A stretch of 64,000 nucleotides of DNA from contig JAIOPO010000001.1 in assembly GCA_021413905.1 (NCBI GenBank), forward strand, positions 9,159 to 73,158, read 5' to 3'. Below, one piece after another: positions 1 through 64,000 of the stretch (the stretch's first letter is position 1; the number at the start of each line of letters is the position of its first letter). The notes under the pieces were generated by a model. The model was not told the DNA's origin and searched no databases. It worked only from the letters and a program-made list of their open reading frames with translations. The position numbers were made by a program, and so were the translations under genes. This DNA is from Candidatus Nomurabacteria bacterium (lineage in GTDB: Bacteria; Patescibacteriota; Minisyncoccia; Phycocordibacterales; UBA9973).

Positions 1-1
1 T

Positions 2-994
2 ACTAGTGTTTCTGGAATTTATACTTTAACTTATACTGCAACTGACATCGCGTTAAATGAAAGTACTACTACGCGAATAGTTGTAGTAGATACTGGTACA
101 AAATTAAATCAGCCGAAATCTGTTTTTGTTTCCGGAAACTATGCGTATGTTGTTTCAGAGAGTAGTAATTCTCTTGAAATTATTGATATTTCTAGCCCTG
201 AAAATCCAAAACATAGAAGCTCTATTTCGCATGGTGCGAATGGGCTTGCTCTTTCTTCTCCTAAATCTGTTTTTGTGTCTGATGATTACGCCTACGTAGT
301 TTCTTATAGTAATAATTTAAATATTTTTGATGTCAGTGACCCTATTTCACCTACTTTAGTAGGTACCATTAGTAATGGCGATGGAAACGCTGGTCTTGAT
401 AAGCCTATTTATGTTTTGGTTGTAGATGATTATGCTTATGTTGTTTCATTTGGAGGGCATAATGTAGAGATTATTGATGTTAGTAGTCCATCTTCTCCAT
501 CTCACATAAGTTCAGTGCCATTTGGCTTACCTATAACTACAACCGCCTTGGCTGTTGTGGGTGATTATTTATATGCAACTTTTTGGAACATTGGTAATGT
601 TGGAGGTGGTTTGAAAATTTTTAATGTATCAGACCCATTTTCTCCTGTATTTAGCGGGAATTTAGAACATAACACAGATGGATCTTCTATTGATAACCCG
701 CAATCAGTTTTTGTTGATGATGATTATGCATATATAACTTCAAGAGGAGCAAATACTTTTGAAATTGTTGATGTATCAAATGCAGATGCTCCATTTCATG
801 TAGGAAATATTAGTCATGGTTCTGGTGACGCTGCTCTCTTAGCTCCCATAAATGCTTTTGTGGACAATAATTATGCCTACGTGGTCTCATTTGTAGGAGA
901 TACTTTGGAAGTTTTAGACATTTCTGACCCTTCCAGCCCAACACATGTTAGCACTTTAACTGATGGTCAAGATGGTGCAGAACTTTCTAGGTGA
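2..994 (+). CDS. LVIVD-repeat beta-propeller-like surface protein (5' partial; the reading frame is open from the window edge)
   Basis: Frame 2 is open from nt 2. It carries tandem ~40-aa units with the consensus S.G.G.A.L..P..VFV.DDYAYVVS....LEI[IV]D[IV]S.P..P.H, which is typical of LVIVD repeats. Confidence 0.6.
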   Translation, partial: TSVSGIYTLTYTATDIALNESTTTRIVVVDTGTKLNQPKSVFVSGNYAYVVSESSNSLEIIDISSPENPKHRSSISHGANGLALSSPKSVFVSDDYAYVVSYSNNLNIFDVSDPISPTLVGTISNGDGNAGLDKPIYVLVVDDYAYVVSFGGHNVEIIDVSSPSSPSHISSVPFGLPITTTALAVVGDYLYATFWNIGNVGGGLKIFNVSDPFSPVFSGNLEHNTDGSSIDNPQSVFVDDDYAYITSRGANTFEIVDVSNADAPFHVGNISHGSGDAALLAPINAFVDNNYAYVVSFVGDTLEVLDISDPSSPTHVSTLTDGQDGAELSR

Positions 995-1087
995 TGCACT
1001 TGAAATTGTCGATATTTCAAATCCAAACAATCCTACCCATGTGAGTAAAATATTAGACGGAGAGTTTTAAATTATTATTAATGTATA

Positions 1088-1109
1088 TACTAATTCGCCC
1101 GAATAGGTA
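1088..1109. promoter_or_regulatory. Near-palindromic motif tactaATTCGccCGAATaggta, upstream of the ArsR-like gene (putative operator)
   Basis: Inverted repeat TATTCG-cc-CGAATA with extended arms. A second copy lies at 1434-1459. Confidence 0.4.
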
Positions 1110-1150
1110 AATATAGTATTTGTGAATATTAAATTTGATATAATATTTAT

Positions 1151-1417
1151 ATGAATCATAAAGAGTTAGAGAAAGTTTTAAAAGCACTTGCCAATAGACG
1201 GCGTATTGCTATTCTTAAGTGTCTGAAACATTTAAATAAAGCATCCGTTGGGGTTGTTGCGAGTGAAATAAAATTATCTTTTAGAGCAACTTCTAGACAT
1301 CTCTCAGTTCTTTTTAGTGCAGATATTCTTGAAAAAGAACAATCAGGTCTTATGGTTTTATATTTCATATCTAAAGATAAAAATCCAATTGTTTCAAAAT
1401 TGTTATCAATTATTTAA
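1151..1417 (+). CDS. ArsR/SmtB-family HTH transcriptional regulator
   Basis: 88 aa. LKALANRRRIAILKCL matches the ArsR HTH signature. Confidence 0.7.
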   Translation: MNHKELEKVLKALANRRRIAILKCLKHLNKASVGVVASEIKLSFRATSRHLSVLFSADILEKEQSGLMVLYFISKDKNPIVSKLLSII

Positions 1418-1433
1418 TTTTTTATATACATAT

Positions 1434-1459
1434 TCGCCCGAATAGGTATATATATATTG
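1434..1459. promoter_or_regulatory. 26-bp near-perfect palindrome tatacATATTCGccCGAATAggtata (second copy of the putative ArsR operator)
   Basis: 12-bp arms with one mismatch and a 2-bp spacer. Lies ~6 bp upstream of the next gene's start codon. Confidence 0.4.
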
Positions 1460-1464
1460 ATTTA

Positions 1465-1842
1465 ATGAAAAAGACATCAAAAGTTAAAGCTAAAAAAAGA
1501 ACTGGCAAAGGATTGGCTAGGAAAGCTTTTAAATTTAAGAGCAGGGTTTTTGTGTGGAACTCTGGAAATATGGAAAGGACAGATGACAGCAGTTCTTGGA
1601 GGTTCGCTAGAGTGCCGGAGAATATTTCAGCCAAGATTAAGGAAATGCAAAAAGGGCGGTTGAGGAGAGGGTGGGGCGCAGTTTATGCCAAAGTTAAAAT
1701 AGGTAAGAGCGAGTGGACGACTTCGGTTTTTCCAGATAGGCATTCCGCGACATATATTTTACCGCTTAAAAAACAAATTCGTTATGAAGAAAATCTTTAT
1801 GATGGAATAGATATCAGAGTTTCTATTAAAATTTGGTTTTAA
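1465..1842 (+). CDS. DUF1905-family protein
   Basis: WTTSVFPDRHSATYILPLKKQIRYEENLYDGIDIRVSIKI matches the DUF1905 C-terminal pattern (W.TSlFP.....LPvK..vR...gl..GD.V.V.l). Confidence 0.5.
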   Translation: MKKTSKVKAKKRTGKGLARKAFKFKSRVFVWNSGNMERTDDSSSWRFARVPENISAKIKEMQKGRLRRGWGAVYAKVKIGKSEWTTSVFPDRHSATYILPLKKQIRYEENLYDGIDIRVSIKIWF

Positions 1843-1865
1843 AATAAATGTAGTATAATTAATTT

Positions 1866-2198
1866 ATGAATAAAATAGCATTTGTAATAATTTTTGCTTG
1901 TTTTGTTTTGGGAGCTTTTTATTTTTTTGAATTAAAGAAAGATGAAGTATTGAACCCTCCGTCCATGTCTGATGAAAAAATTTTAGTGGCAAAGTATATT
2001 CGTGACAATATAAAAATCATTGTTCCTGAAAAGCCAGTTTTAGGTGGGGCTTGGTATGTGGTTGAGTTAAGCCTTGATTCAACATCTAAGACAGGCAGTA
2101 TGACTTATGAAGATGGACATATTCAAAATAAGGCAACTTTTTCTTATGTATTAAACAACGAGGTGGTTTTAGTTAGAGATTTTAAGAAATTAAGATAA
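1866..2198 (+). CDS. hypothetical membrane-anchored protein
   Basis: ORF with an N-terminal hydrophobic helix. Confidence 0.4.
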   Translation: MNKIAFVIIFACFVLGAFYFFELKKDEVLNPPSMSDEKILVAKYIRDNIKIIVPEKPVLGGAWYVVELSLDSTSKTGSMTYEDGHIQNKATFSYVLNNEVVLVRDFKKLR

Positions 2199-2306
2199 TC
2201 TACTTCTTTTGAAGAAAATGGGGTTGTACCTATAGGGGGCTATTTAATAAAGGAATAGTGTGCTATAATGGTAAGATATTAATAATTAATAGAGAAATAT
2301 AAATAT

Positions 2307-2564
2307 ATGGCAGATAAAAAAGTTTCCGCATTCATGAAACCAATGAATGTAAGCGATGAGTTAGCAGAAGTTGTCGGCAAGGGTCCTATGCCTCGTTCTG
2401 AGGTTGTTAAGGCTTTGTGGGTTTATATTAAGAAGAATAATCTTCAAGACCCAAAGAATAAGCGTAACATTAATGCTGATGCGAAGTTAAAGGCAGTATT
2501 TGGTGGTAAGGGAGTAGTAAATATGTTTGAAATGACTAAGCTTGTTTCAAAACATCTTTCATAA
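2307..2564 (+). CDS. SWIB/MDM2-domain protein
   Basis: LSDELAEVVG...RSEVVKALWVYIKKNNLQDPKNKRNINADAKLKAVFG is the SWIB consensus. Confidence 0.8.
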   Translation: MADKKVSAFMKPMNVSDELAEVVGKGPMPRSEVVKALWVYIKKNNLQDPKNKRNINADAKLKAVFGGKGVVNMFEMTKLVSKHLS

Positions 2565-2580
2565 TTTCATATTGTTTTAA

Positions 2581-3148
2581 ACTTAGGAGAGCTCCAAGGA
2601 ATGTAAAAATTTCTGGAGCTCTTCGCCTTTTATCTCTCTATGTGAGCCAGGAGATAACTTGCCAAGTTCTATATTCATAACTCGGACTCTTTTTAAATCT
2701 TCTACTTCTTGAAAGAGGGCGACACACATCCTGCGGATTTGGTTGGACCTAAAAGCCGTTCTGTTATGCGTCCATCATTTGTGAGAATGATAAGTCCATG
2801 GGAGTCTTTATCAAGTCTGCCGACAGGAAAAATATCTTTTACAGCTACGACTTGTTTAATTTCTTTTTCATTACCTTGAGCGGAATGTGTTACCACACCT
2901 TTGGGTTTGTTATAAGCTATGTATATGTAAGGTTTTTGCTTACCACGGAAGCGCACTTCAACTTGGTCCGTCTCTAAAACTTTATCTCCCAAGACTGCAA
3001 GCCTGCCATTTATGAAAACTTTTTTCTCATTGATTAATTCATCCGCACCTCTTCTGGTGGAGTGCTTTTTAAATGCCAAGTATTTGTTTATACGCATTGG
3101 AAAAGAGAAATCTTTTTGGATGTTTACCATAGATTGGCAGTATAGCAT
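2581..3148 (-). pseudogene. RsuA/RluB-family pseudouridine synthase remnant (internal deletion plus frameshift)
   Basis: The 2702-3148 ORF has the S4 domain and PVGRLDKDSHGLIILTNDG motif and stops after RITERLLGP. The next frame, 2581-2698, encodes RVRVMNIELGKLSPGSHREIKGEELQKFL, which is the RsuA C-terminus. About 90 aa of catalytic core are missing. Confidence 0.55.
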
Positions 3149-3190
3149 TTTTTAAGCTATACGTTGTTATTTAGTAAAAATATTTAGATG

Positions 3191-3535
3191 CTATTTTTGT
3201 TCGGGTTCTTTGCGAGAAGAATCCATTCTTTCTTTTATTTGAGCTAGGACTTTTTGGAATTCTTTTTCTTGAGCGTCTCGCCTTTGTCTTTGGATACTCA
3301 AATCTTCATGAGTAGAAGGTCTTGGTCTCTTTTGGCTTTTTCTCTGTATTGTAGGTTTCTTTGGTCTTTCTTTTTGCTCACTTTCTATAGGAGTTAAATC
3401 TTTTGATTTATCCCAATCCCTTATTCTTTTTTCCAGTAATGGGTCTCTTGCCCTTTCTGCTGCCATTGGAGTTGGCTTTTTGTCTTTGCCAATGAAATCT
3501 AGAAAAGGTTTATTACTTTTAGGAAAGTCTTCCAT
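3191..3535 (-). CDS. hypothetical highly charged (K/E/R-rich) protein
   Basis: ORF only. Confidence 0.35.
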   Translation of the reverse strand: MEDFPKSNKPFLDFIGKDKKPTPMAAERARDPLLEKRIRDWDKSKDLTPIESEQKERPKKPTIQRKSQKRPRPSTHEDLSIQRQRRDAQEKEFQKVLAQIKERMDSSRKEPEQK

Positions 3536-3632
3536 GTCTATTATTATATAAAATGAAATTTATTTATACAATCCTATCAAAACGAGGACATTCTTTCTAT
3601 TTTTAGAAAATTAATGTAAAGTAGAAACTCAT

Positions 3633-5111
3633 ATGGCACACGGGGAAGCAATTATAAGATTTGATAAGGTTTCATTTAATTATGGACACAACAAGCCTAT
3701 TTTAGACGAGGTTAGCTTTTCTGTGCGTCGTGGGATGAAGGCTACTATTGTCGGACAAAATGGTGCTGGTAAAAGCACAATTTTTTCTTTAATTACAGGA
3801 GAAAAAAAGCCAGAAGAAGGACAGATTCATTTAGCGCCTAAAATAGCTATTGCGATTTCTAGGCAAGTTATCCCTAGAAGCGAGCTTGAGTTAACAGTAC
3901 GGGAATTTTTCCAGAAATGTTTCTCTGAAAAAGTTTATGACATTGACCCTAGAATAGATGATGTTTTAGAAGTGGTTAATTTAAAAGGTCATGAAAAAGT
4001 TCACGATAGAGTAATTAAAACATTTTCTGGTGGTCAACAAGCCCGCCTTTTACTTGCGTCTGCTTTAATTCAAGAGCCAGATATTTTGCTTTTAGATGAA
4101 CCGACAAATAATTTAGACAAAGCAGGCATCGCACACCTGACTGACTTTTTAGTGAAATACAAAAAAACGGTTATTGTGATTTCACACGATGCGGAATTTT
4201 TAAATGCTTTTACGGAGAGCGTGTTATACCTTGATGTTTATACAAAAAAAGTAGAATACTATGTTGGAAATTATTTTAATGTGATAAAAGATATTTCTGC
4301 GCGAGTGGAAAAAGAAAATATGAAGAACGCTCAGCTCGCAAAAGAAATTCAAGCCAAGAAAGACCAAGCCAATGTGTTTGCGCATAAAGGTGGAGGCTTG
4401 AGACTTGTGGCTAGAAGAATGCGCGAAAAAGCAGAAGAATTAGAAGAAGAAATGGTGGAGGTTAGAAAAGAAGATAAAACTATCAGACCTTTTATTATTC
4501 CATGCCAAGAAGATATAAATGGTGAGCTGGTTAATATTACATCTTTAAGTATTGTTAATCCGAAGACTCATAAAATAGTAGCGCGCAAGGCCTTGGTATC
4601 TTTGAAAAAGAAAACCCATCTTTTGCTTTCGGGTCCAAACGGTATTGGCAAAAGCACCCTTTTAGAATCATTGGCAAAAGGAGAGGCAAAGGGAGCTAAA
4701 ATAACTCCTGGAATTCGGGTGGGTTATTATCGGCAAGATTTTTCTACATTAAACTTTGAAGATACGGTTCGGGAGTCGCTCACTAAAGTTTTAAAAGAAG
4801 TCACTGGTAAAATTGATGAAGAATATATGCGTAGTGTGGCGGCCAGCTTTTTGATTACCAGTGATGTTATTAATACAAAAATAGGGGATTTATCGGAAGG
4901 GCAGAAAGGTTTAGTGGCTTTTGCGCGACTTGTGCTAGAACGCCCTGGTATCCTTATTTTAGACGAGCCTACAAACCACATCAATTTCCGACATTTACCC
5001 ATCATAGCCAAAGCATTAGACCAATATGAGGGGGCTATGATTTTAGTTAGTCACGTGCCTGATTTTGTGGCTCAAATACGTATTGACGAAACTCTAGATT
5101 TGGAGAAGTAG
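3633..5111 (+). CDS. ABC-F family ATPase (tandem ABC domains, no transmembrane domain)
   Basis: Two Walker A motifs (GQNGAGKST, GPNGIGKST), two ABC signatures (FSGGQQARL, LSEGQKGL) and two Walker B motifs. Confidence 0.9.
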   Translation: MAHGEAIIRFDKVSFNYGHNKPILDEVSFSVRRGMKATIVGQNGAGKSTIFSLITGEKKPEEGQIHLAPKIAIAISRQVIPRSELELTVREFFQKCFSEKVYDIDPRIDDVLEVVNLKGHEKVHDRVIKTFSGGQQARLLLASALIQEPDILLLDEPTNNLDKAGIAHLTDFLVKYKKTVIVISHDAEFLNAFTESVLYLDVYTKKVEYYVGNYFNVIKDISARVEKENMKNAQLAKEIQAKKDQANVFAHKGGGLRLVARRMREKAEELEEEMVEVRKEDKTIRPFIIPCQEDINGELVNITSLSIVNPKTHKIVARKALVSLKKKTHLLLSGPNGIGKSTLLESLAKGEAKGAKITPGIRVGYYRQDFSTLNFEDTVRESLTKVLKEVTGKIDEEYMRSVAASFLITSDVINTKIGDLSEGQKGLVAFARLVLERPGILILDEPTNHINFRHLPIIAKALDQYEGAMILVSHVPDFVAQIRIDETLDLEK

Positions 5112-5175
5112 ATTATTTAATTGAAATATCAAAAATGGTATAATTAACTTAGGTTATTATTAACTTAAAAAAGCC

Positions 5176-5583
5176 ATGGATAAATTATTTAATAGAGTTG
5201 TGCATTTTGAAATACATGCTCTGGACCCAGAGCGAGCAATAAAATTTTATACGGAAGTTTTTGATTGGAGTATAAAAAAATGGGAAGCGACTAGTGTTGA
5301 GTATTGGTTGGTTGCAACTTGTCCCGAAAATACACCAAATAGTATTAATGGCGGGCTTGTGAGAAGAAAAGGCGCCGCGCCAGCTGAAAACGCCCCGATT
5401 AGTGGCTGTGTTTGTGTGCTTAGTGTAAAAAATATTGATGAGACCCTAAAAAAAGTTACGGAAAAAGGTGGACGTGTAGCCATCCCTAAATCTGAAGTTC
5501 CTAATATTGGATTTTTAGCTTATTTTGAAGATACAGAAAGGAATATTTTCGGCATCTGGCAAGATGCTAAAAATACTAGATAA
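5176..5583 (+). CDS. VOC (glyoxalase/bleomycin-resistance) family protein
   Basis: VHFEIHALDPERAIKFYTEVFDW ... IFGIWQ is the VOC fold pattern. Confidence 0.7.
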   Translation: MDKLFNRVVHFEIHALDPERAIKFYTEVFDWSIKKWEATSVEYWLVATCPENTPNSINGGLVRRKGAAPAENAPISGCVCVLSVKNIDETLKKVTEKGGRVAIPKSEVPNIGFLAYFEDTERNIFGIWQDAKNTR

Positions 5584-5610
5584 ATAAAGGTTAAATTGAT
5601 GTTTTAGGTT

Positions 5611-5645
5611 GCTTGACACTGGTTTTGGCTTAGTATATACTCTCC
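5611..5645 (+). promoter_or_regulatory. sigma70-type promoter of the 16S rRNA unit (TTGACA-17-TATACT)
   Basis: ttgacactggttttggcttagtatatact, about 300 nt upstream of the 16S gene. Confidence 0.6.
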
Positions 5646-5931
5646 CTTAGGCGTCGTATCCATTTGGATAGGCGTTTTTGTTTCAATGTATCTTTGACAA
5701 TTGAATATTCCGAGAGCGTTCCGCTCTCGGAAAAGCCTACTTTTACTTAGGAGTAAGAGGTAGGCAAGAACATGTGCAAGTTTGTTTGTTTTTTGAGTAA
5801 AATAATTTTTAGAGCAAAAGATTAAACTCTAACGAGCAACAAAAATGATTTCTAATTATGTTTCCGTGTCATAGACATTGAGGAGCGTAGCGACGAAATG
5901 CTGTTTTTTGTTTTGTTTCGTTCTAATTAAC

Positions 5932-7512
<1,581 letters not shown>

Positions 7513-7710
7513 CCCAACATTAATTTATTAATTGTTGATGATCTCGCCATAAGCGATTTCTAAATCTCGGATGAGATTGGATTAATTGAGTCGGTATTGT
7601 GTAGCTCAATTGACTACACAATGGACAATGATTCTACGTCCTAAAAAGAATATGACAACAAGGGAAAGACCCGAGTTAATAGAACGAAACAAAACAAAGC
7701 ACAGCAAAAA

Positions 7711-7736
7711 CAAAATCGCCCAAAAGGCGATTTTGT
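7711..7736 (+). terminator. rho-independent terminator after the 16S rRNA
   Basis: aaaatcgcc-caaaa-ggcgatttt followed by gtg. Confidence 0.6.
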
Positions 7737-7759
7737 GCTATAAATAAGAAATATAATTT

Positions 7760-10351
7760 ATGCAAAAAAACAAAGCAACAACTGAAGGTAGCATTATCGT
7801 CAAAGGCGCACGAACGCACAATTTGAAAAATGTGACGGTGGAAATGCCTCGCGGGAAAATGATAGTTTTTACCGGTCTTTCAGGTTCCGGAAAAAGTTCA
7901 TTGGCTTTTGATACTATTTTTGCCGAGGGACAAAGACGATATGTGGAATCTCTTTCTTCTTATGCGCGACAATTTTTAAAACAAATGGCAAAGCCGGACG
8001 TGGATGAGATAGAAGGATTAAGTCCTGCGATTTCAATTGATCAAAAATCTAGATCAAACAATCCGCGTTCGACAGTGGCGACTATCACAGAGATTTATGA
8101 TTATCTTCGTGTTCTTTATGCGCGCGTGGGGCGTCCGCATTGTTTGACGTGCGGAGATGAAATAAAAAAACTTTCAAATGAAGAAATTATAAAATTCGTG
8201 ATGGAGAAAATTTCTAAACTTTCCGGTGGAAAAAAGAAAGTGATGGGCGTGGAATTCGACGATACTCCGATACAAATATTTGCTCCAATGGTGCGAGGCA
8301 GAAAAGGCGAATACTATCAATTGCTTTATGATTTGCTTGGCAAAGGATATACCAAGGTCCGCGTGGATGGCACGATGAAGATTTTACGTGAACGTATTGA
8401 TTTATCAAAAACAAAAAAACATGATATTGATGTCTTGGTTGATGAATTTTCTGCGCATGAATTTGCGGTGAAAGATATGAAAGATGTCGAACTGCGTTTA
8501 TCTGAATCAGTCGAGCGAGCATTGTTGGAATCAGACGGATTGATAAAAGTTTTAATAAATAAAGAAGAAACTTTATTATCTGCAAAATTTTCTTGCCCGA
8601 AAGACGGCTTTTCTTTTCCAGAAATAGAACCACGTCTTTTCTCTTTCAATTCTCCACACGGAGCTTGCCCTGAATGTCATGGACTTGGCACAAAACATAT
8701 GTTTGGCGAAGATACTTGTGATGAGTGTAAGGGTGCGAGACTTCGCCCAGAAGCGTTGAAAGTATTTTTATCTGACAAAGAAATCAGTATCGTGGATTTT
8801 ACCGCAATGTCTATCGAAGATGCAGTATTATTTTTTAATAAATTAAAATTAACAGCGCAAGAGCGTGAAATATCTGCAGTATTATTGAGGGAGATTTCTT
8901 CGCGTTTGGAATTTCTTTTAAATGTAGGTTTGGAATATTTATCGCTCGATAGACGAGCAAATACTTTATCCGGCGGAGAAGCTCAGAGAATTCGCTTGGC
9001 TTCACAACTCGGTTCACGCCTTGTCGGAGCATTGTATGTTTTAGATGAGCCAACAATTGGTTTACATCAGAGAGACAATGAAAGACTTATTAAAACGCTT
9101 ACGGATTTGCGTGATTTAGGTAATACTATAATAGTCGTGGAGCATGATGAGGATACCATTTACTCTTCGGATTTTATTGTAGACATTGGTCCAAAAGCCG
9201 GAGTGCACGGCGGGGAAATAATCGTTGCGGATTATTTGGATAAACTTTTAACCGCACCGAAAAATACTTCAAAGTCTAGAACACTCGCATATTTGAGAGA
9301 AGAAGCAAGAATAGAAATTCCGGAAAAAAGACGTGAAGCAGAAAAAGGTAGTATTAAAATAGTCGGTGGTAAAATTTTCAGTATTAAAAATTTAAATGCG
9401 GAAATACCGCTCGGCAGGTTGGTTTCTATCACCGGTGTTTCCGGCTCAGGTAAAAGTTCTTTTATGTATGAGATTTTACATAAGAATTTGCAAGCCAGAT
9501 TTGAAAGAAAATATCGTAGTGCACAGACTTTTAATTGCGCATCTTTTTCTGGAAGCGAATATTTACAACGTGCAGTATTAATAGACCAAAGTCCTATAGG
9601 CAGAACACCGAGATCAAATATTGCGACTTATACTGGAGCATTTACTTTCATTCGTGATTTATTCGCGGAGACAGAAGAAGCGCGTTTCAGAGGCTGGAAG
9701 TCAAATAGATTTTCTTTCAATGTAAAAGGTGGACGATGCGAAGCTTGCGAAGGTAATGGTGAAATAGCTGTGGAGATGCATTTTTTGCCGACAGTTTATG
9801 TGACTTGTGATGTCTGCAATGGAAAAAGATTCGATAAAGAAACTTTGAAAGTAAAATATAAAAAGAAAAATATTTATGAAGTTTTGCAAATGACCGTGGA
9901 GGAGGGCTTGAAATTCTTTGAAGATATTCCTGCTATTTCTGATAGATTGAATAGCTTGGCTGATGTTGGATTAACTTATGTAAAATTAGGACAAAGCGCA
10001 ACGACGCTTTCTGGCGGAGAAGCGCAACGCGTGAAAATCTCCAGCGAGCTTTTCCGTCCGTATTTGGAAAAGACGATTTATCTTTTAGACGAGCCGACTG
10101 TGGGCTTGCATTATGATGATGTTCAGAATTTGATAAATGTTTTGGAAAAATTGGTACACAAGGGGCATAGTGTGGTAGTCATTGAGCACAATATGGATTT
10201 AATAAAATCTTCTGATTATATTTTAGACTTTGGTCCTGAAGGGGGAGATAAAGGTGGTATGTTAATAGCCAAAGGTACACCGGAACAAGTGGCGAATAAT
10301 AATAAAAGTTTCACCGGACAGTATCTTAAAAAAGTTTTAAGGAAGAAATAA
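7760..10351 (+). CDS. uvrA: excinuclease ABC subunit A
   Basis: GLSGSGKSSLAFDTIFAEGQRRYVESLS, zinc-finger cysteines and two ABC modules. Confidence 0.95.
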   Translation: MQKNKATTEGSIIVKGARTHNLKNVTVEMPRGKMIVFTGLSGSGKSSLAFDTIFAEGQRRYVESLSSYARQFLKQMAKPDVDEIEGLSPAISIDQKSRSNNPRSTVATITEIYDYLRVLYARVGRPHCLTCGDEIKKLSNEEIIKFVMEKISKLSGGKKKVMGVEFDDTPIQIFAPMVRGRKGEYYQLLYDLLGKGYTKVRVDGTMKILRERIDLSKTKKHDIDVLVDEFSAHEFAVKDMKDVELRLSESVERALLESDGLIKVLINKEETLLSAKFSCPKDGFSFPEIEPRLFSFNSPHGACPECHGLGTKHMFGEDTCDECKGARLRPEALKVFLSDKEISIVDFTAMSIEDAVLFFNKLKLTAQEREISAVLLREISSRLEFLLNVGLEYLSLDRRANTLSGGEAQRIRLASQLGSRLVGALYVLDEPTIGLHQRDNERLIKTLTDLRDLGNTIIVVEHDEDTIYSSDFIVDIGPKAGVHGGEIIVADYLDKLLTAPKNTSKSRTLAYLREEARIEIPEKRREAEKGSIKIVGGKIFSIKNLNAEIPLGRLVSITGVSGSGKSSFMYEILHKNLQARFERKYRSAQTFNCASFSGSEYLQRAVLIDQSPIGRTPRSNIATYTGAFTFIRDLFAETEEARFRGWKSNRFSFNVKGGRCEACEGNGEIAVEMHFLPTVYVTCDVCNGKRFDKETLKVKYKKKNIYEVLQMTVEEGLKFFEDIPAISDRLNSLADVGLTYVKLGQSATTLSGGEAQRVKISSELFRPYLEKTIYLLDEPTVGLHYDDVQNLINVLEKLVHKGHSVVVIEHNMDLIKSSDYILDFGPEGGDKGGMLIAKGTPEQVANNNKSFTGQYLKKVLRKK

Positions 10352-10421
10352 GGGGAAGCTTGCCCTGTAGTGAGCTTTGCTCTACTGCGGGGTATTTGAA
10401 AAAAGTACTTAGAAAATAAAT

Positions 10422-11744
10422 ATGAAAAATTTAGATTTAAAAAAAAATAAAATTCCAGACAAATCAGGGGTTTATTTTTTTATGGGAGGTAAAAAAATCC
10501 TTTATATTGGCAAAGCCACATCTCTAAAAGACAGAGTAAAAAGCTACTTCCCCTCGACTACGCTCGGGGCAGGTCGGCTTTTGGATTCTCGCGGACCGTT
10601 GATTACAGATATGGTTACAAAAGCTACAAATATTAAATGGCAGGAAACTGACTCGGTTTTAGAAGCACTTATTTTAGAAACGAATTTGATAAAAAAACAT
10701 CAGCCATATTACAATACAAAAGAAAAAGATGATAAAAGTTTTAATTATGTTTGCATAACGAAAGAGGAGTTGCCCAAGGTTTTGATTGTCAGAGGTAGAG
10801 ATTTACAAAAGAAAAAGAAGAATTCTCCCGCCTTCGCCCTCGGAGACATAGGACAGGGAACCCACGGCTCCTTGAATTCTTCTGTTTCTTTTTCCAGTGT
10901 GTTCGGTCCTTTTCCAAACGGCGGGCAATTGAAAGAAGCTTTGAAAATAATTCGTAGAATATTTCCTTTCTTAGACGAAAAAAGTAAAAATCATTATGAA
11001 TTTTACAAGCAAATAAATCTAGTTCCAGAAAAAAAAGATTTGTTATTAAAAAATATTAAAAATATAAAACTCTTTTTCGAGGGTAAGAAAAAATCTATTT
11101 TAAAAAATCTTGAAAAAGAAATGAATGTGTATGCAAAAAATCACGAATTTGAAAAAGCAGGTGAAATAAAAAGACAGATTTTTGCATTGAAGCATATTAA
11201 TGACATATCCCTTATCAAGAACTTACCAGAGAAGAATTTTCCTGCCTTCGCCCTCGGAGACATAGGACAGGGAACCCACGGCTCCTTAAATTCTTCTCTG
11301 TTTAATTCTTTCCGCATAGAAGCATATGATATAGCTCATATGTCTGGCAAAAATATGGTGGGTGTGATGGTGGTATTGGAAAATGGTGAAGTGAATAAAA
11401 ATCAATACAGAAAATTTTTAATAAAAAATTACACAAGTTCAAATGATACTGGTGCATTGAGTGAAGTTTTGTCTCGTCGTTTGAAACATGCAGAATGGCA
11501 GTATCCAGATTTGATTGTGGTGGATGGTGGAACAGCTCAAAGGAATGTCGCACTTAAAATATTGAAAGAATTTAATTTAAAAATACCCGTGTCGGCAGTG
11601 GTAAAAGACGAAAAACATAAAGCGAAAATGATATTGTCCGCCGATTCTAAATTTAAAAAAGCAATTTTATTGGCAAATTCTGAGGCACATAGATTTGCTA
11701 TAAAATATCATAAAATTAAAAGAAATAAAGCTTTTTTGGGTTAA
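10422..11744 (+). CDS. uvrC: excinuclease ABC subunit C (short form; GIY-YIG and endonuclease domains, no C-terminal (HhH)2)
   Basis: GIY-YIG (GVYFF...ILYIGKA) and RIEAYDIAHMSG ... LIVVDGG ... EAHRFAI motifs. Confidence 0.85.
   Translation: MKNLDLKKNKIPDKSGVYFFMGGKKILYIGKATSLKDRVKSYFPSTTLGAGRLLDSRGPLITDMVTKATNIKWQETDSVLEALILETNLIKKHQPYYNTKEKDDKSFNYVCITKEELPKVLIVRGRDLQKKKKNSPAFALGDIGQGTHGSLNSSVSFSSVFGPFPNGGQLKEALKIIRRIFPFLDEKSKNHYEFYKQINLVPEKKDLLLKNIKNIKLFFEGKKKSILKNLEKEMNVYAKNHEFEKAGEIKRQIFALKHINDISLIKNLPEKNFPAFALGDIGQGTHGSLNSSLFNSFRIEAYDIAHMSGKNMVGVMVVLENGEVNKNQYRKFLIKNYTSSNDTGALSEVLSRRLKHAEWQYPDLIVVDGGTAQRNVALKILKEFNLKIPVSAVVKDEKHKAKMILSADSKFKKAILLANSEAHRFAIKYHKIKRNKAFLG
10816..10883. mobile_element. 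68-bp GC-rich MITE-like insertion with 9-bp terminal inverted repeats (agaagaatt / aattcttct), in frame inside uvrC (copy 1)
   Basis: Near-identical to copy 2 (3 mismatches). It encodes PAFALGDIGQGTHGSLNSS. GC content is far above the surrounding sequence. Confidence 0.6.
11231..11298. mobile_element. 68-bp GC-rich MITE-like insertion with 9-bp terminal inverted repeats, in frame inside uvrC (copy 2)
   Basis: Same element 415 bp downstream, same frame, same encoded peptide. Confidence 0.6.
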
Positions 11745-11888
11745 TCTATAAAATCCTTGCTGTATTTATTTGAATAGTGATATAATATAAGAGTCGATTT
11801 TATTAATGTTTTTTAACATAAAAAATATTATGAAACTTGGAGGACATTAATTTTTAAAAACCAAAAGTTCAGACTGATTTAATTCAGA

Positions 11889-13103
11889 ATGTTCTTTTGG
11901 TTTTTTTATTTATATATGATTGAGACAAAAGATAAAAAAATATGTAGTGCTTGTGGTACCGCCCCTGTAAATCATGGTTTTATGTTTTTTTCAAAATTGA
12001 TGGATGAAACTGTCGGTAAAATAATGGATGTTTTCTTTTCTTTTTTTTTAATTAATAAATCTCGTAAATTAACGGATTGGGTTGAAAAACAATTATTTAA
12101 CATCAGTCACTTTTTAGGAATAGTAAAGTACGATGATGATATTGAAAAATCTCCAAACGGAAGATCTAAATTGATTTGGGAAGAAGCACGAAGAAGAGGT
12201 ATTGAAATGAAGCAAATCAAAGTGTTTGGAAAATGTATAGATTATTATAAAGCAAAAATAAACGGTGAAATTTATTTCTTTCAAAGTATTCCTGTACCAC
12301 CTTGGTTACCACAAGAAGGTTATAATTGGGCGGATGATAAGATGATTTTTGCTGAAAAATTGCAAAAAGCTGGCATACCTTCACCTGCGACTAAAACAGT
12401 TTATTCTGTGACCCAGGCATTTTCAGCATTTGATAAATTAAGTAAACCGTTGATTGTAAAACCAAAATCCGGTTCTCGTGGCAGACACACTACTACAAAT
12501 ATAAATACAAAAGATGAAATGAGAAAAGCCTTTAATTTAGCTTATGAGATTTCTCCGTCAATGGTTGTTCAAGAACATTTGTTTGGTTCTGTGTACCGAG
12601 CAACTGTTGTCGGTGGTAAGCTTGTGGGTTTTTTTCGGGCAGATCCTCCACAAGTCACAGGTGATGGTATTAAAAATATTAAAGAATTAATTTTAGAAAA
12701 AAATAAAAATCGTCACGAAAGAGTTTCTGATATTGTTGTTACTGATGAACTTTTAAATTTTTTAAAAAGACAAGGTTATACTTTGGATTCTGTGATACCT
12801 CTTGGTTTGACTATAAATTTGTTGGCAAAGACAGGCAGACTTTATGGATCTTATACAAAAGAAATGTTACCAGAAGTTCATTCTAAAATGCATTCTATTT
12901 TTGAAAAAGTAGGGGAAATAGCTTCTTTGCCTGTTGCTGGTTTTGATTTGATTATTCTTGATCCGACACAAGATCCAGACACACAACGTTGGGGTGTTAT
13001 TGAATGTAATTCTTTGCCATTTATCGATCTGCATTATTTCTCTTTAGAAGGTGAGCCTGTAAATGTAGCTAAAAATGTTTGGGATTTGTGGAATATTAAT
13101 TAG
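11889..13103 (+). CDS. ATP-grasp protein resembling the cyanophycin synthetase (CphA) N-terminal plus ATP-grasp region, with no Mur-ligase domains (start uncertain)
   Basis: VKPKSGSRGRHTTTNI, VVGGKLVGFFRADPPQVTGDGIKNIKELI and ECNSLP match the CphA ATP-grasp pattern. Confidence 0.55.
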   Translation: MFFWFFYLYMIETKDKKICSACGTAPVNHGFMFFSKLMDETVGKIMDVFFSFFLINKSRKLTDWVEKQLFNISHFLGIVKYDDDIEKSPNGRSKLIWEEARRRGIEMKQIKVFGKCIDYYKAKINGEIYFFQSIPVPPWLPQEGYNWADDKMIFAEKLQKAGIPSPATKTVYSVTQAFSAFDKLSKPLIVKPKSGSRGRHTTTNINTKDEMRKAFNLAYEISPSMVVQEHLFGSVYRATVVGGKLVGFFRADPPQVTGDGIKNIKELILEKNKNRHERVSDIVVTDELLNFLKRQGYTLDSVIPLGLTINLLAKTGRLYGSYTKEMLPEVHSKMHSIFEKVGEIASLPVAGFDLIILDPTQDPDTQRWGVIECNSLPFIDLHYFSLEGEPVNVAKNVWDLWNIN

Positions 13104-13135
13104 AATAATTTATATAAAAGTTATATAATTTTCTT

Positions 13136-14065
13136 ATGTCAGAAAAAAATAAAATACGGATTGGTGTATTGCGAGGAGGAATAGGTAATCATTATACTTT
13201 ATCTTTAAAAAAAGGAGGAGATATTATTTCATATATTTTAAATAATTTTCCTGAACAATATAAAGTTCTCGATATTTTGATAGATAAAGATGGTTCCTTT
13301 CATCTAAATGGTTTACCTATTAAAAAAGAAGATTTAAAAAATAAGATTGATGTTGTCTGGAATACATCACATCCAGATTTAAGCAGAATAATTTCAAATT
13401 TATCTATTCCATATGTTGGAGTTAATTCTTTTGCTTCTGTTTTGAAAGATAGTAAAGAAATATTAAAAGAACATATGAAAAAAAATAATGTTAATATTCC
13501 AAAATATATTGTATTACCTCTATATCAAAAAGATTTTGATGGACCAATAGATGATTATGCTGTTAAAAAAGCAAAAAAAGTTTTAGAAAAATTTGGAGCT
13601 CCTTGGATAGTTAAATCTTTATTTGCAAAAAAAAATATAGTCACACATGTAGCTAAAACTTTTCCTGAATTAGTAAATGCAATATCTGATATTGTTAAAC
13701 AAGATGAAAGTGTACTTGTTGAAGAATTAATTAACGGTAAAAAAGCTGTTGTTCATAGTGTAATAGGCTTTCGCAATCAACAAAATTATTATTTTCCTTT
13801 AATATCAACAGAAAAACATTCTTTTTCAAAAGATGAAAAAATAATAATAAAAAATATATCTGAAAATATTTTTAAATATTTAAATAATCCGTTTTATTCT
13901 AAGTATGAATTTATACTTACCTCTAAAGGGGAAATATATGTTGTTAATATTGATTTATATCCTGATTTAGTGAATGACCAATCTCTGATAGATTCTATTA
14001 AAGAAGTGGGAACAAAACATGATCATATTTTTAAACATATGATTGATTCTGTTTTAAAATTGTAA
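13136..14065 (+). CDS. ddl: D-alanine--D-alanine ligase family protein (divergent)
   Basis: RIGVLRGGIGNHYTLSL N-terminus, IPYVGVNSFASVLKDSKEILKEHM, and VKSLFAKKNIVTHVAK...VLVEELINGKKAVV. Confidence 0.6.
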   Translation: MSEKNKIRIGVLRGGIGNHYTLSLKKGGDIISYILNNFPEQYKVLDILIDKDGSFHLNGLPIKKEDLKNKIDVVWNTSHPDLSRIISNLSIPYVGVNSFASVLKDSKEILKEHMKKNNVNIPKYIVLPLYQKDFDGPIDDYAVKKAKKVLEKFGAPWIVKSLFAKKNIVTHVAKTFPELVNAISDIVKQDESVLVEELINGKKAVVHSVIGFRNQQNYYFPLISTEKHSFSKDEKIIIKNISENIFKYLNNPFYSKYEFILTSKGEIYVVNIDLYPDLVNDQSLIDSIKEVGTKHDHIFKHMIDSVLKL

Positions 14066-14189
14066 TATATTTATATATATTGTGATATAATGAATATCGA
14101 ATTGTTTTTATCTGTGGCGGGTTATCGCACTCACATAGGCACATATGTTGGAGGTTAGCCATCACCCGCCTCAAATAAAAATAATTTTT

Positions 14190-14230
14190 AAAAACACTAG
14201 ATTGATTTCTAGTGTTTTTATTTTTTTTGT
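14190..14230 (+). terminator. rho-independent terminator
   Basis: aacactaga-ttgatt-tctagtgtt followed by a T-run. Confidence 0.6.
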
Positions 14231-14526
14231 GTAAATAAAAGTTTTATATAAAAATATTTTACTGTATTTTTTTTATTTTAAATATTTTTTTATTTTTTAT
14301 TTAAATTTTTTTTGAAAAAATAAAAAAGTTATCCACAGTTTTTTAAAAAATATATTGTAATAAATTTTATTATGCGAGATAATTAAATTAGTTCTTCGCA
14401 ATAATTATTTTAAATATTTTTTAAAAAATAAAAAATATTTTTAGGTCGTTTTATTGCAAGTCAATTTTAATAATTAATTTTATGCGGACTTTTTATTAAA
14501 GTAAGAAGCGAGCAATATAAAATATT

Positions 14527-14604
14527 ATGGCAGCAAAAAAGAAAGTAGCAAAGAAGAAAGTAGCAAAGAAGGCAGCAAAAAAGACAACAAAAAAAAGAGC
14601 TTAG
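14527..14604 (+). CDS. 25-aa lysine/alanine-rich mini-ORF (MAAKKKVAKKKVAKKAAKKTTKKRA). Either a small basic protein or a leader peptide.
   Basis: ATG ORF sitting between two intrinsic terminators, immediately upstream of secA. Confidence 0.3.
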   Translation: MAAKKKVAKKKVAKKAAKKTTKKRA

Positions 14605-14611
14605 TCTTTTA

Positions 14612-14656
14612 AAAAAACTCTCTCGATTTAAAAACGAGAGAGTTTTTTTATTTTTA
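14612..14656 (+). terminator. strong rho-independent terminator (bidirectional shape) 40 bp upstream of secA
   Basis: aactctctcg-atttaaaaa-cgagagagtt followed by a T-run. Confidence 0.7.
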
Positions 14657-14697
14657 TACGAATTCATATTCTTGGATTTTTATGGTATCATAGAAGC

Positions 14698-17160
14698 ATG
14701 GGATTTTTTAGTAAAATATTTGGAAATACAAGCTCTGGTTTTGTCAAAAATGCCAAAGAAATAATACTTAAAATAAATTCTTTCGAAGAAAGCTTATTAT
14801 CTTTTCAAAATGAAGATTTTCCAAGAAAAACAATGGAATTTAAGGAAAGACTTGAAAATGGTGAATCCTTAGAAGATATTTTACCCGAAGCCTTTGCTTT
14901 GGTTCGTGAAGCGTCTCGTAGGAATTTAGGTGAAAGACATTACGATGTTCAACTTGTTGGTGGTCTAGCATTACATAAAGGAAAAATAGCTGAAATGAAA
15001 ACAGGTGAAGGAAAGACTTTGGTGGCTACTTTGCCAGCGTATTTAAATGCATTGGCGGGCAAGGGTGTACATATTGTGACTGTAAATGATTATCTAGCTC
15101 GTCGTGATGCTGTGCTTATGGGGCAAGTTTATAATTTTTTAGGTTTAACTGTTGGAATTATTAATTCTCAAAATGTTTCTTATTTATATGATGCGAGTCA
15201 TACAGAATTAGATCAAGACCGTGATGGGATTGGTGAATTTAAAATTGTTTATGAATTTTTAAAACCTTGTTCAAGAAGAGATGCTTATAATGCGGATATT
15301 ACATATGGCACGAATCACGAATATGGTTTTGATTATTTGAGAGATAATTTAGCAACTTCTACGAACGGATTGGTTCAACGTGGACATTTTTTTGCTATTG
15401 TTGATGAAGTAGATTCTATTTTAATAGACGAAGCTCGAACACCGCTTATTATTTCTTCTCCTTCAGAAAATTCTGAAGACTTTTATATTCAATTTTGTGA
15501 AATTGCTAAGAAATTAAAAAAAGAAAAAGATTACAACGTAGATGAAAAACTCAGAGCCATTAGTCTTACTGATGAAGGTATTACAAAAGCTGAAAAATTG
15601 CTCGGTATACAAAATATTTATACTGAAAAGGGTATTAAGTATGTACATCATTTGGAAACTGCTGTAAAAGCGCAAGCTATTTTTGAAAAAGATAAAGATT
15701 ATGTTGTTAAAGATGGTGAAGTTATAATTGTTGATCCATTTACTGGTCGTTTACAGCCAGGTAGGCGTTGGTCTGAAGGTATACATCAAGCGATTGAAGC
15801 AAAAGAAGGTGTAAAAATAGAAAAAGAAACTCGTTCATCTGGCTCTATAACTTTTCAAAATTATTTTAGATTTTATAAAACTCTTTCAGGTATGACAGGT
15901 ACCGCAGAAACTTCCGCTGAAGAATTTTTGAAAGTTTATGGTTTGGATGTGATTGTTATTCCGACAAATAGACCAGTGTCTAGAATAGACAGACCGGACA
16001 TTATCTTTCAAACAGAAAAAGGAAAACTTCAAGCTATTGCTAGAAAAGTAAAAGAATTAAATATAAAAGGTCAGCCTGTGTTGATCGGTACTATATCTAT
16101 AGAGAAAAATGAACTTCTCTCAGTTTATTTAAAACAACAAGGAGTGCCTCATGTTATTTTGAATGCTAAAAATCATGAAAAAGAAGGAGAGATAATAGCG
16201 CAAGCTGGTAAAAGAGGTGCGGTCACAATTGCTACAAATATGGCTGGACGCGGTATAGATATCAAACTTGGTGGTAATCCAATGGTAAAAGAAGAATATG
16301 ATTTTGTGAAAAATGCAGGAGGGCTTTTTGTCTTGGGTACTGAGCGTCATGAGGCGCGCAGAATTGATAATCAATTACGAGGACGTTCTGGGCGTCAGGG
16401 TGACCCGGGCGAGACACAATTTTTCGTATCTCTTGAAGATGATTTGATGCGTATTTTCGGAGCAGATAGAATAAAAAATATGATGGGTAAATTTGGTATT
16501 CCCGAAGATCATCCTATTGAAAGTCGTTTTATTGGTCGCGCTTTGGAAAATGCTCAAGAAAAAATAGAAGGTTTTCATTTTGATTCGAGGAAACATACTT
16601 TGGAATACGACGATGTTATGAATCATCAAAGGCAAGCAGTATATGCTCGTCGTCAAAAAATGATGCAAGCTGACAAGACAGAAATAGAAGGATTGTTGAA
16701 TACTCTGATTACTTTAAAAGAAAATGCAGGAGAAATTATTGAAAATAAGAAAAAGAAATTAGGCGAAGAATCATTCATGGAAACTGTTCGCCGAATATCT
16801 CTGTATATTACTGATGCTCTTTGGATGGAACATTTGGAAGATATGGATTATTTGCGCTCATCTGTAAATTTGCGTGCTTATGGTCAACGTGAGCCAATTG
16901 TGGAATACAAAAAAGAAGGTTTGTTTATGTTTAAACAAATGGAAGAGAATTTCAAAATGCAAACTTTGTCTTTGATTGAAACTATAAATGTTGAAAATAT
17001 TGAGAATAATAAATCAGCAGATATTTCTGCAGATAATCAAATTATTTTAGAAAATAATCATGTTGAATCTGGAGAATTTGAAGAAGTAAAAGATACAGGA
17101 CGCAATGACCTTTGTCCTTGTGGTTCCGGTAAAAAATTCAAAAAATGCCATGGGAAGTAG
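14698..17160 (+). CDS. secA: preprotein translocase ATPase SecA
   Basis: DEAD-like motor motifs and a C-terminal zinc-binding CPCGSGKKFKKCHG. Confidence 0.95.
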   Translation: MGFFSKIFGNTSSGFVKNAKEIILKINSFEESLLSFQNEDFPRKTMEFKERLENGESLEDILPEAFALVREASRRNLGERHYDVQLVGGLALHKGKIAEMKTGEGKTLVATLPAYLNALAGKGVHIVTVNDYLARRDAVLMGQVYNFLGLTVGIINSQNVSYLYDASHTELDQDRDGIGEFKIVYEFLKPCSRRDAYNADITYGTNHEYGFDYLRDNLATSTNGLVQRGHFFAIVDEVDSILIDEARTPLIISSPSENSEDFYIQFCEIAKKLKKEKDYNVDEKLRAISLTDEGITKAEKLLGIQNIYTEKGIKYVHHLETAVKAQAIFEKDKDYVVKDGEVIIVDPFTGRLQPGRRWSEGIHQAIEAKEGVKIEKETRSSGSITFQNYFRFYKTLSGMTGTAETSAEEFLKVYGLDVIVIPTNRPVSRIDRPDIIFQTEKGKLQAIARKVKELNIKGQPVLIGTISIEKNELLSVYLKQQGVPHVILNAKNHEKEGEIIAQAGKRGAVTIATNMAGRGIDIKLGGNPMVKEEYDFVKNAGGLFVLGTERHEARRIDNQLRGRSGRQGDPGETQFFVSLEDDLMRIFGADRIKNMMGKFGIPEDHPIESRFIGRALENAQEKIEGFHFDSRKHTLEYDDVMNHQRQAVYARRQKMMQADKTEIEGLLNTLITLKENAGEIIENKKKKLGEESFMETVRRISLYITDALWMEHLEDMDYLRSSVNLRAYGQREPIVEYKKEGLFMFKQMEENFKMQTLSLIETINVENIENNKSADISADNQIILENNHVESGEFEEVKDTGRNDLCPCGSGKKFKKCHGK

Positions 17161-18400
17161 TATAAAAAAAGTAAATAAAAAAATCAAAACAATCTGGTGG
17201 AGGATAAAGTCATATACGGCTATGTATTATTATGGACAGCCATCAAAAAAGTTAAAGATAATCGGCGTGACGGGTACAAATGGTAAGACAACGACTACCA
17301 CACTTTTATATAAAGTCGCTACCGAGCTCGGCTACAAAGCTGGCCTCATTGGTACAGTAGAAAATATTATAGCAGGAGAGAGAATGCCCACGACTCATAC
17401 GACACCAGACTCCATCACCTTAACAAAGCTTTTGGCGAAGATGGTAGAAAAAGGTTGTGAATATGTGTTCATAGAAGTATCTAGTCATGCATTAGACCAA
17501 GGCAGAGTTCTCGGGCTAAACTTTGTCGGCGGAGTATTTACGAACCTGACGCACGACCATTTAGATTATCATAAGAATTTTGATAATTATTTTACTGCGA
17601 AGAAAAAGTTATTTCAAATGCTCCCTCATCGAGCTTTTGCTTTAACAAATATAGACAATGAATACGGTATAAAAATGCTTGAAGGGATAAAAGCCAATCA
17701 GTTCTCATATGGTTTTGTTGGGGAGCCAGATAAGGTGCATTTCCATGGAGATATAAAGAAGTTAGACTTTCATGGCTTAGCGCTATCTTTTAATGATATA
17801 GAAATAAAATCAAAACTTTTAGGTAGATTTAATGCATACAATTTGTTGGCTGTGTGGAGTGCATGTTCACTCCTCGGCTACGACATGAAAAGGGTGAATA
17901 AAATATTAGAAAATATAGAGCCACCAGCTGGAAGGTTTCAGCATTTTACTGCACACAATGGTGTGCTTGTGATAGTGGACTATGCACATACACCAGATGC
18001 TTTGGAGAAAATTTTGAAAACGATTCATGAAATTAAAAAAGAAAATAGTAAAATTATTTCAGTTTTTGGTTGTGGGGGAGATAGAGATCCTTTGAAACGC
18101 AGAATAATGGGTAAAATAGGAATGACTTTTTCTGATATTGCTATCTTTACATCAGACAACCCTCGCAATGAAGACCCTATGAAAATTATAGAAATGATGC
18201 AAGGTAATTTAAATGAAGAAGAAAAGAAAAAAGTAAAAATTATCCCGGACAGAAGAGAGGCAATAATAGAGTCTCTAAAAATAGCTCAAAGTGGAGACGT
18301 GGTACTCTGTGCTGGTAAGGGACACGAAACATATCAAGAAATAAAAGGAGTCAAATATCATTTTAATGATATGGAAGAATTAAAAAAGTTTCTTGATTAA
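17150..18400 (+). CDS. murE: UDP-N-acetylmuramoyl-tripeptide synthetase MurE-type Mur ligase (N-terminal domain reduced; start uncertain, could be 17105, 17150 or 17222)
   Basis: GVTGTNGKTTTT P-loop, the DNPR motif, and GGDRD. Confidence 0.8.
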   Translation: MGSSIKKVNKKIKTIWWRIKSYTAMYYYGQPSKKLKIIGVTGTNGKTTTTTLLYKVATELGYKAGLIGTVENIIAGERMPTTHTTPDSITLTKLLAKMVEKGCEYVFIEVSSHALDQGRVLGLNFVGGVFTNLTHDHLDYHKNFDNYFTAKKKLFQMLPHRAFALTNIDNEYGIKMLEGIKANQFSYGFVGEPDKVHFHGDIKKLDFHGLALSFNDIEIKSKLLGRFNAYNLLAVWSACSLLGYDMKRVNKILENIEPPAGRFQHFTAHNGVLVIVDYAHTPDALEKILKTIHEIKKENSKIISVFGCGGDRDPLKRRIMGKIGMTFSDIAIFTSDNPRNEDPMKIIEMMQGNLNEEEKKKVKIIPDRREAIIESLKIAQSGDVVLCAGKGHETYQEIKGVKYHFNDMEELKKFLD

Positions 18401-19780
18401 TTTTGGCACTGATTCTGTCAATCCAAAAAGTGAACCGGAAGAAACCAAAACTATAATATTTTCTTTCGTTGTTATCTTTCTTATTAAATTCAGAGCTTCC
18501 TTTTCTGTTTGAGCTTTGTGAACAGAATTATATTTTTTTATTTCATTAAAAATTTCATCATAAGAAAGTTGATTATGAGTATTTGCACCATGTTCAGGTG
18601 GTGGCAATAGTATAACTTCTGAAATACCGTGAAATACATTCTTGTACCATTTTAAAGCATCTCTATTTCTCCAACTAAAAGTATGCGGTTCAAAAATAGT
18701 TATTATTTTTTTATCTGAAAAATGTAATTTCAATGCATCAAATACAGATTTTGCTTTAGAATAAGAAGAACCAAAACCTTCATAAATTGGAATTATTGAA
18801 TTTTTATTTTTTAAATCAAGTCTTCCAGAGATTCCCTTGAAGCTTTTAATTCCTTTTTTTAATTCTTCTTTATTTAATAATTTCTTTTCCAAAATAAATG
18901 CACAAACAGCTGTAATATTTTCTATATTATGTTCGCCTAAAAGTATTGTTTCTAAGGTTATTACTTTTTTTCCACGACAAAACAAATCAAAAGAAGTTTT
19001 CAGACCATATTTTATATTTTCAGGATAATATTCTGCTTTTTTATTTTTACCATAAGTGACGATTCGACACTTTGATTTTTCTGATATTTTCATTACATTT
19101 TTACCTTCTTTGTTTGCAATCAAAAGACCATTTTCCGGTAATAATTTCATCAATTCGATATAAGGTTTTACGTAATCTTTTTCTGTGGGAAATACATTTA
19201 TATGATCATGTTCACCTGAAATTAAAATGCAATTTTTTGGATGCATATGTAGAAATTTCGCCGAACTGTCCCAATTTGAAGAGGGGTATTCATCTCCTTC
19301 AATTATAAAATCTTTACTTTTACCCAAACGTGCATTTGTTTTTAAATTCAATGGAACTGCACCAATAAAAAAAGAAGGATCTTTTTTTGCATGTAATAGG
19401 CACCAAGACAAAAGACTTGTTATTGTTGATTTGCCAAAACTTCCGACGACTACTGTATTTTCTTTTTTTATGGAAATTCTCCCCAGAGCTTCCGGTAAAG
19501 ACATTATATTTTTATGAGTCATAAATGCATGCGCGACTTCTTCGTTTTCTTCTTTTGTAAGTTTTGCATGTTTTCCAATTATTATCTCATCTGCATCTTT
19601 AGGAATATTGCCTTTTTTGTGTCCTGAATAGAATTTTATTTTTGCTTTTTTGAGCATTGAATATATTGGGTCATAAAAACCTTCATCAGAGCCAGTTACT
19701 CTATATCCGGCCTTTTTATATATAAAAGCCAAAGCAGACATGCCTTTTCCACAAATACCGATAAAATGCGCTTTTTTCAT
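18380..19780 (-). CDS. murC: Mur ligase of the MurC/Mpl family
   Basis: MKKAHFIGICGKGMSALA N-terminus, GSFGKSTITS P-loop, and EGDEY. Confidence 0.7.
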   Translation of the reverse strand: MKKAHFIGICGKGMSALAFIYKKAGYRVTGSDEGFYDPIYSMLKKAKIKFYSGHKKGNIPKDADEIIIGKHAKLTKEENEEVAHAFMTHKNIMSLPEALGRISIKKENTVVVGSFGKSTITSLLSWCLLHAKKDPSFFIGAVPLNLKTNARLGKSKDFIIEGDEYPSSNWDSSAKFLHMHPKNCILISGEHDHINVFPTEKDYVKPYIELMKLLPENGLLIANKEGKNVMKISEKSKCRIVTYGKNKKAEYYPENIKYGLKTSFDLFCRGKKVITLETILLGEHNIENITAVCAFILEKKLLNKEELKKGIKSFKGISGRLDLKNKNSIIPIYEGFGSSYSKAKSVFDALKLHFSDKKIITIFEPHTFSWRNRDALKWYKNVFHGISEVILLPPPEHGANTHNQLSYDEIFNEIKKYNSVHKAQTEKEALNLIRKITTKENIIVLVSSGSLFGLTESVPKLIKKLF

Positions 19781-19799
19781 ATTTAATATTCTAACATAT

Positions 19800-21041
19800 T
19801 TATTTTTTAATTAAATTAAGACTATAATTTTGATTTAACAAGACATTTTTTATTGTAATGATTGCCTCACCGAAAAATCTATCTTTTTGTTGATTGAACA
19901 TTTTTTTTGAAATATTTTTATTTTGGACAATATCTAAAATATGCAAATTTGAATTGTCTGGAAAACCTCCTGTCGTTAGGGCTCCAGCGGGGGATTTAAA
20001 TATTTTGTATTTTTTAAGAAAAGATAGTTTGGAAAATTTATCTCTGTATAATGGCAAATATTCAATTTGAGCAAAAGAGCCAAAACATTGGAATTTATTT
20101 AAAAAGGAAAAAATTAAAAAACCAATTACTAATCCGGGACATAAATTGTTTTCTAGTTCTTTTTTTAAATTTTCAGGATTTAATTCTATTTTTCTGTTTT
20201 CACTTTCCAAGTATCCATCTTTTAAATAAAAACTTTCCATTGTTTTGTATTTTCCTTTTTCTACCATTCCGTAAAAAAATACCATTTCTTTGAATTCTTT
20301 TATGGTCTCATTTCTTTCTTTTTTTGAAAATAACAATTTGTGTATAGGGTGATCGTTGTCTTTTATTATTAAGATTAAATAATTAGTTACGACTTCATTA
20401 AAATCAAAAAAAACTGTTTTTCCATTTAAAAATTTACTTTCAAGTTTTTTTGAAGATTCCAACGCCCATTTTGTATATGAATCATTTTCTTTAAATTCCG
20501 GTAATATTTTAGTAAATTCTTTTGGTAGGGAGTTTATAACTTCTTTCATCTTTTTTGGTATTTTGTTTCGATAAACCAATTCGTCTTGCATTAATGATGG
20601 CATAAGATTGATATCTTCATTTTTACTGCAAAGTCTACCTGGTCTAGTTTTATTTGAGAAAGGGACTCCTGAAAACATTGCAACTCCGAAATAGTCTTTA
20701 CTTGTTAAAGATAGGGAAGCTAGCCAATTTATGAAAAAAAATCTTGGTTTACCTGCGGGTGATATATGAGGTCCAGTTTGGATATTCCTGTTTTGTTCAA
20801 AATATCTTATTATTTTAGATATCTCTATTTTTTTATATTCTAAACGTAATAACTCTTGTGTTAATGCTTTTTTAAAAAATTCTTCGAGCGAACCATTGGC
20901 TTTGTATGAATTTAAATATTTTGAATATTCGAGCATAGTTTTGTCCCAATTTTGTTCTATTGCTCTAGCTAGATATAATTTCTCTTCTCTTTTAAGGTTG
21001 AGTATTATCGATTTTACCTCTTTTTTTAAGTCTTTCAGCAT
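19800..21041 (-). CDS. hypothetical protein
   Basis: 413-aa ORF with no recognised motif. Confidence 0.4.
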   Translation of the reverse strand: MLKDLKKEVKSIILNLKREEKLYLARAIEQNWDKTMLEYSKYLNSYKANGSLEEFFKKALTQELLRLEYKKIEISKIIRYFEQNRNIQTGPHISPAGKPRFFFINWLASLSLTSKDYFGVAMFSGVPFSNKTRPGRLCSKNEDINLMPSLMQDELVYRNKIPKKMKEVINSLPKEFTKILPEFKENDSYTKWALESSKKLESKFLNGKTVFFDFNEVVTNYLILIIKDNDHPIHKLLFSKKERNETIKEFKEMVFFYGMVEKGKYKTMESFYLKDGYLESENRKIELNPENLKKELENNLCPGLVIGFLIFSFLNKFQCFGSFAQIEYLPLYRDKFSKLSFLKKYKIFKSPAGALTTGGFPDNSNLHILDIVQNKNISKKMFNQQKDRFFGEAIITIKNVLLNQNYSLNLIKK

Positions 21042-21227
21042 TTATCTATATTACTTTGGTTTGTCTTTGTTTGCAAATGGTAAATTTGTTGTCCACATAG
21101 CTAAAATTATCCATATTTTGGTGTATTTTGTCAAATAGGAACAGGGGAAATATCCTTATTTTACAAGGTTTTTTTGATTTGACATATGAAAAAAATGTTG
21201 TTTAACTATTGACTTTTAATTCAGAGT

Positions 21228-21962
21228 ATGCTAGACTATACATATGTCCTTAGTAATAGGCTATTAGCTTTATTAATAAGGACTTTCCAGTTTAAGCTAA
21301 TTTGGCTTATGAGTTTAGCGGAGCAGAACCGCGTTATTATGAAAAACAAAACATTAATACGATTCCTGGAGTCCTTTGTTTTATTGCCAGTAATCACGAC
21401 ATCAATGCCAGTTGGAAATGTTCCAATGAACAATATGAATGTTGTACCTCCACAAGTCGTATTATTACAACAAAAGAATATAGAGATTGGCGGATTTTTA
21501 GCTTTTAACCAAGTTGTTGATCCAAAAATCGAACAAATCAAAGCTCAAGGTGAAGCAATCGATGCGTATTTTAAAAAATATGATATGCCCTTGGAAGGTC
21601 TCGGTCAAAAAATGGCTGAAGAGGCTGATAAGAATGATATTGACTGGCGTCTTTTGCCTGCTATATCTGCTCGTGAATCTACGGGTGGTAAACAAGCTTG
21701 TAAAAGAGTTGCTCATAATTTCTTTGGCTGGGGTTCTTGTAAAATAGGCTTTAAGTCTGATCAAGAAGCTATTGAGGTTTTGGCTCGTAATTTGGGTGGT
21801 AATAATCCTAATACAGCACATCATTATGATGGTAAGACCAACAGAGAGATTTTACAAAAATACAATCCTCCGTCTATTGTTCCTCGTTATGCGGATCAGG
21901 TTATAAAAATCATGAATGAAATCGGGGATGTTGATTTAGGAGTAGAGACTGTAAATAGTTAA
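21228..21962 (+). CDS. glucosaminidase (GH73 / FlgJ-like) family cell-wall hydrolase with an N-terminal anchor (start may be 21306 or 21339)
   Basis: ISARESTGGKQACKRVAHNFFGWGS matches the LESGWG...NNLFG motif. Confidence 0.55.
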   Translation: MLDYTYVLSNRLLALLIRTFQFKLIWLMSLAEQNRVIMKNKTLIRFLESFVLLPVITTSMPVGNVPMNNMNVVPPQVVLLQQKNIEIGGFLAFNQVVDPKIEQIKAQGEAIDAYFKKYDMPLEGLGQKMAEEADKNDIDWRLLPAISARESTGGKQACKRVAHNFFGWGSCKIGFKSDQEAIEVLARNLGGNNPNTAHHYDGKTNREILQKYNPPSIVPRYADQVIKIMNEIGDVDLGVETVNS

Positions 21963-21978
21963 AAATTGATTAAAATAC

Positions 21979-22023
21979 AAAATGCCCCGCGACCATATGG
22001 TCGCGGGGCATTTTGTATTTTTT
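21979..22023. terminator. bidirectional terminator formed by a 36-bp perfect GC-rich palindrome between convergent genes
   Basis: aaaatgccccgcgaccatatggtcgcggggcatttt followed by a T-run. Confidence 0.7.
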
Positions 22024-22028
22024 CTAAC

Positions 22029-23129
22029 TTATTCCAAATGCAACAATGTCATTTTTTGATCTTTTGGTTCAAAAAGAGTTATTTGAAAATTGTAAGTTTT
22101 TCCAAGTTCCAATTTTTCATGAAGCTTTGCTTCAGAACCGAAAGTAGAATTGTGAACAAGTCCAGCCACGCCTTCTTTGATAGATACCAATGCGCCGTGT
22201 TTATTGTATTTAATCACAACACCTTTGATAATATCTCCTTTTTTCAATTTACCTTCGTATTCTTTCCAAGGGTTTTCCTTTAAAGCTTTGATAGAAAGAG
22301 AAATCTTGCCGTCTTTTATTTCAATAACTTTCGCACGGATAGGGTCGCCAACTTTAAACATTGAACGAGGATCTTCCACTAAGCCCCAATCAAGTTCAGA
22401 AATGTGAACTAATCCTTCTAATTTATCTTCAAGTTTCAAGAATACTCCGAAATCTACGATACCGGCAATTGTACAATCAATTTCATCTCCAATATTGTAT
22501 TTACTTAAAATTTCTTTTTTCTCATCAGGGTTGTTGTCTTTTTCAGAAAAGATAAGTTTGCCTTCTTTTGGTAAAGTCGAAATCATCATTACAGATATTT
22601 TTTGACCTACCAATTTTTTCAATTCTTTCAAGATTTTATCTTTATCAGAATCCAATACACGAGGATAATGATCTGCTTTTAATTGAGAAGCAGGCAAGAA
22701 TCCTTGTATGCCTTGCCATTCTAAAATGAGTCCTCCTTTGTTTGCATCTTTGATCTCCAAATCCATTATAGTCTTTGATTTGATAGCTTTTTCAGCTTCA
22801 GACCAGATAAGAGCTTGTTTTGCTTCTTTCAAGGAAAGCTCCACATATCCGTCTTCATTTTCAACTTCGACTACTTTAGCTTTGATTAAGTCTCCAGCAT
22901 TTATCTTCTTTATGATGTCTTTTGCATTTATGAATTCACGACCATAAATGATACCTGTGCCAAAAGGCGCAAGATCTACATATACAGATGATTTTTTTAT
23001 TAAAATCACTGGTCCTTCTACTAATGCATCGACTTCGAGTTTTACAGCACTACGATCTACTATTGATTTTAAAACTTTGTTTTCGTTTTCATCAATAGTT
23101 ATTACTTCTTCTTTTAATGATTTTTTCAT
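22029..23129 (-). CDS. rpsA: 30S ribosomal protein S1 (four S1 domains)
   Basis: Repeated S1-domain motifs (GD.I...V......G..L.L; GLVHISEL). Confidence 0.85.
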   Translation of the reverse strand: MKKSLKEEVITIDENENKVLKSIVDRSAVKLEVDALVEGPVILIKKSSVYVDLAPFGTGIIYGREFINAKDIIKKINAGDLIKAKVVEVENEDGYVELSLKEAKQALIWSEAEKAIKSKTIMDLEIKDANKGGLILEWQGIQGFLPASQLKADHYPRVLDSDKDKILKELKKLVGQKISVMMISTLPKEGKLIFSEKDNNPDEKKEILSKYNIGDEIDCTIAGIVDFGVFLKLEDKLEGLVHISELDWGLVEDPRSMFKVGDPIRAKVIEIKDGKISLSIKALKENPWKEYEGKLKKGDIIKGVVIKYNKHGALVSIKEGVAGLVHNSTFGSEAKLHEKLELGKTYNFQITLFEPKDQKMTLLHLE

Positions 23130-23211
23130 AATTTAATTAAAAAATCCGCGTGAAAGCGGATTGTAAGGCTTAGGTTTCCTTCGCTTGCGCTCAGGAGGTT
23201 ACCCCAAATCC

Positions 23212-23946
23212 ATGCTTTTAATATATATAGCCCTATTAGGCTTATGTTTTATACATTACTATAAAATAAACAAAAATGCAAACTTTGTATTTAGATTTTT
23301 TTTTGCTATAATTCAAGTTATGATAATAACATATTTCGGAAAACAATTTTTTAAGATAAGCCAAGGGGAGATGGTACTCGCTTTTAATCCTGTTTCAAAG
23401 AATTCAAAATCAGGAATTTCCGCAAAATTTGGTGCAGATATCGCATTGATTACAACCAATCATTCGGATTATAACGGCATTGAACAACTCTCACATGGCG
23501 AGCGTGTTCCTTTTGCAATTACCGGACCTGGAGATTATGAAGTAAAAGAAATTTTTGTGAAAGGACTAATGTCTAATTCTGCCATAGACAATAAGAAATA
23601 CATAAATACTATTTATTCTCTTATTGTTGATAATATTCATATTGTCTTTTTGGGAGCTTTGTCTGATGCTGAAATTTCCAAAGAAGCGCGTGAAGCTATC
23701 GGTGATCCGGATATTCTTTTTGTTCCTGTTGGTGGTAATGGTTTACTTGATGCAAAAGCTTCTGCTAAATTAGCTTCTTCTCTGGAACCAAAAATGATAA
23801 TACCTATGGATTATGATAGTTCTTCTTTAAAGTTATTCTTAAAAGAAATGGGTGATGAAAAACCAGAAACATTAGAAAAGTTGACATTAAAAAGAAAAGA
23901 TTTAGATGGTAAAGAAGGTGAGGTTGTCGTATTGCAATATGAATAA
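23212..23946 (+). CDS. MBL-fold metal-dependent hydrolase (Lactamase_B_3-like). The ATG at 23212 is preferred over the upstream TTG.
   Basis: MVLAFNP...DIALITTNHSDYNG...VFLGALSD...ILFVPVGG. Confidence 0.55.
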   Translation: MLLIYIALLGLCFIHYYKINKNANFVFRFFFAIIQVMIITYFGKQFFKISQGEMVLAFNPVSKNSKSGISAKFGADIALITTNHSDYNGIEQLSHGERVPFAITGPGDYEVKEIFVKGLMSNSAIDNKKYINTIYSLIVDNIHIVFLGALSDAEISKEAREAIGDPDILFVPVGGNGLLDAKASAKLASSLEPKMIIPMDYDSSSLKLFLKEMGDEKPETLEKLTLKRKDLDGKEGEVVVLQYE

Positions 23947-23957
23947 TTTTTTAAAAA

Positions 23958-24185
23958 ATGAAAGATTCTATTAAAAAAGCTGTATATCATTTAAGAAAGC
24001 AACCACTTGAACACAAGAGGCATATTTTAAACATTTTTATTTTTATTGCCATAGTTATAATGGTTTTGCTTTATATTTTAAGTTTAAGTTTTAGATTTAA
24101 CAGTATGGAAACAAAAATAAAAATTAAAAATGACATGAAGCCTTTTTCAACATTAAAAGAAAATATATCTGATACAATAAAATAA
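23958..24185 (+). CDS. hypothetical small membrane protein
   Basis: ORF with one transmembrane helix. Confidence 0.3.
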
Positions 24186-24186
24186 T

Positions 24187-26652
24187 ATGGCTAAAAAAAA
24201 TATACAACCAATTGAAGAAGAAAATCCTCGCACAGATGGTGTGATACCGATAGATGTCGTGACAGAAATGAAAGAATCTTATCTCGCTTATGCGATGTCT
24301 GTTATTACTGCGCGTGCATTGCCGGATGTCAGAGATGGTTTGAAACCAGTGCATCGCAGAATTTTATTTGCAATGAATGAAATGGGGTTGACATCTTCCG
24401 CAAGATTTCGAAAGTCAGCAGCAGTGGTGGGAGATGTGCTTGGAAAATATCATCCTCACGGAGATGTGGCTGTGTATGATTCTATGGTGGGTATGGCGCA
24501 AGAATTTTCTTATCGTTATCCTCTTATTTTAGGACAAGGAAACTTTGGTTCTATTGATGGCGATAATGCCGCAGCGATGCGTTATACGGAAGCAAAAATG
24601 TCCAAGATTTCCAATGAACTTTTGCGTGATTTAGAAAAAGAAACAATTGATTTTAGACCAAACTATGATCAGACACGCAAAGAGCCGATAGTGCTTCCTT
24701 CTGCTGTGCCTGCACTTCTTTTGAATGGTACACTCGGTATTGCTGTTGGTATGGCGACAAATATCCCTTCACACAATTTAGCGGAAGTATTGGACGCAAC
24801 TAATTATTTAATTGAAAATGAAGATGCTACTACTGAAGATTTAATGCAATTTGTAAAAGGTCCTGATTTTCCAACAGGGGGAATTGCTTATGGTAATAAA
24901 GATATGTTGCACGCTTATTCTACTGGACGTGGTGGCGTTGTTTGTCGTGGTGAAGCAGAAATAATCGAACAAAAAGGGGGAGTATATCAAATAATCATAA
25001 CTTCTATTCCTTTTAGAGTTAATAAATCAAATTTGATAATGTCTATCGCTGAACTTGTGCAAGAGAAAAAACTCGAAGGAATAAAAGGATTAAGAGACGA
25101 ATCCACAAAAGATATTCGTATCGTTATAGATTTGAAAGGTGGGGCTTATCCGGAAAAAGTTTTAAATTATATTTATAAAAATACACAATTAGAACAAAAC
25201 TTTAATTTCAATATGGTGGCTTTGGTTGATGGAGTACCACAAACACTTTCTTTGAAATCAATTCTTGTAGAATTTATTGGTCACAGAAAAGAAGTTGTAA
25301 AAAGAAGAAGTTTGTATGATTTACGTAAAGCCGAAGAAAGAGAACATATACTTCTAGGTTTGAAAAAAGCATTGGATTTTATTGATAAGGTTATCAAAAC
25401 TATTCGCGCATCCAAAGATGGCGCAACAGCAAAACTCGCTTTGATGAAAGAATTTAAGTTTTCTGATTTACAAGCGCAGGCTATTCTAGATATGAAATTA
25501 CAGAAATTAGCAGGTCTTGAAAGAAAACTCATTGAAGAAGAATTGAAAGAGAAACAAGCTTTTATTAAAGCAATAAAAGAATTGCTCGCAAGTCCAAAGA
25601 AAATGTTGAAAGTTATTGCTGATGAATTAAAGGAAATTCGTGAAAAATACGCAGATGAAAGAAGAACAAAAATTATCAAAGCGGGTAAAAAAGAAATATC
25701 CGATGAAGATTTGATTCCAGACAAAGAAACTATGCTCGTTTTTACTGCTGGTGGATATGTAAAACGCACAGACCCTGCTGAATATCGTTCTCAGAAACGC
25801 GGTGGTGTAGGTGTTGTTGACCTTGAAACAAAAGAAGAAGATTTTGTAACTATGCTTGTTTCTGGTTCTACACACAATGATTTATTATTCTTTACTAATT
25901 TAGGTAAAGCGTATCAAATAAAAATGTATGATATTCCAGAAGGACGCAGAGCGACAAAAGGTAAATCAATTATGAATTTCTTGTCTCTTTCTGGTGAGGA
26001 AAAAGTTACTTCTATTTTGCCGATGCCGAAAGAATTAAAAAAGAATCCGATTTCGCTTATGCTTGTTACAAAAGACGGCACAACGAAAAAAATGTCTGGT
26101 GAAGCTTTTAAAGATGTTCGTCGTAGTGGACTTATTGCTATTCGTTTAGAAAAAGGTGACGAGCTCGCTTCTGCTTTAATTACTGAAAAAGGTGACGAGG
26201 TTATGCTTGCGACATCTGAAGGTCAGTCTATTCGTTTTAAAGAGTCTGATATACGCGAAATGGGACGCACAGCAGGTGGTGTACGTGGTATGAAGCTCGG
26301 TAAAGGGGATACTATTATAGGTGTAGATGTAATAAAGAAAGAACATAAAGATGGTTCATTTTTGATAATGTCTGCAAACGGCCTAGGTAAAAAGACAGGA
26401 TTGAAAGAATATAAAGTTCAAAATCGTGGTGGTTCTGGTATTAAGACAGCAAAAGTAACTCCAAAGACAGGCAAGCTTATCGTTGCAAAAGTTATCACAG
26501 GTCAAGAAGAAGAATTGATTGCAATGTCTAAAAAAGGTCAAGTCATCCGCACAGCTTTGAAAGATATTCCATCTCTCGGTAGACAAACACAAGGTGTCAC
26601 TATTATGCGTCTTCGCGCAGGTGACGGAATTGCTTCTGTAGTTTGTGTTTAA
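24187..26652 (+). CDS. gyrA: DNA gyrase subunit A
   Basis: [28 protein letters not shown] and [14 protein letters not shown]. Confidence 0.95.
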
Positions 26653-26691
26653 AAATTATTCGCTTTTTTTATTTAATGCTATAATTAAATA

Positions 26692-27216
26692 ATGTTCGCT
26701 AATCCGCTAAAAATTTTAAAACAGTTTGGTGTCGCTGATGACATGATTGTTGTTGATTTGGGTGCTGGATCTGGTTTTTATTCCATACCTTTGGCTCAAA
26801 TGGTTTCAAATGGAAAAGTTTATTCCGTTGAAATTCAAAAAGATTTTTTAAAAACAATAAAAAATAAAGCAGATGAATCAGGTCTCCATAATATAGATTT
26901 TATTTGGGGAGATGTTGAAAAAAAAGAAGGCACAAAATTAAAAAAAGAGATTGTCGATAGAGTGTTGGCTTCAAATATTTTATTTCAAATAAACGATAAA
27001 CATAAATTTGCTGATGAAATAGGTAGAATTTTGAAAAAAGGTGGAAAATTATTGTTGATAGACTGGCTAGAAGATAAAAAAATATTTAATTCAAAAGATA
27101 ATAAACATTTTGAAAAAAGAGAAGCTGTAGCTTTTTTTGGAGAAAAAGGTTTTATCTTAGAAAGAGAAATAGACGTGGGAGGGCATCATTATGGTATTAT
27201 ATTAATAAAGAAATAA
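26692..27216 (+). CDS. class I SAM-dependent methyltransferase
   Basis: VVDLGAGSGFYSIPLA motif I. Confidence 0.7.
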   Translation: MFANPLKILKQFGVADDMIVVDLGAGSGFYSIPLAQMVSNGKVYSVEIQKDFLKTIKNKADESGLHNIDFIWGDVEKKEGTKLKKEIVDRVLASNILFQINDKHKFADEIGRILKKGGKLLLIDWLEDKKIFNSKDNKHFEKREAVAFFGEKGFILEREIDVGGHHYGIILIKK

Positions 27217-27217
27217 T

Positions 27218-28504
27218 ATGAAAGGAAATTTTCAAAATATATTTTTAGCTATATTCATTGCCGGAGGAATTTTAGGTGTTTTAGTTTTTTCAGGAACTAT
27301 ACCTATAGGTAAAAAAAATTCTCTAGGCGGTCAAGGAACTGTTGTATTGTGGGGTACAATTAATCAACAGTTGATTTTACCAGCAGTGGATGATTTTAAT
27401 CGTGTTAATACTGATTTTGTTTTAAAATATGTTCAAAAAGATCCAGTTACTTTTGATCAGGATTTATTAGAAGCATTAGCTTCTGGCAATGGTCCAGATT
27501 TGTTTTTTTTGCCTGATAATTTAATTCATCATTATCAAAATAGAATATTAACGATACCATATACAAGCTTACCTATTGCTACATTTAAAACTTCTTTTGT
27601 TGGTGCTAGTGATGTATTTTTGAGTTCAAAAGGTATAACAGCATTGCCTTTGTATGTAGATCCTATGGTTATGTATTACAATCGTAGTATTTTAGATGCA
27701 AATAATATAGTTAATCCTCCTGCAACATGGGATGAGTTGCAAAATCTTATTCCTGTTTTAACTAAAAAAGATCAAAATAATAAAATAATAAAAAGTGCTG
27801 TGGCCTTGGGTCAATTTTCAAATATTTCACATGCAAAAGATATAATTTCAACTTTATTTATGCAAGCAGGTAATTCAATTGTTGCAGAGCAAAATGGTTT
27901 ATATTATTCAAGTTTAGCCAGTGGCCCAGTTTCTTTAGATTCTTTTTTGAAATTTTATACAGATTTTGCTAATCCTTTGAATACATCTTATTCATGGAAT
28001 AAATCTCTGCCTGTGTCTATTAATTCTTTTAGTTCAGAAGATGTTGCTTTTTATTTTGGTTATTCAAGCGAATTGCCTGTTTTGGTTAATAAAAATCCAA
28101 ATCAAAATTTTCTAGTAGCTCCTATGCCTCAATTTAAAAATTCTAAAACAAAAGTGACTTTTGGTCATGTAACAGGTGTTGCTATATCTTCTGCTTCAAA
28201 AAATTCTACAGCAGCTTTTACTGTAGCTGGTATTTTAACAAATGGCACTTTCTTTAGTAAAATTTTCGGTCAACTTTCTGTAGTACCAGCCAGAAGAGAT
28301 CTTTTGACTGTAAAACCTACCGATGCATATTTTCCGATTTTCTATTCTTCTGCTTTATTCGCTAAAAGCTGGTCAGATCCTTCTACTTTAGATACCGATA
28401 TTATTTTTCAGGGCATGATAGATAATATATTGTCAGGTAATATGGTCATATCAAATGCTTTGAGTGATGCTTCCATGAAATTAAGTCTTTTATTAGCAAA
28501 ATAA
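27218..28504 (+). CDS. extracellular solute-binding protein (ABC-type SBP family 1-like), membrane anchored
   Basis: N-terminal transmembrane helix, then VVLWGT...LFFLPDN...WDEL, as in SBP_bac_1. Confidence 0.5.
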   Translation: MKGNFQNIFLAIFIAGGILGVLVFSGTIPIGKKNSLGGQGTVVLWGTINQQLILPAVDDFNRVNTDFVLKYVQKDPVTFDQDLLEALASGNGPDLFFLPDNLIHHYQNRILTIPYTSLPIATFKTSFVGASDVFLSSKGITALPLYVDPMVMYYNRSILDANNIVNPPATWDELQNLIPVLTKKDQNNKIIKSAVALGQFSNISHAKDIISTLFMQAGNSIVAEQNGLYYSSLASGPVSLDSFLKFYTDFANPLNTSYSWNKSLPVSINSFSSEDVAFYFGYSSELPVLVNKNPNQNFLVAPMPQFKNSKTKVTFGHVTGVAISSASKNSTAAFTVAGILTNGTFFSKIFGQLSVVPARRDLLTVKPTDAYFPIFYSSALFAKSWSDPSTLDTDIIFQGMIDNILSGNMVISNALSDASMKLSLLLAK

Positions 28505-28510
28505 ATTTTA

Positions 28511-30364
28511 ATGAATAAATTTAAATCAATAATAAATATTTCAATACTTTCTGTTTTTGTTTTATTGCCTTTTGTTTCTTTTGCAGCTTTGCCAATAGCT
28601 GTCACAAAACCGCCTTCAGATATTCAAAATGATTCTGCTGTTTTAAACGGCTCCGCACAACCAGCATCAGGAGATATATTAGACAATATTGTTTATCGTT
28701 TTCAATGGGGAGAAAATAATTCTTATGGAAATGTAACTTCTTTAATCAGTCAGCCTTTGTCAGATCATTCAGGAAATGCTTTAAATTTTTCTGAAAAAAT
28801 AAGTAATTTAAAAAATAATACAACTTACCATTATCGTGTTTTGATAAAATATATTCCAACTGGTATGACAGGAGTCGTGTCTTATTCTCAAATGAGTTCT
28901 GTTTTTGGTAATGATCAAACTTTTAAAACAGGGAATAATTCTTCTTCACAGATAAATTTAACAGCAAGTCCGGCTTCCAATATTGTAACTTTGAATGTTT
29001 ACAATTTGTCTTCTGGTAAATCTTATCGTATTGCTATTTCAGACGGTAAAACTACAAGAGATGCTATTGTAAAAGCAAATCAAAATGGTTCTTTTCAGTA
29101 TGTTTTTGATAAGTTGACTCCAAGTCAAAATTATAATGTTTTTCTCAGTGAAACAAATGATAATGGCGGAGATGTTTTAAAAACAATCAATTTCACAACT
29201 TCAACCGATAATTCTTTTTCAGAAGCAGGAACAACTTTAGTGAAAGATATTACCGCTGTATCTGCTAGTGTTTCTTCTGTTGGTCTTACTTCAGATGCTT
29301 CTTATGTTTATTCTTTGCGTTCAGATTTGGGTCGTTATGATGTTACAAAAAATGCAGATAGTGATGGAAATATAAATGCATCTTTTGATAAATTAAGTCC
29401 AAATACAAATTATACTTTATACTTGAGTAAATCTACTGATATTGCTCATTATATAGATAAAAAAGATTTTCGAACATTATCACCAATATTTTCAATAATT
29501 AGTTTTAATTCAAATTCTGTTACTTTTAAAGCTTCTGGTCTGAATGCTGTTTATCAATATATGTTTTCTGTGGTGACAGAAGTTGGTACTTTAAACAAAC
29601 AAGTTTCTCCAGAAAAAACAGGTGATGCGACAGTAACTTTTACTTTGAAACAATGCGACAAAGAACCTTGTTATAAATATAAAGCTTCTGTAAATAGGTA
29701 TATTTCAGGTGATAATACTTCTGAAAGTATAAACTTACCAGATTTATATTTTTCTTTGCCTGTTGGAGGATTCTCTGTATTAAATGTGTCTTCTAATTCA
29801 GCTACTATTGGAGGTTCTGGTCTAACTCCAAATGCAAAATATAAATTTTCATTAGTCGGTGTTCCTGATGTTGAAGCTACTGCTGATGCAAATGGTTTCG
29901 CTCAAGCAGTTTTTTCAAACCTTGCTCCGGATCATCGCTATAATGCTTTTGTTGCTTTGGTCGGCAATAATACAAATTATGTTTTAAATGGTGAAGTTAC
30001 AACTTTAGCAGAAAGTTCATCCGGGGAATCTTCTGTAAAATTTTCAGGATTAGTACCTTGTGGAACTGGTAGAAATGCTGATGGGTCTATACCTACTCCT
30101 TGTGATTTTAATTATTTAATAAAAATGATTAATATCGTTATCAACTTTATTTTAATAGCATTAGCTGTGCCTATTTCAGCTATTATGTTTGCTTATGCTG
30201 GTATTTTGATGATAGGCGCAAATGGGGAAGTTTCAAAAATAACTCAAGCAAAAAATATTTTTACAAATGTTGTGATAGGTCTTGTATTTATAGCTGGATC
30301 TTGGCTTATCATCCATGCGATATTGTCAATCTTGGGCTATGACGGTTCTTGGATTGGTTTTTAA
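28511..30364 (+). CDS. secreted protein with a tandem array of ~85-aa FN3/Ig-like repeats and a C-terminal two-helix pilin-like module
   Basis: Signal peptide. Repeats carry the L.P.T.Y..YL motif. The C-terminus CGTG...PCDFNYLIKMINIVINFILIALAVP...GLVFIAGSWLIIHAILSILG is homologous to the four downstream small proteins. Confidence 0.7.
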   Translation: MNKFKSIINISILSVFVLLPFVSFAALPIAVTKPPSDIQNDSAVLNGSAQPASGDILDNIVYRFQWGENNSYGNVTSLISQPLSDHSGNALNFSEKISNLKNNTTYHYRVLIKYIPTGMTGVVSYSQMSSVFGNDQTFKTGNNSSSQINLTASPASNIVTLNVYNLSSGKSYRIAISDGKTTRDAIVKANQNGSFQYVFDKLTPSQNYNVFLSETNDNGGDVLKTINFTTSTDNSFSEAGTTLVKDITAVSASVSSVGLTSDASYVYSLRSDLGRYDVTKNADSDGNINASFDKLSPNTNYTLYLSKSTDIAHYIDKKDFRTLSPIFSIISFNSNSVTFKASGLNAVYQYMFSVVTEVGTLNKQVSPEKTGDATVTFTLKQCDKEPCYKYKASVNRYISGDNTSESINLPDLYFSLPVGGFSVLNVSSNSATIGGSGLTPNAKYKFSLVGVPDVEATADANGFAQAVFSNLAPDHRYNAFVALVGNNTNYVLNGEVTTLAESSSGESSVKFSGLVPCGTGRNADGSIPTPCDFNYLIKMINIVINFILIALAVPISAIMFAYAGILMIGANGEVSKITQAKNIFTNVVIGLVFIAGSWLIIHAILSILGYDGSWIGF

Positions 30365-30383
30365 AATGTTATATAATATAAAT

Positions 30384-30818
30384 ATGAATTCAAAAATAAA
30401 AAATCTCGTTCAAAATTTAGCAATTGGTTTGTTTATATTTACTGTGCTCCTTTTGCCTGTTTTGTCTTTTGCACAAAATGGTACTAATCCGACAGGTAAT
30501 GGTTCTGACCAAAATGGAACTAATCCAGTAGGTCAAAATGGGACTAATTCTGGAGATGGCAAAATAGTGAATCCTATAAAAACAGATAATATTGCTGATT
30601 TTATAAAAACAATATTAGAAGGAGTTTTAAGAATAGGCATGCCTATAATAGCTTTGGCTATTATTTATTGTGGTTTTCTTTTTGTTCAAGCTCGTGGCAA
30701 TCCAGAGGCCATCACCAAAGCCCGCGAGTCTCTTATTTATACACTTATCGGAGCAGCGATACTGTTAGGGTCGTGGACTATCGCACAACTTATTACTGAA
30801 ACTGTTAAAAGTTTGTAA
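30384..30818 (+). CDS. pilin-like two-helix membrane protein, paralog 1 (signal peptide plus G/N/T-rich linker)
   Basis: Shares a module with the neighbouring genes: hydrophobic helix, polar loop, hydrophobic helix. Confidence 0.6.
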   Translation: MNSKIKNLVQNLAIGLFIFTVLLLPVLSFAQNGTNPTGNGSDQNGTNPVGQNGTNSGDGKIVNPIKTDNIADFIKTILEGVLRIGMPIIALAIIYCGFLFVQARGNPEAITKARESLIYTLIGAAILLGSWTIAQLITETVKSL

Positions 30819-30824
30819 AATATT

Positions 30825-31124
30825 ATGGGAAGTATATGTAGTTTAGTTAATCCAAAAATAGGTGATTTGTTTAATTATGGTACTTGTATTATTACAAAAT
30901 CCGTAGTACCTTTGATTTTTGCTTTAGCCTTTGTTGTGTTTATTTGGGGTGTTGTTCAATTTATTATGAATAGCGACCAAGAAGCTAAAAAAGAACAAGG
31001 TAAACAATTCATGGTTTGGGGTATTATTGCTCTAACTGTTATGTTTTCGGTTTGGGGTTTGGTTAGTATATTGAATAATACTTTCGGTATAAAAACAGTT
31101 ATTCCACAGTTACAGACTCAATAA
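30825..31124 (+). CDS. pilin-like two-helix membrane protein, paralog 2
   Basis: C...C pair, then VPLIFALAFVVFIWGVVQFIMNSDQEAKKEQGKQFMVWGIIALTVMFSVWGLVSILNNTFG. Confidence 0.65.
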   Translation: MGSICSLVNPKIGDLFNYGTCIITKSVVPLIFALAFVVFIWGVVQFIMNSDQEAKKEQGKQFMVWGIIALTVMFSVWGLVSILNNTFGIKTVIPQLQTQ

Positions 31125-31231
31125 TGTTTGTATTTATAGGGTATATGATATAATTAATGTACCTATAATTTAGGATTATTATTAATTGGTCGTTTTGTTT
31201 ATTAATTATTATTAAGTTTTTATAAAAAAAT

Positions 31232-31636
31232 ATGAAGAATAAAATTCTTGGTTTTGCTGGTTTAGGTTTAGTCGTTTCACCAATGTTTGCTTTTGCGCAA
31301 ACTACAAATTGTAATGCAGTTGCTCTTGGTCAATTGGGTACATTAGATGCTCTTTTGTGTAAGATTGGATCATTATTAAATTCAATTGTTCCTGTTCTTA
31401 TTGCATTAGGTGTTGTTTACTTTATCTGGGGAGTTGTATCTTATGTTATATCTGATGACGAAGAAGCTAAAAAAGCAGGTAAAGACAGAATGATCTATGG
31501 TATCATCGGTCTTGCTGTTATCGTCTCTGTTTGGGGATTGGTAAGTATTTTGAAGAATACTTTTGGTTTAGGTGGTTCTAATACAAATACTGTACAAGTT
31601 CCTTGTATTCCTCTTCCAGGAAATACTAGTTGTTAA
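31232..31636 (+). CDS. pilin-like two-helix membrane protein, paralog 3 (cleavable signal peptide)
   Basis: Signal peptide ...AFAQ, a C...C pair, then VPVLIALGVVYFIWGVVSYVISDDEEAKKAGKDRMIYGIIGLAVIVSVWGLVSILKNTFG. Confidence 0.65.
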   Translation: MKNKILGFAGLGLVVSPMFAFAQTTNCNAVALGQLGTLDALLCKIGSLLNSIVPVLIALGVVYFIWGVVSYVISDDEEAKKAGKDRMIYGIIGLAVIVSVWGLVSILKNTFGLGGSNTNTVQVPCIPLPGNTSC

Positions 31637-31639
31637 TTT

Positions 31640-31975
31640 ATGAATTTATTTCTTGTAAATACAGCTTATGCAAGTGATAATTTGGGTAAGTTTATAGGGA
31701 ATGTAAATAAACAGATTATTAATCCTTTGATTGTATTGTTGTTTGCTTTAGCTTTAGTTTATTTTCTTTATGGAGTGTTTGAATTTTTATCAAATGCTGA
31801 AAATGAAGAAAGTAAAACAAAAGGTAAAATGCATATGATATATGGTCTTATTGGTTTTACTATTATGATGGGAGTTTGGTCTATATTGGCAATGCTTCAA
31901 AACACTTTCAATATTCCAAAATCTCAAATAGATCCAGAAAAGGGCACTGTAAATCTGCCAAGTTACAATCCATAA
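31640..31975 (+). CDS. pilin-like two-helix membrane protein, paralog 4
   Basis: NPLIVLLFALALVYFLYGVFEFLSNAENEESKTKGKMHMIYGLIGFTIMMGVWSILAMLQNTF. Confidence 0.6.
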   Translation: MNLFLVNTAYASDNLGKFIGNVNKQIINPLIVLLFALALVYFLYGVFEFLSNAENEESKTKGKMHMIYGLIGFTIMMGVWSILAMLQNTFNIPKSQIDPEKGTVNLPSYNP

Positions 31976-31992
31976 AAATATTTTAAGAAATA

Positions 31993-32030
31993 AAAAAAAG
32001 CGACCTTACGGGGTCGCTTTTGTGTTTTTC
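31993..32030. terminator. bidirectional rho-independent terminator
   Basis: aaaaaaaagcgacc-ttacgg-ggtcgcttttgtgttttt. Confidence 0.65.
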
Positions 32031-32040
32031 TCCAGAACTT

Positions 32041-32529
32041 TCAATCTGGAGGATTTCCTGTGCCCCAGGAAAATATTATTCTTTCCGTATTGTACGGATA
32101 GATTTTGTATTTTCCTGGAGGCATTTGTGACCACTCCATTTGATTTTGGTGTGGTTTGCCATCACAGATGAATTCAATAGATGAATCAGCTTCGTATACA
32201 TATACGGCGCTTAATCCACCTTGGATTCTTGTCCATGATATAGCCGGATCAAGGTACACTTCCAAAGGTTTATCTTTAGTCGCAATACCCTTACCAGATT
32301 TAATTTGAGCTTGTTCAGATTGAGTTTGAGCTTGCTCAACAGCAATTTCTGTATTTTTTGATTCCTCTAATTTTTTTTCCAATTTTGGAATCCATAATTG
32401 TTGAATCAAAAGTATTAAAATAACAGAAATAGCAAAACGAATAAAATCCGTTTTGTTTTTTGAATTCGGCATAAGCCCTTCGAGCTCTTCTGACTTTTTT
32501 GCCGACTCTTTTGGCGCTACATTTTCCAT
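32041..32529 (-). CDS. hypothetical membrane-anchored protein
   Basis: ORF with a transmembrane helix near residue 30. Confidence 0.4.
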   Translation of the reverse strand: MENVAPKESAKKSEELEGLMPNSKNKTDFIRFAISVILILLIQQLWIPKLEKKLEESKNTEIAVEQAQTQSEQAQIKSGKGIATKDKPLEVYLDPAISWTRIQGGLSAVYVYEADSSIEFICDGKPHQNQMEWSQMPPGKYKIYPYNTERIIFSWGTGNPPD

Positions 32530-32532
32530 TTT

Positions 32533-33609
32533 TTAACTGTTGTTGTTTAAAACATTGAAAGCATTTCCTCCAGAAACAATGTTCTTTTTAGCAATTCCCA
32601 ACATCACATCAGCATCATCACTTGCCTTATCCGGAGAAACTCCTTTTGCAATAAGTTCCTCCATGATCTTGATTTTCGCATCTTGTCGTTTTTGTTTGGC
32701 AATGATTTCTTTTTTCATTACCTCTTCTGCTTCAAGTGCTTCAGTCACCTGTGTACTAAAATCAACACTTGTTAATTTGAAAGTGCGAACATCCAAATTA
32801 TAGAGTATTTCAGTCGCAGATCTTTCAAAAAGAAAATCTTCTAACTGCAACATTGTTTCAATCCTGGATTTGTTTTTTAGGTAAAATTCCAGAATGTTTA
32901 AGTTGCTATTATCAGACTTGAGTGGAATCTCCCAGAGATATGCTTCTAAGTGATCAATTTGTTTTACCAATTTTTGATCTGAAATTTTAGCATTTCTTAA
33001 CCTTTCCAGATAATCCAGAAATGATTGAGAGGGATTATTATTGAAATCATTAGGATCATTTTCAATAACATAGTAGTGAGGTGGACGCTCCATTCTAAGA
33101 ACACAATTAATCATTTGACCAATGATTTCTTTGTTTTGTCTGAAATCTTCGCCTTTCTCTTCTGATCCAATAATACCGATACTGTCCTCAATACTGTCCA
33201 GCATACCTTTTTTGATTGTTTCTGGTTCAATCTCCGGTATTTTTCTTAAATTATTAAAATCATACCTGTATTGAATTGAACCTTCCAATGTTATTTGAAG
33301 GTTGTCTATAGAAAAAATCTTTATTGGGTCAGGTTTTTTGAATTGAAGAGTTTTCAATTCTTGCTTGATTAATAAAAATTTTTCTAAGAAGGGCAACTTG
33401 AATTGGTATCCTTCACGAACAGACCTCTCTAGTCTCTTACCAAGACGTATTACGTTTCCGTAATGAGCTACTGGTATCTGCACCAATGAACTGTTCAATA
33501 GTGCAATCAATGCAATTACCAATAAAATCCAGGTTGTTGCATTTAAAATCCAAATTAAGAACTCTATCATTTTTTTTAAATTAATTGTCCATCTAAATCC
33601 CGTATCCAT
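32533..33609 (-). CDS. SPFH/band-7 domain membrane protein
   Basis: N-terminal transmembrane helix, then VAHYGNVIRLGKR...FSIDNLQITLEGSIQYRY, as in the SPFH pattern. Confidence 0.5.
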   Translation of the reverse strand: MDTGFRWTINLKKMIEFLIWILNATTWILLVIALIALLNSSLVQIPVAHYGNVIRLGKRLERSVREGYQFKLPFLEKFLLIKQELKTLQFKKPDPIKIFSIDNLQITLEGSIQYRYDFNNLRKIPEIEPETIKKGMLDSIEDSIGIIGSEEKGEDFRQNKEIIGQMINCVLRMERPPHYYVIENDPNDFNNNPSQSFLDYLERLRNAKISDQKLVKQIDHLEAYLWEIPLKSDNSNLNILEFYLKNKSRIETMLQLEDFLFERSATEILYNLDVRTFKLTSVDFSTQVTEALEAEEVMKKEIIAKQKRQDAKIKIMEELIAKGVSPDKASDDADVMLGIAKKNIVSGGNAFNVLNNNS

Positions 33610-33683
33610 AAATTCATATGCAATAGGGGATTTGTTTTGGACAACTAAATTTTTGTCAAAAAGCGCATATCTGTATAAAGTAT

Positions 33684-33722
33684 ATCATATATAACATAAA
33701 AAGTCAATCCCTTGCGAGACTG
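33684..33722 (-). terminator. rho-independent terminator
   Basis: 9-bp stem aaaaagtca/tgacttttt with a T-run on the minus strand. Confidence 0.5.
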
Positions 33723-33747
33723 ACTTTTTATATTTCTATATTTTTAA

Positions 33748-34551
33748 TTAATGATGTTTTAAAGGAGTATTGTGGAATTTATCTTCGTAAAAGAATTTTC
33801 TGATCAGTATTATTAATACTATTATTAATACAATCAAAAGCAACCATTGCAAGAAACTAGAAGGCAAGAATCCACAAGCAGAACCAGATGTTCCAGTTAG
33901 GGAAGATAGTACGTTTGCAGAAAGAGTATTTCCTAAATCAGAAGCACTTTTTGTTGTTGTAGTGTTTGTCTTTTTTGTTGCAGTTGTTGTCGGATTTTTC
34001 TTTACAGTAGAATTTGAAACGTTAGAATTGTTTGTATTTGTTGTTGTGCCTGTGATTGTCGAAGATTTGACAGTAAAGTAAACACCATTTGAAGTACCTC
34101 CTCCGGGCATCGGACTAAATACAGAAATAACATATTTACCAGGAGTCATAACATCTGCAGAATTTAATATCATTGTAAGTTTTCCAGAATTTACATAACT
34201 TGTAGATCTGTAAGAATTATTAAATTCAGCTATTGAATTTGGTACAAAGTTAGCACCAGTTAAAACAACAGCCATATTTCCTGAAATATCACTAACTTCG
34301 TTTGGACTAACAGAATATAATACAGGAGCTGGGTTTGCTGTTATAACATTGTTATTATTGTAATTGTTATAAGAATTGTTGTTATTATAAGTGTTTGTAT
34401 TAGATGAACTTATTTCACCTGAACAATTTGACTCAAAATTACTACAAGCTTTTACTGTTAATGGATATGAATTTACAGATATAACAAGCATTAAAAGCCC
34501 GAAAACTGTAAAAATATTTTTTATTAAATTTTTATTTATTTTATTTAACAT
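33748..34551 (-). CDS. secreted IPT/TIG-like domain protein with an N/T-rich linker and a C-terminal transmembrane anchor
   Basis: Signal peptide. PVLYSVSPNEVSDISGNMAVVLTGANF...GKYVISVFSP...GVYFTV is the IPT/TIG pattern. C-terminal LLLIVLIIVLIILIRKFF. Confidence 0.5.
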   Translation of the reverse strand: MLNKINKNLIKNIFTVFGLLMLVISVNSYPLTVKACSNFESNCSGEISSSNTNTYNNNNSYNNYNNNNVITANPAPVLYSVSPNEVSDISGNMAVVLTGANFVPNSIAEFNNSYRSTSYVNSGKLTMILNSADVMTPGKYVISVFSPMPGGGTSNGVYFTVKSSTITGTTTNTNNSNVSNSTVKKNPTTTATKKTNTTTTKSASDLGNTLSANVLSSLTGTSGSACGFLPSSFLQWLLLIVLIIVLIILIRKFFYEDKFHNTPLKHH

Positions 34552-34607
34552 ACCTATAGTATATCACCTTTTAATATAAAAGTCAAGCTCTTAAAAGTCT
34601 TTATTTT

Positions 34608-34637
34608 AAAAGCTTTTTCATATGTCTGACATATGGG
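34608..34637. repeat. REP-like double palindrome (aaaagctttt plus catatgtctgacatatg), solo copy immediately 3' of tRNA-Leu(TAG)
   Basis: Same two hairpin modules as those flanking the Y1 transposase at 57370-58144. Confidence 0.7.
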
Positions 34638-34642
34638 TTTTG

Positions 34643-34724
34643 TGCTGGAGGAGGGACTCGAACCCTCAAACCTTGCGGTACTAGTTCCTAAGACTAGCGC
34701 GTATACCAATTCCGCCACTCCAGC
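34643..34724 (-). tRNA. tRNA-Leu (anticodon TAG), long variable arm
   Basis: Manual fold: acceptor GCTGGAG/CTCCAGC, anticodon loop CTTAGGA, T-loop GGTTCGAGTCC. Confidence 0.8.
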
Positions 34725-34742
34725 AATTTTTCAAATATTATT

Positions 34743-34815
34743 TATTTGAATGTGCGCCCAGAAGGGATCGAACCTTCGACCTTATCCTTAAGAGGGATCT
34801 GCTCTACCAGCTGAG
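34743..34815 (-). tRNA. tRNA-Lys (anticodon CTT)
   Basis: Manual fold: GCGCCTA acceptor, anticodon loop CTCTTAA, GGTTCGATCC T-arm. Confidence 0.8.
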
Positions 34816-34934
34816 CTATAGGCGCATGTTTACTTTTTTAATTTAACTTCTAATTATATTTTGCCAATACTGTTATTTACCAAAACAGCTATAGGCGCAT
34901 GCAAAACTAAATTTTCATTTTTAATAAAAATTTG

Positions 34935-35016
34935 TGCCCGGAGTGGGGGTCGAACCCACATCCCTTGCGAGACACGATTTTAAGTCGTGCGCGTATACCA
35001 ATTCCGCCATCCGGGC
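34935..35016 (-). tRNA. tRNA-Leu (anticodon TAA), long variable arm
   Basis: Manual fold: GCCCGGA acceptor, anticodon stem CACGA/TCGTG with loop CTTAAAA. Confidence 0.8.
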
Positions 35017-35064
35017 TTATTACAATAATTTAATTTTATCAAATTACTTCCTTTTTTAAAAGGG

Positions 35065-35136
35065 AGGCCTAGGACGGAATCGAACCGTCGTATAAAGATT
35101 TTGCAGATCTTTGCCTTACCACTTGGCGACTAGGCC
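35065..35136 (-). tRNA. tRNA-Cys (anticodon GCA)
   Basis: Manual fold: GGCCTAG acceptor, anticodon loop CTGCAAA, discriminator U. Confidence 0.8.
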
Positions 35137-35164
35137 GAATATATTTCATGGTGGTTACTACATC

Positions 35165-35488
35165 TTACTTTTCTCGGAGCAATTCGTCAATCTTTTGTCT
35201 ATTTTTTTCTCCACGGTCTATTTGTATGTCGATAAAAGGTATTGTTTTGATTTGCATATTTTTCTTTAGATAATCACGGAGTTCGGCTCTTTTTCTTTTT
35301 GCAAAATCCAAAGCTGTGGCTTCTCTTGATTCAGGGAGAACTGTTATAAATATTGTTGCCTTTTTTAAATCCGGAGAAGTGTCAGAAGATGTGACAGTAA
35401 TAAGTGAAGTTTTGTTGTTTTCACGTCCTAAAAATTCCGCAGATAATTTGCGAATCATTTGAGATATTTTTTCTGTTCTTTCTGTCAT
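35165..35488 (-). CDS. rbfA: ribosome-binding factor A
   Basis: RbfA-like KH fold sequence immediately downstream of infB. Confidence 0.7.
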   Translation of the reverse strand: MTERTEKISQMIRKLSAEFLGRENNKTSLITVTSSDTSPDLKKATIFITVLPESREATALDFAKRKRAELRDYLKKNMQIKTIPFIDIQIDRGEKNRQKIDELLREK

Positions 35489-35489
35489 A

Positions 35490-36995
35490 TTATTTTTGTA
35501 CTATTGAAAATGATTCTAATATATCTCCTGCGACTATTTCTATTTTTGACTCTATCATTGTTCCGAATTCAGTGCCTTCTTCGACTTCACTTGTTTTAGT
35601 TTTACCTTTTTCTAAATTTACGATTTTACCTTTTCCGATTTCAAATTCACGACGAATTATTTTTACTGTTTCTCCTAGTGATATTTTACCTTCTGTGACT
35701 TTACCTCCTACTATTTGTCTTTCTTTTGTTCGGCTAAATGCTTTTAATATTTTTACTTTTCCTTTTGTCTCAGTTGTTTCTACTCTTGGGCGTCTACGTT
35801 CCATTTCTTCTGTGAGCCATTCTGTCATTTTGTAAATAATATCAAAAAAAGAAATTGTAACATTTCTATTCTGTGAAAGCTCAATAGCATTTTTATCAGC
35901 TTTTACGTTGAAACCTATAACTATCGCGTCTTCTGCAGAAGTTATGTTTTTAATATCTGATTCGGAAACAGGACCTGTACCTTTTTGAATTATTTTAAAT
36001 TCAGCACTATCGCTTGTGATTTTACTTATTTCTTTTTCAATAGCTTCTAGAGATCCTGCAACATCTGTTTTTATTATTATTGGTATAATTTTTTTATTTG
36101 TATCTGTTTTGTTGGTATTGTTTTCTTTTTTATCTGTATTTGATTTTTTTTCTTTTATATATTCTTCAGCTTCACTTTTTTTATCAAAAGATTTGAATTC
36201 AGCTCCAATTTGAGGAATTTTATCAAAACCAACTAGACGAATAGGGGAAGAAAATTCAGCTTCATTTATCATTTTACCTAAAAAGTTTTCTATTATACGA
36301 GTAGAACACATTGCGTCTTCTACTACTACTGTCATTCCTTTTTTTAATGAGCCGTTTTTTATTATAAGGGTTGCTTGAATACCACGTTTTGGATCAAGAT
36401 TTGATTCTATTACATAACCGGAAGCATTTGCATCTGTATCACCTTGAAAATCTTCCATCTCTGCTGTAATCAAAATAAGTAAAAGTAAATCATCTATACC
36501 TTTTCCTGTTTTTGCAGAAATTTCAGCAAAAGGGACTTTGCCTCCATAGTTTTCGAGATATATTTCATTTTCAGCAAGATTCATTTTTGTTTTTTCAATA
36601 TCTGCGCCCGGTTTGTCTATTTTATTTATTGCTACTATAAAAGGTATGTTGCTATTTATAATAGTTTTATACGCTTCGATTGTTTGAGGTTTTACTCCGT
36701 CTTCTGCTGAGACTACAAGTATTGCGATATCAGCGAGTTTCGCTCCACGTTCACGCATTTTAGAAAAAGCCTCGTGACCTGGAGTATCTAGAAAAGTTAT
36801 TTTTCTGTCTTTATTGTGTTCATCTTTATGAATAACTTCATAAGCTGAAATGTGTTGAGTGATTCCTCCAGCTTCACGTTCGACAATATTAGACTTTCGA
36901 ATGTAGTCGAGTAGGGTAGATTTGCCATGGTCAATATGCCCCATGACTGCGACTACTGGTGGACGTTCTATTTTTTTGTCTGCATTTTTTTGCAT
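35490..36995 (-). CDS. infB: translation initiation factor IF-2 (short form; G domain plus C-terminal domains only)
   Basis: PPVVAVMGHIDHGKSTLLD and DTPGHEAF. Confidence 0.9.
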   Translation of the reverse strand: MQKNADKKIERPPVVAVMGHIDHGKSTLLDYIRKSNIVEREAGGITQHISAYEVIHKDEHNKDRKITFLDTPGHEAFSKMRERGAKLADIAILVVSAEDGVKPQTIEAYKTIINSNIPFIVAINKIDKPGADIEKTKMNLAENEIYLENYGGKVPFAEISAKTGKGIDDLLLLILITAEMEDFQGDTDANASGYVIESNLDPKRGIQATLIIKNGSLKKGMTVVVEDAMCSTRIIENFLGKMINEAEFSSPIRLVGFDKIPQIGAEFKSFDKKSEAEEYIKEKKSNTDKKENNTNKTDTNKKIIPIIIKTDVAGSLEAIEKEISKITSDSAEFKIIQKGTGPVSESDIKNITSAEDAIVIGFNVKADKNAIELSQNRNVTISFFDIIYKMTEWLTEEMERRRPRVETTETKGKVKILKAFSRTKERQIVGGKVTEGKISLGETVKIIRREFEIGKGKIVNLEKGKTKTSEVEEGTEFGTMIESKIEIVAGDILESFSIVQK

Positions 36996-36996
36996 T

Positions 36997-37452
36997 TTAT
37001 ATTTTAGCTTTATTTAAAACTTCTTTTTCTTCTTCTGTTAATTCGTATTCAGATTTTCCATTTTTTATTGGTTTTGCAAAAACACTCATTCTGTCTCTTG
37101 AATACAAACTAGACATTACAAGCCCGTCACCGTCTTCATTTAAAACTCCAATTGCAAAACTCTGATTACTTCCTTGGTCTGGAAATGGATTAAATCGTAA
37201 TGTTTCAACTCCACGAATGCTTTTGCGAAGTTTAGCATTTACATTGATTAATTCTTTTTCGATTTGTTCTCTTGCATTTTTTAATTTCTCTATGTCATCT
37301 TGAAGTACATTAATAGTATCTTCTAAATCTTTAGCTTTTTTGCCAATGAAAAATCTCTTAAGTCTTTTTTCTGTTTTGACAATCCAAAGAAATAATAGTA
37401 AAATGACTATTCCAATAAAAATAAAAAAACTGATTTGGAGCTTTATATCCAT
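36997..37452 (-). CDS. DUF4446-family protein
   Basis: RFNPFPDQGSNQSFAIGVLNEDGDGLVMSSLYSRD. Confidence 0.5.
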   Translation of the reverse strand: MDIKLQISFFIFIGIVILLLFLWIVKTEKRLKRFFIGKKAKDLEDTINVLQDDIEKLKNAREQIEKELINVNAKLRKSIRGVETLRFNPFPDQGSNQSFAIGVLNEDGDGLVMSSLYSRDRMSVFAKPIKNGKSEYELTEEEKEVLNKAKI

Positions 37453-37476
37453 ATACTTTAAATATATACTATTCTT

Positions 37477-38664
37477 ATGAAGAAATCAAAGAAAAAAATA
37501 AATAACATAAAATTTAAAAAGAAAAACATCTATATAGATTTCTCGGCTTCCTTTTTACCAAATCCGAGTTCTATTCATGATTTAGGTGTTAAGGCTAGAA
37601 AAGATTTGGAAAATGCCAGAAAAGAAATATCTTTGGAATTATTTGCTCGTCCAAATGAAATTATTTTTACTAGTGGGGGAACAGAAAGTAATAATTTAGC
37701 TATATTGGGAGTAGTTACATATGTCAGACATAGGGAAATCCCTATGTCTGACATATGTTCTGTCGTAGTTCCTCACATTGTAACCACAAACATAGAACAT
37801 CCTTCTGTTTTGGAAGTTTATAAATATTTGGAAAAAACAAAACAAGCAGAGGTGACTTATATCAACGTAGAATCAAATGGCATAGTTGACCCAAAGAAAA
37901 TAAAAAAATCAATAAAAGAAAATACTGTTTTGGTTTCTGTTATGTACGCTAATAATGAAATAGGGACTATTCAACCGATCAAAGAGATTGCAAAAGAAAT
38001 TAGACATTTTAGAAAAAATAGTAAAAGTGTTTTTCCGTTTTTCCATACTGATGCAGTGCAAGCGGTAAATTATTTGGATTTAAATGTTGAAAAATTAGGA
38101 GTAGATTTGATGACATTGACGGGTTCAAAAATAGAAAATTCAGGGAAAGTCGGTATTTTGTATAAAAAAAACAATGTCATATTGTCTCCAATAATGCATG
38201 GTGGAGATCAAGAATTCGGACTTCGTCCAGGAACAGAAAATCTTATTGCTATTTTAGATTTTACAAAAGCTTTTAAGAATGTTCGCAAAATAAAAGAAAA
38301 AGAATCTGTCCGACTTTCAAAATTGCGTGATTATTTTTTTGACAAAATTAAAAAAATGGACGAAAAAATAATCTTAAATGGAGATTTAAAAAACAGATTG
38401 CCGAATAATGTAAATATAACAATACCAAAAGTGCCGAGCGATTTGCTTGTGCTTGAATTATCTGCTCGTGGAATATATATATCTGAAAAAAGTGCTTGTA
38501 AGTCTGGTGACATAAAGTCTTCTCATGTAATACGCGCAATTTGTAAAAAAGATTCGCAATCTTTGCGTTTCTCTATGGGTAGAATAACAAATAAAAATGA
38601 TATTGATTATACTCTGAAATCTTTATCTCAAATTTTGACCAAATTAAAAAAGTGGTATAATTAA
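37477..38664 (+). CDS. cysteine desulfurase / class V aminotransferase (IscS/NifS-like) carrying an in-frame 42-bp palindromic insert
   Basis: IIFTSGGTESNNLAILG...NIEHPSVL...VSVMYANNEIGTIQPI...HTDAVQA. Confidence 0.8.
   Translation: MKKSKKKINNIKFKKKNIYIDFSASFLPNPSSIHDLGVKARKDLENARKEISLELFARPNEIIFTSGGTESNNLAILGVVTYVRHREIPMSDICSVVVPHIVTTNIEHPSVLEVYKYLEKTKQAEVTYINVESNGIVDPKKIKKSIKENTVLVSVMYANNEIGTIQPIKEIAKEIRHFRKNSKSVFPFFHTDAVQAVNYLDLNVEKLGVDLMTLTGSKIENSGKVGILYKKNNVILSPIMHGGDQEFGLRPGTENLIAILDFTKAFKNVRKIKEKESVRLSKLRDYFFDKIKKMDEKIILNGDLKNRLPNNVNITIPKVPSDLLVLELSARGIYISEKSACKSGDIKSSHVIRAICKKDSQSLRFSMGRITNKNDIDYTLKSLSQILTKLKKWYN
37716..37757. repeat. 42-bp perfect palindrome (REP-like doublet), in frame inside the IscS-like CDS
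   Basis: acatatgtcagacataggga-aa-tccctatgtctgacatatgt. The arms contain the same catatgtc.gacata core as the REP elements. Confidence 0.75.
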
Positions 38665-38667
38665 ATT

Positions 38668-39192
38668 ATGGACATAAAAGATTTAAATAAAACACAGCTT
38701 ATATTATTAGCTTTACTTTTGAGTTTTGTGACATCTATTGCAACTGGTATTTCTACTGTTACATTGTTACAACAAGCTCCTGCTTCTGTGACTGTGCCGA
38801 TAAATAGAGTAGTCAGACAAACAGTTGAAAAAATAGTACCAGCTGATATGATAGCAAATCAAGCATTATCTGAAGATCAAAAAAAATTATTGGAAGATTT
38901 AAAAGCCATTAAACCTCTGACAGTTACATTGTATTTAAAAGGTGAAAAAGAAGATAAGGTTTTGGGTACAGGTTTATTTTTAGGAAATGATAAAGTTGTA
39001 ATTGCATCTATCATATCTGCTCCAAAAGAGGGAGAAAAGTATGTTGTAAAAAGTGTCTTAGGTGAACAAAAAGTTTCAAATGTCACACAAGAAAAAGATT
39101 TTACAATTATTGAGTTGGCAAAGACTGACTCAGTAACAGATACTAAAACAGATACTCCAGCTACTGTCGATAATACGACAAAAACTCAATAA
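38668..39192 (+). CDS. hypothetical membrane-anchored secreted protein
   Basis: ORF with an N-terminal transmembrane helix. Confidence 0.4.
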   Translation: MDIKDLNKTQLILLALLLSFVTSIATGISTVTLLQQAPASVTVPINRVVRQTVEKIVPADMIANQALSEDQKKLLEDLKAIKPLTVTLYLKGEKEDKVLGTGLFLGNDKVVIASIISAPKEGEKYVVKSVLGEQKVSNVTQEKDFTIIELAKTDSVTDTKTDTPATVDNTTKTQ

Positions 39193-39228
39193 TTGACTTT
39201 TATTAGATTTATTTTATAATATATAGAT

Positions 39229-41901
39229 ATGCCACCATTAAATAAGTTTACAACTAAAGCTAAGGATGCGATAAAAAAAGCTCATGAACTTGCTATTGAA
39301 CGCGGACAAAATCATGTTTCCGCTTTGCATTTATTGGCTTCTTTATTATTACAAGAAGAAAGTATGGTGAATTCTATTTTAGATAAAATGGAAATAGATA
39401 CTATGCTTTTAACTGATTCTGTTTTAGAAGCAATAGAAATGCCTGAATCACATACTACTGTTTCTCCTGCATATCAAATTTATTTAAATCCTGATTTAGC
39501 GCAAGTTATAGAACAATCTGTAAAATTTGCTGATTCATTAAAAGATGAATTTGTATCTACTGAACATTTATTTATTTCTATTTTAGAAGTGATGAGTGAA
39601 GCTCGCGAAATACTTTCTCGTTTTAGAATTCATCGTGATCCTGTTTTGAAAGTTTTAGAAACTTTACGCAGTCAAAATATTACAGATGTTACAGAAAATA
39701 AAAAATTTCGTTTAATACCGAAATACACTCGCAATCTTACCAAGCTTGCAAAAGAAGACAAACTCGATCCTGTCATCGGACGCGACAATGAAATAATGCG
39801 TATAATGCAAATTCTTTCTCGCAGAACAAAAAATAATCCGATATTGATAGGAGAAGCAGGCACAGGAAAAACTGCTGTGGTGGAAGGCTTGGCTCAACGT
39901 ATTGCTAAAAATGATGTTTCAGAATCTTTGAAAGATAAAGAAGTTGTATCTTTGGATTTAGGTTCTTTGATTGCTGGAACAAAATATCGCGGAGAATTTG
40001 AAGAAAGATTGAAAGGCATAATGAAAGAAATAGAAAGAGCAGATGACAAGATAATTCTCTTTATTGATGAAATACATACTATTGTCGGTGCTGGAGGTGC
40101 AGAAGGCACGATGGACGCTTCTAATATGTTGAAACCTGCTCTTGCGCGCGGAGAATTGCGTGCAATAGGAGCGACAACTTTGCGTGAATATCAAAAACAT
40201 ATTGAAAAAGATCCTGCTCTTGCTCGTCGTTTTCAACCAGTTTACATTGATGAGCCGAGCATTGAAGACGCGGTAGCAATATTGAGGGGATTAAAAGAAA
40301 AATATGAATTATTTCATGGTATTCGTATTACAGATGATGCTATTTTGTCTGCGGTGAATTTATCTACTAGATATATTACAAATAGATTTTTACCGGATAA
40401 AGCAGTGGATTTGATAGATGAAGCATCTTCTTCTTTGAAAATTTCTCTTGAAAATAAACCTCCTGTGCTCGAAGAAGCGCACAGAAAGATAATGCGTCTA
40501 GAGATTGAAAAAGAAGCTTTGAAAAAAGAAATTGAAAACAAAGAAGCTAAAAGTCGTGTAAAAGATATTGATAAAGAAATCGGTAATTTAAAAGAAAAAA
40601 CCAAAGAACTCGAATTGAAATGGCAAAATGAAAAAAATATTGTCATTGAAATTCGCACAATTAAAAAAGAATTGGAAACTTTGCGTTTGTCTGCTGAAGA
40701 TGCAGAAATGAAAGCTGATTTGTCTCGTGCTGCGGAAATTCGTTATGGTAAAATTCCAGAACTTAAAAAAGAACTTGAAAATAAATTGATTCGTTTAAAG
40801 AAATTGCAAAAATCTCGTAGAATTTTGAAAGAAGAAATTACAGCAGAAGATATTGCGGAGATTGTATCTCGTTGGACAGGAATACCACTTACAAAAATGC
40901 TCGAAGAAGAACGCGAGAAATTGGAAAAAATGGAAGAAGAATTAAATAAACGCGTGGTAGGACAAAATGATGCAGTAAAACGCGTAGCAGACGTCATACG
41001 CCGTTCACGAGCCGGTATTTCAGATCCGAACAGGCCAATAGGTTCTTTTATATTTTTGGGCCCAACAGGCGTAGGAAAAACAGAACTTACAAAGGCACTT
41101 TCACAATTTATGTTCAATGATGAGCGCGCTTTGATACGCGTAGATATGTCTGAATATATGGAGCGTCATTCTACTTCGAAACTCATAGGTTCGCCACCGG
41201 GTTATGTGGGGCATGATGAGGCTGGACAGTTGACCGAAGCTGTACGTCATCGACCATACTCTGTAGTTCTTTTTGATGAGATTGAAAAAGCGCATCCGGA
41301 AGTTTTCAATATGCTTTTGCAAGTCCTCGATGATGGTAGATTGACAGATGCCAAAGGCAGAGTGGTAAATTTCAAAAATACTATCATTATAATGACTTCA
41401 AATATCGGTTCACAATTTGTGGAGAAAATGGAATCCATCGGTTTTTCAAATAATACAGATAAAGAAAATTATAGTAATATGAAAGAAAAAGTAAACGGAG
41501 CATTGAAAGAACATTTTCGTCCGGAGTTTTTGAATCGCTTGGATGAGATAATCATTTTTGATATTCTTTCCGAAGAATCAATCAAAGACATTGTAAACTT
41601 GAGAATAAAAGTGGTGGAAGATCGTCTTGCCACAAAAGTAATAGCTTTAGAAATTTCAAATGAAGCTTTATCGTATTTGGCAAAAGAAGGTTACAATCCG
41701 CACTACGGCGCGCGACCTTTGAATCGTCTTATTCAAAATAAAATCCTAAACCCTGTGGCTTCATATATTATTTCAAAAGATGTGAAAAAGGGAGACAAAA
41801 TCCTCGTGACTGTAAAAGCAGGCGAGTTATTAATAGAAGCTAAGAAGGGTAAAATAAAAAGTTCAATGAAAGTTAAAACCCAATCACCGTATGTGAATTA
41901 A
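39229..41901 (+). CDS. clpB: ATP-dependent chaperone ClpB
   Basis: Two AAA+ modules ([18 protein letters not shown]; [15 protein letters not shown]) and a coiled-coil middle domain. Confidence 0.95.
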
Positions 41902-41937
41902 AAAAATCCCCTCAATTTTGAGGGGATTTTTTGTGAA
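41901..41937 (+). terminator. rho-independent terminator after clpB
   Basis: aaatcccctca-attt-tgaggggattttttg. Confidence 0.7.
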
Positions 41938-41959
41938 AATAAATTTAAGAAATTATTTA

Positions 41960-42325
41960 TCAGATACATAATTCCTGATAAAATTCCAACTCTACTTTTT
42001 CTGTTGCAACTGTAACTCTATTTAAGATTACAGTGTATTTATCTATGTACAGAAGCAATTTATTAAATGCTTCTTTTTGTTTTTGTTTATTTTTAATATC
42101 ACTTTCAAAACAAACATGATGCAATCTGGGTGAGAGTATCTTTCTGGATTCATACATGTGGTACGAACAAAACATTGGGTGTATAAATATACGTTCTGGT
42201 GTTTCAGAATCCTTAAAAAAGCATTCCTCGTAATTATTACCAATACCTGTATATTCAAATCCATACTTTGTGGTCAACACATAAATCACGTGTTCATGGT
42301 TTTTGTAAAAATGTTTCTTCTCCAT
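41960..42325 (-). CDS. hypothetical protein
   Basis: ORF only. Confidence 0.35.
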   Translation of the reverse strand: MEKKHFYKNHEHVIYVLTTKYGFEYTGIGNNYEECFFKDSETPERIFIHPMFCSYHMYESRKILSPRLHHVCFESDIKNKQKQKEAFNKLLLYIDKYTVILNRVTVATEKVELEFYQELCI

Positions 42326-42477
42326 TTTTTCTTTTTTTAAATTGTGAATTGTTGAATTATTTTAAACCCCAATTAGGATCTAAAATAATTCAACAATTCA
42401 TTAAAAAATATAATATCAAAAAACATATCTATATAGATACTATTATAAATTTATGATTTAATCAACAAGTTCTATTC

Positions 42478-42563
42478 TGGTGCGTCGGGAAGGATTTGAA
42501 CCTTCGTAGCCCGGAGGCGACAGATTTACAGTCTGTTGTAATTGACCACTCTACCACCGACGC
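42478..42563 (-). tRNA. tRNA-Tyr (anticodon GTA), long variable arm, CCA encoded
   Basis: Manual fold: GCGTCGG acceptor, anticodon loop CTGTAAA, GGTTCAAATCC T-arm, then A-CCA. Confidence 0.8.
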
Positions 42564-42630
42564 ATATTACCCTCAAAAAGAGGTGTAAATATAAAATAAC
42601 ATAAAATTATTTTTTTCGCATCTTTTTAGA

Positions 42631-43041
42631 TTACTGAATTTGAGTTTTATTTTCTAAATTATCCACAGAGAATTTACCCGCTCCATATAGAGCTAGACCG
42701 AGTGTTGCCACTGATAAGCCGAAATCACGCACACCGAGCGGTCCAAAGCCTATACTCATAGCTATGCCAAATAAATGTATTGCGAGCAATAATGCAACAA
42801 TACGAGTGTATACGCCTATGAGTATCATAACACCACCGATAATTTCAAACCAACCATTCAACAATACAAATGTGATTTGAGAAAAGGGTAGTGATTGCGT
42901 AAAATTTGGTAAGAATGAAATCCATTTTTCCGGACCTGTGAGTTGCATATATCCAAAATAAAAGAAAACTAATGCCATACCTATACGCAAGACAACTGGT
43001 GCTAAACTTTTTAATTTTTCGTCGTTAAATAAATTATTCAT
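42631..43041 (-). CDS. DoxX-family membrane protein
   Basis: LRIGMALVFFYFGYMQL and a multi-transmembrane profile. Confidence 0.65.
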   Translation of the reverse strand: MNNLFNDEKLKSLAPVVLRIGMALVFFYFGYMQLTGPEKWISFLPNFTQSLPFSQITFVLLNGWFEIIGGVMILIGVYTRIVALLLAIHLFGIAMSIGFGPLGVRDFGLSVATLGLALYGAGKFSVDNLENKTQIQ

Positions 43042-43051
43042 ATATTTTTTA

Positions 43052-43447
43052 TTATTTTAAAACTCCAATTTTAAAACTTGCTAATTCTTGTTCAGGGCGT
43101 CTTTGTCCACCGTGTTGGTCATTGAAAGCACTTGAGCCATCTTTTCCACATAGACTCAATATTGCTCCTGCGCCTCCTGGATGTTGGCTAATCCAACTTG
43201 TCACATCATACACTGCACCATTTATCGCTGTCCAACAGCTCGATTGAGAATTGTGTTTTTGAACGTCTACCATAGTATAAATTTTCTCAGTATTTGTTTT
43301 TGTCGTTGAAGTATTTGTATTATTTACAGGTGTATTTTGGATAGGGTTGTTTTCTATTGGTGTATAAGTTTTTTTGTTTATAATAACAACTGCTCCAATA
43401 ATAAATATAACAACTGCCGACAAACCAATAAATATTTTTATTTTCAT
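43052..43447 (-). CDS. cytochrome b5-like heme-binding domain protein, membrane anchored
   Basis: AINGAVYDVTSWISQHPGG...FNDQHGG. Confidence 0.65.
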   Translation of the reverse strand: MKIKIFIGLSAVVIFIIGAVVIINKKTYTPIENNPIQNTPVNNTNTSTTKTNTEKIYTMVDVQKHNSQSSCWTAINGAVYDVTSWISQHPGGAGAILSLCGKDGSSAFNDQHGGQRRPEQELASFKIGVLK

Positions 43448-43517
43448 AATTGTTTAATTATAACAAATTAATGTAAGTTACCAAAAGGGGGATAAATATT
43501 TTAGACTAGAATAGTAT

Positions 43518-43545
43518 TTGCATTTTAAATAAAATGAGATAGAAT
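43518..43545 (+). promoter_or_regulatory. candidate sigma70 promoter for the tRNA-Ala/Asn cluster (TTGCAT-16-TAGAAT)
   Basis: ttgcattttaaataaaatgagatagaat. Confidence 0.4.
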
Positions 43546-43564
43546 ATATATTGTTAGTAATTAT

Positions 43565-43625
43565 GGGCCATTAGCTTATCTGTAGCGCTTCGTGAGAGCA
43601 ACTACAAGAAAGTTGAATTTGGCTG
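43565..43625 (+). pseudogene. pseudo-tRNA fragment resembling the 5' half of tRNA-Ala
   Basis: GGGCCATTAGCTTATCTGTAGCGC matches GGGCCGTTAGCTCATCTGGTAGAGC of the adjacent tRNA-Ala. No T-arm follows. Confidence 0.5.
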
Positions 43626-43636
43626 AAATATAATAT

Positions 43637-43709
43637 GGGCCGTTAGCTCATCTGGTAGAGCACCTCATTTGCAATGAGGGGGTGGCAGGTTCGAGTCCTG
43701 TACGGTCCA
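43637..43709 (+). tRNA. tRNA-Ala (anticodon TGC)
   Basis: G3:U70 pair, anticodon loop TTTGCAA, GGTTCGAGTCC T-arm. Confidence 0.85.
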
Positions 43710-43757
43710 CATTGGCAGAATTTCTTTAAGTTTTGTCATATTTTTATAAAAAAATAT

Positions 43758-43829
43758 TCGGGAGTAGCTCAGCGGTAGAGCGATCGCCTGTTAAGCGATT
43801 GGTCGTAGGTTCGATCCCTACCTCCCGAG
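43758..43829 (+). tRNA. tRNA-Asn (anticodon GTT)
   Basis: U1:A72 pair, anticodon loop CTGTTAA, GGTTCGATCCC T-arm, discriminator G. Confidence 0.8.
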
Positions 43830-45383
43830 CAATGACTTGTACTTAGGTGAGTTTTCAGTATTAAACACTTGTCCAGCAAGTGTTTTTTGCTGTTCGTAGG
43901 AGTCATTTAGCTTTGGAATCCATTCAAGCAGATATTTGCACGCTAAATTATAATTCGGCTTTATTTCATAAGCATTTTGTGTGAAGTTCGTAAATAATTG
44001 AGAGAACAATAATCTTTTTTCGTCCACTTCTGCTTTGTTGTAAATTTGGCTTGCTTTAAAAGCGAGGTCGTGAATTATTACACGAAGTTCTTGATAGTCG
44101 TCGCTTTTATTTACAACTTTATCGAGAGTAGACTCTAAGGCAGATTCTTCAATTTTACATTCAGCTATTTTTCTTTCACAAAACTCGCGTGGCACTTCTT
44201 TGTTTATTGTCGCTTCAAAGTATTTATCTTTTTCTTTTCTGATTTTTAATAATAGCCCATTTAGTCTTTGAATTTCTGTCTCCCTTTCTTTTATCTGCTC
44301 GGCATTTTCTTCTAAAATAATACTTTCAATCCATTTAAGCACAGCTTCGTTCTTAGGGGCTATATTTAGAAAAACGGGCATTATTTGTTCTTCGACTTTA
44401 TCTTGCCTAACATAGGTCTTTTTAGGGCAATGGCGTGATTTTAAATGGTTATTACAGTGCCCATACCATTTTTCTTTTTGTAATTCCCAACTCAAAACAC
44501 CCCCGCAACCATCGCAGAAAATTTTGCTTTTAAATAGGGAATTGTGTTTAGTTGATAAGTGAGTTTTACCTCTTCTTTTTAAGATGGATTGTGCTTTTTC
44601 AAATAGGTCCTTGCTAATCAATGGTTCGTGTATGGCAGGATATATTTGGCCTTTCCATCTCATTTTTCCATAGTAGAATGGGTCCTGAAGTAATTCGTAA
44701 ATTCTGCTTTGCAAAATCTTTTTTCCATTTCTTGACCTAAGTCCAATTTTATACATTTCATCTTCTAGTCCAGTGAGTGAATAATTTCCCGTAGCGTATA
44801 GTTCAAACATTTTTTTAATATGGGGAGCTGTTTCTTCTTCAATGATATGTATTTTATGTCCTTTGTCCCCGATAGTTTTATATCCAGTGGGTGGTTTTTG
44901 TGGAAGTCCGCCTTGAGCTAATTTTTCTTTTTGTCCTTTACGAACTTCTTCGGAAAGGTTGTTTGTATAGAATCTAGCAATTGCAACTTTCATATCCCAC
45001 ACAAGATTTTCGTGGGCTCTGGTATTTTGACTAACGATAAAATTTTCTTTAACGAAATGGACCTCGTTATTTTTTTCTTCATAAACCCAATCGTTAATTA
45101 TGGATGCATCTTTTAAGTTGCGGGTTAATCGGTCAATTTTTTCTGCCAGTATTAGATTTACTTTGTTTTTCTTAATGAATTGAAGAATCTCATTAAATTT
45201 TTTCCTTGCTTGTTTTCCACTTGCCGATTCTGAAATTTTATAAACTTTTACAACATTAAAGTTATTTTTTACCGCATACTCCGTGAGAAGTTTTTCTTGA
45301 GCATCCAGCGAATACCCTGTGTCTTCTTGTTCTTTACTGGAAACTCTACAAATAATGACTGCTTTTATTGTGTTATTTTTCAT
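43818..45383 (-). CDS. large serine recombinase (phage-type serine integrase); last 4 codons overlap the tRNA-Asn 3' end
   Basis: AVIICRVSSKEQ...SLDAQ catalytic resolvase domain, a recombinase domain, and a C...C zinc-ribbon region. Confidence 0.85.
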   Translation of the reverse strand: MKNNTIKAVIICRVSSKEQEDTGYSLDAQEKLLTEYAVKNNFNVVKVYKISESASGKQARKKFNEILQFIKKNKVNLILAEKIDRLTRNLKDASIINDWVYEEKNNEVHFVKENFIVSQNTRAHENLVWDMKVAIARFYTNNLSEEVRKGQKEKLAQGGLPQKPPTGYKTIGDKGHKIHIIEEETAPHIKKMFELYATGNYSLTGLEDEMYKIGLRSRNGKKILQSRIYELLQDPFYYGKMRWKGQIYPAIHEPLISKDLFEKAQSILKRRGKTHLSTKHNSLFKSKIFCDGCGGVLSWELQKEKWYGHCNNHLKSRHCPKKTYVRQDKVEEQIMPVFLNIAPKNEAVLKWIESIILEENAEQIKERETEIQRLNGLLLKIRKEKDKYFEATINKEVPREFCERKIAECKIEESALESTLDKVVNKSDDYQELRVIIHDLAFKASQIYNKAEVDEKRLLFSQLFTNFTQNAYEIKPNYNLACKYLLEWIPKLNDSYEQQKTLAGQVFNTENSPKYKSLLGR

Positions 45384-45448
45384 ATATTTTTATTTTATTT
45401 TAATTTAATTTCTAATAATTATAACATATACCAATTCAGTTATTTTTT

Positions 45449-45652
45449 TTACCCATCGGGGACATTAGAAGATTCAATTTCTTTTTTGTTTACACGTTGG
45501 TGAATTTTAAATAACGTTAAATAATAATTAGCGACCCCGTTGGCGATTTCTCTAACTTGTTCTTCCGTGAAATTCTCAAAACCAGCACAACCTTTGTGTA
45601 GCTCAACAAATTTATTTATTTGTTCTGGTTTGAGTTCCATTAGTTTAACCAC
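45449..45652 (-). CDS. hypothetical small protein within the element
   Basis: ORF only. Confidence 0.35.
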   Translation of the reverse strand: MVKLMELKPEQINKFVELHKGCAGFENFTEEQVREIANGVANYYLTLFKIHQRVNKKEIESSNVPDG

Positions 45653-46191
45653 GAAGGTTTGTTAGCTCGCATTGCTTGCACGAAAGGCGAGTCCTCTTCT
45701 TTTAAAGAAGAATTTTCTCTTTCTTTATTTGATTTAGTTAGTTGAATTCCCGTATCCTTTTCGGTACTATCTCCCTTACTGTTTAGATACTGTTCATTTT
45801 CCTTTTGGTCATAAGAGTATTCTTTTTTGACCGTATACATTTGGATACTGTCCTTTTTAGTATTTAAAGGGTCCATTAAGAAATATATATTTGGTTGTCT
45901 TTTTTTATTACGAAGAACTAATATCAATCCAAGTTCTTCAATTATTTTTATATATTTACTAACTGTATTTCTTTTTCCAATTCCAGAGAATTTCATTATT
46001 GTTGGGTATGAAGGAAAGCAGGATTGTGTTTTACTATTAGCGTGCCTAGCTAAAGTGCAATAGATGGCTATTCCTGAAGATTTTAACTTCGGTCCGTATT
46101 TTTCTATTATTTCGTTATCAACCCAAAATCGAGTCTTCTTTAAAGAAGGTCTTATGTGTTTTGGTATGACTAAATTATTTGGCAGTTTCAT
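45640..46191 (-). CDS. replication-associated winged-HTH protein (HTH_36 / DnaD-N-like)
   Basis: GIAIYCTLARHANSKTQSCFPSYPTIMKFSGIGKRNTVSKYIKIIEELGLI. Confidence 0.5.
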   Translation of the reverse strand: MKLPNNLVIPKHIRPSLKKTRFWVDNEIIEKYGPKLKSSGIAIYCTLARHANSKTQSCFPSYPTIMKFSGIGKRNTVSKYIKIIEELGLILVLRNKKRQPNIYFLMDPLNTKKDSIQMYTVKKEYSYDQKENEQYLNSKGDSTEKDTGIQLTKSNKERENSSLKEEDSPFVQAMRANKPSWLN

Positions 46192-46226
46192 AATTTTTAT
46201 TCATATAATTTAATATAGGCGAGTCG

Positions 46227-46490
46227 TTAGTTTTTTAATCTGCTTTTAATTTCTCTGATAGCGTTCCAATAATTTTTTGGTTCAACTTGAAGTAAGCCAG
46301 CCCAAAAGTTAGTTATTGTTTTTTCCAGTTCTTTTGTTTTATTAAAAACCATTTTGACTTTCGGGTACTCTTTTGGGTCCCTGTCAAAGGCAATGATGGG
46401 GAAATTTAGAGAAACTAGACAGCTAACTAAGCACATATCACTAAGAGATACTTTTTCTTCTACATTTAGATATTTAAAATCACTATTCAT
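46227..46490 (-). CDS. hypothetical protein within the element
   Basis: ORF only. Confidence 0.35.
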   Translation of the reverse strand: MNSDFKYLNVEEKVSLSDMCLVSCLVSLNFPIIAFDRDPKEYPKVKMVFNKTKELEKTITNFWAGLLQVEPKNYWNAIREIKSRLKN

Positions 46491-46628
46491 TTAATTTAAT
46501 AAAATTATTTTTAATAAATGCCTTCCTTAGACAAAAGGAGGACTCTATATAAAGGCATATGTGGTCATACGACAAAAAATAAAAAAAGCCCTTTGAAAAT
46601 AGGCTTTTTAATAGAAAGAATTTACTTT

Positions 46629-47675
46629 CTATTGGTTTTTTAATTTCGATATTTTATTTTTACTTTGCTCCTCCTTTATTTTACGTATTTGATTAAAATC
46701 TTTAACATTAAAGAGCCACCTTCCTTTTGGCTGAACCCTTGTAAGCTTTATTTTACTTGACCAATACGCAGGTATAAGTCCTTTCTCTCTATACCGTCTT
46801 AATGTTTTATCGCTTATACCAGTGGCATCTGCTGTCTGTTGAGTAAGAAAATATTTTTCCCCGTTTACGTCTTCGATTAAATCGAGAGAATCAGTTTCAT
46901 TTGCCTTGTGTGATGTGGTCGGATAGTTATTATTCTCATTGTTTTCATAATCAAGTATAGCTAAATCATCATCATTATATCCAGAAAATACTTTTTTATT
47001 GTAGCGTATTTTTATATTTATTTCTCTCATTACCTTTTCACGTATATAATAAAAAAGTTTTTGTCCCGAATTTGATTTTTTTGCTAAATTATTAATAGTG
47101 TCCAGTAGGTCTTTTTTTGCATCTGCCGTTGTTTTTATTTTTCTATTTTTTTGTTTCCTCCCTGAATCTCTATAGCCAAGATTCCTTTGTATAAACCAAT
47201 CATTTAAACATAACTGTATTTCTGTTTTTACCAGCAATTTTAAATACTTATCAGAATATTTGGTAAATTTATTATTATCTAGATTTTCTTTTAAAGAAAG
47301 ATATTTTTTTAGTTTTTTTGTTGATGGTGAGACGCTTCCTATCCAAATTTCTGCCAAAAAGTCTAAAAGTAAATCATTGTCTTTTTTAGAAAGATTATAT
47401 TTTTTATATATTGATTTTACTATTTCGCTTGGCTGAGGTTTTTTGTTGTCCCAATTTACAGATGGGAACAATAAATTTGTTGCTATTATTCCATATTTGG
47501 AAACTTTAATTAAAATTTTTTTATTCAGCTTTTTTGCTTTTCTTTTTTCTTTAATCAAGCTCTTTAGACTCTTGATTTTTTTTAGAATAGGTCTAAGAGT
47601 TTTTTTATCAATTAAAGGCAGTCCTAAGTAAAATATTGAATCATCAAAAATAGGAAATTTTTGTTTTTTATTCAT
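46629..47675 (-). CDS. lysine-rich protein with a C-terminal excisionase-family HTH (HTH_17)
   Basis: LTQQTADATGISDKTLRRYREKGLIPAYW...GRWLFNVKDF. Confidence 0.5.
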   Translation of the reverse strand: MNKKQKFPIFDDSIFYLGLPLIDKKTLRPILKKIKSLKSLIKEKRKAKKLNKKILIKVSKYGIIATNLLFPSVNWDNKKPQPSEIVKSIYKKYNLSKKDNDLLLDFLAEIWIGSVSPSTKKLKKYLSLKENLDNNKFTKYSDKYLKLLVKTEIQLCLNDWFIQRNLGYRDSGRKQKNRKIKTTADAKKDLLDTINNLAKKSNSGQKLFYYIREKVMREINIKIRYNKKVFSGYNDDDLAILDYENNENNNYPTTSHKANETDSLDLIEDVNGEKYFLTQQTADATGISDKTLRRYREKGLIPAYWSSKIKLTRVQPKGRWLFNVKDFNQIRKIKEEQSKNKISKLKNQ

Positions 47676-47975
47676 ATAATATAATCTGGGTAACTTACAT
47701 TAGATGTGCATCTAATTGAAACACTAACGATGTATATGTGAACATTGCACTGGCACATTTTACCATTTTATTGTAGACTTAAAAAGTCAATTAAATATGG
47801 ACCTAACCCTTGAATTAACATTTAAGGCACGGTCAACAGTAATCCGCTCAGGAGCATAAAACCCATCATTGGGGTACCTGAGCGGTCGTATTGGGAAACT
47901 GATACGGATGGCGAAAGCTATCACCTAGTGGTGGGCTTTTTGCTACCAATTTTATTAGATTAAGATAAAAAATTT

Positions 47976-48650
47976 ATGGAAGAAAATAAAACATCAGGTT
48001 CAAATCCTGAACAAAAAAATTGGATTAGTCGTCATCCTATGATTACAACAATTATTGTTTTAGGGATGTCTTTAATGATAGGTGGATTAAGTAATCAAGG
48101 AAATAGTATTCAGTCTGATGAAACAAATAATACTTCAATATCTACAACACCTAATATTCAGCCTGACATAAATCTTCCAGAAAAAACCATCACATCTAAA
48201 GTTAAAAATGAATCCGTTTCTACGCAACAATCAATTACTGAAACAAATAATACAATTTATGCTAAAAAATTTTATAACGTTATTTTATTAATTGAGTCTG
48301 GAAATTCAGATGCTCAATCTGGAATATCTGCATTTAGCACTAGCACCCCAGACGCTCTATTTGACTTACGACAAGCTCAAGCAGAGTTTTCTAAAGCACA
48401 GTTAGAAATGCAATCATTGCAAGTTAATGTGCCTGAAAAGTTTATAGATATAAATAGATTAATGAATGAGGCTATAAATAATTACACTTCTGGTATGAAT
48501 ATATTAATTCCAGCCTTGGAAGATGAGAATAATCCTGATTCACTTAATCAAGCTAAAAGTGCTTATACTTATTTTAATAAGGCAGTTATGCTTTTTAGTC
48601 AGGCAGAACTTGCCATAAAGCAATTAAACGCTAAAGAGGGTATTTATTAG
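47976..48650 (+). CDS. hypothetical membrane-anchored protein
   Basis: ORF with a transmembrane helix at residues ~22-40. Confidence 0.4.
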   Translation: MEENKTSGSNPEQKNWISRHPMITTIIVLGMSLMIGGLSNQGNSIQSDETNNTSISTTPNIQPDINLPEKTITSKVKNESVSTQQSITETNNTIYAKKFYNVILLIESGNSDAQSGISAFSTSTPDALFDLRQAQAEFSKAQLEMQSLQVNVPEKFIDINRLMNEAINNYTSGMNILIPALEDENNPDSLNQAKSAYTYFNKAVMLFSQAELAIKQLNAKEGIY

Positions 48651-48669
48651 TAAAAAGTAAATAAGAAAT

Positions 48670-49155
48670 TTATCTTCCAATTCTATTTTTACATCCAAGG
48701 CAATAGTTTCCATACTCTTGAGGAAATTTTCTTTCAAGGTATTTCCAAGCCAAATTAGGGTCCGTCTGAATAGCTCTAGCAACAGTAAGCCTAGCGAGCA
48801 TCCCAAGGTTCAGTTTCCACCCCTGTTTCTGCTCTAAAAACTCAGGATTATTGTGCTGATAGTTATATAGCGTTTGAAGTGAAATACCAGCGAAAACACA
48901 GGCTTCTCGGTCGCTAGCATCTACTAGGTAAGCCATCCTTAGTTTTTGGAGTGTGTCATTTTTCATAACTGTGGGTCTGCCACCCTTTTGACCCTTAGTT
49001 TTCTCTATTACGTTGGCTGGGCGAGGGTTGTGTCTAGGTAAGGTTTTCAAAGCAAGACAACCGTCAAAAGGAAGAGGTAGTTCTTCCATCTCTAGCTCAA
49101 TGGTTTCTTGTGGAAATGCCTCTATTGGGATTGTGTCGAATTCTAATTCTTCCAT
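48670..49155 (-). CDS. phage terminase small-subunit-like HTH protein
   Basis: GGRPT...LQKLRMAYLVDASDREACVFAGISLQTLYNY...AWKYLERKFPQEYG resembles the terminase small-subunit HTH family. Confidence 0.45.
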   Translation of the reverse strand: MEELEFDTIPIEAFPQETIELEMEELPLPFDGCLALKTLPRHNPRPANVIEKTKGQKGGRPTVMKNDTLQKLRMAYLVDASDREACVFAGISLQTLYNYQHNNPEFLEQKQGWKLNLGMLARLTVARAIQTDPNLAWKYLERKFPQEYGNYCLGCKNRIGR

Positions 49156-49193
49156 AGTTATATTATAGTTGTTTTTTAGTTTTTTTATCTTTT

Positions 49194-50129
49194 ATGATTT
49201 ACATTTTTGTAAATTTTAGTAGAATGAAGAACATGGCTTTAATACCCCCACATTATTTAAATTCAGTAGTATCAATTGAGGTAGAAAGGAAAAATGACAA
49301 GGACGAAATACAAAAAGTTTCTATTGCTACTGGTTTTCTTGTAGGTAAACTTACTGGAAAAAGTAATGAAAAAGGACCTTTATATAATCTTTTTCTTGTA
49401 ACGAATAGACATGTTTTTCAAAATGAAAAAACAAATCAACTTTTAAAAGAAGCATTTTTTCGTTTTAATACAACTGACAATAAAGGGCATTACTTTAAGG
49501 TAAATCTTTTAAGAACAGACAACACTCACATATGGTCAATGCACAGTGATGAAAAAGTTGACTTAGCGGTACTGCCAATAAATGCTAAAGCAATTAATGA
49601 TGCAAAAATTAACTATCATTTTTTTTCTGATACTGACTTGTTTTATGCAAGAGATTTTAAGTCAAAAAATATACATACAGGAGACAGCCTGTTTGTTTTA
49701 GGTTTTCCTATGAGTATAAATGGTAAGGCAAAAAATTTTGTTATTGTAAGACAAGGAATAATTGCTCGTGTTGATGAAGAAGTTTTAAATGAACGTTTTT
49801 ACTATATTGATGCTTCAGCATATCCTGGAAACAGTGGAGGACCTGTTATTGTTAAACCAGAAATAGTTTCAATCCAAGGTACAACAAGTAATAATTCAGC
49901 TGGTCTTATTGGGGTTATAAGTTCTGGAGAAACTTATTCTGATGTTGCAGTAAGTAGTCAAACTGGTGAAGCACGAGTAATTTTTACTGAACAGACTGGA
50001 CTTGTTAGGATTGTACCTATTGAACTAATATATGAAATTATTGATACAATTACAAAACCCACAACGTTATTGCAAGAGGCTAAGGTTGAAGATGTTAGTT
50101 CTTCAGCAAAGGAAGAAATAAAAAATTAG
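49194..50129 (+). CDS. trypsin-like (S1) serine peptidase, apparently cytoplasmic (start may be 49224)
   Basis: LVTNRHV (His), a downstream Asp, and PGNSGGPVIV (Ser). No signal peptide. Confidence 0.65.
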   Translation: MIYIFVNFSRMKNMALIPPHYLNSVVSIEVERKNDKDEIQKVSIATGFLVGKLTGKSNEKGPLYNLFLVTNRHVFQNEKTNQLLKEAFFRFNTTDNKGHYFKVNLLRTDNTHIWSMHSDEKVDLAVLPINAKAINDAKINYHFFSDTDLFYARDFKSKNIHTGDSLFVLGFPMSINGKAKNFVIVRQGIIARVDEEVLNERFYYIDASAYPGNSGGPVIVKPEIVSIQGTTSNNSAGLIGVISSGETYSDVAVSSQTGEARVIFTEQTGLVRIVPIELIYEIIDTITKPTTLLQEAKVEDVSSSAKEEIKN

Positions 50130-50172
50130 TATATATATTTATATAGTTTACCATTTATGTTATAATTGCTCC

Positions 50173-50361
50173 ATGAGTGATAGACAACAAACTAGTAATG
50201 GTCAATTTAAAAAGAGACGAGGCGATACTCGTATTGGGACCATTGAAAAAGAATATGGTGTTGACTTTGGGGTGCGTTCTGACACAAAGCTAGCTACTTA
50301 TCTTGAGGAAAATGGGGTCCCTTCTCTTTCTAAGGCATTAAAGAAGTTAAACGACAAATAA
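50173..50361 (+). CDS. hypothetical small protein (translationally coupled to the next gene)
   Basis: 62-aa ORF. Its stop abuts the next start. Confidence 0.35.
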   Translation: MSDRQQTSNGQFKKRRGDTRIGTIEKEYGVDFGVRSDTKLATYLEENGVPSLSKALKKLNDK

Positions 50362-50362
50362 T

Positions 50363-50896
50363 ATGTCTTCGCATAGTCCAGATGTATTACACGCAAACAT
50401 TGAATGGCATATTGAATTGATTGCTATTCAGATTAGTCACGCAAAAAAAGTAAAGGGAAGAGCTAGAAGTGGTTATTACAAAATGGCTACCATTCTTGGA
50501 GCTACTATTGTTGAAGGTCTAGTGCACGCAATTTTACAAAACAAATTAGGAATAGATGGAGTTATATTTACAGGTAAAAAGATATCTTATGATTGTTGTG
50601 AATTACCAAAGAGATTTTCAGAAAAAGAGCAACTTGCTATATGTAAAAGAAAAGATGAAAAAATAGAACTTAAAAAGAATCCAGATTTTGCAGTTCTAAA
50701 TAACACTTGTTTAAAAGAAAGATTATTCTCAAAAGAAGTTTTTAATAGAGTTGAAGATGTGCGTAAAACAAGAAACAAAATTCATATTCAAGGTTTAGAC
50801 CACATTGACCGTAGTTATACAAATAATAATGTTGAAAAAATTGCAAAAACTGTTAATAGACTGGTAGATTTATATAATAGGTCTCATAATAATTAA
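50363..50896 (+). CDS. hypothetical protein with a HEPN-like R-x(4-6)-H motif
   Basis: VEDVRKTRNKIHIQG near the C-terminus. Confidence 0.35.
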   Translation: MSSHSPDVLHANIEWHIELIAIQISHAKKVKGRARSGYYKMATILGATIVEGLVHAILQNKLGIDGVIFTGKKISYDCCELPKRFSEKEQLAICKRKDEKIELKKNPDFAVLNNTCLKERLFSKEVFNRVEDVRKTRNKIHIQGLDHIDRSYTNNNVEKIAKTVNRLVDLYNRSHNN

Positions 50897-50899
50897 TTT

Positions 50900-51643
50900 A
50901 TGCCAAATAAAATTATACAAACTGAAATTGATAAAATTCTCGGTGAATTGGCTTTTTACAATGAACCTGAACTTCTAAAAGAAGAGTATAGGAAGTTTTT
51001 GAAGGTTGGTAAAAATTTTAATAAAGAAAAAAGTAAAAAATATTCTCAGTCATTAGCTAGTATAAATTGGTTTATAAAAAAAGTAGCTAAATATAAAATA
51101 TACTTTTCAGAGTTTTATCCATGTTCAACTGATAATATTCAAAAACATGAGGCTCTAGAACACCATATTCATGCGTATCTGGAAGATATAATTACTGTTA
51201 AAACTAAAACAACTAATTATATTGGTGAACTAAAAAATGACCTCAAGCAAGTTGTTGAAAATAAAAAAGAAATTAGTAACTCCCTTGATTGGCTTAAAGA
51301 ACAAATATATAAAACTTTTGAAGGTATATCAACGCAAAGAGACCAACATAGACATAGAGGTTTTAAGTTTGTAGATGGAGATATAACTAATGCGGAAATG
51401 GCTCACATAATGTTAGGGAAGGATTCTCTTTTCAAGGGTCATTTTACTGATTATGCTATTGAAAAATTTAAGGCACAAAAAGAGGAATCGTTTGAAAAAG
51501 CAAAAAAAAGTTGGTTGGAAAATACTTTAAAAAATTATGACCAAATTGAAGGACTAGCAAATGAAATGGTTAAAAGAACGAAACCATTTTTGTATCAATA
51601 TTTAGACATAGAACCATTAGATACACTATATCAAAGCCATTAA
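50900..51643 (+). CDS. hypothetical protein (last gene of the cargo operon)
   Basis: 247-aa ORF, 4 bp after the previous stop. Followed by a hairpin and T-run at ~51715-51745. Confidence 0.4.
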   Translation: MPNKIIQTEIDKILGELAFYNEPELLKEEYRKFLKVGKNFNKEKSKKYSQSLASINWFIKKVAKYKIYFSEFYPCSTDNIQKHEALEHHIHAYLEDIITVKTKTTNYIGELKNDLKQVVENKKEISNSLDWLKEQIYKTFEGISTQRDQHRHRGFKFVDGDITNAEMAHIMLGKDSLFKGHFTDYAIEKFKAQKEESFEKAKKSWLENTLKNYDQIEGLANEMVKRTKPFLYQYLDIEPLDTLYQSH

Positions 51644-51942
51644 TTGCTTCATTTGTTGCAAAGAAACAGACGGATAAGGAAAAATCTCTTCCCATTTGGT
51701 TGTTCGTAGAGTATACTTCCATTCGAGCCAAGTAGTACAAACGTCGCCGAAAGCGGCGTTTTGTGTTTGTATTGCTGTTTTTGTGAAAGTTAATACCTAT
51801 AATGAGTAAAATATGATAAATAATATAGAAATTACTTATTAGAGTCTAAAGAGGATCTTGCAAAATTTAAAGAATTTGTTTTTTTAAAGATATAAAGCTA
51901 TAATACATATGTATCAATATTATCAAATAATTTTAAAATAAA

Positions 51943-52068
51943 ATGGCAAAAAGAGGAACAACACTAAGTATTAGACCAAAATCAAGACGTTCTCATAAAA
52001 CAAAAAAGAGACTTGCTACCAAGAAAACAATGCTCGCTAGCAAATCTACTGGAAAGAAAAGAGGTTAA
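51943..52068 (+). CDS. rpmH: 50S ribosomal protein bL34
   Basis: MAKRGTTLSIRPKSRRSHKTKKRLATKKTMLASKSTGKKRG aligns to the bL34 consensus (KR.RSHGFR.RMATK.GR.VL..RR.KGRKRL). Confidence 0.6.
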   Translation: MAKRGTTLSIRPKSRRSHKTKKRLATKKTMLASKSTGKKRG

Positions 52069-52087
52069 TATTTAAATATATTTTGTC

Positions 52088-52116
52088 AAAAAAACCCATT
52101 AGTTGGGTTTTTTTGA
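52088..52116 (+). terminator. rho-independent terminator after rpmH
   Basis: aaaaaccca-ttagt-tgggttttttt. Confidence 0.6.
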
Positions 52117-52148
52117 TTTGACTTTACTTTTTACATTTTTAGTGTAAA

Positions 52149-52847
52149 GTGAAATTAGACAAAGCACAAAACATGGAAAATTTTAACAAAAATAATTCCA
52201 GTAATATTAATGAGTTTAATAGACGTGATTTGGAAAAAGATGTCTATGAAATTTTTAATATTTTGGAATTTGAGAAAGTCATCATTTCTTTTGATAAACT
52301 AAATGTATCAAGAGCTGATAATGCTTTGGTTTTTAGAACATTTCCAATAGATACAAAAAAAAGATTTTTGGATTTTGTTTTTAATCAAAGAAAGAATTTG
52401 TCATCACCTTATGATATTTATGTTTACGAAAGTGGCATAGATGTCAAATTGTTAATTAGTCCTAGTTACCAATATAATAAATTGGAGGATGAAATTAAAA
52501 AAGAATTAGCAATCAGAATAAAAGGGTTGCGTCTCGAGTGGATTTTTTTTGAAATTGTTAAAAAGCAAATATCTGAAAATAAAGAATTTTCTGATATTAT
52601 CAATGATATTTGTTTTTCCGAAGTTACTGATAATTTCCAACGCGCAATTAATTTTTTTCTAATTGGTTTAAATAAAAAAACACCACTACAATTAGTGGGT
52701 GGAAAATTTGACCAAAGGGCACATAAAAAATTGATGAAAAATATTCCTTCTTTGAGGTTTTCTGAACAAGAAGATTATCAGAATACCTTTAAAAAGGTAT
52801 TGGAAATACATCAGAATTATCCTTTGAAATCACTTCATTTGTTTTGA
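52149..52847 (+). CDS. hypothetical protein (not RnpA-like)
   Basis: 232-aa ORF. Confidence 0.4.
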   Translation: MKLDKAQNMENFNKNNSSNINEFNRRDLEKDVYEIFNILEFEKVIISFDKLNVSRADNALVFRTFPIDTKKRFLDFVFNQRKNLSSPYDIYVYESGIDVKLLISPSYQYNKLEDEIKKELAIRIKGLRLEWIFFEIVKKQISENKEFSDIINDICFSEVTDNFQRAINFFLIGLNKKTPLQLVGGKFDQRAHKKLMKNIPSLRFSEQEDYQNTFKKVLEIHQNYPLKSLHLF

Positions 52848-52897
52848 TTTTGGGATGTAAAAATTAAAAGCTCTGGCGTGTTTACGTCAGAGCTTTT

Positions 52898-53398
52898 TTA
52901 TTTAACAATGATTAAAATAGTTTTAATGATTGTTACCCAGATTATGTTCGACAAAAAAGAACTTATTAAGACAAGAAACAACGTAAAGATATTAGGAATG
53001 CCATCATGAGTATTGATACCTTTTCTGTAATAAAGTATTACAACTCTGGGACCTAATAAAAATATTTTGATTTGCCTTAATGCTGTTTTTACAAAAACAG
53101 TAAATTTTCTCGTCTCTTTGTTGTCACTGTGTAGTTTTTTTGCTCTTTTAATAATCTCTTTATCTTTTTCGATTCCAAGCCAATCAGCTTTTTTGTAATC
53201 GTAAATCAATAAGAAAAATAAAGTCAAAAAGAAAGAAAAAACAGACATAAGTGACACAATCAACCAAAAATTATTTTTGTGCAATACCATGAATGTGGTA
53301 ATGACGGTGTTTATCGTTCGTAATATTACACCAATCATTATTTCAATACTCAGATAATTGCGTATTTTTTTTAAAAAATACAAAATTCTACTTTTCAA
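52898..53398 (-). CDS. hypothetical integral membrane protein
   Basis: ORF with multiple transmembrane helices. Confidence 0.4.
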   Translation of the reverse strand: MKSRILYFLKKIRNYLSIEIMIGVILRTINTVITTFMVLHKNNFWLIVSLMSVFSFFLTLFFLLIYDYKKADWLGIEKDKEIIKRAKKLHSDNKETRKFTVFVKTALRQIKIFLLGPRVVILYYRKGINTHDGIPNIFTLFLVLISSFLSNIIWVTIIKTILIIVK

Positions 53399-53438
53399 AA
53401 TACCTCCTTTAAAATTCTTTGTACAGTATGTATTATTT

Positions 53439-54299
53439 TTAATATTTTAACAAGTTTGTTTTTTTGTAAATACTATAATCTATTTCTTTTTTACCTTCTG
53501 GTAAAATACTTTTTATAACAAAATTATTATCTATTAAACTCGCATCGGTTATGATCATTCTTTTGTTTTCTTTGAAAAAGAAAATTCTTGGCCAACCATA
53601 ATATGCTCGAAATTTATTATATAAAATATTTGAAGATTCAGATTCTAAATCAACCAGACCGTCTTCTTTTTTTATTTTTTTACAATGTGTGACAAGATTT
53701 TCGTCTTGTTTTTCTGATTTTATTTTTTCATCTATGAAATCAGGTAATATTTTTACCAATAATTTACTACCGATTTCAATCAATCTTTTTCGGAGCTTGG
53801 GAGCATTTTCATCCGGATATATTTCAGTTTTTTCTTGTGCCAATATATCTCCGGCGTCCATCTTGTAAACCATTTTTTGTATACTTACACCTGTCTCATT
53901 TTCTTCATTTAAAATCGCGGATTCGACGGGGGATGCTCCTCTGTATTTAGGTAGTAATGAGTAATGTATATTAATTGAACCTAATTTTGGCATATTTATT
54001 ATTTCCTCCGGTAAAATTTTTCCATAAGCTACAACCAAGAAAAATTGAATATTTTGTTCATTTATATTAATTTCTTCTTTGGTTATTTTATCTGGTTGAA
54101 TATATGGAATATTGTTTTCTATTGCCCAAGTTTTTACCGGTGGAGGAGTGACAATCATTTTTCTTCCTTGTGGTTTATCAGGAGATGTGATTATCAGAGA
54201 AGGCAAATAGCCATTTTGTTTTAAAATTTCAAGTGTCTCAGATGCTACATCTGGTGTACCAAAAAATACGAAATTTAATTTATTATTTTCTTTTTGCAT
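53439..54299 (-). CDS. fmt: methionyl-tRNA formyltransferase
   Basis: FFGTPDVASETLEIL ... SLLPKYRGASP. Confidence 0.85.
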   Translation of the reverse strand: MQKENNKLNFVFFGTPDVASETLEILKQNGYLPSLIITSPDKPQGRKMIVTPPPVKTWAIENNIPYIQPDKITKEEININEQNIQFFLVVAYGKILPEEIINMPKLGSINIHYSLLPKYRGASPVESAILNEENETGVSIQKMVYKMDAGDILAQEKTEIYPDENAPKLRKRLIEIGSKLLVKILPDFIDEKIKSEKQDENLVTHCKKIKKEDGLVDLESESSNILYNKFRAYYGWPRIFFFKENKRMIITDASLIDNNFVIKSILPEGKKEIDYSIYKKTNLLKY

Positions 54300-54320
54300 A
54301 ATTGTTTTGCTACTGAAAGT

Positions 54321-54863
54321 TTACTGAAGGTGGGGATGTTCTTCTTTTAAATTTTTTGCATGATCAACGAAAAGAATACCATTTAGGTGATCTGTCTCGT
54401 GTTGGAAAATTTGTGCCAAAAGACCGCTACCTCCACGAGTAAATTTCTTACCATTTTCATCATAAGCTGTAACTGTAGCCTTTTTAGATCTGTGAGTTTC
54501 TCCATAAAGCCAACGCACAGACAAGCAACCTTCTGGGACCCATTTTTTTTCTTTTGATAATTTTGATATTTTAGGATTTATGAATACCAAATGAGAGAGA
54601 TCATCTTTTTTGTTTTGTGGGATGTCTAATGAAGGTGTGTTTTCTAGAAAATTTTTATCAAATACTTTTCCTGCCACTACGAAAATACGTAATGATACGC
54701 CAATCTGCGGAGCAGCAATAGCTACTCCGTCACCTTGACTATCTAGAGCATCTTTCATGTCCTTAAGAATTTTTTTAAGCTTTGGTTTACCAATATCTGC
54801 AATCGGTACCTCTTTTGCTACCGTACTTAGAACATTGTTTCCTTTTTGAACAATCTCAATCAT
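54321..54863 (-). CDS. def: peptide deformylase
   Basis: GVAIAAPQIGVSLRIFVV, EGCLS and HETDHLNGILF. Confidence 0.9.
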   Translation of the reverse strand: MIEIVQKGNNVLSTVAKEVPIADIGKPKLKKILKDMKDALDSQGDGVAIAAPQIGVSLRIFVVAGKVFDKNFLENTPSLDIPQNKKDDLSHLVFINPKISKLSKEKKWVPEGCLSVRWLYGETHRSKKATVTAYDENGKKFTRGGSGLLAQIFQHETDHLNGILFVDHAKNLKEEHPHLQ

Positions 54864-54868
54864 TGTTT

Positions 54869-56173
54869 TTATTTAATTTCTTTTAAATATTCCAAAAGTT
54901 TTGTTAATTTGACTGTATCTTGAGATCTGTTGGACATATTGCGTACAATAACAGAATTTTCTAATGCTTCTTTTTGTCCAAAGATAAGTGCGTATGGAAC
55001 TTGTAATTTTTCGGCAATAGCAAGTTGAGAACCTAGATTGTCTTTAGATAAAGATTGAGCCATAGGTATATGAGCTTTTCTTAAAATTTCTATAACATTT
55101 AGACTTTTCAATTTGGCTTCACCGCCAAGTTGAATAAAATATATTTTTGGTTTTTTGATTATACGTGGGGCAAGTTTTTTATACCAAGGAGCAGATACTA
55201 TACGATCTACACCAATAGAAAAACCAACAGCAGGGACATCTTTTTTACTGCCAAGTTGTTTACCTAAATAATCATAACGACCTCCTCCGGCGATAGTCAA
55301 AGGAGTGCCATCTTCTGAACCGTTTTGCTCGATAACTTCAAAAACTGTTCGAGTGTAATAAGACAAACCACGTACCAGATTTTTATTTATGTTGTATTGT
55401 ATGCCCATTTCTTCAAGATATTCCAAAACTTCTTTGAAATGTTTTTTACAAGAAGGACAAAGGAAAGACACAGCATCAGGAGCATGTTCGTTTATTTCTT
55501 TTGTTTTTTCTTCTTTTGAGTCAAGTATACGCAAAGGATTTGTTTTTAATCTTTCACGATCTATTGCCGGTAATTGATTTAAATGTTTTTTGTAGTAATT
55601 GGTTAATTCTTTGATATACCCATTTCGGCATTCTTTATCTCCAATTGAATTTATATCAATAGAAAGATTTTCTGCACCGGCTTCTTCTAAGATACTCATG
55701 CCTGCTTTTATTACAAGAGCGTCCATGATACTTTTTTCACTGCCTAAAATATCTAAGTCAAATTGATAGAATTGTCGATATCGACCGCGTTGAGGTTTAT
55801 CATGTCTAAATGAAGAACCATATTGATAAAACATCACAGGTTGAGGCATGTTTTGCATTCCATGTTCTATATATGCACGCATAAGTGGAGCAGTGTGTTC
55901 AGGACGTAATGCAAGATGATCACCACCTTTTGTTTTAAGTGTATAAATTTCTTTATCTATTATGTCTGTGCCTTCTCCTATGCCAGTAGTAAAGATTTCT
56001 TCATTTTCTAAAACTGGTGTTTCTATTGGTTTGAAACCATAGTATATGCAGACTTCTTGAGCTTTCTCAAAAAAACCTTGAAAATTGTAATATTCTTCGT
56101 TCATGATATCACGCATTCCTTTTGGTGAAGTCATATCTTTTATTGCTGTTTTTGTTTTTTTTGTATTATTCAT
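54869..56173 (-). CDS. hisS: histidine--tRNA ligase
   Basis: KGMRDI, ALRPEHTAPLMRAY, FRHDKPQRGRYRQFYQFDLDILG and GGGRYDYL. Confidence 0.9.
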   Translation of the reverse strand: MNNTKKTKTAIKDMTSPKGMRDIMNEEYYNFQGFFEKAQEVCIYYGFKPIETPVLENEEIFTTGIGEGTDIIDKEIYTLKTKGGDHLALRPEHTAPLMRAYIEHGMQNMPQPVMFYQYGSSFRHDKPQRGRYRQFYQFDLDILGSEKSIMDALVIKAGMSILEEAGAENLSIDINSIGDKECRNGYIKELTNYYKKHLNQLPAIDRERLKTNPLRILDSKEEKTKEINEHAPDAVSFLCPSCKKHFKEVLEYLEEMGIQYNINKNLVRGLSYYTRTVFEVIEQNGSEDGTPLTIAGGGRYDYLGKQLGSKKDVPAVGFSIGVDRIVSAPWYKKLAPRIIKKPKIYFIQLGGEAKLKSLNVIEILRKAHIPMAQSLSKDNLGSQLAIAEKLQVPYALIFGQKEALENSVIVRNMSNRSQDTVKLTKLLEYLKEIK

Positions 56174-56744
56174 TTTGATTATATTTACCTGGTAATATGT
56201 TTATTTTATTTATTGGAAGAAGTCTTAAAAATGCTCTACCTATCATTAGATGTCTTGGTACAGGACCCCAAGCACGTGAATCATAACTTCCTGTCCTGTT
56301 GTCTCCCATTACAAAATATTCATCGTTTCCTAATTCTGCATGTATGTCATCATTACTTTTATTTTCTACAAAAGGTTGATCCAATTTGAATCCTTCAGGG
56401 TGTTCTTTGTTTATGATCGTTACTTCGTTACCAGAAATATTTACAGTTTCATTTGGTAGACCTATAACTCTTTTTATAAAGAATTTTTTTGTGTCATTTG
56501 GATATCTAAAAATTACAACATCATCTCTTTTTGGATTATTTAAATAAAAAGAAATCTCATCTACAATTAAATATTGTCCGTCATGAAAAGTGGGGAACAT
56601 AGAAGAGCCGGATACTACAAATGGTTGAGCTATAAATATTCTTATGGGTATAACTATCGCTATTGCTATTAGTGCAAAGCGTAATAATTCCCAAAAGTTT
56701 TGCCAACCAGTTTGTTTTTTATTTTCTTCTTGTTTATTTTCCAT
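56166..56744 (-). CDS. lepB: signal peptidase I
   Basis: VVSGSSMFPTF (Ser box), RVIGLPNETV, and GDNRTGSYDSRAWGPV. Confidence 0.85.
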   Translation of the reverse strand: MENKQEENKKQTGWQNFWELLRFALIAIAIVIPIRIFIAQPFVVSGSSMFPTFHDGQYLIVDEISFYLNNPKRDDVVIFRYPNDTKKFFIKRVIGLPNETVNISGNEVTIINKEHPEGFKLDQPFVENKSNDDIHAELGNDEYFVMGDNRTGSYDSRAWGPVPRHLMIGRAFLRLLPINKINILPGKYNQNE

Positions 56745-56840
56745 TTACACATTCTATCACAAAACAAGCTTGACATAAAATACAAATATGTTTTCTGGTA
56801 ATAATTGCTTTATAAAGATATTTGATGTTATAATTTATTT

Positions 56841-57368
56841 ATGAAAATAGTTGTTGGTTTGGGAAATCCTGGAAAAGAATATGAAAATACAAGACACAAT
56901 GCAGGTCGTATTGTGGTTGAAATTATTGAAAAAAAGTTATCTGATATAAAGATAAAATTTATCACACCAGATAATTTTATGAATAATTCCGGTAAGGCAG
57001 TCGCGCCTTTCATAAAAACAAAAAAAGATTTGGAAAATCTCGTAGTTATTTATGATGACATTGATTTGCCAATCGGAAAAATTAAAATTTCTTTCAATAG
57101 GTCCTCTGGTGGACATAATGGTGTGGGTTCAATTATTAAATCATTAAAATCTCAAGAATTTTTACGTATACGTGTGGGTATTTGTCCTGCGACACCGACA
57201 GGCAAATTAAAAAAACCAAAAGGAGAAGACGCAGTGTTAAAATTTTTGCTTGGAGAATTCAAAAAACCAGAACTCGACGAAATAAAAAAACTTTCAAAGA
57301 AAATAGCCGAAGCAGTGGAGACAATTTTCACCGAAGGCAAAGACAAGGCAATGAGCTTGTACAATTAA
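56841..57368 (+). CDS. pth: peptidyl-tRNA hydrolase
   Basis: MKIVVGLGNPGKEYENTRHNAGRIVVE. Confidence 0.9.
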   Translation: MKIVVGLGNPGKEYENTRHNAGRIVVEIIEKKLSDIKIKFITPDNFMNNSGKAVAPFIKTKKDLENLVVIYDDIDLPIGKIKISFNRSSGGHNGVGSIIKSLKSQEFLRIRVGICPATPTGKLKKPKGEDAVLKFLLGEFKKPELDEIKKLSKKIAEAVETIFTEGKDKAMSLYN

Positions 57369-57369
57369 T

Positions 57370-57406
57370 CCCATATGTCTGACATATGGAAAAACTTTTG
57401 TTTGTA
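57370..57406. repeat. left REP-like double hairpin (catatgtctgacatatg plus aaaaacttttg) flanking the Y1 transposase
   Basis: 37-nt direct repeat of the 58108-58144 copy with 1 mismatch. Confidence 0.75.
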
Positions 57407-57421
57407 TGATATAATACATTT

Positions 57422-58120
57422 ATGTCATATAGAAAAGAGGCGCTTGTGGACGGTGAATATTATCACGTCTACAATCGGGGTAACAGTAAACAAAATATAT
57501 TTTTAGACAAAGCTGATTACGAGCATTTTGTGAAATGTCTTTTTGTGTGTAATACTCATCGTAATTTTAATTTTCGAGATAATATTGTTTCTCCAAATAT
57601 TGATTCTTTTGATTTTGATCGGGGAGAGACTTTGGTATCTATTGGTGCTTGGGTTTTAATGCCAAATCATTTTCATATTTATTTAACAATCAATCCAAAT
57701 CGTTCTCATAAATCTGACAATTGGAAAAAGAATAATATTTCAGAATTCATGCGCAAACTTTCCACCGCATATTCAAAATATTTTAATGCAAAATACAATA
57801 GAACTGGCGGACTTTTTGAAGGTACTTTTAAATCTGTGATGATGTCGCAAGATACTCAGTCAAAATATATTTTTGCTTACATACATTTGAATCCGGTAAA
57901 AATTATTGATCATAATTGGCGGACAAAAGGTATTGATAAAAAGAAAGCTGTGGATTTTTTGAATACTTATAAATGGGGTAGTTATTTGGATTATGCCTCA
58001 GAAGAAGAACGTAAAGAAAGTACTATATTGCAAAAGTCTGATTTTCCAAAGTATTTTCTTGATATTAAAGATTTTAATGATGAAATTTTTGACTGGCTCA
58101 GTTTTCCCCCATATGTCTGA
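57422..58120 (+). CDS. tnpA: IS200/IS605-family Y1 (HUH) transposase, RAYT-like
   Basis: HVYNRG...MPNHFHIYL (HUH motif) and the catalytic-Tyr region YIHLNPVK. The C-terminal codons and stop lie inside the right hairpin. Confidence 0.75.
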   Translation: MSYRKEALVDGEYYHVYNRGNSKQNIFLDKADYEHFVKCLFVCNTHRNFNFRDNIVSPNIDSFDFDRGETLVSIGAWVLMPNHFHIYLTINPNRSHKSDNWKKNNISEFMRKLSTAYSKYFNAKYNRTGGLFEGTFKSVMMSQDTQSKYIFAYIHLNPVKIIDHNWRTKGIDKKKAVDFLNTYKWGSYLDYASEEERKESTILQKSDFPKYFLDIKDFNDEIFDWLSFPPYV

Positions 58121-58144
58121 CATATGGAAAAGCTTTTGTTTGTA
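58108..58144. repeat. right REP-like double hairpin flanking the Y1 transposase
   Basis: cccatatgtctgacatatggaaaagcttttgtttgta. Confidence 0.75.
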
Positions 58145-58347
58145 AGGTTTTTTAGCATTTGATTTATCTTTATATTTTTAATATATTATATTAAGTTGAT
58201 AGTTCTTTAAAAAAGGTTTTTCTCTCTGTTTAAGAATCAATGAAATTAATCGTTGTTTCAAATAACAGAGGGAGAAGCCGAATACCCTTACTTTTAGAGT
58301 AAAAAAATAGTAGGTTTGAAAAATTTTAAACTTAAAAATTCAGTATC

Positions 58348-58989
58348 ATGAAGACAAAAATTAATTTCTCGAACTTTTTTAAAAGTTCTTTTGTCGTATT
58401 GTTTTCTTTGATTTTGTTTAACAAAATTCAAGGAGAAATCGGTATTACCTTGGTGCAATTAAGTGTAAATTTAATTAGCACGTTTTTAGGTTTTTGGTCC
58501 TTGCTTGTGCTAATTGGCAGAATTGAACCTCCTGTTTTTTTTAAAAATACTTTAAAAAATAGTACAATAGCTATTCCTTTTATAATGTTGTGTACAGTTT
58601 GGCTTTTTTTGTGCATTCATGTGGGTTGGTTTTATGTATTCAGTAATTCGCGTGATGAGTTTTTAAATAATTGGGATTATCTAACAAAAATCTCAATTGT
58701 TTTAATTGCATTTATTATGTGGAGCTTTTTAATTTTTAACAATTGGTCATTAAGAAGTGAGTTGTTTAAAATTAAGTTTTTTAAAGCAATGTTCGCTGTA
58801 ATACCTTTTATTACTTTTTCTTCTTTAAAAGCACAAGAGGCTTATGTTGAAAAAGGTACAATAAAAGATGTGGGGAATATTTCGATCATTACTCTTCTTT
58901 TTGGTTCTCTTCTTATTTTTTGTTTTGGTATGATGCTTTTTCAAATTTTAAAAAAGGAAGACAATCAAAAAGTTTTTACAAGAAAATAA
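58348..58989 (+). CDS. hypothetical integral membrane protein
   Basis: ORF with ~5 transmembrane helices. Confidence 0.4.
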   Translation: MKTKINFSNFFKSSFVVLFSLILFNKIQGEIGITLVQLSVNLISTFLGFWSLLVLIGRIEPPVFFKNTLKNSTIAIPFIMLCTVWLFLCIHVGWFYVFSNSRDEFLNNWDYLTKISIVLIAFIMWSFLIFNNWSLRSELFKIKFFKAMFAVIPFITFSSLKAQEAYVEKGTIKDVGNISIITLLFGSLLIFCFGMMLFQILKKEDNQKVFTRK

Positions 58990-59044
58990 AGGGGATAATA
59001 ATTTCATTTTTGCCATGGCTCAATAGAGTCATGGCAATTTTATT

Positions 59045-62000
59045 TTATATTTCTTTCATATTATCAATAGCGATACTTTTTTCATCATTTCGTATTGTTA
59101 TTTTGCCGGTTAGAGCTATGCATTTTTCTACTTGTACTAATTCAGATATTTCTTTAAAAAGTTTAGGAAAAATAACAGCTTCTATTGATCCAGAAAAATC
59201 CGCAATACGGATAAATGCCATTTGTTGGTTTTTCTTTGTTGTAACATTACGTACTGTTTCAATAATGCCAGCTATTGTGACAGGGTAGCCATTGGTAAGT
59301 TGTTCTTTTATTTTTTTTATATTTATTTCTCTTTTTTCTAGTTTTTCACGAATTCTGTCGAGAGGATGTCCGGAAATATAAAGTCCTAATAATTCTTTTT
59401 CCCAAATTAGTTTTGTTTCTTTTGCAACATCTGGAGCGGGTTGTAATTTGAATATCGGCATACTGTCACCTGAAAGTCCTCCAAAAAGTGAAACCTGATT
59501 TGCGGATTGTCTTCCACTTTCTTTGTTGTATTCAAGCATATTTTCTAAATTTGCCATAAGTGTTCCACGTTCACCAAATTCGTCCAAGCTTCCTGATTTT
59601 ATCAGAGCTTCCATTGATTTTTTGTTAACATTTTTATGTTTTACCCTGTCCAAGAAATCAGAAATATTTTTAAATTTACCTTTTTTTCTTTCTTCGATAA
59701 TTGCATCACCTATATCAGAACCGAAATTTTTTATTGTATAAAGTCCAAAGCGTATAGTATTGTCATCAATACAAGTAAAGCCTTTAAAGCTTTCATTTAT
59801 ATGCGGAGGTAGAACTTTTATTTTCATATTTTCACATTCGTGTACTATCTCGGCGATTTTTTCCACATCTCCAGATTCTGCAGTTAAAATTGCAGACATG
59901 TATTCTACAGGGAAATTGGCTTTCATGTAAGCTGTTTGATATGCTACTCTACCATAACTCGCTGAATGAGCTTTGTTGAAACCATAAGCCGCAAAGGGTT
60001 CTATCTGACTCCAGAGTTCTTGAGCTTTTTTTAGTGGCCATTTACTATGTTCTACACAACCAGTGATAAATCTTTCTTTTTGTTTTTCCATTTCTTCTGG
60101 AATTTTTTTACCGACAGCTTTACGAAATTTATCGGCTTCTCCCCAAGAATATCCTGCGATATTTATGGAAATTAAAAGTAAATCGTCTTGGTAAACGAGC
60201 ACGCCGTGTGTTTGTTTTAATATTGGTTCAAGTGCTGGATCTAAATATTTTACTAAACGCGGATTATGTTTTCTTTCTATGTAGAGAGGAATGAATTGTA
60301 TTGGTCCAGGACGATAAAGGGCAACCATTGCGTTTATGTCGTGTATCGTTGTCGGTTTAAGTTGTTTTAAATAAGCTGTCATTCCTCCACCATTTAATTG
60401 AAAAAGTCCCATTGTTTCTCCTCTTGCTAGTAGTTCAAAAGTTTTTTTATCTGCAATATTTATATTTTCTATGTCGATGTCAATGTTTCTAATTTTTTTT
60501 ACAAGGTCGACAGCATCAGCTAATATGGATAAATTTCTAATTCCTAAAAAGTCGAATTTAGGCAATCCAACATCTTCAATTTGATACATGTCATATTGAG
60601 TAATAACGTCTCCTCCTTTTGGATCGTATTGTATTGGAGTAAATTCATATAAAGGTTTTGGTGCGATAACTATACCAGCTGCATGCACAGATACATGACG
60701 TACACAACCTTCCATTTTTTTTGCAAGATCTATTATCTCTTTGGTGATAGGTTCTGTTTTGTATGCTTTTGCTAGTTCTGGGACTATTTCCATTGCATGA
60801 TCTATGGTCATTGGAAAACCTTGTGAGCCCATCGGTATCATGCTGGAGATTCTGTCACCTATGGCATATTCATGGCCGAGTGCTCGAGCTACATCACGCA
60901 CAGAACCTTTTGCCATCATTGTTCCAAATGTTCCTATTTGAGCCACTCTGTCTTCTCCATATTTCTTTTTAGTATAAGCTATCATTTCATCACGTCTGTT
61001 ATCAGCGAAATCCATATCGATATCAGGCAATGATGGACGTTCTGGATTTAGAAATCTTTCGAATGGCAATTTGTAAACCAACGGATCTACATTCGTAATT
61101 CCTAAAAGATATGTGGTCAAAGATCCTGCTACCGATCCTCGAATATTTGTTAAAATTTTATTTTCACGTGCAAAACGCAACAAATCTCCAACTACAAGAA
61201 AATATGTAGCATAACCTTTTTGTTTTATAATATCTAATTCATATTCTAGTCTATCCAGATAGTCTTTGTTTTGTGGTAATTTTCTAAATTCAAAACCTGC
61301 ATAAGCAAGTTCTTTTAAAACTTCGTTTGGGTTGCGGTCATTTTCAATTTTAAATTCCGGGAAATACGCCACACCGAGTTCTATTTCATAATCTTCACAC
61401 ATATCTGCGACTATCATTGTATTGTCGACTGATTCTACTGAATCTTTGAAATATTCTTTTGCTGTTTTTTCATCTATTAAAGAAAAATCATCATCGGAAA
61501 ATTCAAATTTACTGGAATCTTTTCCATCTGTACCGGTATTTACTTGCAGTAGTGTATGGTGCGCTTTATGATCATCTTTGCAAGGATAGTGCGAGTCTTG
61601 AGTGGCAACTGTAGGTATGTTGAATTTTTTTCCTAATTCAATAATTTTACCACGTAATTCCGCATCTCTTTCGATATGTGGATGAGATTGAATTTCTAAA
61701 AAATAATTTTCCTTGCCAAAAATATCTTGATGCTCTTTTATTATGGCTTCAGCTTTTTCCATATTGCCAGCGAGTATCGCACGGGATAATTTTCCACCCA
61801 TACAACCAGACAAAGCGATTATTCCTTCACTGTATTTTTTTAATAATTCTTCATCTACGCGAGGTTTGTAATAATATCCTTCAAGATTTGCTATAGAAAC
61901 AATACGCATTAAATTTTTATAACCTTTTAGGTTTTTTGCAAGTAGTATCAAGTGGTAACGTTTGTTGTCTATGCCTGGTTCTTTGTCTGTTAGTTTTCTT

Positions 62001-62218
62001 TCAGCTACATAAACTTCACAACCGATTATTGGTTTTATTCTGGCCTTTTTGCATTCTTTGTAAAATTCTATCGTACCGTACATATTGCCATGATCAGTTA
62101 TGGCCATTGCTGGCATATTGTGTTCTTTTGCAATACGGACCATATCTTCTACTTTTGAAAGTCCGTCAAGTAGGGAATAGTGTGAATGCGTATGTAAATG
62201 TATGAAACCTTTTTTCAT
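59045..62218 (-). CDS. dnaE: DNA polymerase III alpha subunit
   Basis: PHP domain FIHLHTHSHYSLLDG, and polymerase core motifs. Confidence 0.95.
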   Translation of the reverse strand: MKKGFIHLHTHSHYSLLDGLSKVEDMVRIAKEHNMPAMAITDHGNMYGTIEFYKECKKARIKPIIGCEVYVAERKLTDKEPGIDNKRYHLILLAKNLKGYKNLMRIVSIANLEGYYYKPRVDEELLKKYSEGIIALSGCMGGKLSRAILAGNMEKAEAIIKEHQDIFGKENYFLEIQSHPHIERDAELRGKIIELGKKFNIPTVATQDSHYPCKDDHKAHHTLLQVNTGTDGKDSSKFEFSDDDFSLIDEKTAKEYFKDSVESVDNTMIVADMCEDYEIELGVAYFPEFKIENDRNPNEVLKELAYAGFEFRKLPQNKDYLDRLEYELDIIKQKGYATYFLVVGDLLRFARENKILTNIRGSVAGSLTTYLLGITNVDPLVYKLPFERFLNPERPSLPDIDMDFADNRRDEMIAYTKKKYGEDRVAQIGTFGTMMAKGSVRDVARALGHEYAIGDRISSMIPMGSQGFPMTIDHAMEIVPELAKAYKTEPITKEIIDLAKKMEGCVRHVSVHAAGIVIAPKPLYEFTPIQYDPKGGDVITQYDMYQIEDVGLPKFDFLGIRNLSILADAVDLVKKIRNIDIDIENINIADKKTFELLARGETMGLFQLNGGGMTAYLKQLKPTTIHDINAMVALYRPGPIQFIPLYIERKHNPRLVKYLDPALEPILKQTHGVLVYQDDLLLISINIAGYSWGEADKFRKAVGKKIPEEMEKQKERFITGCVEHSKWPLKKAQELWSQIEPFAAYGFNKAHSASYGRVAYQTAYMKANFPVEYMSAILTAESGDVEKIAEIVHECENMKIKVLPPHINESFKGFTCIDDNTIRFGLYTIKNFGSDIGDAIIEERKKGKFKNISDFLDRVKHKNVNKKSMEALIKSGSLDEFGERGTLMANLENMLEYNKESGRQSANQVSLFGGLSGDSMPIFKLQPAPDVAKETKLIWEKELLGLYISGHPLDRIREKLEKREINIKKIKEQLTNGYPVTIAGIIETVRNVTTKKNQQMAFIRIADFSGSIEAVIFPKLFKEISELVQVEKCIALTGKITIRNDEKSIAIDNMKEI

Positions 62219-62284
62219 TAAAGATATAATAGCATATTTTATTTAATCTTTGAAAAATAATGTTTTTCTGTTAATATAACAATA

Positions 62285-64000
62285 ATGGATTTAAAATATA
62301 TTAGAAACTTCAGTATTATCGCTCATATTGACCATGGTAAAAGCACCTTGGCTGATAGAATGCTTGAAATTACACATACTATTGAGACGCGTAAAATGAA
62401 AGATCAGGTGCTCGATAATATGGAACTTGAACGTGAGCGTGGAATAACAATTAAAATGCAACCCGTGAGAATGGAATATAAATTAGAAAATATTCCTTAT
62501 GTTTTGAATTTGATAGATACTCCTGGACACATAGATTTTTCTTATGAGGTGTCACGTGCTTTAAAAGCGGTAGAAGGATCTATCTTGCTTGTGGATTCAA
62601 CTCAAGGCGTGCAAGCACAAACATTAACTACTTTAAATATGGCTCGTGAAAGTGGTCTTAAGATAATTCCTGTTCTGTCAAAAATAGATTCACCTTTAGC
62701 TCGTGTTGAAGATGTAAAAGAAGAAGTCATGACTTTATTGGATTGTGATCCAGATGAAATACTTTTGGTTTCTGGGCGTACAGGAGAAGGCGTGGATGAA
62801 TTATTGAAGGCGGTTATAAAACGCGTCCCACCTCCTAAAGAGACTTATAAAAATCAAACAGATTTACGAGCACTTGTTTTTGATTTTAAATATTCCAATC
62901 ATCGTGGTGTGACAGTTTATGTTCGTTTACTAGACGGTGTAGTTTCTAAAGGTGAAAGTTTGATTTTCTCCGCTTCACAAGAAAAATTTATTCCTCTTGA
63001 AGTTGGTATTTTTTCTCCAGAAGAAAAAGCGTGCAGTTCTTTGTCTGTGGGAGAAATTGGATATATTGTGACTGGTATTAAACAACCTGGTATAGCAAGT
63101 GTCGGAGATACTATTACATTTTTGAAAAATCCACTAATAGCGCTTGATGGTTATGAACGTCCGCGTCCTGTGGTTTGGGCTTCTATTTTTCCAGAAGATG
63201 CAGATGATTTTGCGGATTTAAAAGCAGCTCTGGGTAAACTTCGTTTATCTGATTCTGCTTTTTCTTACGAAGAAGAGTCTTCGGGTTCTTTGGGTAGAGG
63301 TTTTCGTTGTGGATTTTTAGGTATGCTTCATTTGGAAATAATTACAGAAAGATTGAAAAGAGAATTTGATTTGGAATTAGTAATCACAACTCCATCTATT
63401 ACTTATGAAGTTTTAATGAAAAACTCTTCGGCAGACTCAGGGCAAGCTGGCAAAAGAGTAAAGGTTTATTCCCCATATTTTTTTCCAGACGACGGCAATA
63501 TTCAAACAGTATTTGAACCTTGGGTTTCTGTAAAAATAATAACACCTTCTACTTATATAGGTAATATTATGCAACTTCTTTTTGACCATGAAGCAGAAAT
63601 AGGTGAGACAGAAAATTTCGGAGATAATCGTTCTTCTTTGTCACTTAAAATGCCACTTCGTGAACTTATGCGTAATTTTTTTGATGAATTAAAAAGTGCG
63701 TCTTCGGGTTATGCTTCTATTTCTTATGAGATAGGTGAGATGCGTGAAGCAAATGTTACACGTATGGATATATTGATTGCTGATGAAGTTGTACCAGCTT
63801 TTTCAAGAGTTATTTCTAAAAGAAGAGTAGAGGAAGAAGCTGAAAATGCGGTTGAAAAATTGCACAGTGTTTTACCAAAACAAATGTTTACTACAAAAAT
63901 ACAAGGTAAAGCTCTTGGTAGAATTATTTCTTCTAGGACATTGCAGGCTTTTAAAAAAGATGTGACTCAACATATGTATGGTGGAGATATTACTCGAAAA
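62285..64000 (+). CDS. lepA: elongation factor 4 (LepA), 3' partial at the window edge
   Basis: IRNFSIIAHIDHGKSTLADRMLE, DTPGHIDF, and the LepA-specific C-terminal region. Confidence 0.9.
   Translation, partial: MDLKYIRNFSIIAHIDHGKSTLADRMLEITHTIETRKMKDQVLDNMELERERGITIKMQPVRMEYKLENIPYVLNLIDTPGHIDFSYEVSRALKAVEGSILLVDSTQGVQAQTLTTLNMARESGLKIIPVLSKIDSPLARVEDVKEEVMTLLDCDPDEILLVSGRTGEGVDELLKAVIKRVPPPKETYKNQTDLRALVFDFKYSNHRGVTVYVRLLDGVVSKGESLIFSASQEKFIPLEVGIFSPEEKACSSLSVGEIGYIVTGIKQPGIASVGDTITFLKNPLIALDGYERPRPVVWASIFPEDADDFADLKAALGKLRLSDSAFSYEEESSGSLGRGFRCGFLGMLHLEIITERLKREFDLELVITTPSITYEVLMKNSSADSGQAGKRVKVYSPYFFPDDGNIQTVFEPWVSVKIITPSTYIGNIMQLLFDHEAEIGETENFGDNRSSLSLKMPLRELMRNFFDELKSASSGYASISYEIGEMREANVTRMDILIADEVVPAFSRVISKRRVEEEAENAVEKLHSVLPKQMFTTKIQGKALGRIISSRTLQAFKKDVTQHMYGGDITRK

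Follow-up and report, generated by a model that had tools for sequence, protein, structure and literature searches.

The 3' end of a tRNA-Asn gene in Candidatus Nomurabacteria (CPR/Patescibacteria) overlaps the gene for a large serine integrase, which raises the question of whether the adjoining genes form a mobile element and, if so, whether this element is a phage satellite, an island that moves without phages or the remainder of a prophage. All positions given here refer to the window, i.e. the whole stretch of 64,000 nt that was analysed. As read from its sequence, the window very probably contains an integrative element of 7,898 bp (43831–51728), inserted at the 3' terminus of tRNA-Asn. 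The original prediction had placed the tRNA gene, the 521-aa integrase, four further genes on the minus strand, terS, the cargo operon and rpmH (start at 51943, beyond the island) correctly; its starting point for the element, 43758, belongs to the tRNA, and the element proper begins at 43831 (Table 1). Our high confidence covers the insertion, the split integrase, the repair of the tRNA gene, the gene layout and the membership in a CPR family.

Table 1. Features of the tRNA-Asn island and its junctions (window positions).
Feature	Position	Strand	Evidence or remark
tRNA-Asn(GTT), integration target	43758..43830	+	ARAGORN; Rfam tRNA, 72 bits
attL core CGAGC, final five tRNA-Asn bases	43826-43830	+	identical core at both junctions
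Large serine integrase, prophage form, 521 aa	43818..45383	-	Pfam Resolvase (1.4e-24), Recombinase (2.9e-16), Zn_ribbon_recom (3.1e-07); phrog_95 integrase (2e-77)
Terminator-like hairpin and T-run	43863..43885	+	terminator scan; 33 nt past the tRNA, antisense inside the integrase ORF
Small backbone gene, 67 aa	45449..45652	-	tblastn; just upstream of int
Replication initiator, 183 aa, HTH_36	45640..46191	-	PF13730 (2.4e-14); phrog_270 replication initiation protein (1.6e-13); also DnaD-like and O-like PHROGs
DUF5659 protein, 87 aa, family backbone gene	46227..46490	-	PF18903 (8.4e-06)
348-aa protein, C-terminal HTH_17/MerR-type (excisionase/AlpA-type)	46629..47675	-	PF12728 (1e-06, residues 278-329); phrog_66
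Palindrome TTAGATG-TG-CATCTAA, perfect 7-2-7	47700..47715		read from the sequence
LOOT RNA (RF03000) and 3' extension	47800..47943	+	Rfam match 47800-47922
Predicted membrane-anchored protein, 224 aa, accessory	47976..48650	+	ORF
Orphan TerS-family protein, 161 aa	48670..49155	-	phrog_4102 (3.3e-16)
Cargo operon: trypsin-like protease (Trypsin_2) of 311 aa, then ORFs of 62, 177 and 247 aa	49194..51643	+	protease: PF13365 (1.2e-14); phrog_7688 (2.8e-27)
Detached integrase 3' end, 32 codons (EWKYTLRTTKWEEIFPYPSVSLQQMKQLMALI) and stop	51626..51724	-	tail HMM
attR core CGAGC	51724..51728		closes element 43831-51728
Displaced host DNA: remaining encoded CCA, trailer, original tRNA-Asn terminator	51729..51761	+	terminator scan; reconstructed attB

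Insertion at the 3' terminus of tRNA-Asn

The core common to attL and attR of the island is only 5 nt long (CGAGC). Rejoining the two sites in silico yields a tRNA-Asn gene that encodes CCA and precedes its own terminator, the hairpin of which was located at 51739–51761 by the terminator scan. The predicted attB junction reads ...CCTCCCGAGCCAAGTAGTAC... and the predicted attP junction ...AAGTCATTGCTCGAATGGAAG...; the reconstructed attP contains an imperfect inverted repeat, AGTACAAGTCATT[GCTCG]AATGGAAGTATACT. The crossover takes place among the final bases of the tRNA, so that insertion exchanges nothing but the encoded CCA and the trailer, and the earlier assumption that the element regenerates a tRNA terminus has to be abandoned, as no tRNA segment is regenerated. 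The hairpin at 43863–43885 most likely acts as an element-supplied substitute for the tRNA-Asn terminator while the element is integrated. Equivalent hairpins are found 3' of the tRNAs in integrated relatives, and hairpins likewise lie 3' of the unoccupied tRNA-Asn genes of the relatives L023 and L024.

All ORFs of the island are intact and its GC content is that of the host, an ultra-small (CPR) bacterium that is represented by one sample only among the collections searched. Neither an excised circle nor an empty site or an attP-form protein of this element was present in these collections. An empty site was not found in relatives either, because they are non-syntenic at this locus at the available divergence; island genes were absent from 26 related Nomurabacteria/Paceibacteria loci around hisS-def-fmt.

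A serine integrase gene that spans attP

attP very probably lies inside the coding sequence of the integrase, so that this serine integrase gene spans its own attachment site. Integration at CGAGC would, with high probability, have severed the gene 33 codons before its end, and the 518-codon body that is left next to the tRNA appears, with similar confidence, to hold all conserved integrase domains. In the prophage form, residues 1–518 are encoded by the element, while the final LGR and the stop codon are antisense to the acceptor and T stem of the tRNA. The predicted overlap of the integrase ORF with the 3' end of tRNA-Asn is real and amounts to 13 nt, although the 'four codons' it was said to comprise are in fact only three, plus the stop and a single base.

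An HMM of the long-form tail gave a single match in the window, at 51629–51730 on the minus strand (E=5.7e-17), the runner-up among 1,761 six-frame segments having E=1.5. The detached, conserved 32 codons are in frame on the minus strand at the far junction and untranslated there; together with the CGAGC core they identify the 'weak echo' of the tRNA, previously noticed at ~51705–51745 and exceeding chance by a wide margin, as attR and confirm it as the far end. The rejoined integrase has 551 aa and aligns without gaps over residues 1–551 to seven unsplit homologues with 67–80% identity, the unsplit homologue P0030 being the one that is 80% identical. Loss of the tail upon integration may modulate the activity or stability of the integrase.

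Related elements in CPR bacteria

The island can with good confidence be assigned, on comparison of integrase loci, to a large CPR family of 6.5–11.1-kb elements with various tRNA targets. Homologous integrases fall into two C-terminal classes. The integrase ORF ends 12–66 nt inside a convergent tRNA gene in 49 of the 75 complete homologues, a count that includes two loci in which it stops 26 and 97 nt short of the tRNA; the targets are tRNAs for Asn (23), Gln (15), Lys (3), Tyr (3), Ser (2), Asp (2) and Leu (1). A detached tail is found 6.5–11.1 kb upstream on the same strand in 17 of these 49 loci, and attL and attR have a short core in common at the end of the tRNA in 12 of the 14 relatives inspected; the split architecture is thus seen repeatedly in CPR metagenomes. 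Circularity could be demonstrated for none of the contigs with an unsplit integrase. Some unsplit integrases reside within larger mobile regions on 150–508-kb contigs and, therefore, the long form cannot generally be equated with a free element.

A census of 16 delimited relatives returned DUF5659 (the commonest Pfam family, with 9 matches), HTH_17, primases and initiators, and restriction-modification and defence genes. The defence-type cargo includes MTases, Mrr, GmrSD, ResIII, AAA_15/21 and a kinase. No terminase, capsid or portal families were found among the top families of these relatives.

Backbone operon

Judging from gene order and orientation, the backbone of the island is very probably a leftward operon encoding the HTH_17 protein, the DUF5659 protein, the HTH_36 replication initiator, the small ORF product and the integrase. 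This operon is, in all likelihood, divergent from the LOOT RNA gene, which heads the accessory region. Its first gene encodes the 348-aa protein, for which a comparison with primases had been proposed; no primase relationship was found, and two whole-database searches retrieved only the protein itself, an ORFan outside the HTH_17 domain. We consider it a candidate regulator or recombination directionality factor (RDF). The 67-aa ORF, to which the annotation of the public assembly gives 63 aa, had no match in family searches, but tblastn placed homologues of it upstream of int at ~33 of the 84 related loci; its product is a candidate RDF or accessory protein. Excision would need a directionality factor, for which the int-adjacent small ORF and the HTH_17 protein are the likely sources, and the excised circle would replicate via the HTH_36 initiator. 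The palindrome upstream of the operon sits in a 125-nt divergent promoter region and is a possible operator.

TerS-family protein and cargo

The 161-aa protein is a genuine member of the phage TerS family and an orphan in the island, in agreement with its original reading as terminase small-subunit-like. It matches PHROG 4102 ('terminase small subunit'), and on phage contigs an ORF of ≥380 aa lies directly downstream of the TerS homologue in 69 of 73 loci, this ORF being a Pfam TerL in 8 of the 10 loci tested. The HTH and helical core is 45–56% identical to phage TerS; a 58-aa acidic N-terminal extension has been added to it, and the 30–60-aa C-terminal segment of the phage homologues (alignment A2) is missing. 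In TerS proteins this segment usually contacts TerL. The AlphaFold2 model matched entries in BFVD (best E=2e-6), and a fold search against solved structures returned nothing significant (Sf6 gp1 at rank 7, TM 0.32–0.38). The gene lies in the variable cargo region, outside the backbone and on the strand opposite to the cargo operon, and none of the 84 related integrase loci contains it. Its closest homologue (56% identity), which has the same unusual ends, adjoins a fragment of a tyrosine integrase on another small contig. The terS-like gene is the sole hijacking-type gene of the island.

As predicted, no island protein matched capsid, portal, TerL or tail proteins. The 311-aa protease matches the PADLOC candidate defence gene PDC-S45 (7.8e-26). 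In family searches, the 224-aa protein had no significant match and the cargo ORFs of 62, 177 and 247 aa had none.

Mode of spread

The region might be a fixed part of the chromosome, its genes immobile and both the tRNA overlap and the 'echo' due to chance. The lack of an empty site in non-syntenic relatives and the single sample from which the genome is known would fit, but we regard this as exceedingly improbable: the tail matches where it was expected, on the right strand and in frame, the integrase–tRNA fusion recurs at seven tRNA species on dozens of unrelated contigs, and island genes occur in none of the loci around hisS-def-fmt. The original prediction is borne out in that tRNA-Asn harbours a discrete integrative element, which encodes a serine integrase, a replication protein, an HTH_17 protein and a TerS-family protein and also contains a cargo operon. 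Its alternative, the residue of a temperate phage that lost its structural genes, would account for the phage-type integrase, the phage-like replication initiator and the TerS-family gene, as well as for a GC content not different from the host. This we reject as highly unlikely, because both att sites and the untranslated, in-frame integrase tail are intact, so that the integrase is reconstitutable, and 17 independently integrated relatives of 6.5–11.1 kb have the same backbone and are likewise devoid of structural genes, so that the small size is native; the ORFs, moreover, are all intact.

With a single phage gene for DNA packaging, the island might be transported in phage particles. A PICI-like satellite would be induced by a helper phage, excise and replicate, with its own TerS steering the large terminase of the helper to it; we consider this lifestyle possible, though on balance doubtful. 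Equally tentative is the route by which it might spread, with the TerS homologue diverting a pac-type helper phage and concatemers filling full-size heads. The genuine TerS family, whose phage members are encoded directly upstream of TerL, is consistent with a satellite, as are the orphan state of terS, without TerL, portal, capsid or tail gene, the tyrosine integrase fragment adjoining its closest homologue and the defence cargo, which is typical of satellites. Of the five core functions of PICIs, the island has four, namely int, the AlpA/MerR-type HTH, the replication gene and terS (PMC10085698). However, terS looks like cargo, given its absence from the 84 related loci and from the top families of the 16 relatives; its product lacks the C-terminal segment of the phage homologues, and the island has neither a capsid-size gene nor a pri-rep homologue. 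Our searches revealed neither a helper phage nor a gene for capsid redirection, nor the island in packaged or excised form, and the island was not found in IMG/VR. For what had been called a possible PICI-like satellite, such a lifestyle is therefore plausible but no more than that: the TerS family is genuine, but the gene is an orphan and missing from the related loci.

Nearly an even chance can be given to a phage-independent, integrative plasmid-like defence island, which would move by transformation or another route and carry the TerS-derived protein as cargo, for example as a decoy binding pac DNA, a poison of phage TerS rings that blocks packaging, or an HTH regulator. Restriction-modification and defence genes dominate the cargo of the family, the operon adjoining terS matches PDC-S45, and terS belongs to the variable region rather than the backbone; the retention of the TerS core with loss of the C-terminal segment and gain of an acidic extension points in the same direction. 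Yet the anti-phage activity of the TerS-derived protein is conjectural, the island contains no relaxase or conjugation gene, hence no transfer route is identified, and satellites are classically recognised by just such an orphan TerS in a small integrative replicon.

Comparison with known systems

PICIs and SaPIs resemble the island in being small integrated elements (~8 kb here; PICI median size 9.5 kb, PMC10085698) that combine an integrase, an AlpA/MerR-type HTH protein, a replication gene, a TerS homologue and accessory or defence genes without structural or lysis genes. The components of the island are, as far as compared, not homologous to PICI profiles. The island encodes an HTH_36 initiator where PICIs have a primase-replicase, lacks a capsid-morphogenesis gene, and has a TerS that is devoid of the C-terminal segment and not conserved in the island's own family of elements. 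Whereas >99.9% of detected PICIs are from Proteobacteria or Firmicutes, the host is here a CPR bacterium. PICMIs, minimalist satellites of Vibrionaceae, share with it the minimal gene set, the defence cargo, the lack of a capsid-remodelling gene and a small gene tight against int (iolg/icg in PICMIs, the 67-aa ORF in the island), and the PICMI model allows for an integrase of the serine type (PF00239/PF07508) as well as for a regulator with PF12728 (HTH_17) (PMC10803314); concatemers in full-size heads would be the obvious packaging model for an 8-kb element. PICMIs, however, encode a DUF3987/DUF5906 primase, occupy a site adjacent to fis and lack terS, in contrast to the HTH_36 initiator, tRNA 3'-end target and TerS homologue of the island. 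Mycobacterial phiRv1-type elements, which SatelliteFinder groups with PICIs, are likewise small and prophage-like with a serine integrase, in hosts of a different phylum. The phiRv1 excisionase is an HTH_17-type Xis that acts with the serine integrase, and the target is a repetitive element, not a tRNA; to our knowledge, attP does not lie inside int in phiRv1 and there is no LOOT RNA.

Attachment sites within integrase genes are described for Int of myxophage Mx8 and the SSV-type 'suicidal' integrases of archaea in the Islander paper PMC4383910 (citing Tojo et al. 1996) and in PMC7253208. In these systems the integrase ORF crosses attP, the target is a tRNA and integration alters or splits the integrase, as in the island; with Mx8 the likeness extends to the exchange of only the C-terminal end, so that the prophage form keeps the catalytic domains. 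SSV-type splitting, there described as 'so far restricted to archaea', leaves two inactive halves. The enzymes of these systems are tyrosine recombinases, whereas that of the island is a large serine recombinase, and its crossover lies at the extreme tRNA 3' terminus, where the core is 5 nt and no part of the tRNA is duplicated.

LOOT RNA

The LOOT RNA of the island matches RF03000, an Rfam sRNA entry with no function assigned, over its full length with 79 bits (gathering score 46.4), and has the same helices and GNRA loops. In its 3' extension, a pseudoknot arises from the pairing of 47926–47934 with 47862–47870, and a U-tract comes after it. The pseudoknot helix is paired in 94.6% versus 78.6% in shuffles, six of its nine pairs are compensatory, and RNAalifold recovers it independently; this covarying pseudoknot and the U-tract fall outside the Rfam model. 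LOOT RNA was present in 14 of the 27 related loci scanned, with no occurrence in 146 kb of host-only loci. LOOT can thereby be placed in a specific genomic setting, namely in the divergent control region of CPR tRNA-targeting serine-integrase elements.

Division of the integrase gene by integration into tRNA-Asn

The serine integrases of the family studied here fall into two C-terminal classes, a short form of ∼521 aa and a long form of ∼552 aa. Short-form proteins end in ...LLGR* or ...LLRG*, or in run-on peptides such as GDRDSNP, which correspond to the translated antisense strand of a tRNA gene, and long-form proteins share a conserved tail, LLAW-KxxLRTTNWxxxFPFPSVSLQQIKxLL. A hidden Markov model (HMM) built from 16 long-form tails was run against the window translated in six frames (1,761 segments) and gave a single match (E = 5.7e-17; E = 1.5 for the runner-up), located at the far junction of the element, where it reads WLEWKYTLRTTKWEEIFPYPSVSLQQMKQLMALI*. 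The original prediction had tentatively placed the far end at ∼51705–51745 on the basis of a 'weak echo' of the tRNA 3' segment; the tail match coincides exactly with this echo. Both junctions also contain the same five nucleotides, CGAGC (positions of this and other features are collected in the table).

When the integrase body at the tRNA gene and the detached tail are rejoined across CGAGC, the product is a 551-aa protein. Its alignment with seven unsplit homologues covers residues 1–551 without gaps, and its identity to the closest of these is 80%. The reciprocal product is a tRNA-Asn gene ending in ...CTCCCGAG-CCA and followed, 10 nt on, by a strong terminator hairpin. Two relatives in which the tRNA-Asn gene is unoccupied show this layout too, with a terminator hairpin after the gene. 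The element is thus bounded at 43831–51728 (7,898 bp).

The reconstructed attP site is an imperfect dyad, AGTACAAGTCATT[GCTCG]AATGGAAGTATACT, with the arms AGTACAAGTCATT and AGTATACTTCCATT (reverse complement), and has the symmetry of serine-integrase att sites. The predicted attP junction sequence is TACTGAAAACTCACCTAAGTACAAGTCATTGCTCGAATGGAAGTATACTCTACGAACAACCAAAT, and the predicted attB junction is the reverse complement of CGCCGCTTTCGGCGACGTTTGTACTACTTGGCTCGGGAGGTAGGGATCGAACCTACGACCAATCG. A repeat search revealed no long direct repeat flanking the element, as expected of serine-integrase sites.

Crossover takes place at the last bases of the tRNA gene and the mature tRNA sequence is therefore untouched, only the encoded CCA and the trailer being replaced. 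The element supplies a substitute terminator-like hairpin from the antisense strand of the integrase ORF, and integrated relatives have equivalents. As in integrases of the Mx8 and SSV type, attP lies inside the integrase ORF, and the same pattern is found in 17 relatives. Loss of the 32 conserved tail residues upon integration would act as an integration-dependent switch of integrase activity or stability. In integrated copies the tail cannot be translated as part of the integrase and is still intact and in frame, from which we infer that the elements are under selection while excised or have integrated recently.

Gene content of the element

The integrase ORF displays the domain succession of large serine recombinases, Resolvase (PF00239, 87.2 bits), Recombinase (PF07508, 60 bits) and zinc-ribbon (PF13408, 31.1 bits), each above its cut-off, and matches phrog_95 (integrase) at 2e-77 in the PHROG search. 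Its CRVSSKEQ motif is invariant in the 40 homologues compared. The integrase, regulators, replication gene, TerS-like gene and cargo operon are all found at tRNA-Asn where the original prediction had placed them.

Features of the element, its flanks and related loci (window positions unless another locus is named)
Feature	Position	Strand	Basis or remark
tRNA-Asn(GTT)	43758–43830	+	ARAGORN, Rfam concordant
CGAGC, tRNA-side junction (attL)	43826–43830		common to both junctions
Serine integrase ORF (int), 521 aa	43818–45383	−	13-nt overlap with tRNA 3' end
Substitute terminator-like hairpin	43863–43885		element-supplied
67-aa ORF	behind int	−	ORF call
Replication initiator, 183 aa	behind 67-aa ORF	−	HTH_36 / phrog_270 (Pfam and PHROG)
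DUF5659 protein, 87 aa	same-strand series behind int	−	Pfam
348-aa protein	last of series behind int	−	C-terminal HTH_17 / MerR-type domain the sole recognisable part
Palindrome TTAGATG-TG-CATCTAA	47700–47715		perfect
LOOT RNA (RF03000)	47800–47922	+	79 bits (gathering threshold 46.4), model positions 1–121 of 121
LOOT RNA, extended region	47800–47943	+	including 3' pseudoknot partner
224-aa membrane-type protein	first accessory gene beyond divergent gap		predicted
TerS-family protein, 161 aa	accessory side	−	PHROG 4102 'terminase small subunit', 3.3e-16
Cargo operon	accessory side	+	trypsin-like protease and three ORFs without assigned function
Detached integrase tail	51629–51730	−	tail HMM
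CGAGC, far junction (attR)	51724–51728		common to both junctions
Terminator hairpin of rejoined tRNA-Asn	51739–51761		beyond element
rpmH (host)	starts 51943		beyond element
LOOT RNA, L144 (related locus)	3407–3531		further copy
LOOT RNA, L161 (related locus)	6142–6261		further copy
LOOT RNA, L195 (related locus)	4632–4752		further copy

The 348-aa protein matches PF12728 (HTH_17) with 29.3 bits (cut-off 27), the MerR match being below threshold. Its proposed relationship to primases had to be abandoned, as two whole-database searches gave zero homologues of this protein. Its counterparts by position in related elements belong to an unrelated family of ∼240 aa, the C-terminal domain of which, read by eye only, looks winged-helix-like. 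No primase or helicase domain was found among the island proteins, and the 183-aa HTH_36 initiator is the sole replication gene.

A divergent gap of 300 nt separates this backbone series from the accessory side. Between the LOOT RNA gene and the backbone operon that diverges from it is a perfect palindrome, a candidate operator. On the accessory side, the protease of the cargo operon matches the PADLOC candidate defence gene PDC-S45 (7.8e-26). Searches of the island proteins with Pfam, PHROGs and PADLOC matched no capsid, portal, large-terminase, tail or lysis genes, in agreement with the absence of structural genes noted in the original prediction. The GC composition of the element shows no contrast with that of the host, and the only iteron-like or tandem repeats are AT-rich and of low complexity; a 29-nt 'repeat' (D1) was rejected as such, being the common start-codon context of three genes.

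Split integrases across the Candidate Phyla Radiation

A database search returned 1,389 homologues of the integrase at E ≤ 1e-20. The related loci considered here are 80 of at least 484 relatives confirmed by integrase alignment in a metagenome scan, together with four from a viral collection (84 in all). Forty-nine of the 75 complete integrase ORFs end 12–66 nt inside a convergent tRNA gene, a count that includes two loci in which the ORF stops 26 and 97 nt short of the tRNA. Seven tRNA species are targeted in these 49 loci: Asn (23), Gln (15), Lys (3), Tyr (3), Ser (2), Asp (2) and Leu (1). The tail segment is present on the same strand 6.5–11.1 kb upstream in 17 of the 49, the sequence of the remaining loci being perhaps too short to reach it, and a common core of 4–8 nt is shared by attL and attR at the discriminator and CCA position in 12 of 14 relatives inspected. 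An unsplit integrase without a tRNA gene is found at eight loci. Judged from these sequences, targeting of tRNA termini by a split serine integrase is a trait of the family and not an accident.

At one locus (L192) no tRNA gene was called and the integrase stop codon directly abuts a group I intron (11598–11819, minus strand). The intron probably lies inside a tRNA gene that ARAGORN cannot call, and the target would be an intron-containing tRNA of the Candidate Phyla Radiation (CPR). A second group I intron match was observed at another locus (L157, 16185–16409, plus strand).

The 16 relatives that could be delimited share a common layout consisting of the ∼240-aa DNA-binding protein, DUF5659, a primase or initiator, small ORFs and int. 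This backbone operon runs toward int; a variable operon diverges from it and extends to the end that bears the tail. When the 145 proteins of these relatives were surveyed with Pfam and PHROG, the census was headed by DUF5659 (9), HTH_17 (5), DnaG-type primases (4) and replication initiators, terminase, capsid and portal families being absent from the top families. The same census yielded genes of restriction-modification or defence type (methylases, Mrr, GmrSD, ResIII, AAA_15/21, a protein kinase and a trypsin-like protease). The window element fits this plan of backbone and cargo.

Three loci on contigs of 150–508 kb from several samples (L225–L227) carry an unsplit 557-aa integrase of the family (10001–11674) within a larger mobile/defence region encoding TrwB-like, OLD/AAA_15, N6_Mtase, ArdC and Mrr proteins. 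An intact integrase gene spanning attP can therefore live in big replicons, and the proposal that the long form denotes a free circle was rejected. Zero terminal overlaps indicative of circularity were detected among the 7–12-kb contigs with family integrases. Two pairs of loci (L201/L203 and L191/L192) have near-identical or identical integrase genes that diverge at the tRNA junction; their interpretation as excised and integrated states of one element was also rejected, since the available sequence of the integrated partner lacks the DNA that lies downstream in the long form. At a further locus (L148) the body (10001–11581, plus strand) and the tail (15550–15648, minus strand) are on opposite strands ∼4 kb apart, the product expected from inversion between inverted att sites.

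LOOT RNA in the control region

The divergent control region contains a LOOT RNA that stands at the head of the accessory side and exceeds the Rfam gathering threshold over the whole length of the model. A scan of 27 related loci detected 16 LOOT RNA copies in 14 of them. They usually directly precede the cargo operon and are opposite to int; the next gene's ATG follows within ∼25–45 nt in most copies. There was no match in 146 kb of host-only Nomurabacteria loci, nor in 142 kb of phages carrying the TerS family discussed below. LOOT RNA is a frequent component of the backbone of these elements.

Nine bases 3' of the Rfam model (47926–47934) pair with the loop of the central hairpin (47862–47870), and a conserved U-tract comes next. 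Across 17 aligned sequences, this pseudoknot helix is 94.6% paired, compared to 78.6% in shuffles, and none of 500 shuffles reached this value. Compensatory changes occur in six of the nine pairs, and RNAalifold independently predicts the same helix; both are free of the bias of a slid-partner control, which favours a helix derived from the window sequence itself. A local hairpin serving as LOOT terminator scored no better than shuffles. LOOT RNA may serve the cargo region as a terminating leader or a riboregulator; alternatively, it may act in trans as an RNA of the immunity type. In the most far-reaching reading, unlikely as a whole, LOOT RNA with its pseudoknotted terminator would be the riboregulator of the element at the head of the defence-cargo region.

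Second LOOT copies were seen outside the delimited element at two loci (L161, 362–484; L176, 15674–15801), the latter near another serine recombinase and a tRNA-Ala gene. These extra copies point to further elements of this kind, adjacent or in tandem.

The insertion locus and its host

The host genome is a Candidatus Nomurabacteria metagenome-assembled genome. Look-ups by exact protein sequence placed the integrase and the two host proteins that flank the island in just one sample and, therefore, gave no population variant without the island. The comparison of empty and occupied sites proposed in the original prediction was performed with a genome-collection scan based on fmt, which gave 26 Nomurabacteria or Paceibacteria loci (48–67% identity). 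None of the island genes is present there, and hisS-def-fmt is conserved. However, rpmH lies at a variable distance and no tRNA-Asn gene adjoins, so that the locus is not syntenic and a clean empty site was found in none of them.

The element most closely related to this one (L142/L143; integrase 79% identical) and three further loci (L023, L024 and L026) have tRNA-Asn 1–3 kb past fmt, and its 3' end faces away from that gene. At 43758–54299 of the window, the tRNA gene and the element are turned the other way round with respect to fmt, and rpmH lies in between; this gene order suggests an inversion or rearrangement at the locus. Logan contigs from an independent assembly of the same sample (L001–L003) end at 43793 in tRNA-Asn, 25 nt beyond the integrase stop, and at 43672 in tRNA-Ala. 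Repeats could account for these breaks, as could branching of the assembly graph into occupied and empty sites. At 43562–43582, 72 nt upstream of tRNA-Ala (43637–43710), 21 nt match the 5' end of this gene at 90% identity; they may represent a tRNA pseudogene or a scar left by a previous integration. At two related loci (L145 and L149) tRNA-Ala is flanked by a different serine integrase (26–28% identical). The window also contains a complete 16S rRNA gene (5933–7502, plus strand) and no match to 23S rRNA anywhere in its 64 kb, the 16S gene being unlinked. Unlinked rRNA genes are common in CPR genomes.

An orphan small terminase and the nature of the island

The assignment of the 161-aa protein as TerS-like in the original prediction was borne out by its PHROG match and by the genomic context of its phage homologues. 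Members of its family are encoded at 80 IMG/VR loci. Of these, 73 extend far enough downstream for the next gene to be examined, and 69 of the 73 have a same-strand ORF of at least 380 aa no more than 900 nt downstream. Eight of ten such ORFs sampled contain a Pfam large-terminase domain (Terminase_3, Terminase_6 or GpA type), with a portal-sized ORF next. The AlphaFold2 model of the island protein (block-mean pLDDT 78–97 for residues 61–140) retains the HTH and the helical core, and its matches in BFVD extend down to E = 2e-6, several being annotated as small terminase. The protein lacks the C-terminal segment of 30–60 residues found in the phage proteins and has an extra acidic N-terminal extension of 58 residues. 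It gave no Pfam match, a profile search of PDB sequences found nothing, and Foldseek against PDB returned no match with E < 0.5 (Sf6 gp1 at rank 7, TM 0.32–0.38).

An orphan TerS gene within an island is the classical mark of phage satellites of the phage-inducible chromosomal island (PICI) type, and counterparts for four of the five PICI core functions are present. However, a TerS homologue occurs in none of the 84 related integrase loci, and the island gene is on the opposite strand inside the variable region; it therefore looks like an acquisition by this single element. With the shortened C-terminus, the lack of significant matches to solved structures, and no helper, virion-derived copy or excised form found (the exact attP junction is unmatched in IMG/VR), the satellite proposal of the original prediction keeps its genuine orphan TerS and is, as a whole, possible but doubtful. 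We give nearly an even chance to a phage-independent defence island in which TerS serves as a decoy or regulator. The sole close homologue of the island TerS (56% identity, with the same N-terminal extension and CxxC end) is encoded on a 3.4-kb contig (L228; coordinates 1–276 and 1876–2301), 1.6 kb from the 3' end of a tyrosine integrase gene. Because this homologue with the same ends adjoins a tyrosine integrase fragment, the shortened variant may be characteristic of integrative elements and not of phages, as would suit either a satellite or a decoy. In both cases a convergent membrane-anchored protein follows the TerS gene, with zero sequence similarity between the two membrane proteins. 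A decayed prophage, the alternative named in the original prediction, is excluded for practical purposes: neither remnants nor pseudogenes of capsid, portal, tail or lysis genes were found in the island, and capsid and portal genes are absent from the top families of the 16 relatives.

Relationship to known integrative elements

The element has the integrase component of PICIs, a scheme in which serine and tyrosine integrases are treated as exchangeable (PMC10085698). The HTH_17 domain of the 348-aa protein corresponds to the PICI regulation module (alpA, merR or stl homologue), its regulatory role being predicted, and the phrog_4102 match to the small terminase subunit, with weak structural support and the C-terminal segment missing. 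In place of the primase-replicase module there is the HTH_36 initiator, a functional analogue and not a homologue. A capsid-morphogenesis (size redirection) gene is absent, as it is from many accepted PICIs (type B). PICMIs are characterised by int, AlpA, a DUF3987/DUF5906 primase and a fis site (PMC10803314); the element shares int and HTH_17 with them but has no such primase and targets tRNA-Asn. Lacking the primase-replicase and capsid-morphogenesis genes of PICIs and the primase and fis target of PICMIs, it is not counted among either family and is an integrative element with a serine integrase.

Placement of attP inside the integrase ORF, a tRNA target and alteration of the integrase after integration are the principle described for Mx8 and for SSV-type archaeal integrases (PMC4383910; PMC7253208), the SSV type being described as restricted to archaea (PMC7253208). 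Those enzymes are tyrosine recombinases, whereas the domains of the present integrase are those of a serine recombinase, so that it does not belong among them. In 2015 targeting of tDNA was stated to be known only for tyrosine-family integrases (PMC4383910), and in 2020 serine integrases in t(m)RNA genes were listed in 14 of 297 cases as "not reported previously", with experimental proof required (PMC7192596). No description of this integrase family, or of serine integrases in Patescibacteria, was found in the literature, coverage of which was incomplete, so that this is absence of evidence only.

The self-splitting serine integrase aimed at a tRNA terminus is real and, as far as sequence can tell, precisely delimited; the satellite side is less certain than the recombination side, which is more interesting than the original prediction proposed. 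The islands would be small, replicative elements whose serine integrases are aimed at the extreme 3' end of tRNA genes. The reading that joins CPR-wide islands, an integrase switch with attP in the ORF, a LOOT riboregulator and a captured, shortened orphan TerS into a first satellite candidate of Patescibacteria, or a defence island interfering with packaging, is unlikely to hold in its entirety. LOOT RNA, formerly an orphan, gains a genomic context and an extended structure. Exchange of the C-terminus through attP in the ORF, known for tyrosine integrases (Mx8 and SSV), has in the serine integrases a convergent solution, which suggests a built-in, testable regulatory switch. Since attL, attR, attP and attB of this clade can be read from the sequence, they provide candidate integrase/att pairs for genome engineering, useful for CPR bacteria, for which there are few or no genetic tools. 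If TerS serves packaging, the range of phage satellites would come to include the Candidate Phyla Radiation; a decoy TerS would instead represent a new kind of defence cargo.

What the first reader, a model, noticed from the sequence alone, without database searches (positions are those of the whole stretch)
49194..51643. Cargo operon of the integrative element: cytoplasmic trypsin-like protease, small protein, protein with a HEPN-like motif, and an unknown 247-aa protein. Candidate defence module.
Four tightly packed co-directional genes lie inside the mobile element; the last three are linked by 2-4 bp gaps (the protease and the small ORF are separated by about 43 bp). The protease has the His/Asp/Ser triad motifs (TNRHV ... 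GNSGGPV) but no signal peptide. The 177-aa protein ends with RKTRNKIHIQG, an R-x6-H arrangement reminiscent of HEPN RNase motifs. Cytoplasmic proteases coupled to HEPN or effector proteins are recurrent in anti-phage systems carried by satellites and islands. None of the four proteins resembles a housekeeping enzyme.
Basis: inference. Interest (0 to 1): 0.55.

Follow-up and report, generated by a model that had tools for sequence, protein, structure and literature searches.

The report
Mosaic defence cargo with HEPN pair
The four genes are real, but they are three unrelated accessory modules parked side by side at the end of a small mobile element, not one system. The core is a two-gene unit found in dozens of Patescibacteria loci: a small basic protein plus a previously unclassified HEPN-type (probable RNase) protein.

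Summary
All four ORFs exist at the stated coordinates and each has conserved homologues. The window comes from a Candidatus Nomurabacteria (Patescibacteria) contig.

They are not one conserved operon. In 46 other loci the 62-aa and 177-aa genes are always adjacent (gap -4 to +20 nt). The protease and the 247-aa gene never accompany them.

The 177-aa protein is a new HEPN-superfamily family. Its AF2 model (pLDDT 90) has the HEPN topology, and Foldseek's best PDB hits are HEPN toxins, though with weak E-values. Sixteen of 97 relatives weakly hit Pfam HEPN-type families. E51, R137, N138 and H141 are invariant. The invariant motif is RNxxH (Rx3H), nested in a mostly conserved Rx6H, so it is non-canonical.

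The pair looks like a toxin-antitoxin or abortive-infection module. It lies inside or next to restriction-modification (RM) operons, near mobile-element genes, or between housekeeping genes. The small partner is basic and better conserved than the HEPN protein, which is atypical for an antitoxin.

The protease matches PADLOC PDC-S45, an untested candidate. Elsewhere it follows helicase or restriction genes. The 247-aa protein is an all-alpha orphan with an RxxHxH motif, seen once between a type I RM system and GmrSD.

Verdict: defence-island-like cargo and a new member of a known kind. No function was tested.

The parts
49198..49225 (+). Promoter-like site (TTTACA-16-TAGAAT). It ends 7 nt before the consensus protease start.
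   Evidence: 10 of 12 consensus positions. The number of such sites in the region is no higher than in shuffles, so this is weak evidence.
49233..50129 (+). Trypsin-like serine protease without a signal peptide, module 1. The listed ORF starts at 49194, but the homologue consensus starts at 49233. The triad is H73, D123 and S214 in ORF numbering.
   Evidence: Pfam Trypsin_2 1.2e-14. PADLOC PDC-S45 7.8e-26. phrog_7688 2.8e-27. 764 homologues, the best 120 at 59-80% identity. Invariant residues.
50138..50166 (+). Promoter-like site with an extended -10 (TTTATA-17-TG-n-TATAAT). It ends 6 nt before the ATG of the small ORF, so the pair may have an internal promoter and a leaderless transcript.
   Evidence: Similar -10 boxes lie 6-7 nt before the ATG in L001 and L005.
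50173..50361 (+). 62-aa basic protein (pI 9.6), the conserved upstream partner of the HEPN-like gene, module 2a. It belongs to an orphan family with consensus FRKKRxDTxIGxIEKxYxVDFGVRxDxKLGTYLxxxGLPSLSKAL.
   Evidence: It lies immediately upstream of the 177-aa homologue in 46 loci. No Pfam, PHROG, NCBIfam, PADLOC or PDB-sequence match.
50363..50896 (+). 177-aa protein of the HEPN superfamily, module 2b. Helix 1 spans residues 6-29. Helix 2 spans 32-62 and carries invariant E51. A beta-hairpin and short-helix insert spans 67-118. Helix 3 spans 124-143 and ends in R134..R137-N138..H141. Helix 4 spans 154-176.
   Evidence: AF2 pLDDT 90.4. Foldseek PDB top hits are HEPN toxins. Invariant residues. 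Pfam HEPN-type hits in 16 of 97 relatives. 404 cluster representatives in the profile search.
50900..51643 (+). 247-aa all-alpha orphan protein, module 3. R147 and H150 are invariant and H152 is at least 90% conserved (RxxHxH), at the end of a long helix. A second motif is EALEHHIHAYLED (residues 84-96).
   Evidence: 61 homologues. Alignment A2. AF2 pLDDT 94.4. Foldseek against PDB and BFVD gave only generic helical bundles. Contexts.
51739..51761 (+). Terminator-like hairpin (9-bp stem, 5 G-C pairs, T-rich tail), 96 nt after the 247-aa gene.
43758..45383 (.). Left end of the carrying element. tRNA-Asn (43758-43830, +) overlaps the stop of a large serine recombinase gene (43818-45383, -).

Best explanation
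The 2.45-kb stretch is a patchwork of three independent accessory modules. They have accumulated at the distal end of an integrative element of about 8 kb that sits next to tRNA-Asn in a Candidatus Nomurabacteria genome.

Module 1 is a cytoplasmic trypsin-like protease of the PADLOC PDC-S45 candidate family.

Module 2 is the only multi-gene unit: the 62-aa basic protein and the 177-aa protein. They are tightly spaced, which suggests translational coupling, and they appear to have their own promoter. The 177-aa protein is a new family of the HEPN superfamily. It most likely acts as a metal-independent endoribonuclease whose active site is built from E51 in helix 2 and R137-N138-x-x-H141 at the end of helix 3. 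The small protein is inferred to bind it and control it, as an antitoxin or regulator. When that control is lost, for example on phage infection or loss of the element, RNA is cleaved and growth or phage replication stops. This is toxin-antitoxin or abortive-infection logic.

Module 3 is a stand-alone all-alpha protein with a conserved RxxHxH motif. It is possibly another HEPN-like effector.

Shown: gene structure, conservation of the pair, independence of the modules, the predicted HEPN-like fold, topology and invariant residues, and the genomic contexts. Inferred: RNase activity, toxicity, neutralisation by the small protein, and any anti-phage role.
For: Pair conservation:
- The small ORF lies directly upstream of the 177-aa homologue in 46 loci, with gaps of -4 to +20 nt apart from one disrupted copy.
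- No other neighbouring gene family is shared by more than 4 loci.
- The protease and the 247-aa gene are absent from all of these loci.

HEPN assignment:
- The AF2 model has pLDDT 90.4 and pTM 0.81.
- By my count of the descriptions, about 31 of the top 50 Foldseek PDB hits are HEPN proteins, including HepT 6m6w (prob 0.99, TMt 0.66), 7ae6, 2hsb, 5yep, 1ylm, 1jog, 1wol, AbiV and Csm6.
- E51, R137, N138 and H141 are invariant across 97 diverse representatives. RN..H is present in 128 of 131.
- Pfam hits among the 97 relatives: HEPN_RiboL-PSP 8 (best 1.7e-6), DUF4145 5 (best 1.3e-4), HEPN 2, HepT-like 1.

Context typical of toxin-antitoxin or Abi genes:
- In L041/L042 the pair lies between an N6_Mtase/HSDR_N_2 gene and an HsdS-like gene.
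- In L060 it lies next to an MTase and IceA. In L002 it lies next to an MTase, a PDDEXK gene, ParE/Phd and Fic.
- In L046 and L009 it lies near recombinase or replication-gene homologues.
- In L001 it is wedged between grpE and dnaK.

Other support:
- A promoter-like site lies directly before the small ORF.
- HEPN genes are known components of toxin-antitoxin, Abi and RM-embedded systems (PMC3710099).
- Protease: PDC-S45 at 7.8e-26. Homologues follow an SLFN-type helicase, follow a ResIII/RE gene with an MTase, or stand alone.
- 247-aa homologue: between hsdR and a GmrSD-family gene in L011.
Against: - No Foldseek hit reaches E <= 0.001 (best 0.12). The window protein itself and the A1 and A3 profiles hit no HEPN family or PDB sequence.
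- The invariant R-to-H spacing is 3, outside the published Rx4-6H range. The Rx6H arginine (R134) is replaced in 12% of relatives.
- The small partner does not look like a typical antitoxin. It is basic (family median pI about 10), has no recognisable DNA-binding domain, and is more conserved than the putative toxin in 41 of 43 loci (61% against 43.5% mean identity).
- Several loci lie between housekeeping genes, with no defence neighbours.
- The pair was not found in IMG/VR viral contigs. The 177-aa protein, and one distant relative (P0191), found nothing in cultured phage genomes, and that relative found nothing in plasmids.
- No activity, toxicity or interaction was tested.
- No terminator-like site was called between the protease gene and the small ORF. 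In this genome all four genes may therefore be co-transcribed, so a local functional link cannot be excluded.
Confidence: 0.6

Rival explanations
1. One reading: one four-gene anti-phage system. A cytoplasmic protease senses infection or activates an effector, and works together with the small protein, the HEPN-like protein and the 247-aa protein.
For: All four genes are co-directional and tightly packed. A terminator-like site was called only after the fourth gene. Each component family occurs in defence-type neighbourhoods elsewhere. The protease matches a PADLOC candidate.
Against: None of the 46 other pair-bearing loci has a protease or 247-aa homologue within the available flanks of up to 5-10 kb. 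In the five loci examined for protease homologues and the four for 247-aa homologues (several are copies of one arrangement), none has the pair. PDC-S45 hit as a single profile, with no partner gene among the PADLOC hits. A promoter-like site lies between the protease gene and the small ORF.
Confidence: 0.06
2. The pair is a conflict system, but the small protein is not an antitoxin. It would be a positive partner: a nucleic-acid-binding adaptor or infection sensor that recruits or activates the HEPN RNase. The two would form a two-subunit effector.
For: The small protein is basic and far better conserved than the HEPN partner (41 of 43 loci). That suggests it contacts a conserved target rather than co-evolving with a fast-changing toxin. 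Both proteins are basic, so charge-based neutralisation is unlikely. On contig L061 the two ORFs share one frame, separated only by two TAG codons, and a gene caller read them as one 252-aa protein.
Against: The small-gene-first order with 4-nt overlaps is the classic antitoxin-toxin layout. The apparent fusion depends on an unproven TAG recoding. The small protein has no detectable nucleic-acid-binding domain.
Confidence: 0.2
3. The pair is not a defence or toxin module. It would be an accessory RNA-binding, RNA-processing or regulatory factor of Patescibacteria, with the HEPN-like fold used non-destructively as in MtlR or sacsin.
For: Some loci lie between housekeeping genes: grpE-dnaK, cysS, and ftsEX with pspC. 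The R-to-H spacing is non-canonical. The small partner is highly conserved. Non-catalytic HEPN domains are known (PMC3710099).
Against: Conservation of the pair with no fixed neighbours, together with its placement inside RM operons and near mobile-element genes, is typical of selfish or defence modules. Non-catalytic HEPN domains usually lose the R/H motif (PMC3710099), whereas here E, R, N and H are invariant.
Confidence: 0.12

Closest known systems
HEPN-toxin two-gene modules with a protein partner (HepT-MntA / HEPN-MNT; RnlA-RnlB and LsoA-LsoB)
   Same: Both are two-gene units with a HEPN-fold protein carrying conserved R and H residues at the end of helix 3. The best structural matches of the 177-aa model are HepT/HEPN toxins 6m6w, 7ae6, 7bxo and 5yep. 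The small partner gene is adjacent and tightly coupled.
   Different: The partner is neither a nucleotidyltransferase (MNT) nor RnlB-like. It is a 54-74-aa basic orphan protein. The motif is RNxxH rather than RX4H(XY), and no tyrosine follows the histidine. A beta-hairpin insert lies between helices 2 and 3. There is no significant sequence similarity to these toxins.
RM-embedded HEPN Abi genes (PrrC in the hsdMSR prr locus; ApeA, AbiU2 and DUF4145-type HEPN genes), as catalogued in PMC3710099
   Same: In L041/L042, and with an HsdS-like gene directly downstream in L027 and L033, the pair is nested in a type I-like RM gene cluster. Some relatives weakly match DUF4145 and RiboL-PSP-HEPN.
   Different: There is no fused ABC-ATPase as in PrrC and RloC. 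The association with RM is occasional, not obligatory. An obligatory small partner gene is present.
PADLOC PDC-S45 (an untested phage defence candidate predicted by 'guilt by embedding', bioRxiv 10.1101/2024.01.29.577857)
   Same: The protease matches the PDC-S45 profile over residues 9-250 at E 7.8e-26. Its homologues sit directly after helicase or restriction genes.
   Different: PDC systems are predictions without experimental support. The Patescibacteria proteins form their own tightly conserved clade at 59-80% identity.

Membership tests
HEPN superfamily (177-aa protein) | [quoted passage not shown] | tested here: met
   The AF2 model (pLDDT 90.4) has helices 6-29, 32-62, 124-143 and 154-176, with a beta-hairpin and short-helix insert at 67-118. 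By my count about 31 of the top 50 Foldseek PDB hits are HEPN proteins, with TMt up to 0.66 and prob up to 0.99, but E-values are only 0.1-3.
HEPN superfamily (177-aa protein) | Rx4-6H motif at the end of helix 3 | tested here: inconclusive
   The position is right, at the C-terminal end of helix 124-143. The invariant pair R137/H141 has spacing 3 (RNxxH). R134/H141 gives Rx6H, but R134 is conserved in only 113 of 128 relatives.
HEPN superfamily (177-aa protein) | Polar residue (N, D or H) immediately after the conserved arginine | tested here: met
   N138 is invariant in 97 diverse representatives.
HEPN superfamily (177-aa protein) | Second conserved acidic residue in helix 2, typically within Ex3[KR] | tested here: met
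   E51 is invariant and lies in helix 32-62. Its local context is Ex3H or Ex3L rather than Ex3[KR].
HEPN superfamily (177-aa protein) | Significant profile match to a described HEPN family | tested here: inconclusive
   The window protein and its 34 closest relatives have no HEPN hit. Among 97 wider relatives, HEPN_RiboL-PSP matches 8 (best 1.7e-6), DUF4145 matches 5 (best 1.3e-4), HEPN matches 2 and HepT-like matches 1. Profile searches against PDB sequences found nothing.
HEPN superfamily (177-aa protein) | Metal-independent endoribonuclease activity | not testable with these tools
   This needs biochemistry.
Type II-like toxin-antitoxin module (62-aa + 177-aa) | Conserved two-gene operon with a small upstream gene tightly coupled to the toxin gene, moving as a unit between contexts | tested here: met
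   46 loci have gaps of -4 to +20 nt, and no other neighbouring gene family is shared by more than 4 loci.
Type II-like toxin-antitoxin module (62-aa + 177-aa) | The antitoxin has a recognisable DNA-binding or neutralising domain and evolves at least as fast as the toxin | tested here: not met
   No domain was detected. The small protein is basic and more conserved than its partner in 41 of 43 loci.
Type II-like toxin-antitoxin module (62-aa + 177-aa) | Toxicity of the toxin alone and rescue by the antitoxin | not testable with these tools
   This needs expression experiments.
PADLOC PDC-S45 (protease) | Match to the PDC-S45 profile | tested here: met
   E 7.8e-26, residues 9-250 against profile positions 9-242 of 293. 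The family itself is an untested candidate.
HEPN superfamily (247-aa protein) | Rx4-6H motif with a polar residue after R, at the end of a core helix | tested here: inconclusive
   R147 is invariant, H152 is at least 90% conserved (Rx4H) and H150 is invariant. The residue after R is mostly N or D in the rows shown. The motif ends helix 122-153.
HEPN superfamily (247-aa protein) | HEPN fold or profile match | tested here: not met
   Foldseek against PDB and BFVD returned only generic helical bundles (PA28, alpha-pore-forming toxins, designed proteins). One of 58 members hit HEPN_LA2681 at 0.0037. hhalign against the 177-aa family gave probability below 1%.
Known multi-gene defence systems (PADLOC-DB v2) | Any of the four proteins, beyond the protease, matches a component model | tested here: not met
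   There were no hits for the 62-aa and 177-aa proteins. The 247-aa protein had only a ZorA hit at E 0.0011 in a coiled-coil-like stretch.

The most novel reading that the evidence does not exclude
The 62-aa/177-aa pair may be a lineage-specific immune or conflict module of Patescibacteria that works differently from known HEPN toxin-antitoxin systems. It would have a HEPN variant with a shortened RNxxH catalytic motif. Its highly conserved basic partner would be a target-recognition or sensing subunit, perhaps binding a conserved RNA or ribosomal component, rather than an antitoxin. The adjacent 247-aa protein (RxxHxH) would be a second, structurally divergent RNase-type effector.
Probability: 0.2. 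Interest if true: 0.6.

Novelty: new member of a known kind. Interest (0 to 1): 0.4.

Why it matters
Patescibacteria (CPR) have tiny genomes, and their defence repertoire is poorly charted because standard tools recognise few of their genes.

This work defines a two-gene HEPN-type module that Pfam, NCBIfam, PHROGs and PADLOC all miss. The HEPN-like partner has 404 clusters at 50% identity, and the pair was confirmed in 46 loci, some of them inside RM operons or near mobile-element genes. It gives annotators a concrete family with clear diagnostic residues (E51 and RNxxH).

The motif variant (Rx3H nested in Rx6H) and the unusually conserved basic partner are testable departures from textbook HEPN toxin-antitoxin pairs.

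The result also warns against reading tight co-directional packing on a mobile element as evidence for a single system.

Tried and rejected
- Direct repeats or a second copy of the tRNA-Asn 3' end, to fix the right boundary of the element: none found. This is expected for a serine recombinase, and the boundary stays approximate (51.65-51.95 kb).
- Sequence searches of the 177-aa and 247-aa proteins and their profiles against PDB sequences: only noise.
- Foldseek of the 247-aa model against PDB and BFVD: non-specific.
- hhalign of the 177-aa family against the 247-aa family: it aligns the two R..H..G..D stretches but is not significant, so common ancestry was rejected as unproven.
- Apparent fusion protein P0216 (small domain plus HEPN-like domain): it rests on reading two in-frame TAG codons as sense on a 1.3-kb contig, so it was not used as evidence.
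- Scans of cultured phages, plasmids and IMG/VR for the modules: nothing, apart from two weak Staphylococcus phage hits for the protease.
- Two guesses at which relatives carry the Pfam HEPN hits (20 proteins): these found only weak HEPN and DUF4145 matches.
- Cluster look-up for taxon names of distant relatives: no names.
- The 41-aa basic ORF at 51943-52068 looked like ribosomal protein L34 by eye, but Pfam gave no hit, so no claim is made.
- Rfam and tandem-repeat scans found no RNA antitoxin-like element in 49.1-51.7 kb.
Full report
**Observation.** ORF listing confirms four co-directional genes at 49194-50129, 50173-50361, 50363-50896 and 50900-51643, with gaps of 43, 1 and 3 nt. The window belongs to a Candidatus Nomurabacteria (Patescibacteria) contig of 274 kb, according to the source name of the identical database proteins. 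The surrounding element is real. tRNA-Asn (43758-43830) overlaps the stop of a large serine recombinase with Resolvase, Recombinase and Zn_ribbon_recom domains. This is followed by an HTH_36 replication-initiator-like gene, an HTH_17 gene and an ORF matching PHROG small terminase phrog_4102 at 3.3e-16. The protease most likely starts at M14 (ATG 49233), because 25 homologues begin MALIPP. And the RKTRNKIHIQG stretch is residues 134-144 of 177, not the C-terminus.

**The four genes are not one conserved system.** The 177-aa protein has 35 close homologues, and the named ones are all Patescibacteria. I collected loci from exact look-ups, a genome-collection scan and a metagenome scan. In 46 of them tblastn finds a homologue of the 62-aa protein immediately upstream of the 177-aa homologue, with a gap of -4 to +20 nt in all but one disrupted copy. 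None contains a homologue of the protease or the 247-aa protein within the available flanks. An all-against-all comparison of neighbouring ORFs found no other gene family shared by more than four loci.

The protease family is large: 764 hits, the best 120 at 59-80% identity. Its members sit after an SLFN-type helicase (L053-L055), after a ResIII/RE gene with an MTase (L056), or alone (L057). Homologues of the 247-aa protein sit between hsdR of a type I RM system and a GmrSD-family gene (L011), beside NUDIX genes (L012/L013), or among housekeeping genes (L062). A promoter-like site with an extended -10 (TTTATA-17-TGnTATAAT, 50138-50166) ends 6 nt before the ATG of the small ORF. A terminator-like site within the block was called only after the fourth gene. 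The local block may therefore be co-transcribed, but evolutionarily it is a mosaic of three modules.

**The 177-aa protein is HEPN-like.** No profile library recognises it directly. An AF2 model built on 35 sequences is confident (pLDDT 90.4, pTM 0.81). It shows helices 6-29, 32-62, 124-143 and 154-176, with a beta-hairpin and short helix inserted at 67-118. Foldseek against the PDB gives no hit below E 0.1. However, by my count of the descriptions, about 31 of the top 50 hits are HEPN proteins. They include HEPN/MNT toxins 7ae6, 7ae8 and 7ae9, HepT 6m6w, 6m6u and 7bxo (prob up to 0.99, TMt up to 0.66), 5yep, 2hsb, 1ylm, 1wwp, 1wol, 1jog, MtlR, AbiV, Csm6 and sacsin HEPN.

The published description of the fold matches the model point for point. 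[quoted passage not shown] A profile search of 1.84 billion representatives found 404 clusters. Across 97 diverse members the only invariant residues are E51, R137, N138 and H141, and RN..H occurs in 128 of 131 full-length representatives. When the 97 members were scanned one by one, the most frequent Pfam hits were HEPN_RiboL-PSP (8 members, best 1.7e-6), DUF4145 (5, best 1.3e-4), HEPN (2) and HepT-like (1).

I therefore assign the family to the HEPN superfamily with good but not decisive support. The motif is non-canonical. The invariant spacing is Rx3H.

**The small partner.** The 62-aa protein defines an orphan family with no Pfam or PDB-sequence match. It is basic (pI 9.6, family median about 10), as is the HEPN-like protein (pI 9.5). 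It is more conserved than its partner in 41 of 43 loci, at mean identity 61% against 43.5%. The gene order and the 4-nt overlaps are classic antitoxin-toxin features. The charge and the conservation pattern are not. An apparent natural fusion (P0216) turned out to depend on reading two in-frame TAG codons as sense, and I do not rely on it.

**Contexts of the pair.** In L041/L042 it lies between a 677-aa HSDR_N_2/N6_Mtase/Eco57I gene and a 459-aa HsdS-like gene, all tightly packed. An HsdS-like gene also follows it directly in L027 and L033. In L060 it follows an N6_N4 MTase, IceA and a weak GIY-YIG-like gene. In L002/L003 it lies in a region with an MTase, a PDDEXK gene, ParE/Phd, Fic and Bro-N. 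In L046 and L009 it lies near homologues of this element's recombinase and replication gene. In L001, L059 and L019 it lies between housekeeping genes. This scatter, with only the pair itself conserved, is what mobile toxin-antitoxin or Abi modules look like. HEPN genes embedded in RM operons are an established theme (PMC3710099).

**The other two genes.** The protease has the invariant triad H73, D123 and S214. It matches PADLOC PDC-S45 (7.8e-26) and phrog_7688 (2.8e-27). PDC entries are 145 untested candidates predicted by 'guilt by embedding' (bioRxiv 10.1101/2024.01.29.577857). The 247-aa protein gives a very confident all-alpha model (pLDDT 94.4). It has invariant R147 and H150, H152 at 90% or more, and an EALEHHIHAYLED helix. 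Fold searches return only generic helical bundles, and hhalign against the 177-aa family is not significant. Its RxxHxH motif at the end of a helix, with N or D usually after the arginine, resembles a HEPN motif, but membership is not supported.

**Mechanism, with steps marked.** Shown: the pair is a conserved, mobile, tightly coupled two-gene unit, and the larger protein has a predicted HEPN-like fold with an invariant E plus RNxxH constellation at the expected site. Inferred: it is an endoribonuclease that the small protein holds in check or directs, and releasing it arrests growth or phage replication. My confidence in this toxin-antitoxin/Abi-type reading is about 0.6. The main alternative, at about 0.2, is that the small protein is a positive adaptor or sensor rather than an antitoxin. 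Non-defence RNA-binding roles are less likely (about 0.12) and a true four-gene system less likely still (about 0.06).

**Novelty and verdict.** The noteworthy item is a previously unclassified HEPN family with an obligatory small basic partner, widespread in Patescibacteria. It is a new member of a known kind. It has two unusual traits, the motif spacing and the partner's conservation, that are worth an experiment.

Noticed in passing
window 47800-47922 (+): A full-length match to Rfam LOOT RNA (RF03000): 79 bits against a gathering score of 46.4, E 5e-14. It lies inside the integrative element, between the HTH_17 gene and ORF 47976-48650.
   Followed up: no
window 43758-51800: The carrying element is about 8 kb. 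It has a large serine recombinase abutting tRNA-Asn, a replication-initiator-like HTH_36 protein, an HTH_17/excisionase-like protein and an ORF (48670-49155, -) matching PHROG small terminase at 3.3e-16. This looks like a phage-satellite-type element in a Patescibacteria genome. No att repeat was found.
   Followed up: partly
L061 381-1139: On a 1.3-kb contig the small-protein ORF and the HEPN-like ORF lie in one frame, separated by two TAG codons. A gene caller read these as Gln, giving a 252-aa 'fusion' (P0216). Under the standard code the HEPN part lacks an obvious start. This could be a TAG-recoded genome or an artefact.
   Followed up: partly
window 49198-49233 and 50138-50173; L001 and L005 upstream of the small ORF: -10-like hexamers end only 6-7 nt before the ATG of both the protease and the small ORF, and of the small ORF in two other loci. 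This hints at leaderless transcripts. The promoter count in the region is not above shuffles.
   Followed up: no
L053-L056: Close homologues of the protease sit 7-13 nt downstream of an SLFN-g3-type helicase (followed by a Peptidase_S49 gene), or of an 891-aa ResIII/RE_endonuc gene with an N6_N4 MTase upstream. The family is unusually well conserved across Patescibacteria: the best 120 hits are 59-80% identical.
   Followed up: partly
L011 1689-10655: A homologue of the 247-aa protein lies between a complete type I RM system (hsdM, hsdS, hsdR) and a GmrSD_N (DUF262-type) gene, with a 64-aa ORF directly after it. Short ORFs of 54-79 aa also follow the homologue in L012 and L013. Whether these short ORFs are related was not checked.
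   Followed up: no
L007/L022 2160-2678 and L045 4520-5000: Some copies of the HEPN-like gene appear interrupted: a 131-aa ORF although tblastn aligns 176 columns, and a split alignment in L045. These may be decayed copies or assembly errors.
   Followed up: no
window 51943-52068 (+): A 41-aa, very basic ORF with its own terminator-like hairpin (52085-52117). By eye it resembles ribosomal protein L34, but Pfam gave no hit. It may mark the return to host genes.
   Followed up: partly

What the first reader, a model, noticed from the sequence alone, without database searches (positions are those of the whole stretch)
57370..58144. IS200/IS605-like Y1 transposase flanked by direct copies of a double hairpin; a REP/RAYT-like repeat family with at least four loci in the window
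The 232-aa ORF carries the HUH motif (MPNHFHIYL) and the catalytic-Tyr region (YIHLNPVK) of single-strand Y1 transposases. A 37-nt unit, ccc-CATATGTC-t-GACATATG-g-AAAAGCTTTT-gtttgta (two adjacent palindromes), is present on both sides at 57370-57406 and 58108-58144. The right copy encodes the last 4 residues and the stop codon of the transposase. The element sits directly after the pth stop codon. A solo copy with the two hairpins in the same relative order lies at 34608-34637, abutting tRNA-Leu, and a REP-like doublet lies inside the IscS-like gene at 37716-37757. This is the organisation of REP-associated tyrosine transposases with dispersed REP hairpins, which has been little documented outside Proteobacteria.
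Basis: partly seen in the sequence, partly recalled or inferred. Interest (0 to 1): 0.65.

Follow-up and report, generated by a model that had tools for sequence, protein, structure and literature searches.

The report
Hairpin-flanked RAYT-like gene in Patescibacteria
A single-copy, strongly conserved relative of the "REP-associated" tyrosine transposases sits between two copies of its own small DNA hairpin in a Candidatus Nomurabacteria genome, and a few more copies of that hairpin lie elsewhere, one pair in frame inside an essential gene; this is a known kind of system found in a bacterial group where I found no published description of it.

Summary
ORF 57422-58120 (232 aa) has the HUH (H83-F84-H85) and Tyr (Y153, YIHLNP) motifs. 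It is bracketed by a 37-nt direct repeat (36/37 identical), and the same hairpin recurs beside tRNA-Leu and as a 42-nt in-frame inverted doublet inside the cysteine desulfurase gene. Only the first hairpin (8 bp, 3-nt loop) is real; the second "palindrome" barely folds and is not conserved.

The protein is closer to RAYTs than to IS200 transposases: Y---NP motif, sole NCBIfam hit REP_Tyr_transpos (below cut-off), best fold match 4ER8. It is single copy in the window and under purifying selection (dN/dS 0.07). It belongs to a Patescibacteria family with thousands of homologs.

In 14 loci compared, the gene has lineage-specific hairpins that match each other within each locus: one overlapping the promoter, one at the stop codon and, in 11 of the 14 (a decayed relic here), one in frame between the HUH and Tyr motifs. 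The solo and doublet copies are absent from the orthologous sites of a syntenic relative.

Differences from canonical RAYT/REP are no GTAG foot, low copy number and direct orientation of the flanking units. Verdict: a REPtron-like RAYT system, a new variant of a known kind, of moderate interest. Catalysis and mobilisation are inferred, not shown.

The parts
57370..57406 (+). Left hairpin unit. The core CCATATGTCTGACATATGG lies at 57371-57389, followed by the tail AAAAACTTTTGTTTGTA. It starts 1 nt after the pth stop codon.
   Evidence: As ssDNA it folds at -7.4 kcal/mol, z = -3.8. It is 34/37 identical (my count) to the left unit of L010, although synonymous sites of the gene are saturated.
57387..57415 (+). 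Promoter-like site of the RAYT-like gene. The -35 TGGAAA (57387-57392) overlaps the 3' arm and tail of the left hairpin. After a 17-nt spacer comes a TG-extended -10 TATAAT (57410-57415). The ATG lies 6 nt after the -10, which suggests a leaderless-type mRNA.
   Evidence: 10 of 12 consensus matches, the best in the region. A -10 box 12-18 nt before the ATG and a hairpin ending 22-32 nt before the ATG recur across the homologous loci. This is a consensus match only; function is inferred.
57422..58120 (+). RAYT-like HUH/Y1 nuclease gene (232 aa) with HUH = H83-F84-H85 and catalytic Tyr = Y153 in AYIHLNP. It has a roughly 70-aa helical C-terminal region containing the YKWGSY motif.
   Evidence: - Pfam Y1_Tnp, 22 bits (cut-off 23); NCBIfam REP_Tyr_transpos, 47.6 bits (cut-off 80).
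- AlphaFold2 model with pLDDT 86 and pTM 0.86.
- Foldseek best match 4er8_A, E = 2.4e-7.
- 5577 homologs, the top 120 at 57-84% identity.
- dN/dS 0.07.
57705..57730 (+). Decayed in-frame internal copy of the hairpin unit (CTCATAAATCTGACAATTGGAAAAAG). It encodes the loop SHKSDNW between the HUH and Tyr motifs.
   Evidence: - By my count it matches 20 of the 25 positions of the unit.
- It no longer folds.
- 10 homologous loci carry an intact hairpin at codons 89-96 that matches their own flanking hairpins.
- Most of the 111 top homologs that could be scored carry H[MK]SD[ML]W here.
- It is the only stretch with pLDDT below 50, residues 98-101.
58108..58144 (+). Right hairpin unit, in direct orientation. 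The core lies at 58109-58127, followed by the tail AAAAGCTTTTGTTTGTA. It encodes the last residues (P-Y-V) and the TGA stop codon of the gene.
   Evidence: It folds at -8.0 kcal/mol, z = -4.3. In L010 the loop base is G, which removes the stop codon and makes the protein 6 aa longer.
34608..34637 (-). Solo hairpin unit (minus strand: CCCATATGTCAGACATATGAAAAAGCTTTT), 6 nt downstream of the 3' end of tRNA-Leu(tag).
   Evidence: It is absent from the syntenic locus L051 of a related genome.
37717..37758 (.). REPIN-like inverted doublet of the hairpin. It is a perfect 42-nt palindrome of 14 codons, in frame in a loop of cysteine desulfurase (ORF 37477-38664).
   Evidence: -; it folds at -19.8 kcal/mol, z = -10.9.
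- The closest orthologs lack it, and removing the 14 codons restores the ortholog's loop length.

Best explanation
The ORF encodes a single-copy HUH/Y1 single-strand DNA nuclease of the RAYT (TnpA_REP, class 2) type. It belongs to a large, strongly conserved family specific to Patescibacteria. The gene sits in a REPtron-like arrangement with three copies of its cognate hairpin: one overlapping its own promoter and abutting the stop codon of pth, a decayed in-frame copy between the catalytic motifs, and one overlapping its stop codon. A few further copies of the same unit are dispersed in the genome. They include a solo copy behind a tRNA gene and an inverted doublet (REPIN-like) inserted in frame into a tolerant loop of cysteine desulfurase.

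The proposed mechanism is by analogy with E. coli TnpA_REP and IS608/ISDra2 TnpA. The enzyme would bind the folded hairpin on transiently single-stranded DNA. It would then cut and rejoin next to the hairpin through a covalent 5'-phosphotyrosine link at Y153, with H83/H85 holding the metal ion. This occasionally copies or moves hairpin units, while the gene itself is inherited as a host gene.

**Shown here:** the anatomy, the family-wide conservation of that anatomy, the match between protein clade and hairpin type, purifying selection on both gene and hairpins, and presence/absence differences of dispersed copies between related genomes.

**Inferred:** hairpin binding, cleavage, the strand used, and that this enzyme is what disperses the hairpins.
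For: **1. Protein identity**
- HUH motif plus the Y---NP Tyr motif, which is the class 2 signature in PMC6006769.
- REP_Tyr_transpos is the only NCBIfam hit for 35 of 35 family members, and none hit IS200-type models. Pfam Y1_Tnp is hit by 30 of 35.
- AlphaFold2 model with pLDDT 86. The best PDB fold match is 4er8_A, RAYT bound to a REP hairpin, at E = 2.4e-7. ISDra2, IS608 and IS200 TnpA follow at about 1e-4.

**2. Behaves like a host gene, not an insertion sequence**
- One copy in 64 kb.
- Its 90%-identity cluster has 1 sequence on 1 contig, and the nearest relative is 84% identical.
- dN/dS is 0.07 against L010 and 0.10 for L025 against L027.
- The top-120 identity range (57-84%) is comparable to that of cysteine desulfurase (58-72%).

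**3. Cognate hairpins**
- The 14 loci compared (the window and 13 homologous loci) each have an upstream and a downstream hairpin (L018, not in the tabulated set, showed no downstream one). In 10 of them an intact third copy lies in frame at codons 89-96; the window has a decayed relic there.
- Within a locus the copies match each other. Between lineages they differ..ATGTCnGACAT.. in one clade and ..GGAAGCCTTGCTTCC.. in another.
- Between the window and L010 the hairpin is 18/19 identical (my count) although dS is 1.3.

**4. Dispersal and mobility**
- The core occurs 5 times against 0.18 expected.
- The solo and doublet copies are absent from the syntenic locus L051.
- The doublet is a clean 14-codon insertion relative to the two closest orthologs.
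- Cognate hairpins also lie in frame in rsmA (L025). Different perfect palindromic doublets occupy the same cysteine desulfurase loop in L055 and L056, and the L056 doublet recurs 11 kb away.

**5. Precedent**
- REPs flanking tnpA_REP and inserted in frame between its HuH and Y motifs are described for subclass 2.4 (PMC6006769).
- REPs inside genes and REPs that provide stop codons are described in PMC3733652.
Against: - **No GT[AG]G foot.** The hairpins lack the tetranucleotide of canonical REPs and show no obvious asymmetric guide sequence.
- **Low copy number.** There are 4 loci in this 64 kb. Only 3 exact hairpins exist in the whole related assembly JAZJXT01. Most 20-kb homologous loci have none beyond the gene itself.
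- **Direct orientation.** The two flanking units here are direct repeats, as in IS200/IS605 ends. Canonical REPtrons have inverted pairs.
- **Possible movement of the gene.** The gene with its hairpins lies at different places in two related genomes: after pth here and after murI in L010. In both, the junction is exactly at TAA|TCCC. That could mean the whole unit can move.
- **Weak sequence-level similarity.** Scores against curated RAYT models are below their cut-offs. A family profile finds 4er8 only at E = 0.4 by sequence.
- **No direct evidence of activity.** Nothing here shows binding or cleavage.
Confidence: 0.68

Rival explanations
1. The segment 57369-58144 is a compact autonomous IS200/IS605-type insertion sequence: left-end hairpin, tnpA, right-end hairpin in the same orientation. 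It transposes as a unit, 3' of a short target such as TAA. The other hairpins are solo ends or miniature derivatives.
For: - The flanking units are direct repeats of hairpin plus tail, as in IS200/IS605 ends.
- The unit is IS200-sized, about 775 bp.
- It lies at different genomic sites in two related genomes, with the same left junction TAA|TCCC right after a stop codon.
- The fold matches the IS608, ISDra2 and IS200 transposases.
Against: - Single copy in the window, and no near-identical copy anywhere among 5.8 billion proteins; the next best is 84%.
- dN/dS of 0.07 over a saturated dS indicates long vertical persistence.
- The Tyr motif is Y---NP, not the Y---Q of IS200 subclass 1.1.
- No family member hits an IS200-type NCBIfam model.
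- Homology between the window and L010 does not stop at the right hairpin. It runs about 180 nt further, to around 58326.
- In the L024-L027 clade the gene keeps the same neighbours across divergence.
Confidence: 0.12
2. The hairpins are host regulatory elements and are not mobile DNA. They would be an operator overlapping the gene's own -35, mRNA 3'-end stabilisers or terminators behind pth, the tRNA and the gene itself. The protein would be a domesticated hairpin-binding factor that autoregulates or processes them. On this view the dispersed copies arose by slow duplication and loss or by convergence.
For: - The upstream hairpin overlaps the -35 of the best promoter-like site, at a conserved distance from the ATG in 14 loci.
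- Three of the four intergenic copies, and the L004 solo copy, sit immediately after a stop codon or a tRNA 3' end.
- Copy number is low.
- The internal copy encodes a conserved peptide, H-x-S-D-x-W, so it may be retained for the protein.
Against: - The hairpin is not followed by a T-run. The genome's evident terminators are G+C-rich stems flanked by A/T runs, for example 41901-41932 and 52086-52116.
- A perfect 42-nt inverted doublet in frame inside cysteine desulfurase has no regulatory rationale, and the nearest orthologs lack it.
- In-frame cognate hairpins also occur in rsmA in another lineage.
- The protein keeps intact catalytic HUH and Tyr residues across the family.
Confidence: 0.17
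3. The repeats are chance palindromes in an A+T-rich genome, or assembly artefacts.
For: - The genome is A+T-rich and has many weak A/T palindromes.
- The Logan contig L001 breaks 11 nt after the gene, inside the right unit.
Against: - No shuffle in 100 reproduces the 37-mer pair or the five core matches.
- The same architecture is seen in independent assemblies from NCBI, JGI, ENA and Logan.
Confidence: 0.01

Closest known systems
E. coli TnpA_REP (RAYT, PDB 4ER8) with REP/BIME sequences: TnpA_Y1 subclass 2.2, Bertels group 2
   Same: - HUH plus Y---NP nuclease.
- Best structural match.
- Single-copy gene flanked by the hairpins it is associated with.
- Hairpins also dispersed, mostly just downstream of genes.
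   Different: - Here 232 aa rather than 165 aa, with an extra C-terminal helical region.
- Only 14% identity in the fold alignment.
- The hairpins have no GTAG foot and no bulge.
- A few copies are documented (4 loci in the 64 kb examined), whereas E. coli has hundreds by my recollection.
- The flanking units are direct repeats, not inverted pairs.
TnpA_Y1 subclass 2.4 (Bertels group 4; Cyanobacteria, Bacteroidetes and others), Quentin et al. 2018, PMC6006769
   Same: [quoted passage not shown]
- NH[IFV]H type HUH motif.
- Low copy number of the associated repeats (PMC5581495 reports about 14 occurrences of the flanking 16-mers).
   Different: - The Tyr motif here is YIHLNP, not YIxNNP. The W-motif is FE, not WQ.
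- Subclass 2.4 REPs are long, carry a GT[AG]G 'double foot' and vary in insert position and length.
- Here the insert sits at one fixed position (codons 89-96) and mostly encodes one peptide, H-x-S-D-x-W.
TnpA_Y1 subclass 2.1 (Bertels group 1; TIRYT of Di Nocera et al. 2013)
   Same: - Motif set: NH[YF]H, Y[IV]HLNP, and a tail with the W-S-S-Y 'SS' motif (WGSY in this protein, WSSY in most relatives).
- Median length 238 aa against 232 aa here.
   Different: - Subclass 2.1 is reported to have no REP-like hairpins, only long terminal inverted repeats with GGGGWSAS in some members.
- This family has short hairpins on both sides and inside the gene.
IS200/IS605 TnpA (IS608, ISDra2, IS200)
   Same: - Same fold and catalytic logic.
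- Subterminal hairpins in direct orientation at both ends.
- Compact size.
   Different: - Those proteins carry Y---Q, are about 130-150 aa, occur in multiple near-identical copies, often have tnpB alongside and spread horizontally.
- None of these features is seen here.
Rickettsia palindromic elements (RPE) and intragenic REPs (PMC3733652)
   Same: Palindromic repeats inserted in frame into loops of functional housekeeping proteins, leaving the reading frame intact.
   Different: - By my recollection, not checked here, RPEs are roughly 100-150 bp and no transposase has been assigned to them.
- Here the insert is a 42-nt doublet of the hairpin that flanks a RAYT-like gene in the same genome.

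Membership tests
TnpA_Y1 superfamily (HUH / single-Tyr nucleases, Pfam Y1_Tnp) | HUH motif and a single catalytic Tyr on the IS200-like alpha/beta fold | tested here: met
   - H83-F84-H85 and Y153 are invariant in the family alignments.
- Pfam Y1_Tnp scores 22 bits for this protein, just under the cut-off of 23. It is hit by 30 of 35 relatives, best E = 1e-10.
- The fold matches 4er8, 2xma, 2a6m and 2f4f at probability 1.00.
TnpA_Y1 class 2 (TnpA_REP / RAYT-like), Quentin et al. 2018 | Tyr motif Y---NP (IS200 class 1 has Y---Q) | tested here: met
   The motif is YIHLNP; N157 is invariant and P158 nearly invariant. The criterion comes from PMC6006769.
TnpA_Y1 class 2 (TnpA_REP / RAYT-like), Quentin et al. 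2018 | Low intragenomic copy number with no near-identical duplicates | tested here: inconclusive
   There is one copy in 64 kb, and the 90%-identity cluster has 1 member on 1 contig. The rest of the genome could not be read.
RAYT as curated by NCBI (NF047646 REP_Tyr_transpos, equivalog) | Score at or above the curated cut-off of 80 bits | tested here: not met
   The score is 47.6 bits, E = 1.5e-12. It is the only family hit for all 35 relatives, none reported at or above the cut-off. The protein is a relative of that family, not an equivalog.
REPtron (RAYT gene with its cognate REPs) | Gene flanked on both sides by copies of a hairpin that also occurs elsewhere in the genome | tested here: met
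   for the window, and for the 13 other loci compared. Extra copies lie at 34608-34637 and 37717-37758.
REPtron (RAYT gene with its cognate REPs) | Flanking REPs arranged as inverted pairs (REPINs) | tested here: not met
   The two flanking units here are direct repeats over 37 nt. In the GCCTTGC clade the orientation of the loop varies between copies. An inverted doublet exists only inside cysteine desulfurase.
Canonical REP sequences | 5' GT[AG]G tetranucleotide at the foot of the hairpin | tested here: not met
   No GTAG or GTGG adjoins any copy in the window or the related loci. The flanks only extend the palindrome (TYCC...GGRA). Atypical hairpins without GTAG are reported for subclasses 2.6 and 3.
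Canonical REP sequences | High copy number (tens to hundreds per genome), mostly extragenic | tested here: inconclusive
   There are 4 loci in 64 kb here. The related assembly JAZJXT01 has 3 exact copies in total. Homologous loci have 0 or 1 extra copies per 20 kb. The whole genome of this organism was not available.
TnpA_Y1 subclass 2.1 / 2.4 assignment | Phylogenetic or clustering placement with reference sequences of the 12 subclasses | not testable with these tools
   Reference sets were not available. Only motif comparison was possible: NHFH, FE, YIHLNP and WSSY resemble subclass 2.1, while the REP arrangement resembles subclass 2.4.
IS200/IS605 insertion sequences | Multiple near-identical copies, a Y---Q motif, and ends defined by left-end and right-end hairpins | tested here: not met
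   The gene is single copy in the window, the nearest homolog is 84% identical, and the motif is Y---NP. Homology with L010 extends beyond the right hairpin.
RAYT function | Binds and cleaves its cognate hairpin on single-stranded DNA | not testable with these tools
   This needs biochemistry. Only the retention of the catalytic residues and a confident model are available.

The most novel reading that the evidence does not exclude
Across Patescibacteria, this single-copy HUH nuclease, which evolves like a housekeeping gene, forms an integrated circuit with its hairpins and is not a leftover transposon. The same hairpin sits on the enzyme's own -35, inside its coding sequence at one fixed codon position, and on its stop codon, and all copies co-evolve with the protein. 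Cognate palindromic doublets are repeatedly found in frame at the same permissive loop of essential genes in different lineages: cysteine desulfurase in three genomes with three different palindromes, and rsmA in another lineage. This would imply one of two things. Either a long-lived vertically inherited REPIN-RAYT partnership operates in ultra-small streamlined genomes, or a host function (autoregulation, single-strand DNA processing at replication forks) has a site preference that is not explained by the known target rules.
Probability: 0.2. Interest if true: 0.7.

Novelty: new variant of a known kind. Interest (0 to 1): 0.45.

Why it matters
RAYT/REP systems are the best candidates for transposases that became long-term residents of bacterial genomes. 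What keeps them there is still debated.

Two full-text searches found no paper linking RAYTs to Patescibacteria. Patescibacteria have very small, densely coding genomes.

A RAYT-like gene in such genomes is notable on three counts:
- It has thousands of homologs.
- It is as conserved as housekeeping genes.
- It always sits with co-evolving hairpins at its promoter, in its coding sequence and at its stop codon.

That pattern argues the system is maintained by selection. It also gives a compact, alignable data set for studying how the nuclease and its hairpins co-evolve.

There is a practical point for annotation as well. Small in-frame palindromes explain length-variable loops in essential proteins of these organisms, and these repeats may break assemblies.

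Tried and rejected
- **Sequence search of solved structures.** The single protein found nothing relevant. A 35-sequence profile found 4er8 only at E = 0.4. The structural link therefore rests on the AlphaFold2 model and Foldseek.
- **Rfam.** No family reached its threshold at the locus. The permissive search gave only a weak DUF805b hit at 58268-58305 (15.7 bits, E = 0.21), so the hairpins are not a described RNA family.
- **Whole-genome count.** Attempts to extend the window by looking up edge genes failed. The genome-wide copy number of this organism remains unknown.
- **Terminator reading.** Rejected as the main explanation. There is no T-run after the stem on the coding strand, and the genome's clear terminators look different.
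- **Second hairpin.** AAAAGCTTTT was rejected as a structural element.
- **ORF 52149-52847.** It is also 232 aa and was checked as a possible paralog. It is unrelated.
- **Empty site for the whole unit.** L054 and L053 have pth followed by unrelated genes. Homology with L054 ends exactly at the pth stop codon, but no clean empty site was found.
- **Downstream conserved block (58197-58326).** It was found only in L010 among all fetched loci. I could not decide whether it belongs to the unit.
Full report
**1. The observation**

- ORF 57422-58120 (+) encodes 232 aa containing MPNHFHIYL and AYIHLNPVK.
- A 37-nt unit lies at 57370-57406 and 58108-58144, 36/37 identical. No match of that kind occurred in 100 shuffles.
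- The 17-nt core CATATGTCnGACATATG is found five times at up to 3 mismatches, against 0.18 expected, and no shuffle reached five.
- The left unit starts one base after the stop codon of pth (56841-57368; Pfam Pept_tRNA_hydro).
- The right unit supplies the last codons and the TGA stop of the ORF.
- A solo unit lies on the minus strand at 34608-34637, 6 nt behind tRNA-Leu(tag).
- Positions 37717-37758 are a perfect 42-nt palindrome made of two inverted copies of the hairpin. It is in frame (14 codons) inside the intact cysteine desulfurase ORF 37477-38664.

As single-stranded DNA the hairpin has an 8-bp stem and a 3-nt loop (-7.4 to -8.0 kcal/mol, z about -4), and the doublet folds at -19.8 kcal/mol (z = -10.9). 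The supposed second hairpin, AAAAGCTTTT, contributes almost nothing. It is imperfect in the left copy and is not conserved in the orthologous locus. It is better described as part of a conserved 18-nt A/T-rich tail of the unit.

**2. The protein**

Sequence models place it in the Y1 family but below curated thresholds. Pfam Y1_Tnp scores 22 bits against a cut-off of 23. NCBIfam REP_Tyr_transpos scores 47.6 bits against a cut-off of 80, with E = 1.5e-12. All 35 diverse relatives I aligned hit REP_Tyr_transpos and no other NCBIfam model, and 30 of 35 hit Y1_Tnp.

The PDB gave nothing by sequence with the single protein. A family profile found the E. coli RAYT only at E = 0.4, although that alignment places the HUH and Tyr motifs correctly.

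An AlphaFold2 model built on 43 homologs is confident (pLDDT 86, pTM 0.86). Its best Foldseek match among solved structures is 4er8_A, the E. coli REP-associated tyrosine transposase bound to a REP hairpin (E = 2.4e-7). The ISDra2, IS608 and IS200 transposases follow at about 1e-4.

In the classification of Quentin et al. 2018 (PMC6006769), the Tyr motif Y---NP defines class 2, the TnpA_REP-like proteins, while IS200 transposases carry Y---Q. This protein has YIHLNP.

**3. Host-gene behaviour**

The gene is single copy in the 64-kb window. Its 90%-identity cluster contains one sequence on one contig, annotated 'transposase [Candidatus Nomurabacteria bacterium]'. The next relative is 84% identical.

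The database search returned 5577 homologs. The best 120 are all 57-84% identical over the full length, and the named ones are nearly all Patescibacteria. The exhaustive search of cluster representatives found 10,578 clusters at E <= 1e-3, 2,153 at <= 1e-10 and 88 at <= 1e-30.

Against the 84% ortholog in L010, dN/dS is 0.07 with synonymous sites saturated (dS = 1.3). For L025 against L027 it is 0.10. An active insertion sequence would show several near-identical copies, and none are seen.

**4. The hairpins are a family-wide feature that tracks the protein**

I fetched loci for relatives from metagenomes and examined their flanks.

In the 14 loci compared (the window and 13 homologous loci):
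- A hairpin ends 22-32 nt before the ATG, and a -10 box usually lies 12-18 nt before the ATG.
- A second hairpin lies between 37 nt before and 33 nt after the end of the gene. One further locus, L018, showed no downstream hairpin and was not tabulated.
- In 10 of the 14 an intact third copy lies inside the gene at codons 89-96, just after the HUH strand; the window has a decayed relic at that position.

The hairpin sequence differs between lineages but the copies within a locus match each other. Examples are CCACATGTCnGACATGTGG, CATAAGTCnGACTTATG, GCGGAAGCCTTGCTTCCGC and CCATAAGCCTTGCTTATGG. Hairpin type follows protein clade.

The window also has the internal copy, at 57705-57730, but its stem has decayed. 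It encodes SHKSDNW. Most of the 111 top homologs that could be scored carry H[MK]SD[ML]W at that position, which is the hairpin read in one frame. That stretch is the only low-confidence part of the model, residues 98-101.

Between the window and L010 the flanking hairpins are 18/19 identical by my count, although synonymous sites are saturated. The hairpins are therefore constrained.

In the window, the best promoter-like site places its -35 inside the 3' arm and tail of the left hairpin and its TG-extended -10 six bases before the ATG. This suggests a leaderless transcript and possible autoregulation. That step is inference.

**5. Evidence that the dispersed copies are insertions**

The closest cysteine desulfurase orthologs (72% and 68% identical) lack the 14 codons. 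Removing the palindrome restores exactly the ortholog's loop length.

The syntenic locus L051 shares the gene order rbfA, IF-2, DUF4446, cysteine desulfurase, ClpB and nearby tRNA genes. It has no copy of the hairpin within 21 kb even at 4 mismatches, so both the solo copy and the doublet are absent there.

In the related assembly JAZJXT01 the exact hairpin occurs only three times: twice flanking the 84% ortholog and once behind a small ORF.

Other lineages show the same behaviour with their own hairpins. A cognate hairpin lies in frame in rsmA of L025. Different perfect 42-44-nt inverted doublets occupy the same cysteine desulfurase loop in L055 and L056, and the L056 doublet recurs 11 kb away.

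**6. Position of the gene itself**

In L010 the gene with its hairpins follows murI, not pth. Homology with the window begins exactly at TAA|TCCC. In L054, whose pth is 86% identical, homology with the window ends at the pth stop codon and an unrelated gene follows. In L053, pth is followed by an S1-domain gene.

So the unit, or its neighbourhood, has moved at least once. However, homology between the window and L010 continues past the right hairpin to about 58326, through a conserved stem-loop block. This does not fit an element bounded by the two hairpins. In the L024-L027 clade the neighbours are conserved.

**7. Comparison with what is known**

All the individual features have precedents:
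- REPtrons.
- REPs just behind stop codons or providing them.
- REPs inside genes (PMC3733652).
- Slowly evolving single-copy RAYTs with low-copy flanking 16-mers, Bertels groups 1 and 4 (PMC5581495).

The combination here is different:
- The motifs resemble subclass 2.1 (NHFH, YIHLNP, WSSY tail, about 238 aa), a subclass reported to have no REPs.
- The arrangement resembles subclass 2.4.
- The hairpins are short, lack GT[AG]G, are few, and flank the gene as direct repeats.
- The host is a Patescibacteria lineage. Neither Quentin et al. nor any paper found in two full-text searches mentions RAYTs in that group. This is absence within the searched library only.

**8. Verdict**

The most likely reading (about 0.68) is a REPtron-like RAYT system. 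It consists of a domesticated, single-copy HUH/Y1 nuclease and its cognate low-copy hairpins, some of which have inserted in frame into tolerant loops of essential genes.

The rivals are an IS200-like element that moves as a unit (about 0.12) and non-mobile regulatory hairpins bound by a domesticated protein (about 0.17).

Binding, cleavage and mobilisation are inferred by analogy with E. coli TnpA_REP and IS608. They need biochemistry and genome-wide or population-level counts.

I rate the finding a new variant of a known kind, with moderate interest (0.45).

Noticed in passing
window 58197-58326 (and L010 5261-5400): A block about 130 nt long, just downstream of the right hairpin, is conserved between the window and L010 only. 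It folds into a long stem-loop (-33.9 kcal/mol for 58215-58310) with at least one compensatory C-G to U-A change. It contains no conserved ORF and is followed by a membrane-protein gene in both genomes. Rfam gives only a weak DUF805b hit at 58268-58305 (15.7 bits, E = 0.21). It may be an undescribed cis-regulatory or small RNA, or part of the unit.
   Followed up: partly
L055 10237-10280; L056 10234-10275 and 21156-21194: The same loop of cysteine desulfurase carries different perfect 42-44-nt palindromes in two other Patescibacteria genomes. Each is an in-frame inverted doublet of a small hairpin. In L056 the doublet recurs 11 kb away. The loop is length-hypervariable across 40 homologs, which suggests recurrent in-frame palindrome insertion at one permissive site.
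   Followed up: partly
L025 10982-11000 (also L026 1413, L027 3157): A copy of that lineage's RAYT-flanking hairpin (CCATAAGCCTTGCTTATGG, with an extended stem) lies in frame inside the intact rsmA/ksgA-like ORF 10693-11502. That ORF overlaps the end of the RAYT-like gene.
   Followed up: partly
L056 8589-8632: A 44-nt perfect palindrome (GACTTGGAGGTTCTTCCTCCAAGCGGAGGAAGAACCTCCAAGTC) lies between two ORF pieces that both hit IF-2 domains. It may be another intragenic palindrome that splits or confuses the gene call.
   Followed up: no
L055 7371 and 7765; L056 4984 and 7912: Hairpins of the form CCCTCTCCTTnnnAAGGAGAGGG occur near rbfA in two different genomes. This may be a second, shared REP-like family.
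   Followed up: no
L031-L049 (e.g. L035 9906-9949): A more distant clade of the protein family (about 33% identity, 'MRYENFAE...') lacks the internal insert. About 100 nt upstream of the ATG it has a nearly invariant 44-nt perfect palindrome, TACTAAACGCTCAGCGTCTAATATTAGACGCTGAGCGTTTAGTA. No downstream hairpin was found.
   Followed up: partly
window 21972-22021: A 50-nt perfect palindrome (25-bp arms, no loop; AAAATACAAAATGCCCCGCGACCATATGGTCGCGGGGCATTTTGTATTTT) lies between convergent ORFs 21228-21962 (+) and 22029-23129 (-). It is probably a bidirectional terminator and is unrelated in sequence to the hairpin family.
   Followed up: no
window 47800-47922: A LOOT RNA (Rfam RF03000) scores 79 bits, above its gathering score of 46.4.
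   Followed up: no
window 5933-7502: A complete 16S rRNA gene is present, but Rfam finds no 23S or 5S rRNA anywhere in the 64 kb. The rRNA genes appear to be unlinked.
   Followed up: no
window 34642-35136 versus L051 6977-7547: The tRNA cluster next to rbfA is rearranged between the two syntenic genomes. In L051, tRNA-Lys and tRNA-Leu(tag) are on the opposite strand, and a roughly 100-nt segment including part of tRNA-Cys appears duplicated.
   Followed up: no
L001 (Logan contig SRR15633504_497572): An independent assembly of the same locus ends 11 nt after the stop codon of the gene, inside the right hairpin unit. This is consistent with repeats breaking the assembly graph.
   Followed up: no
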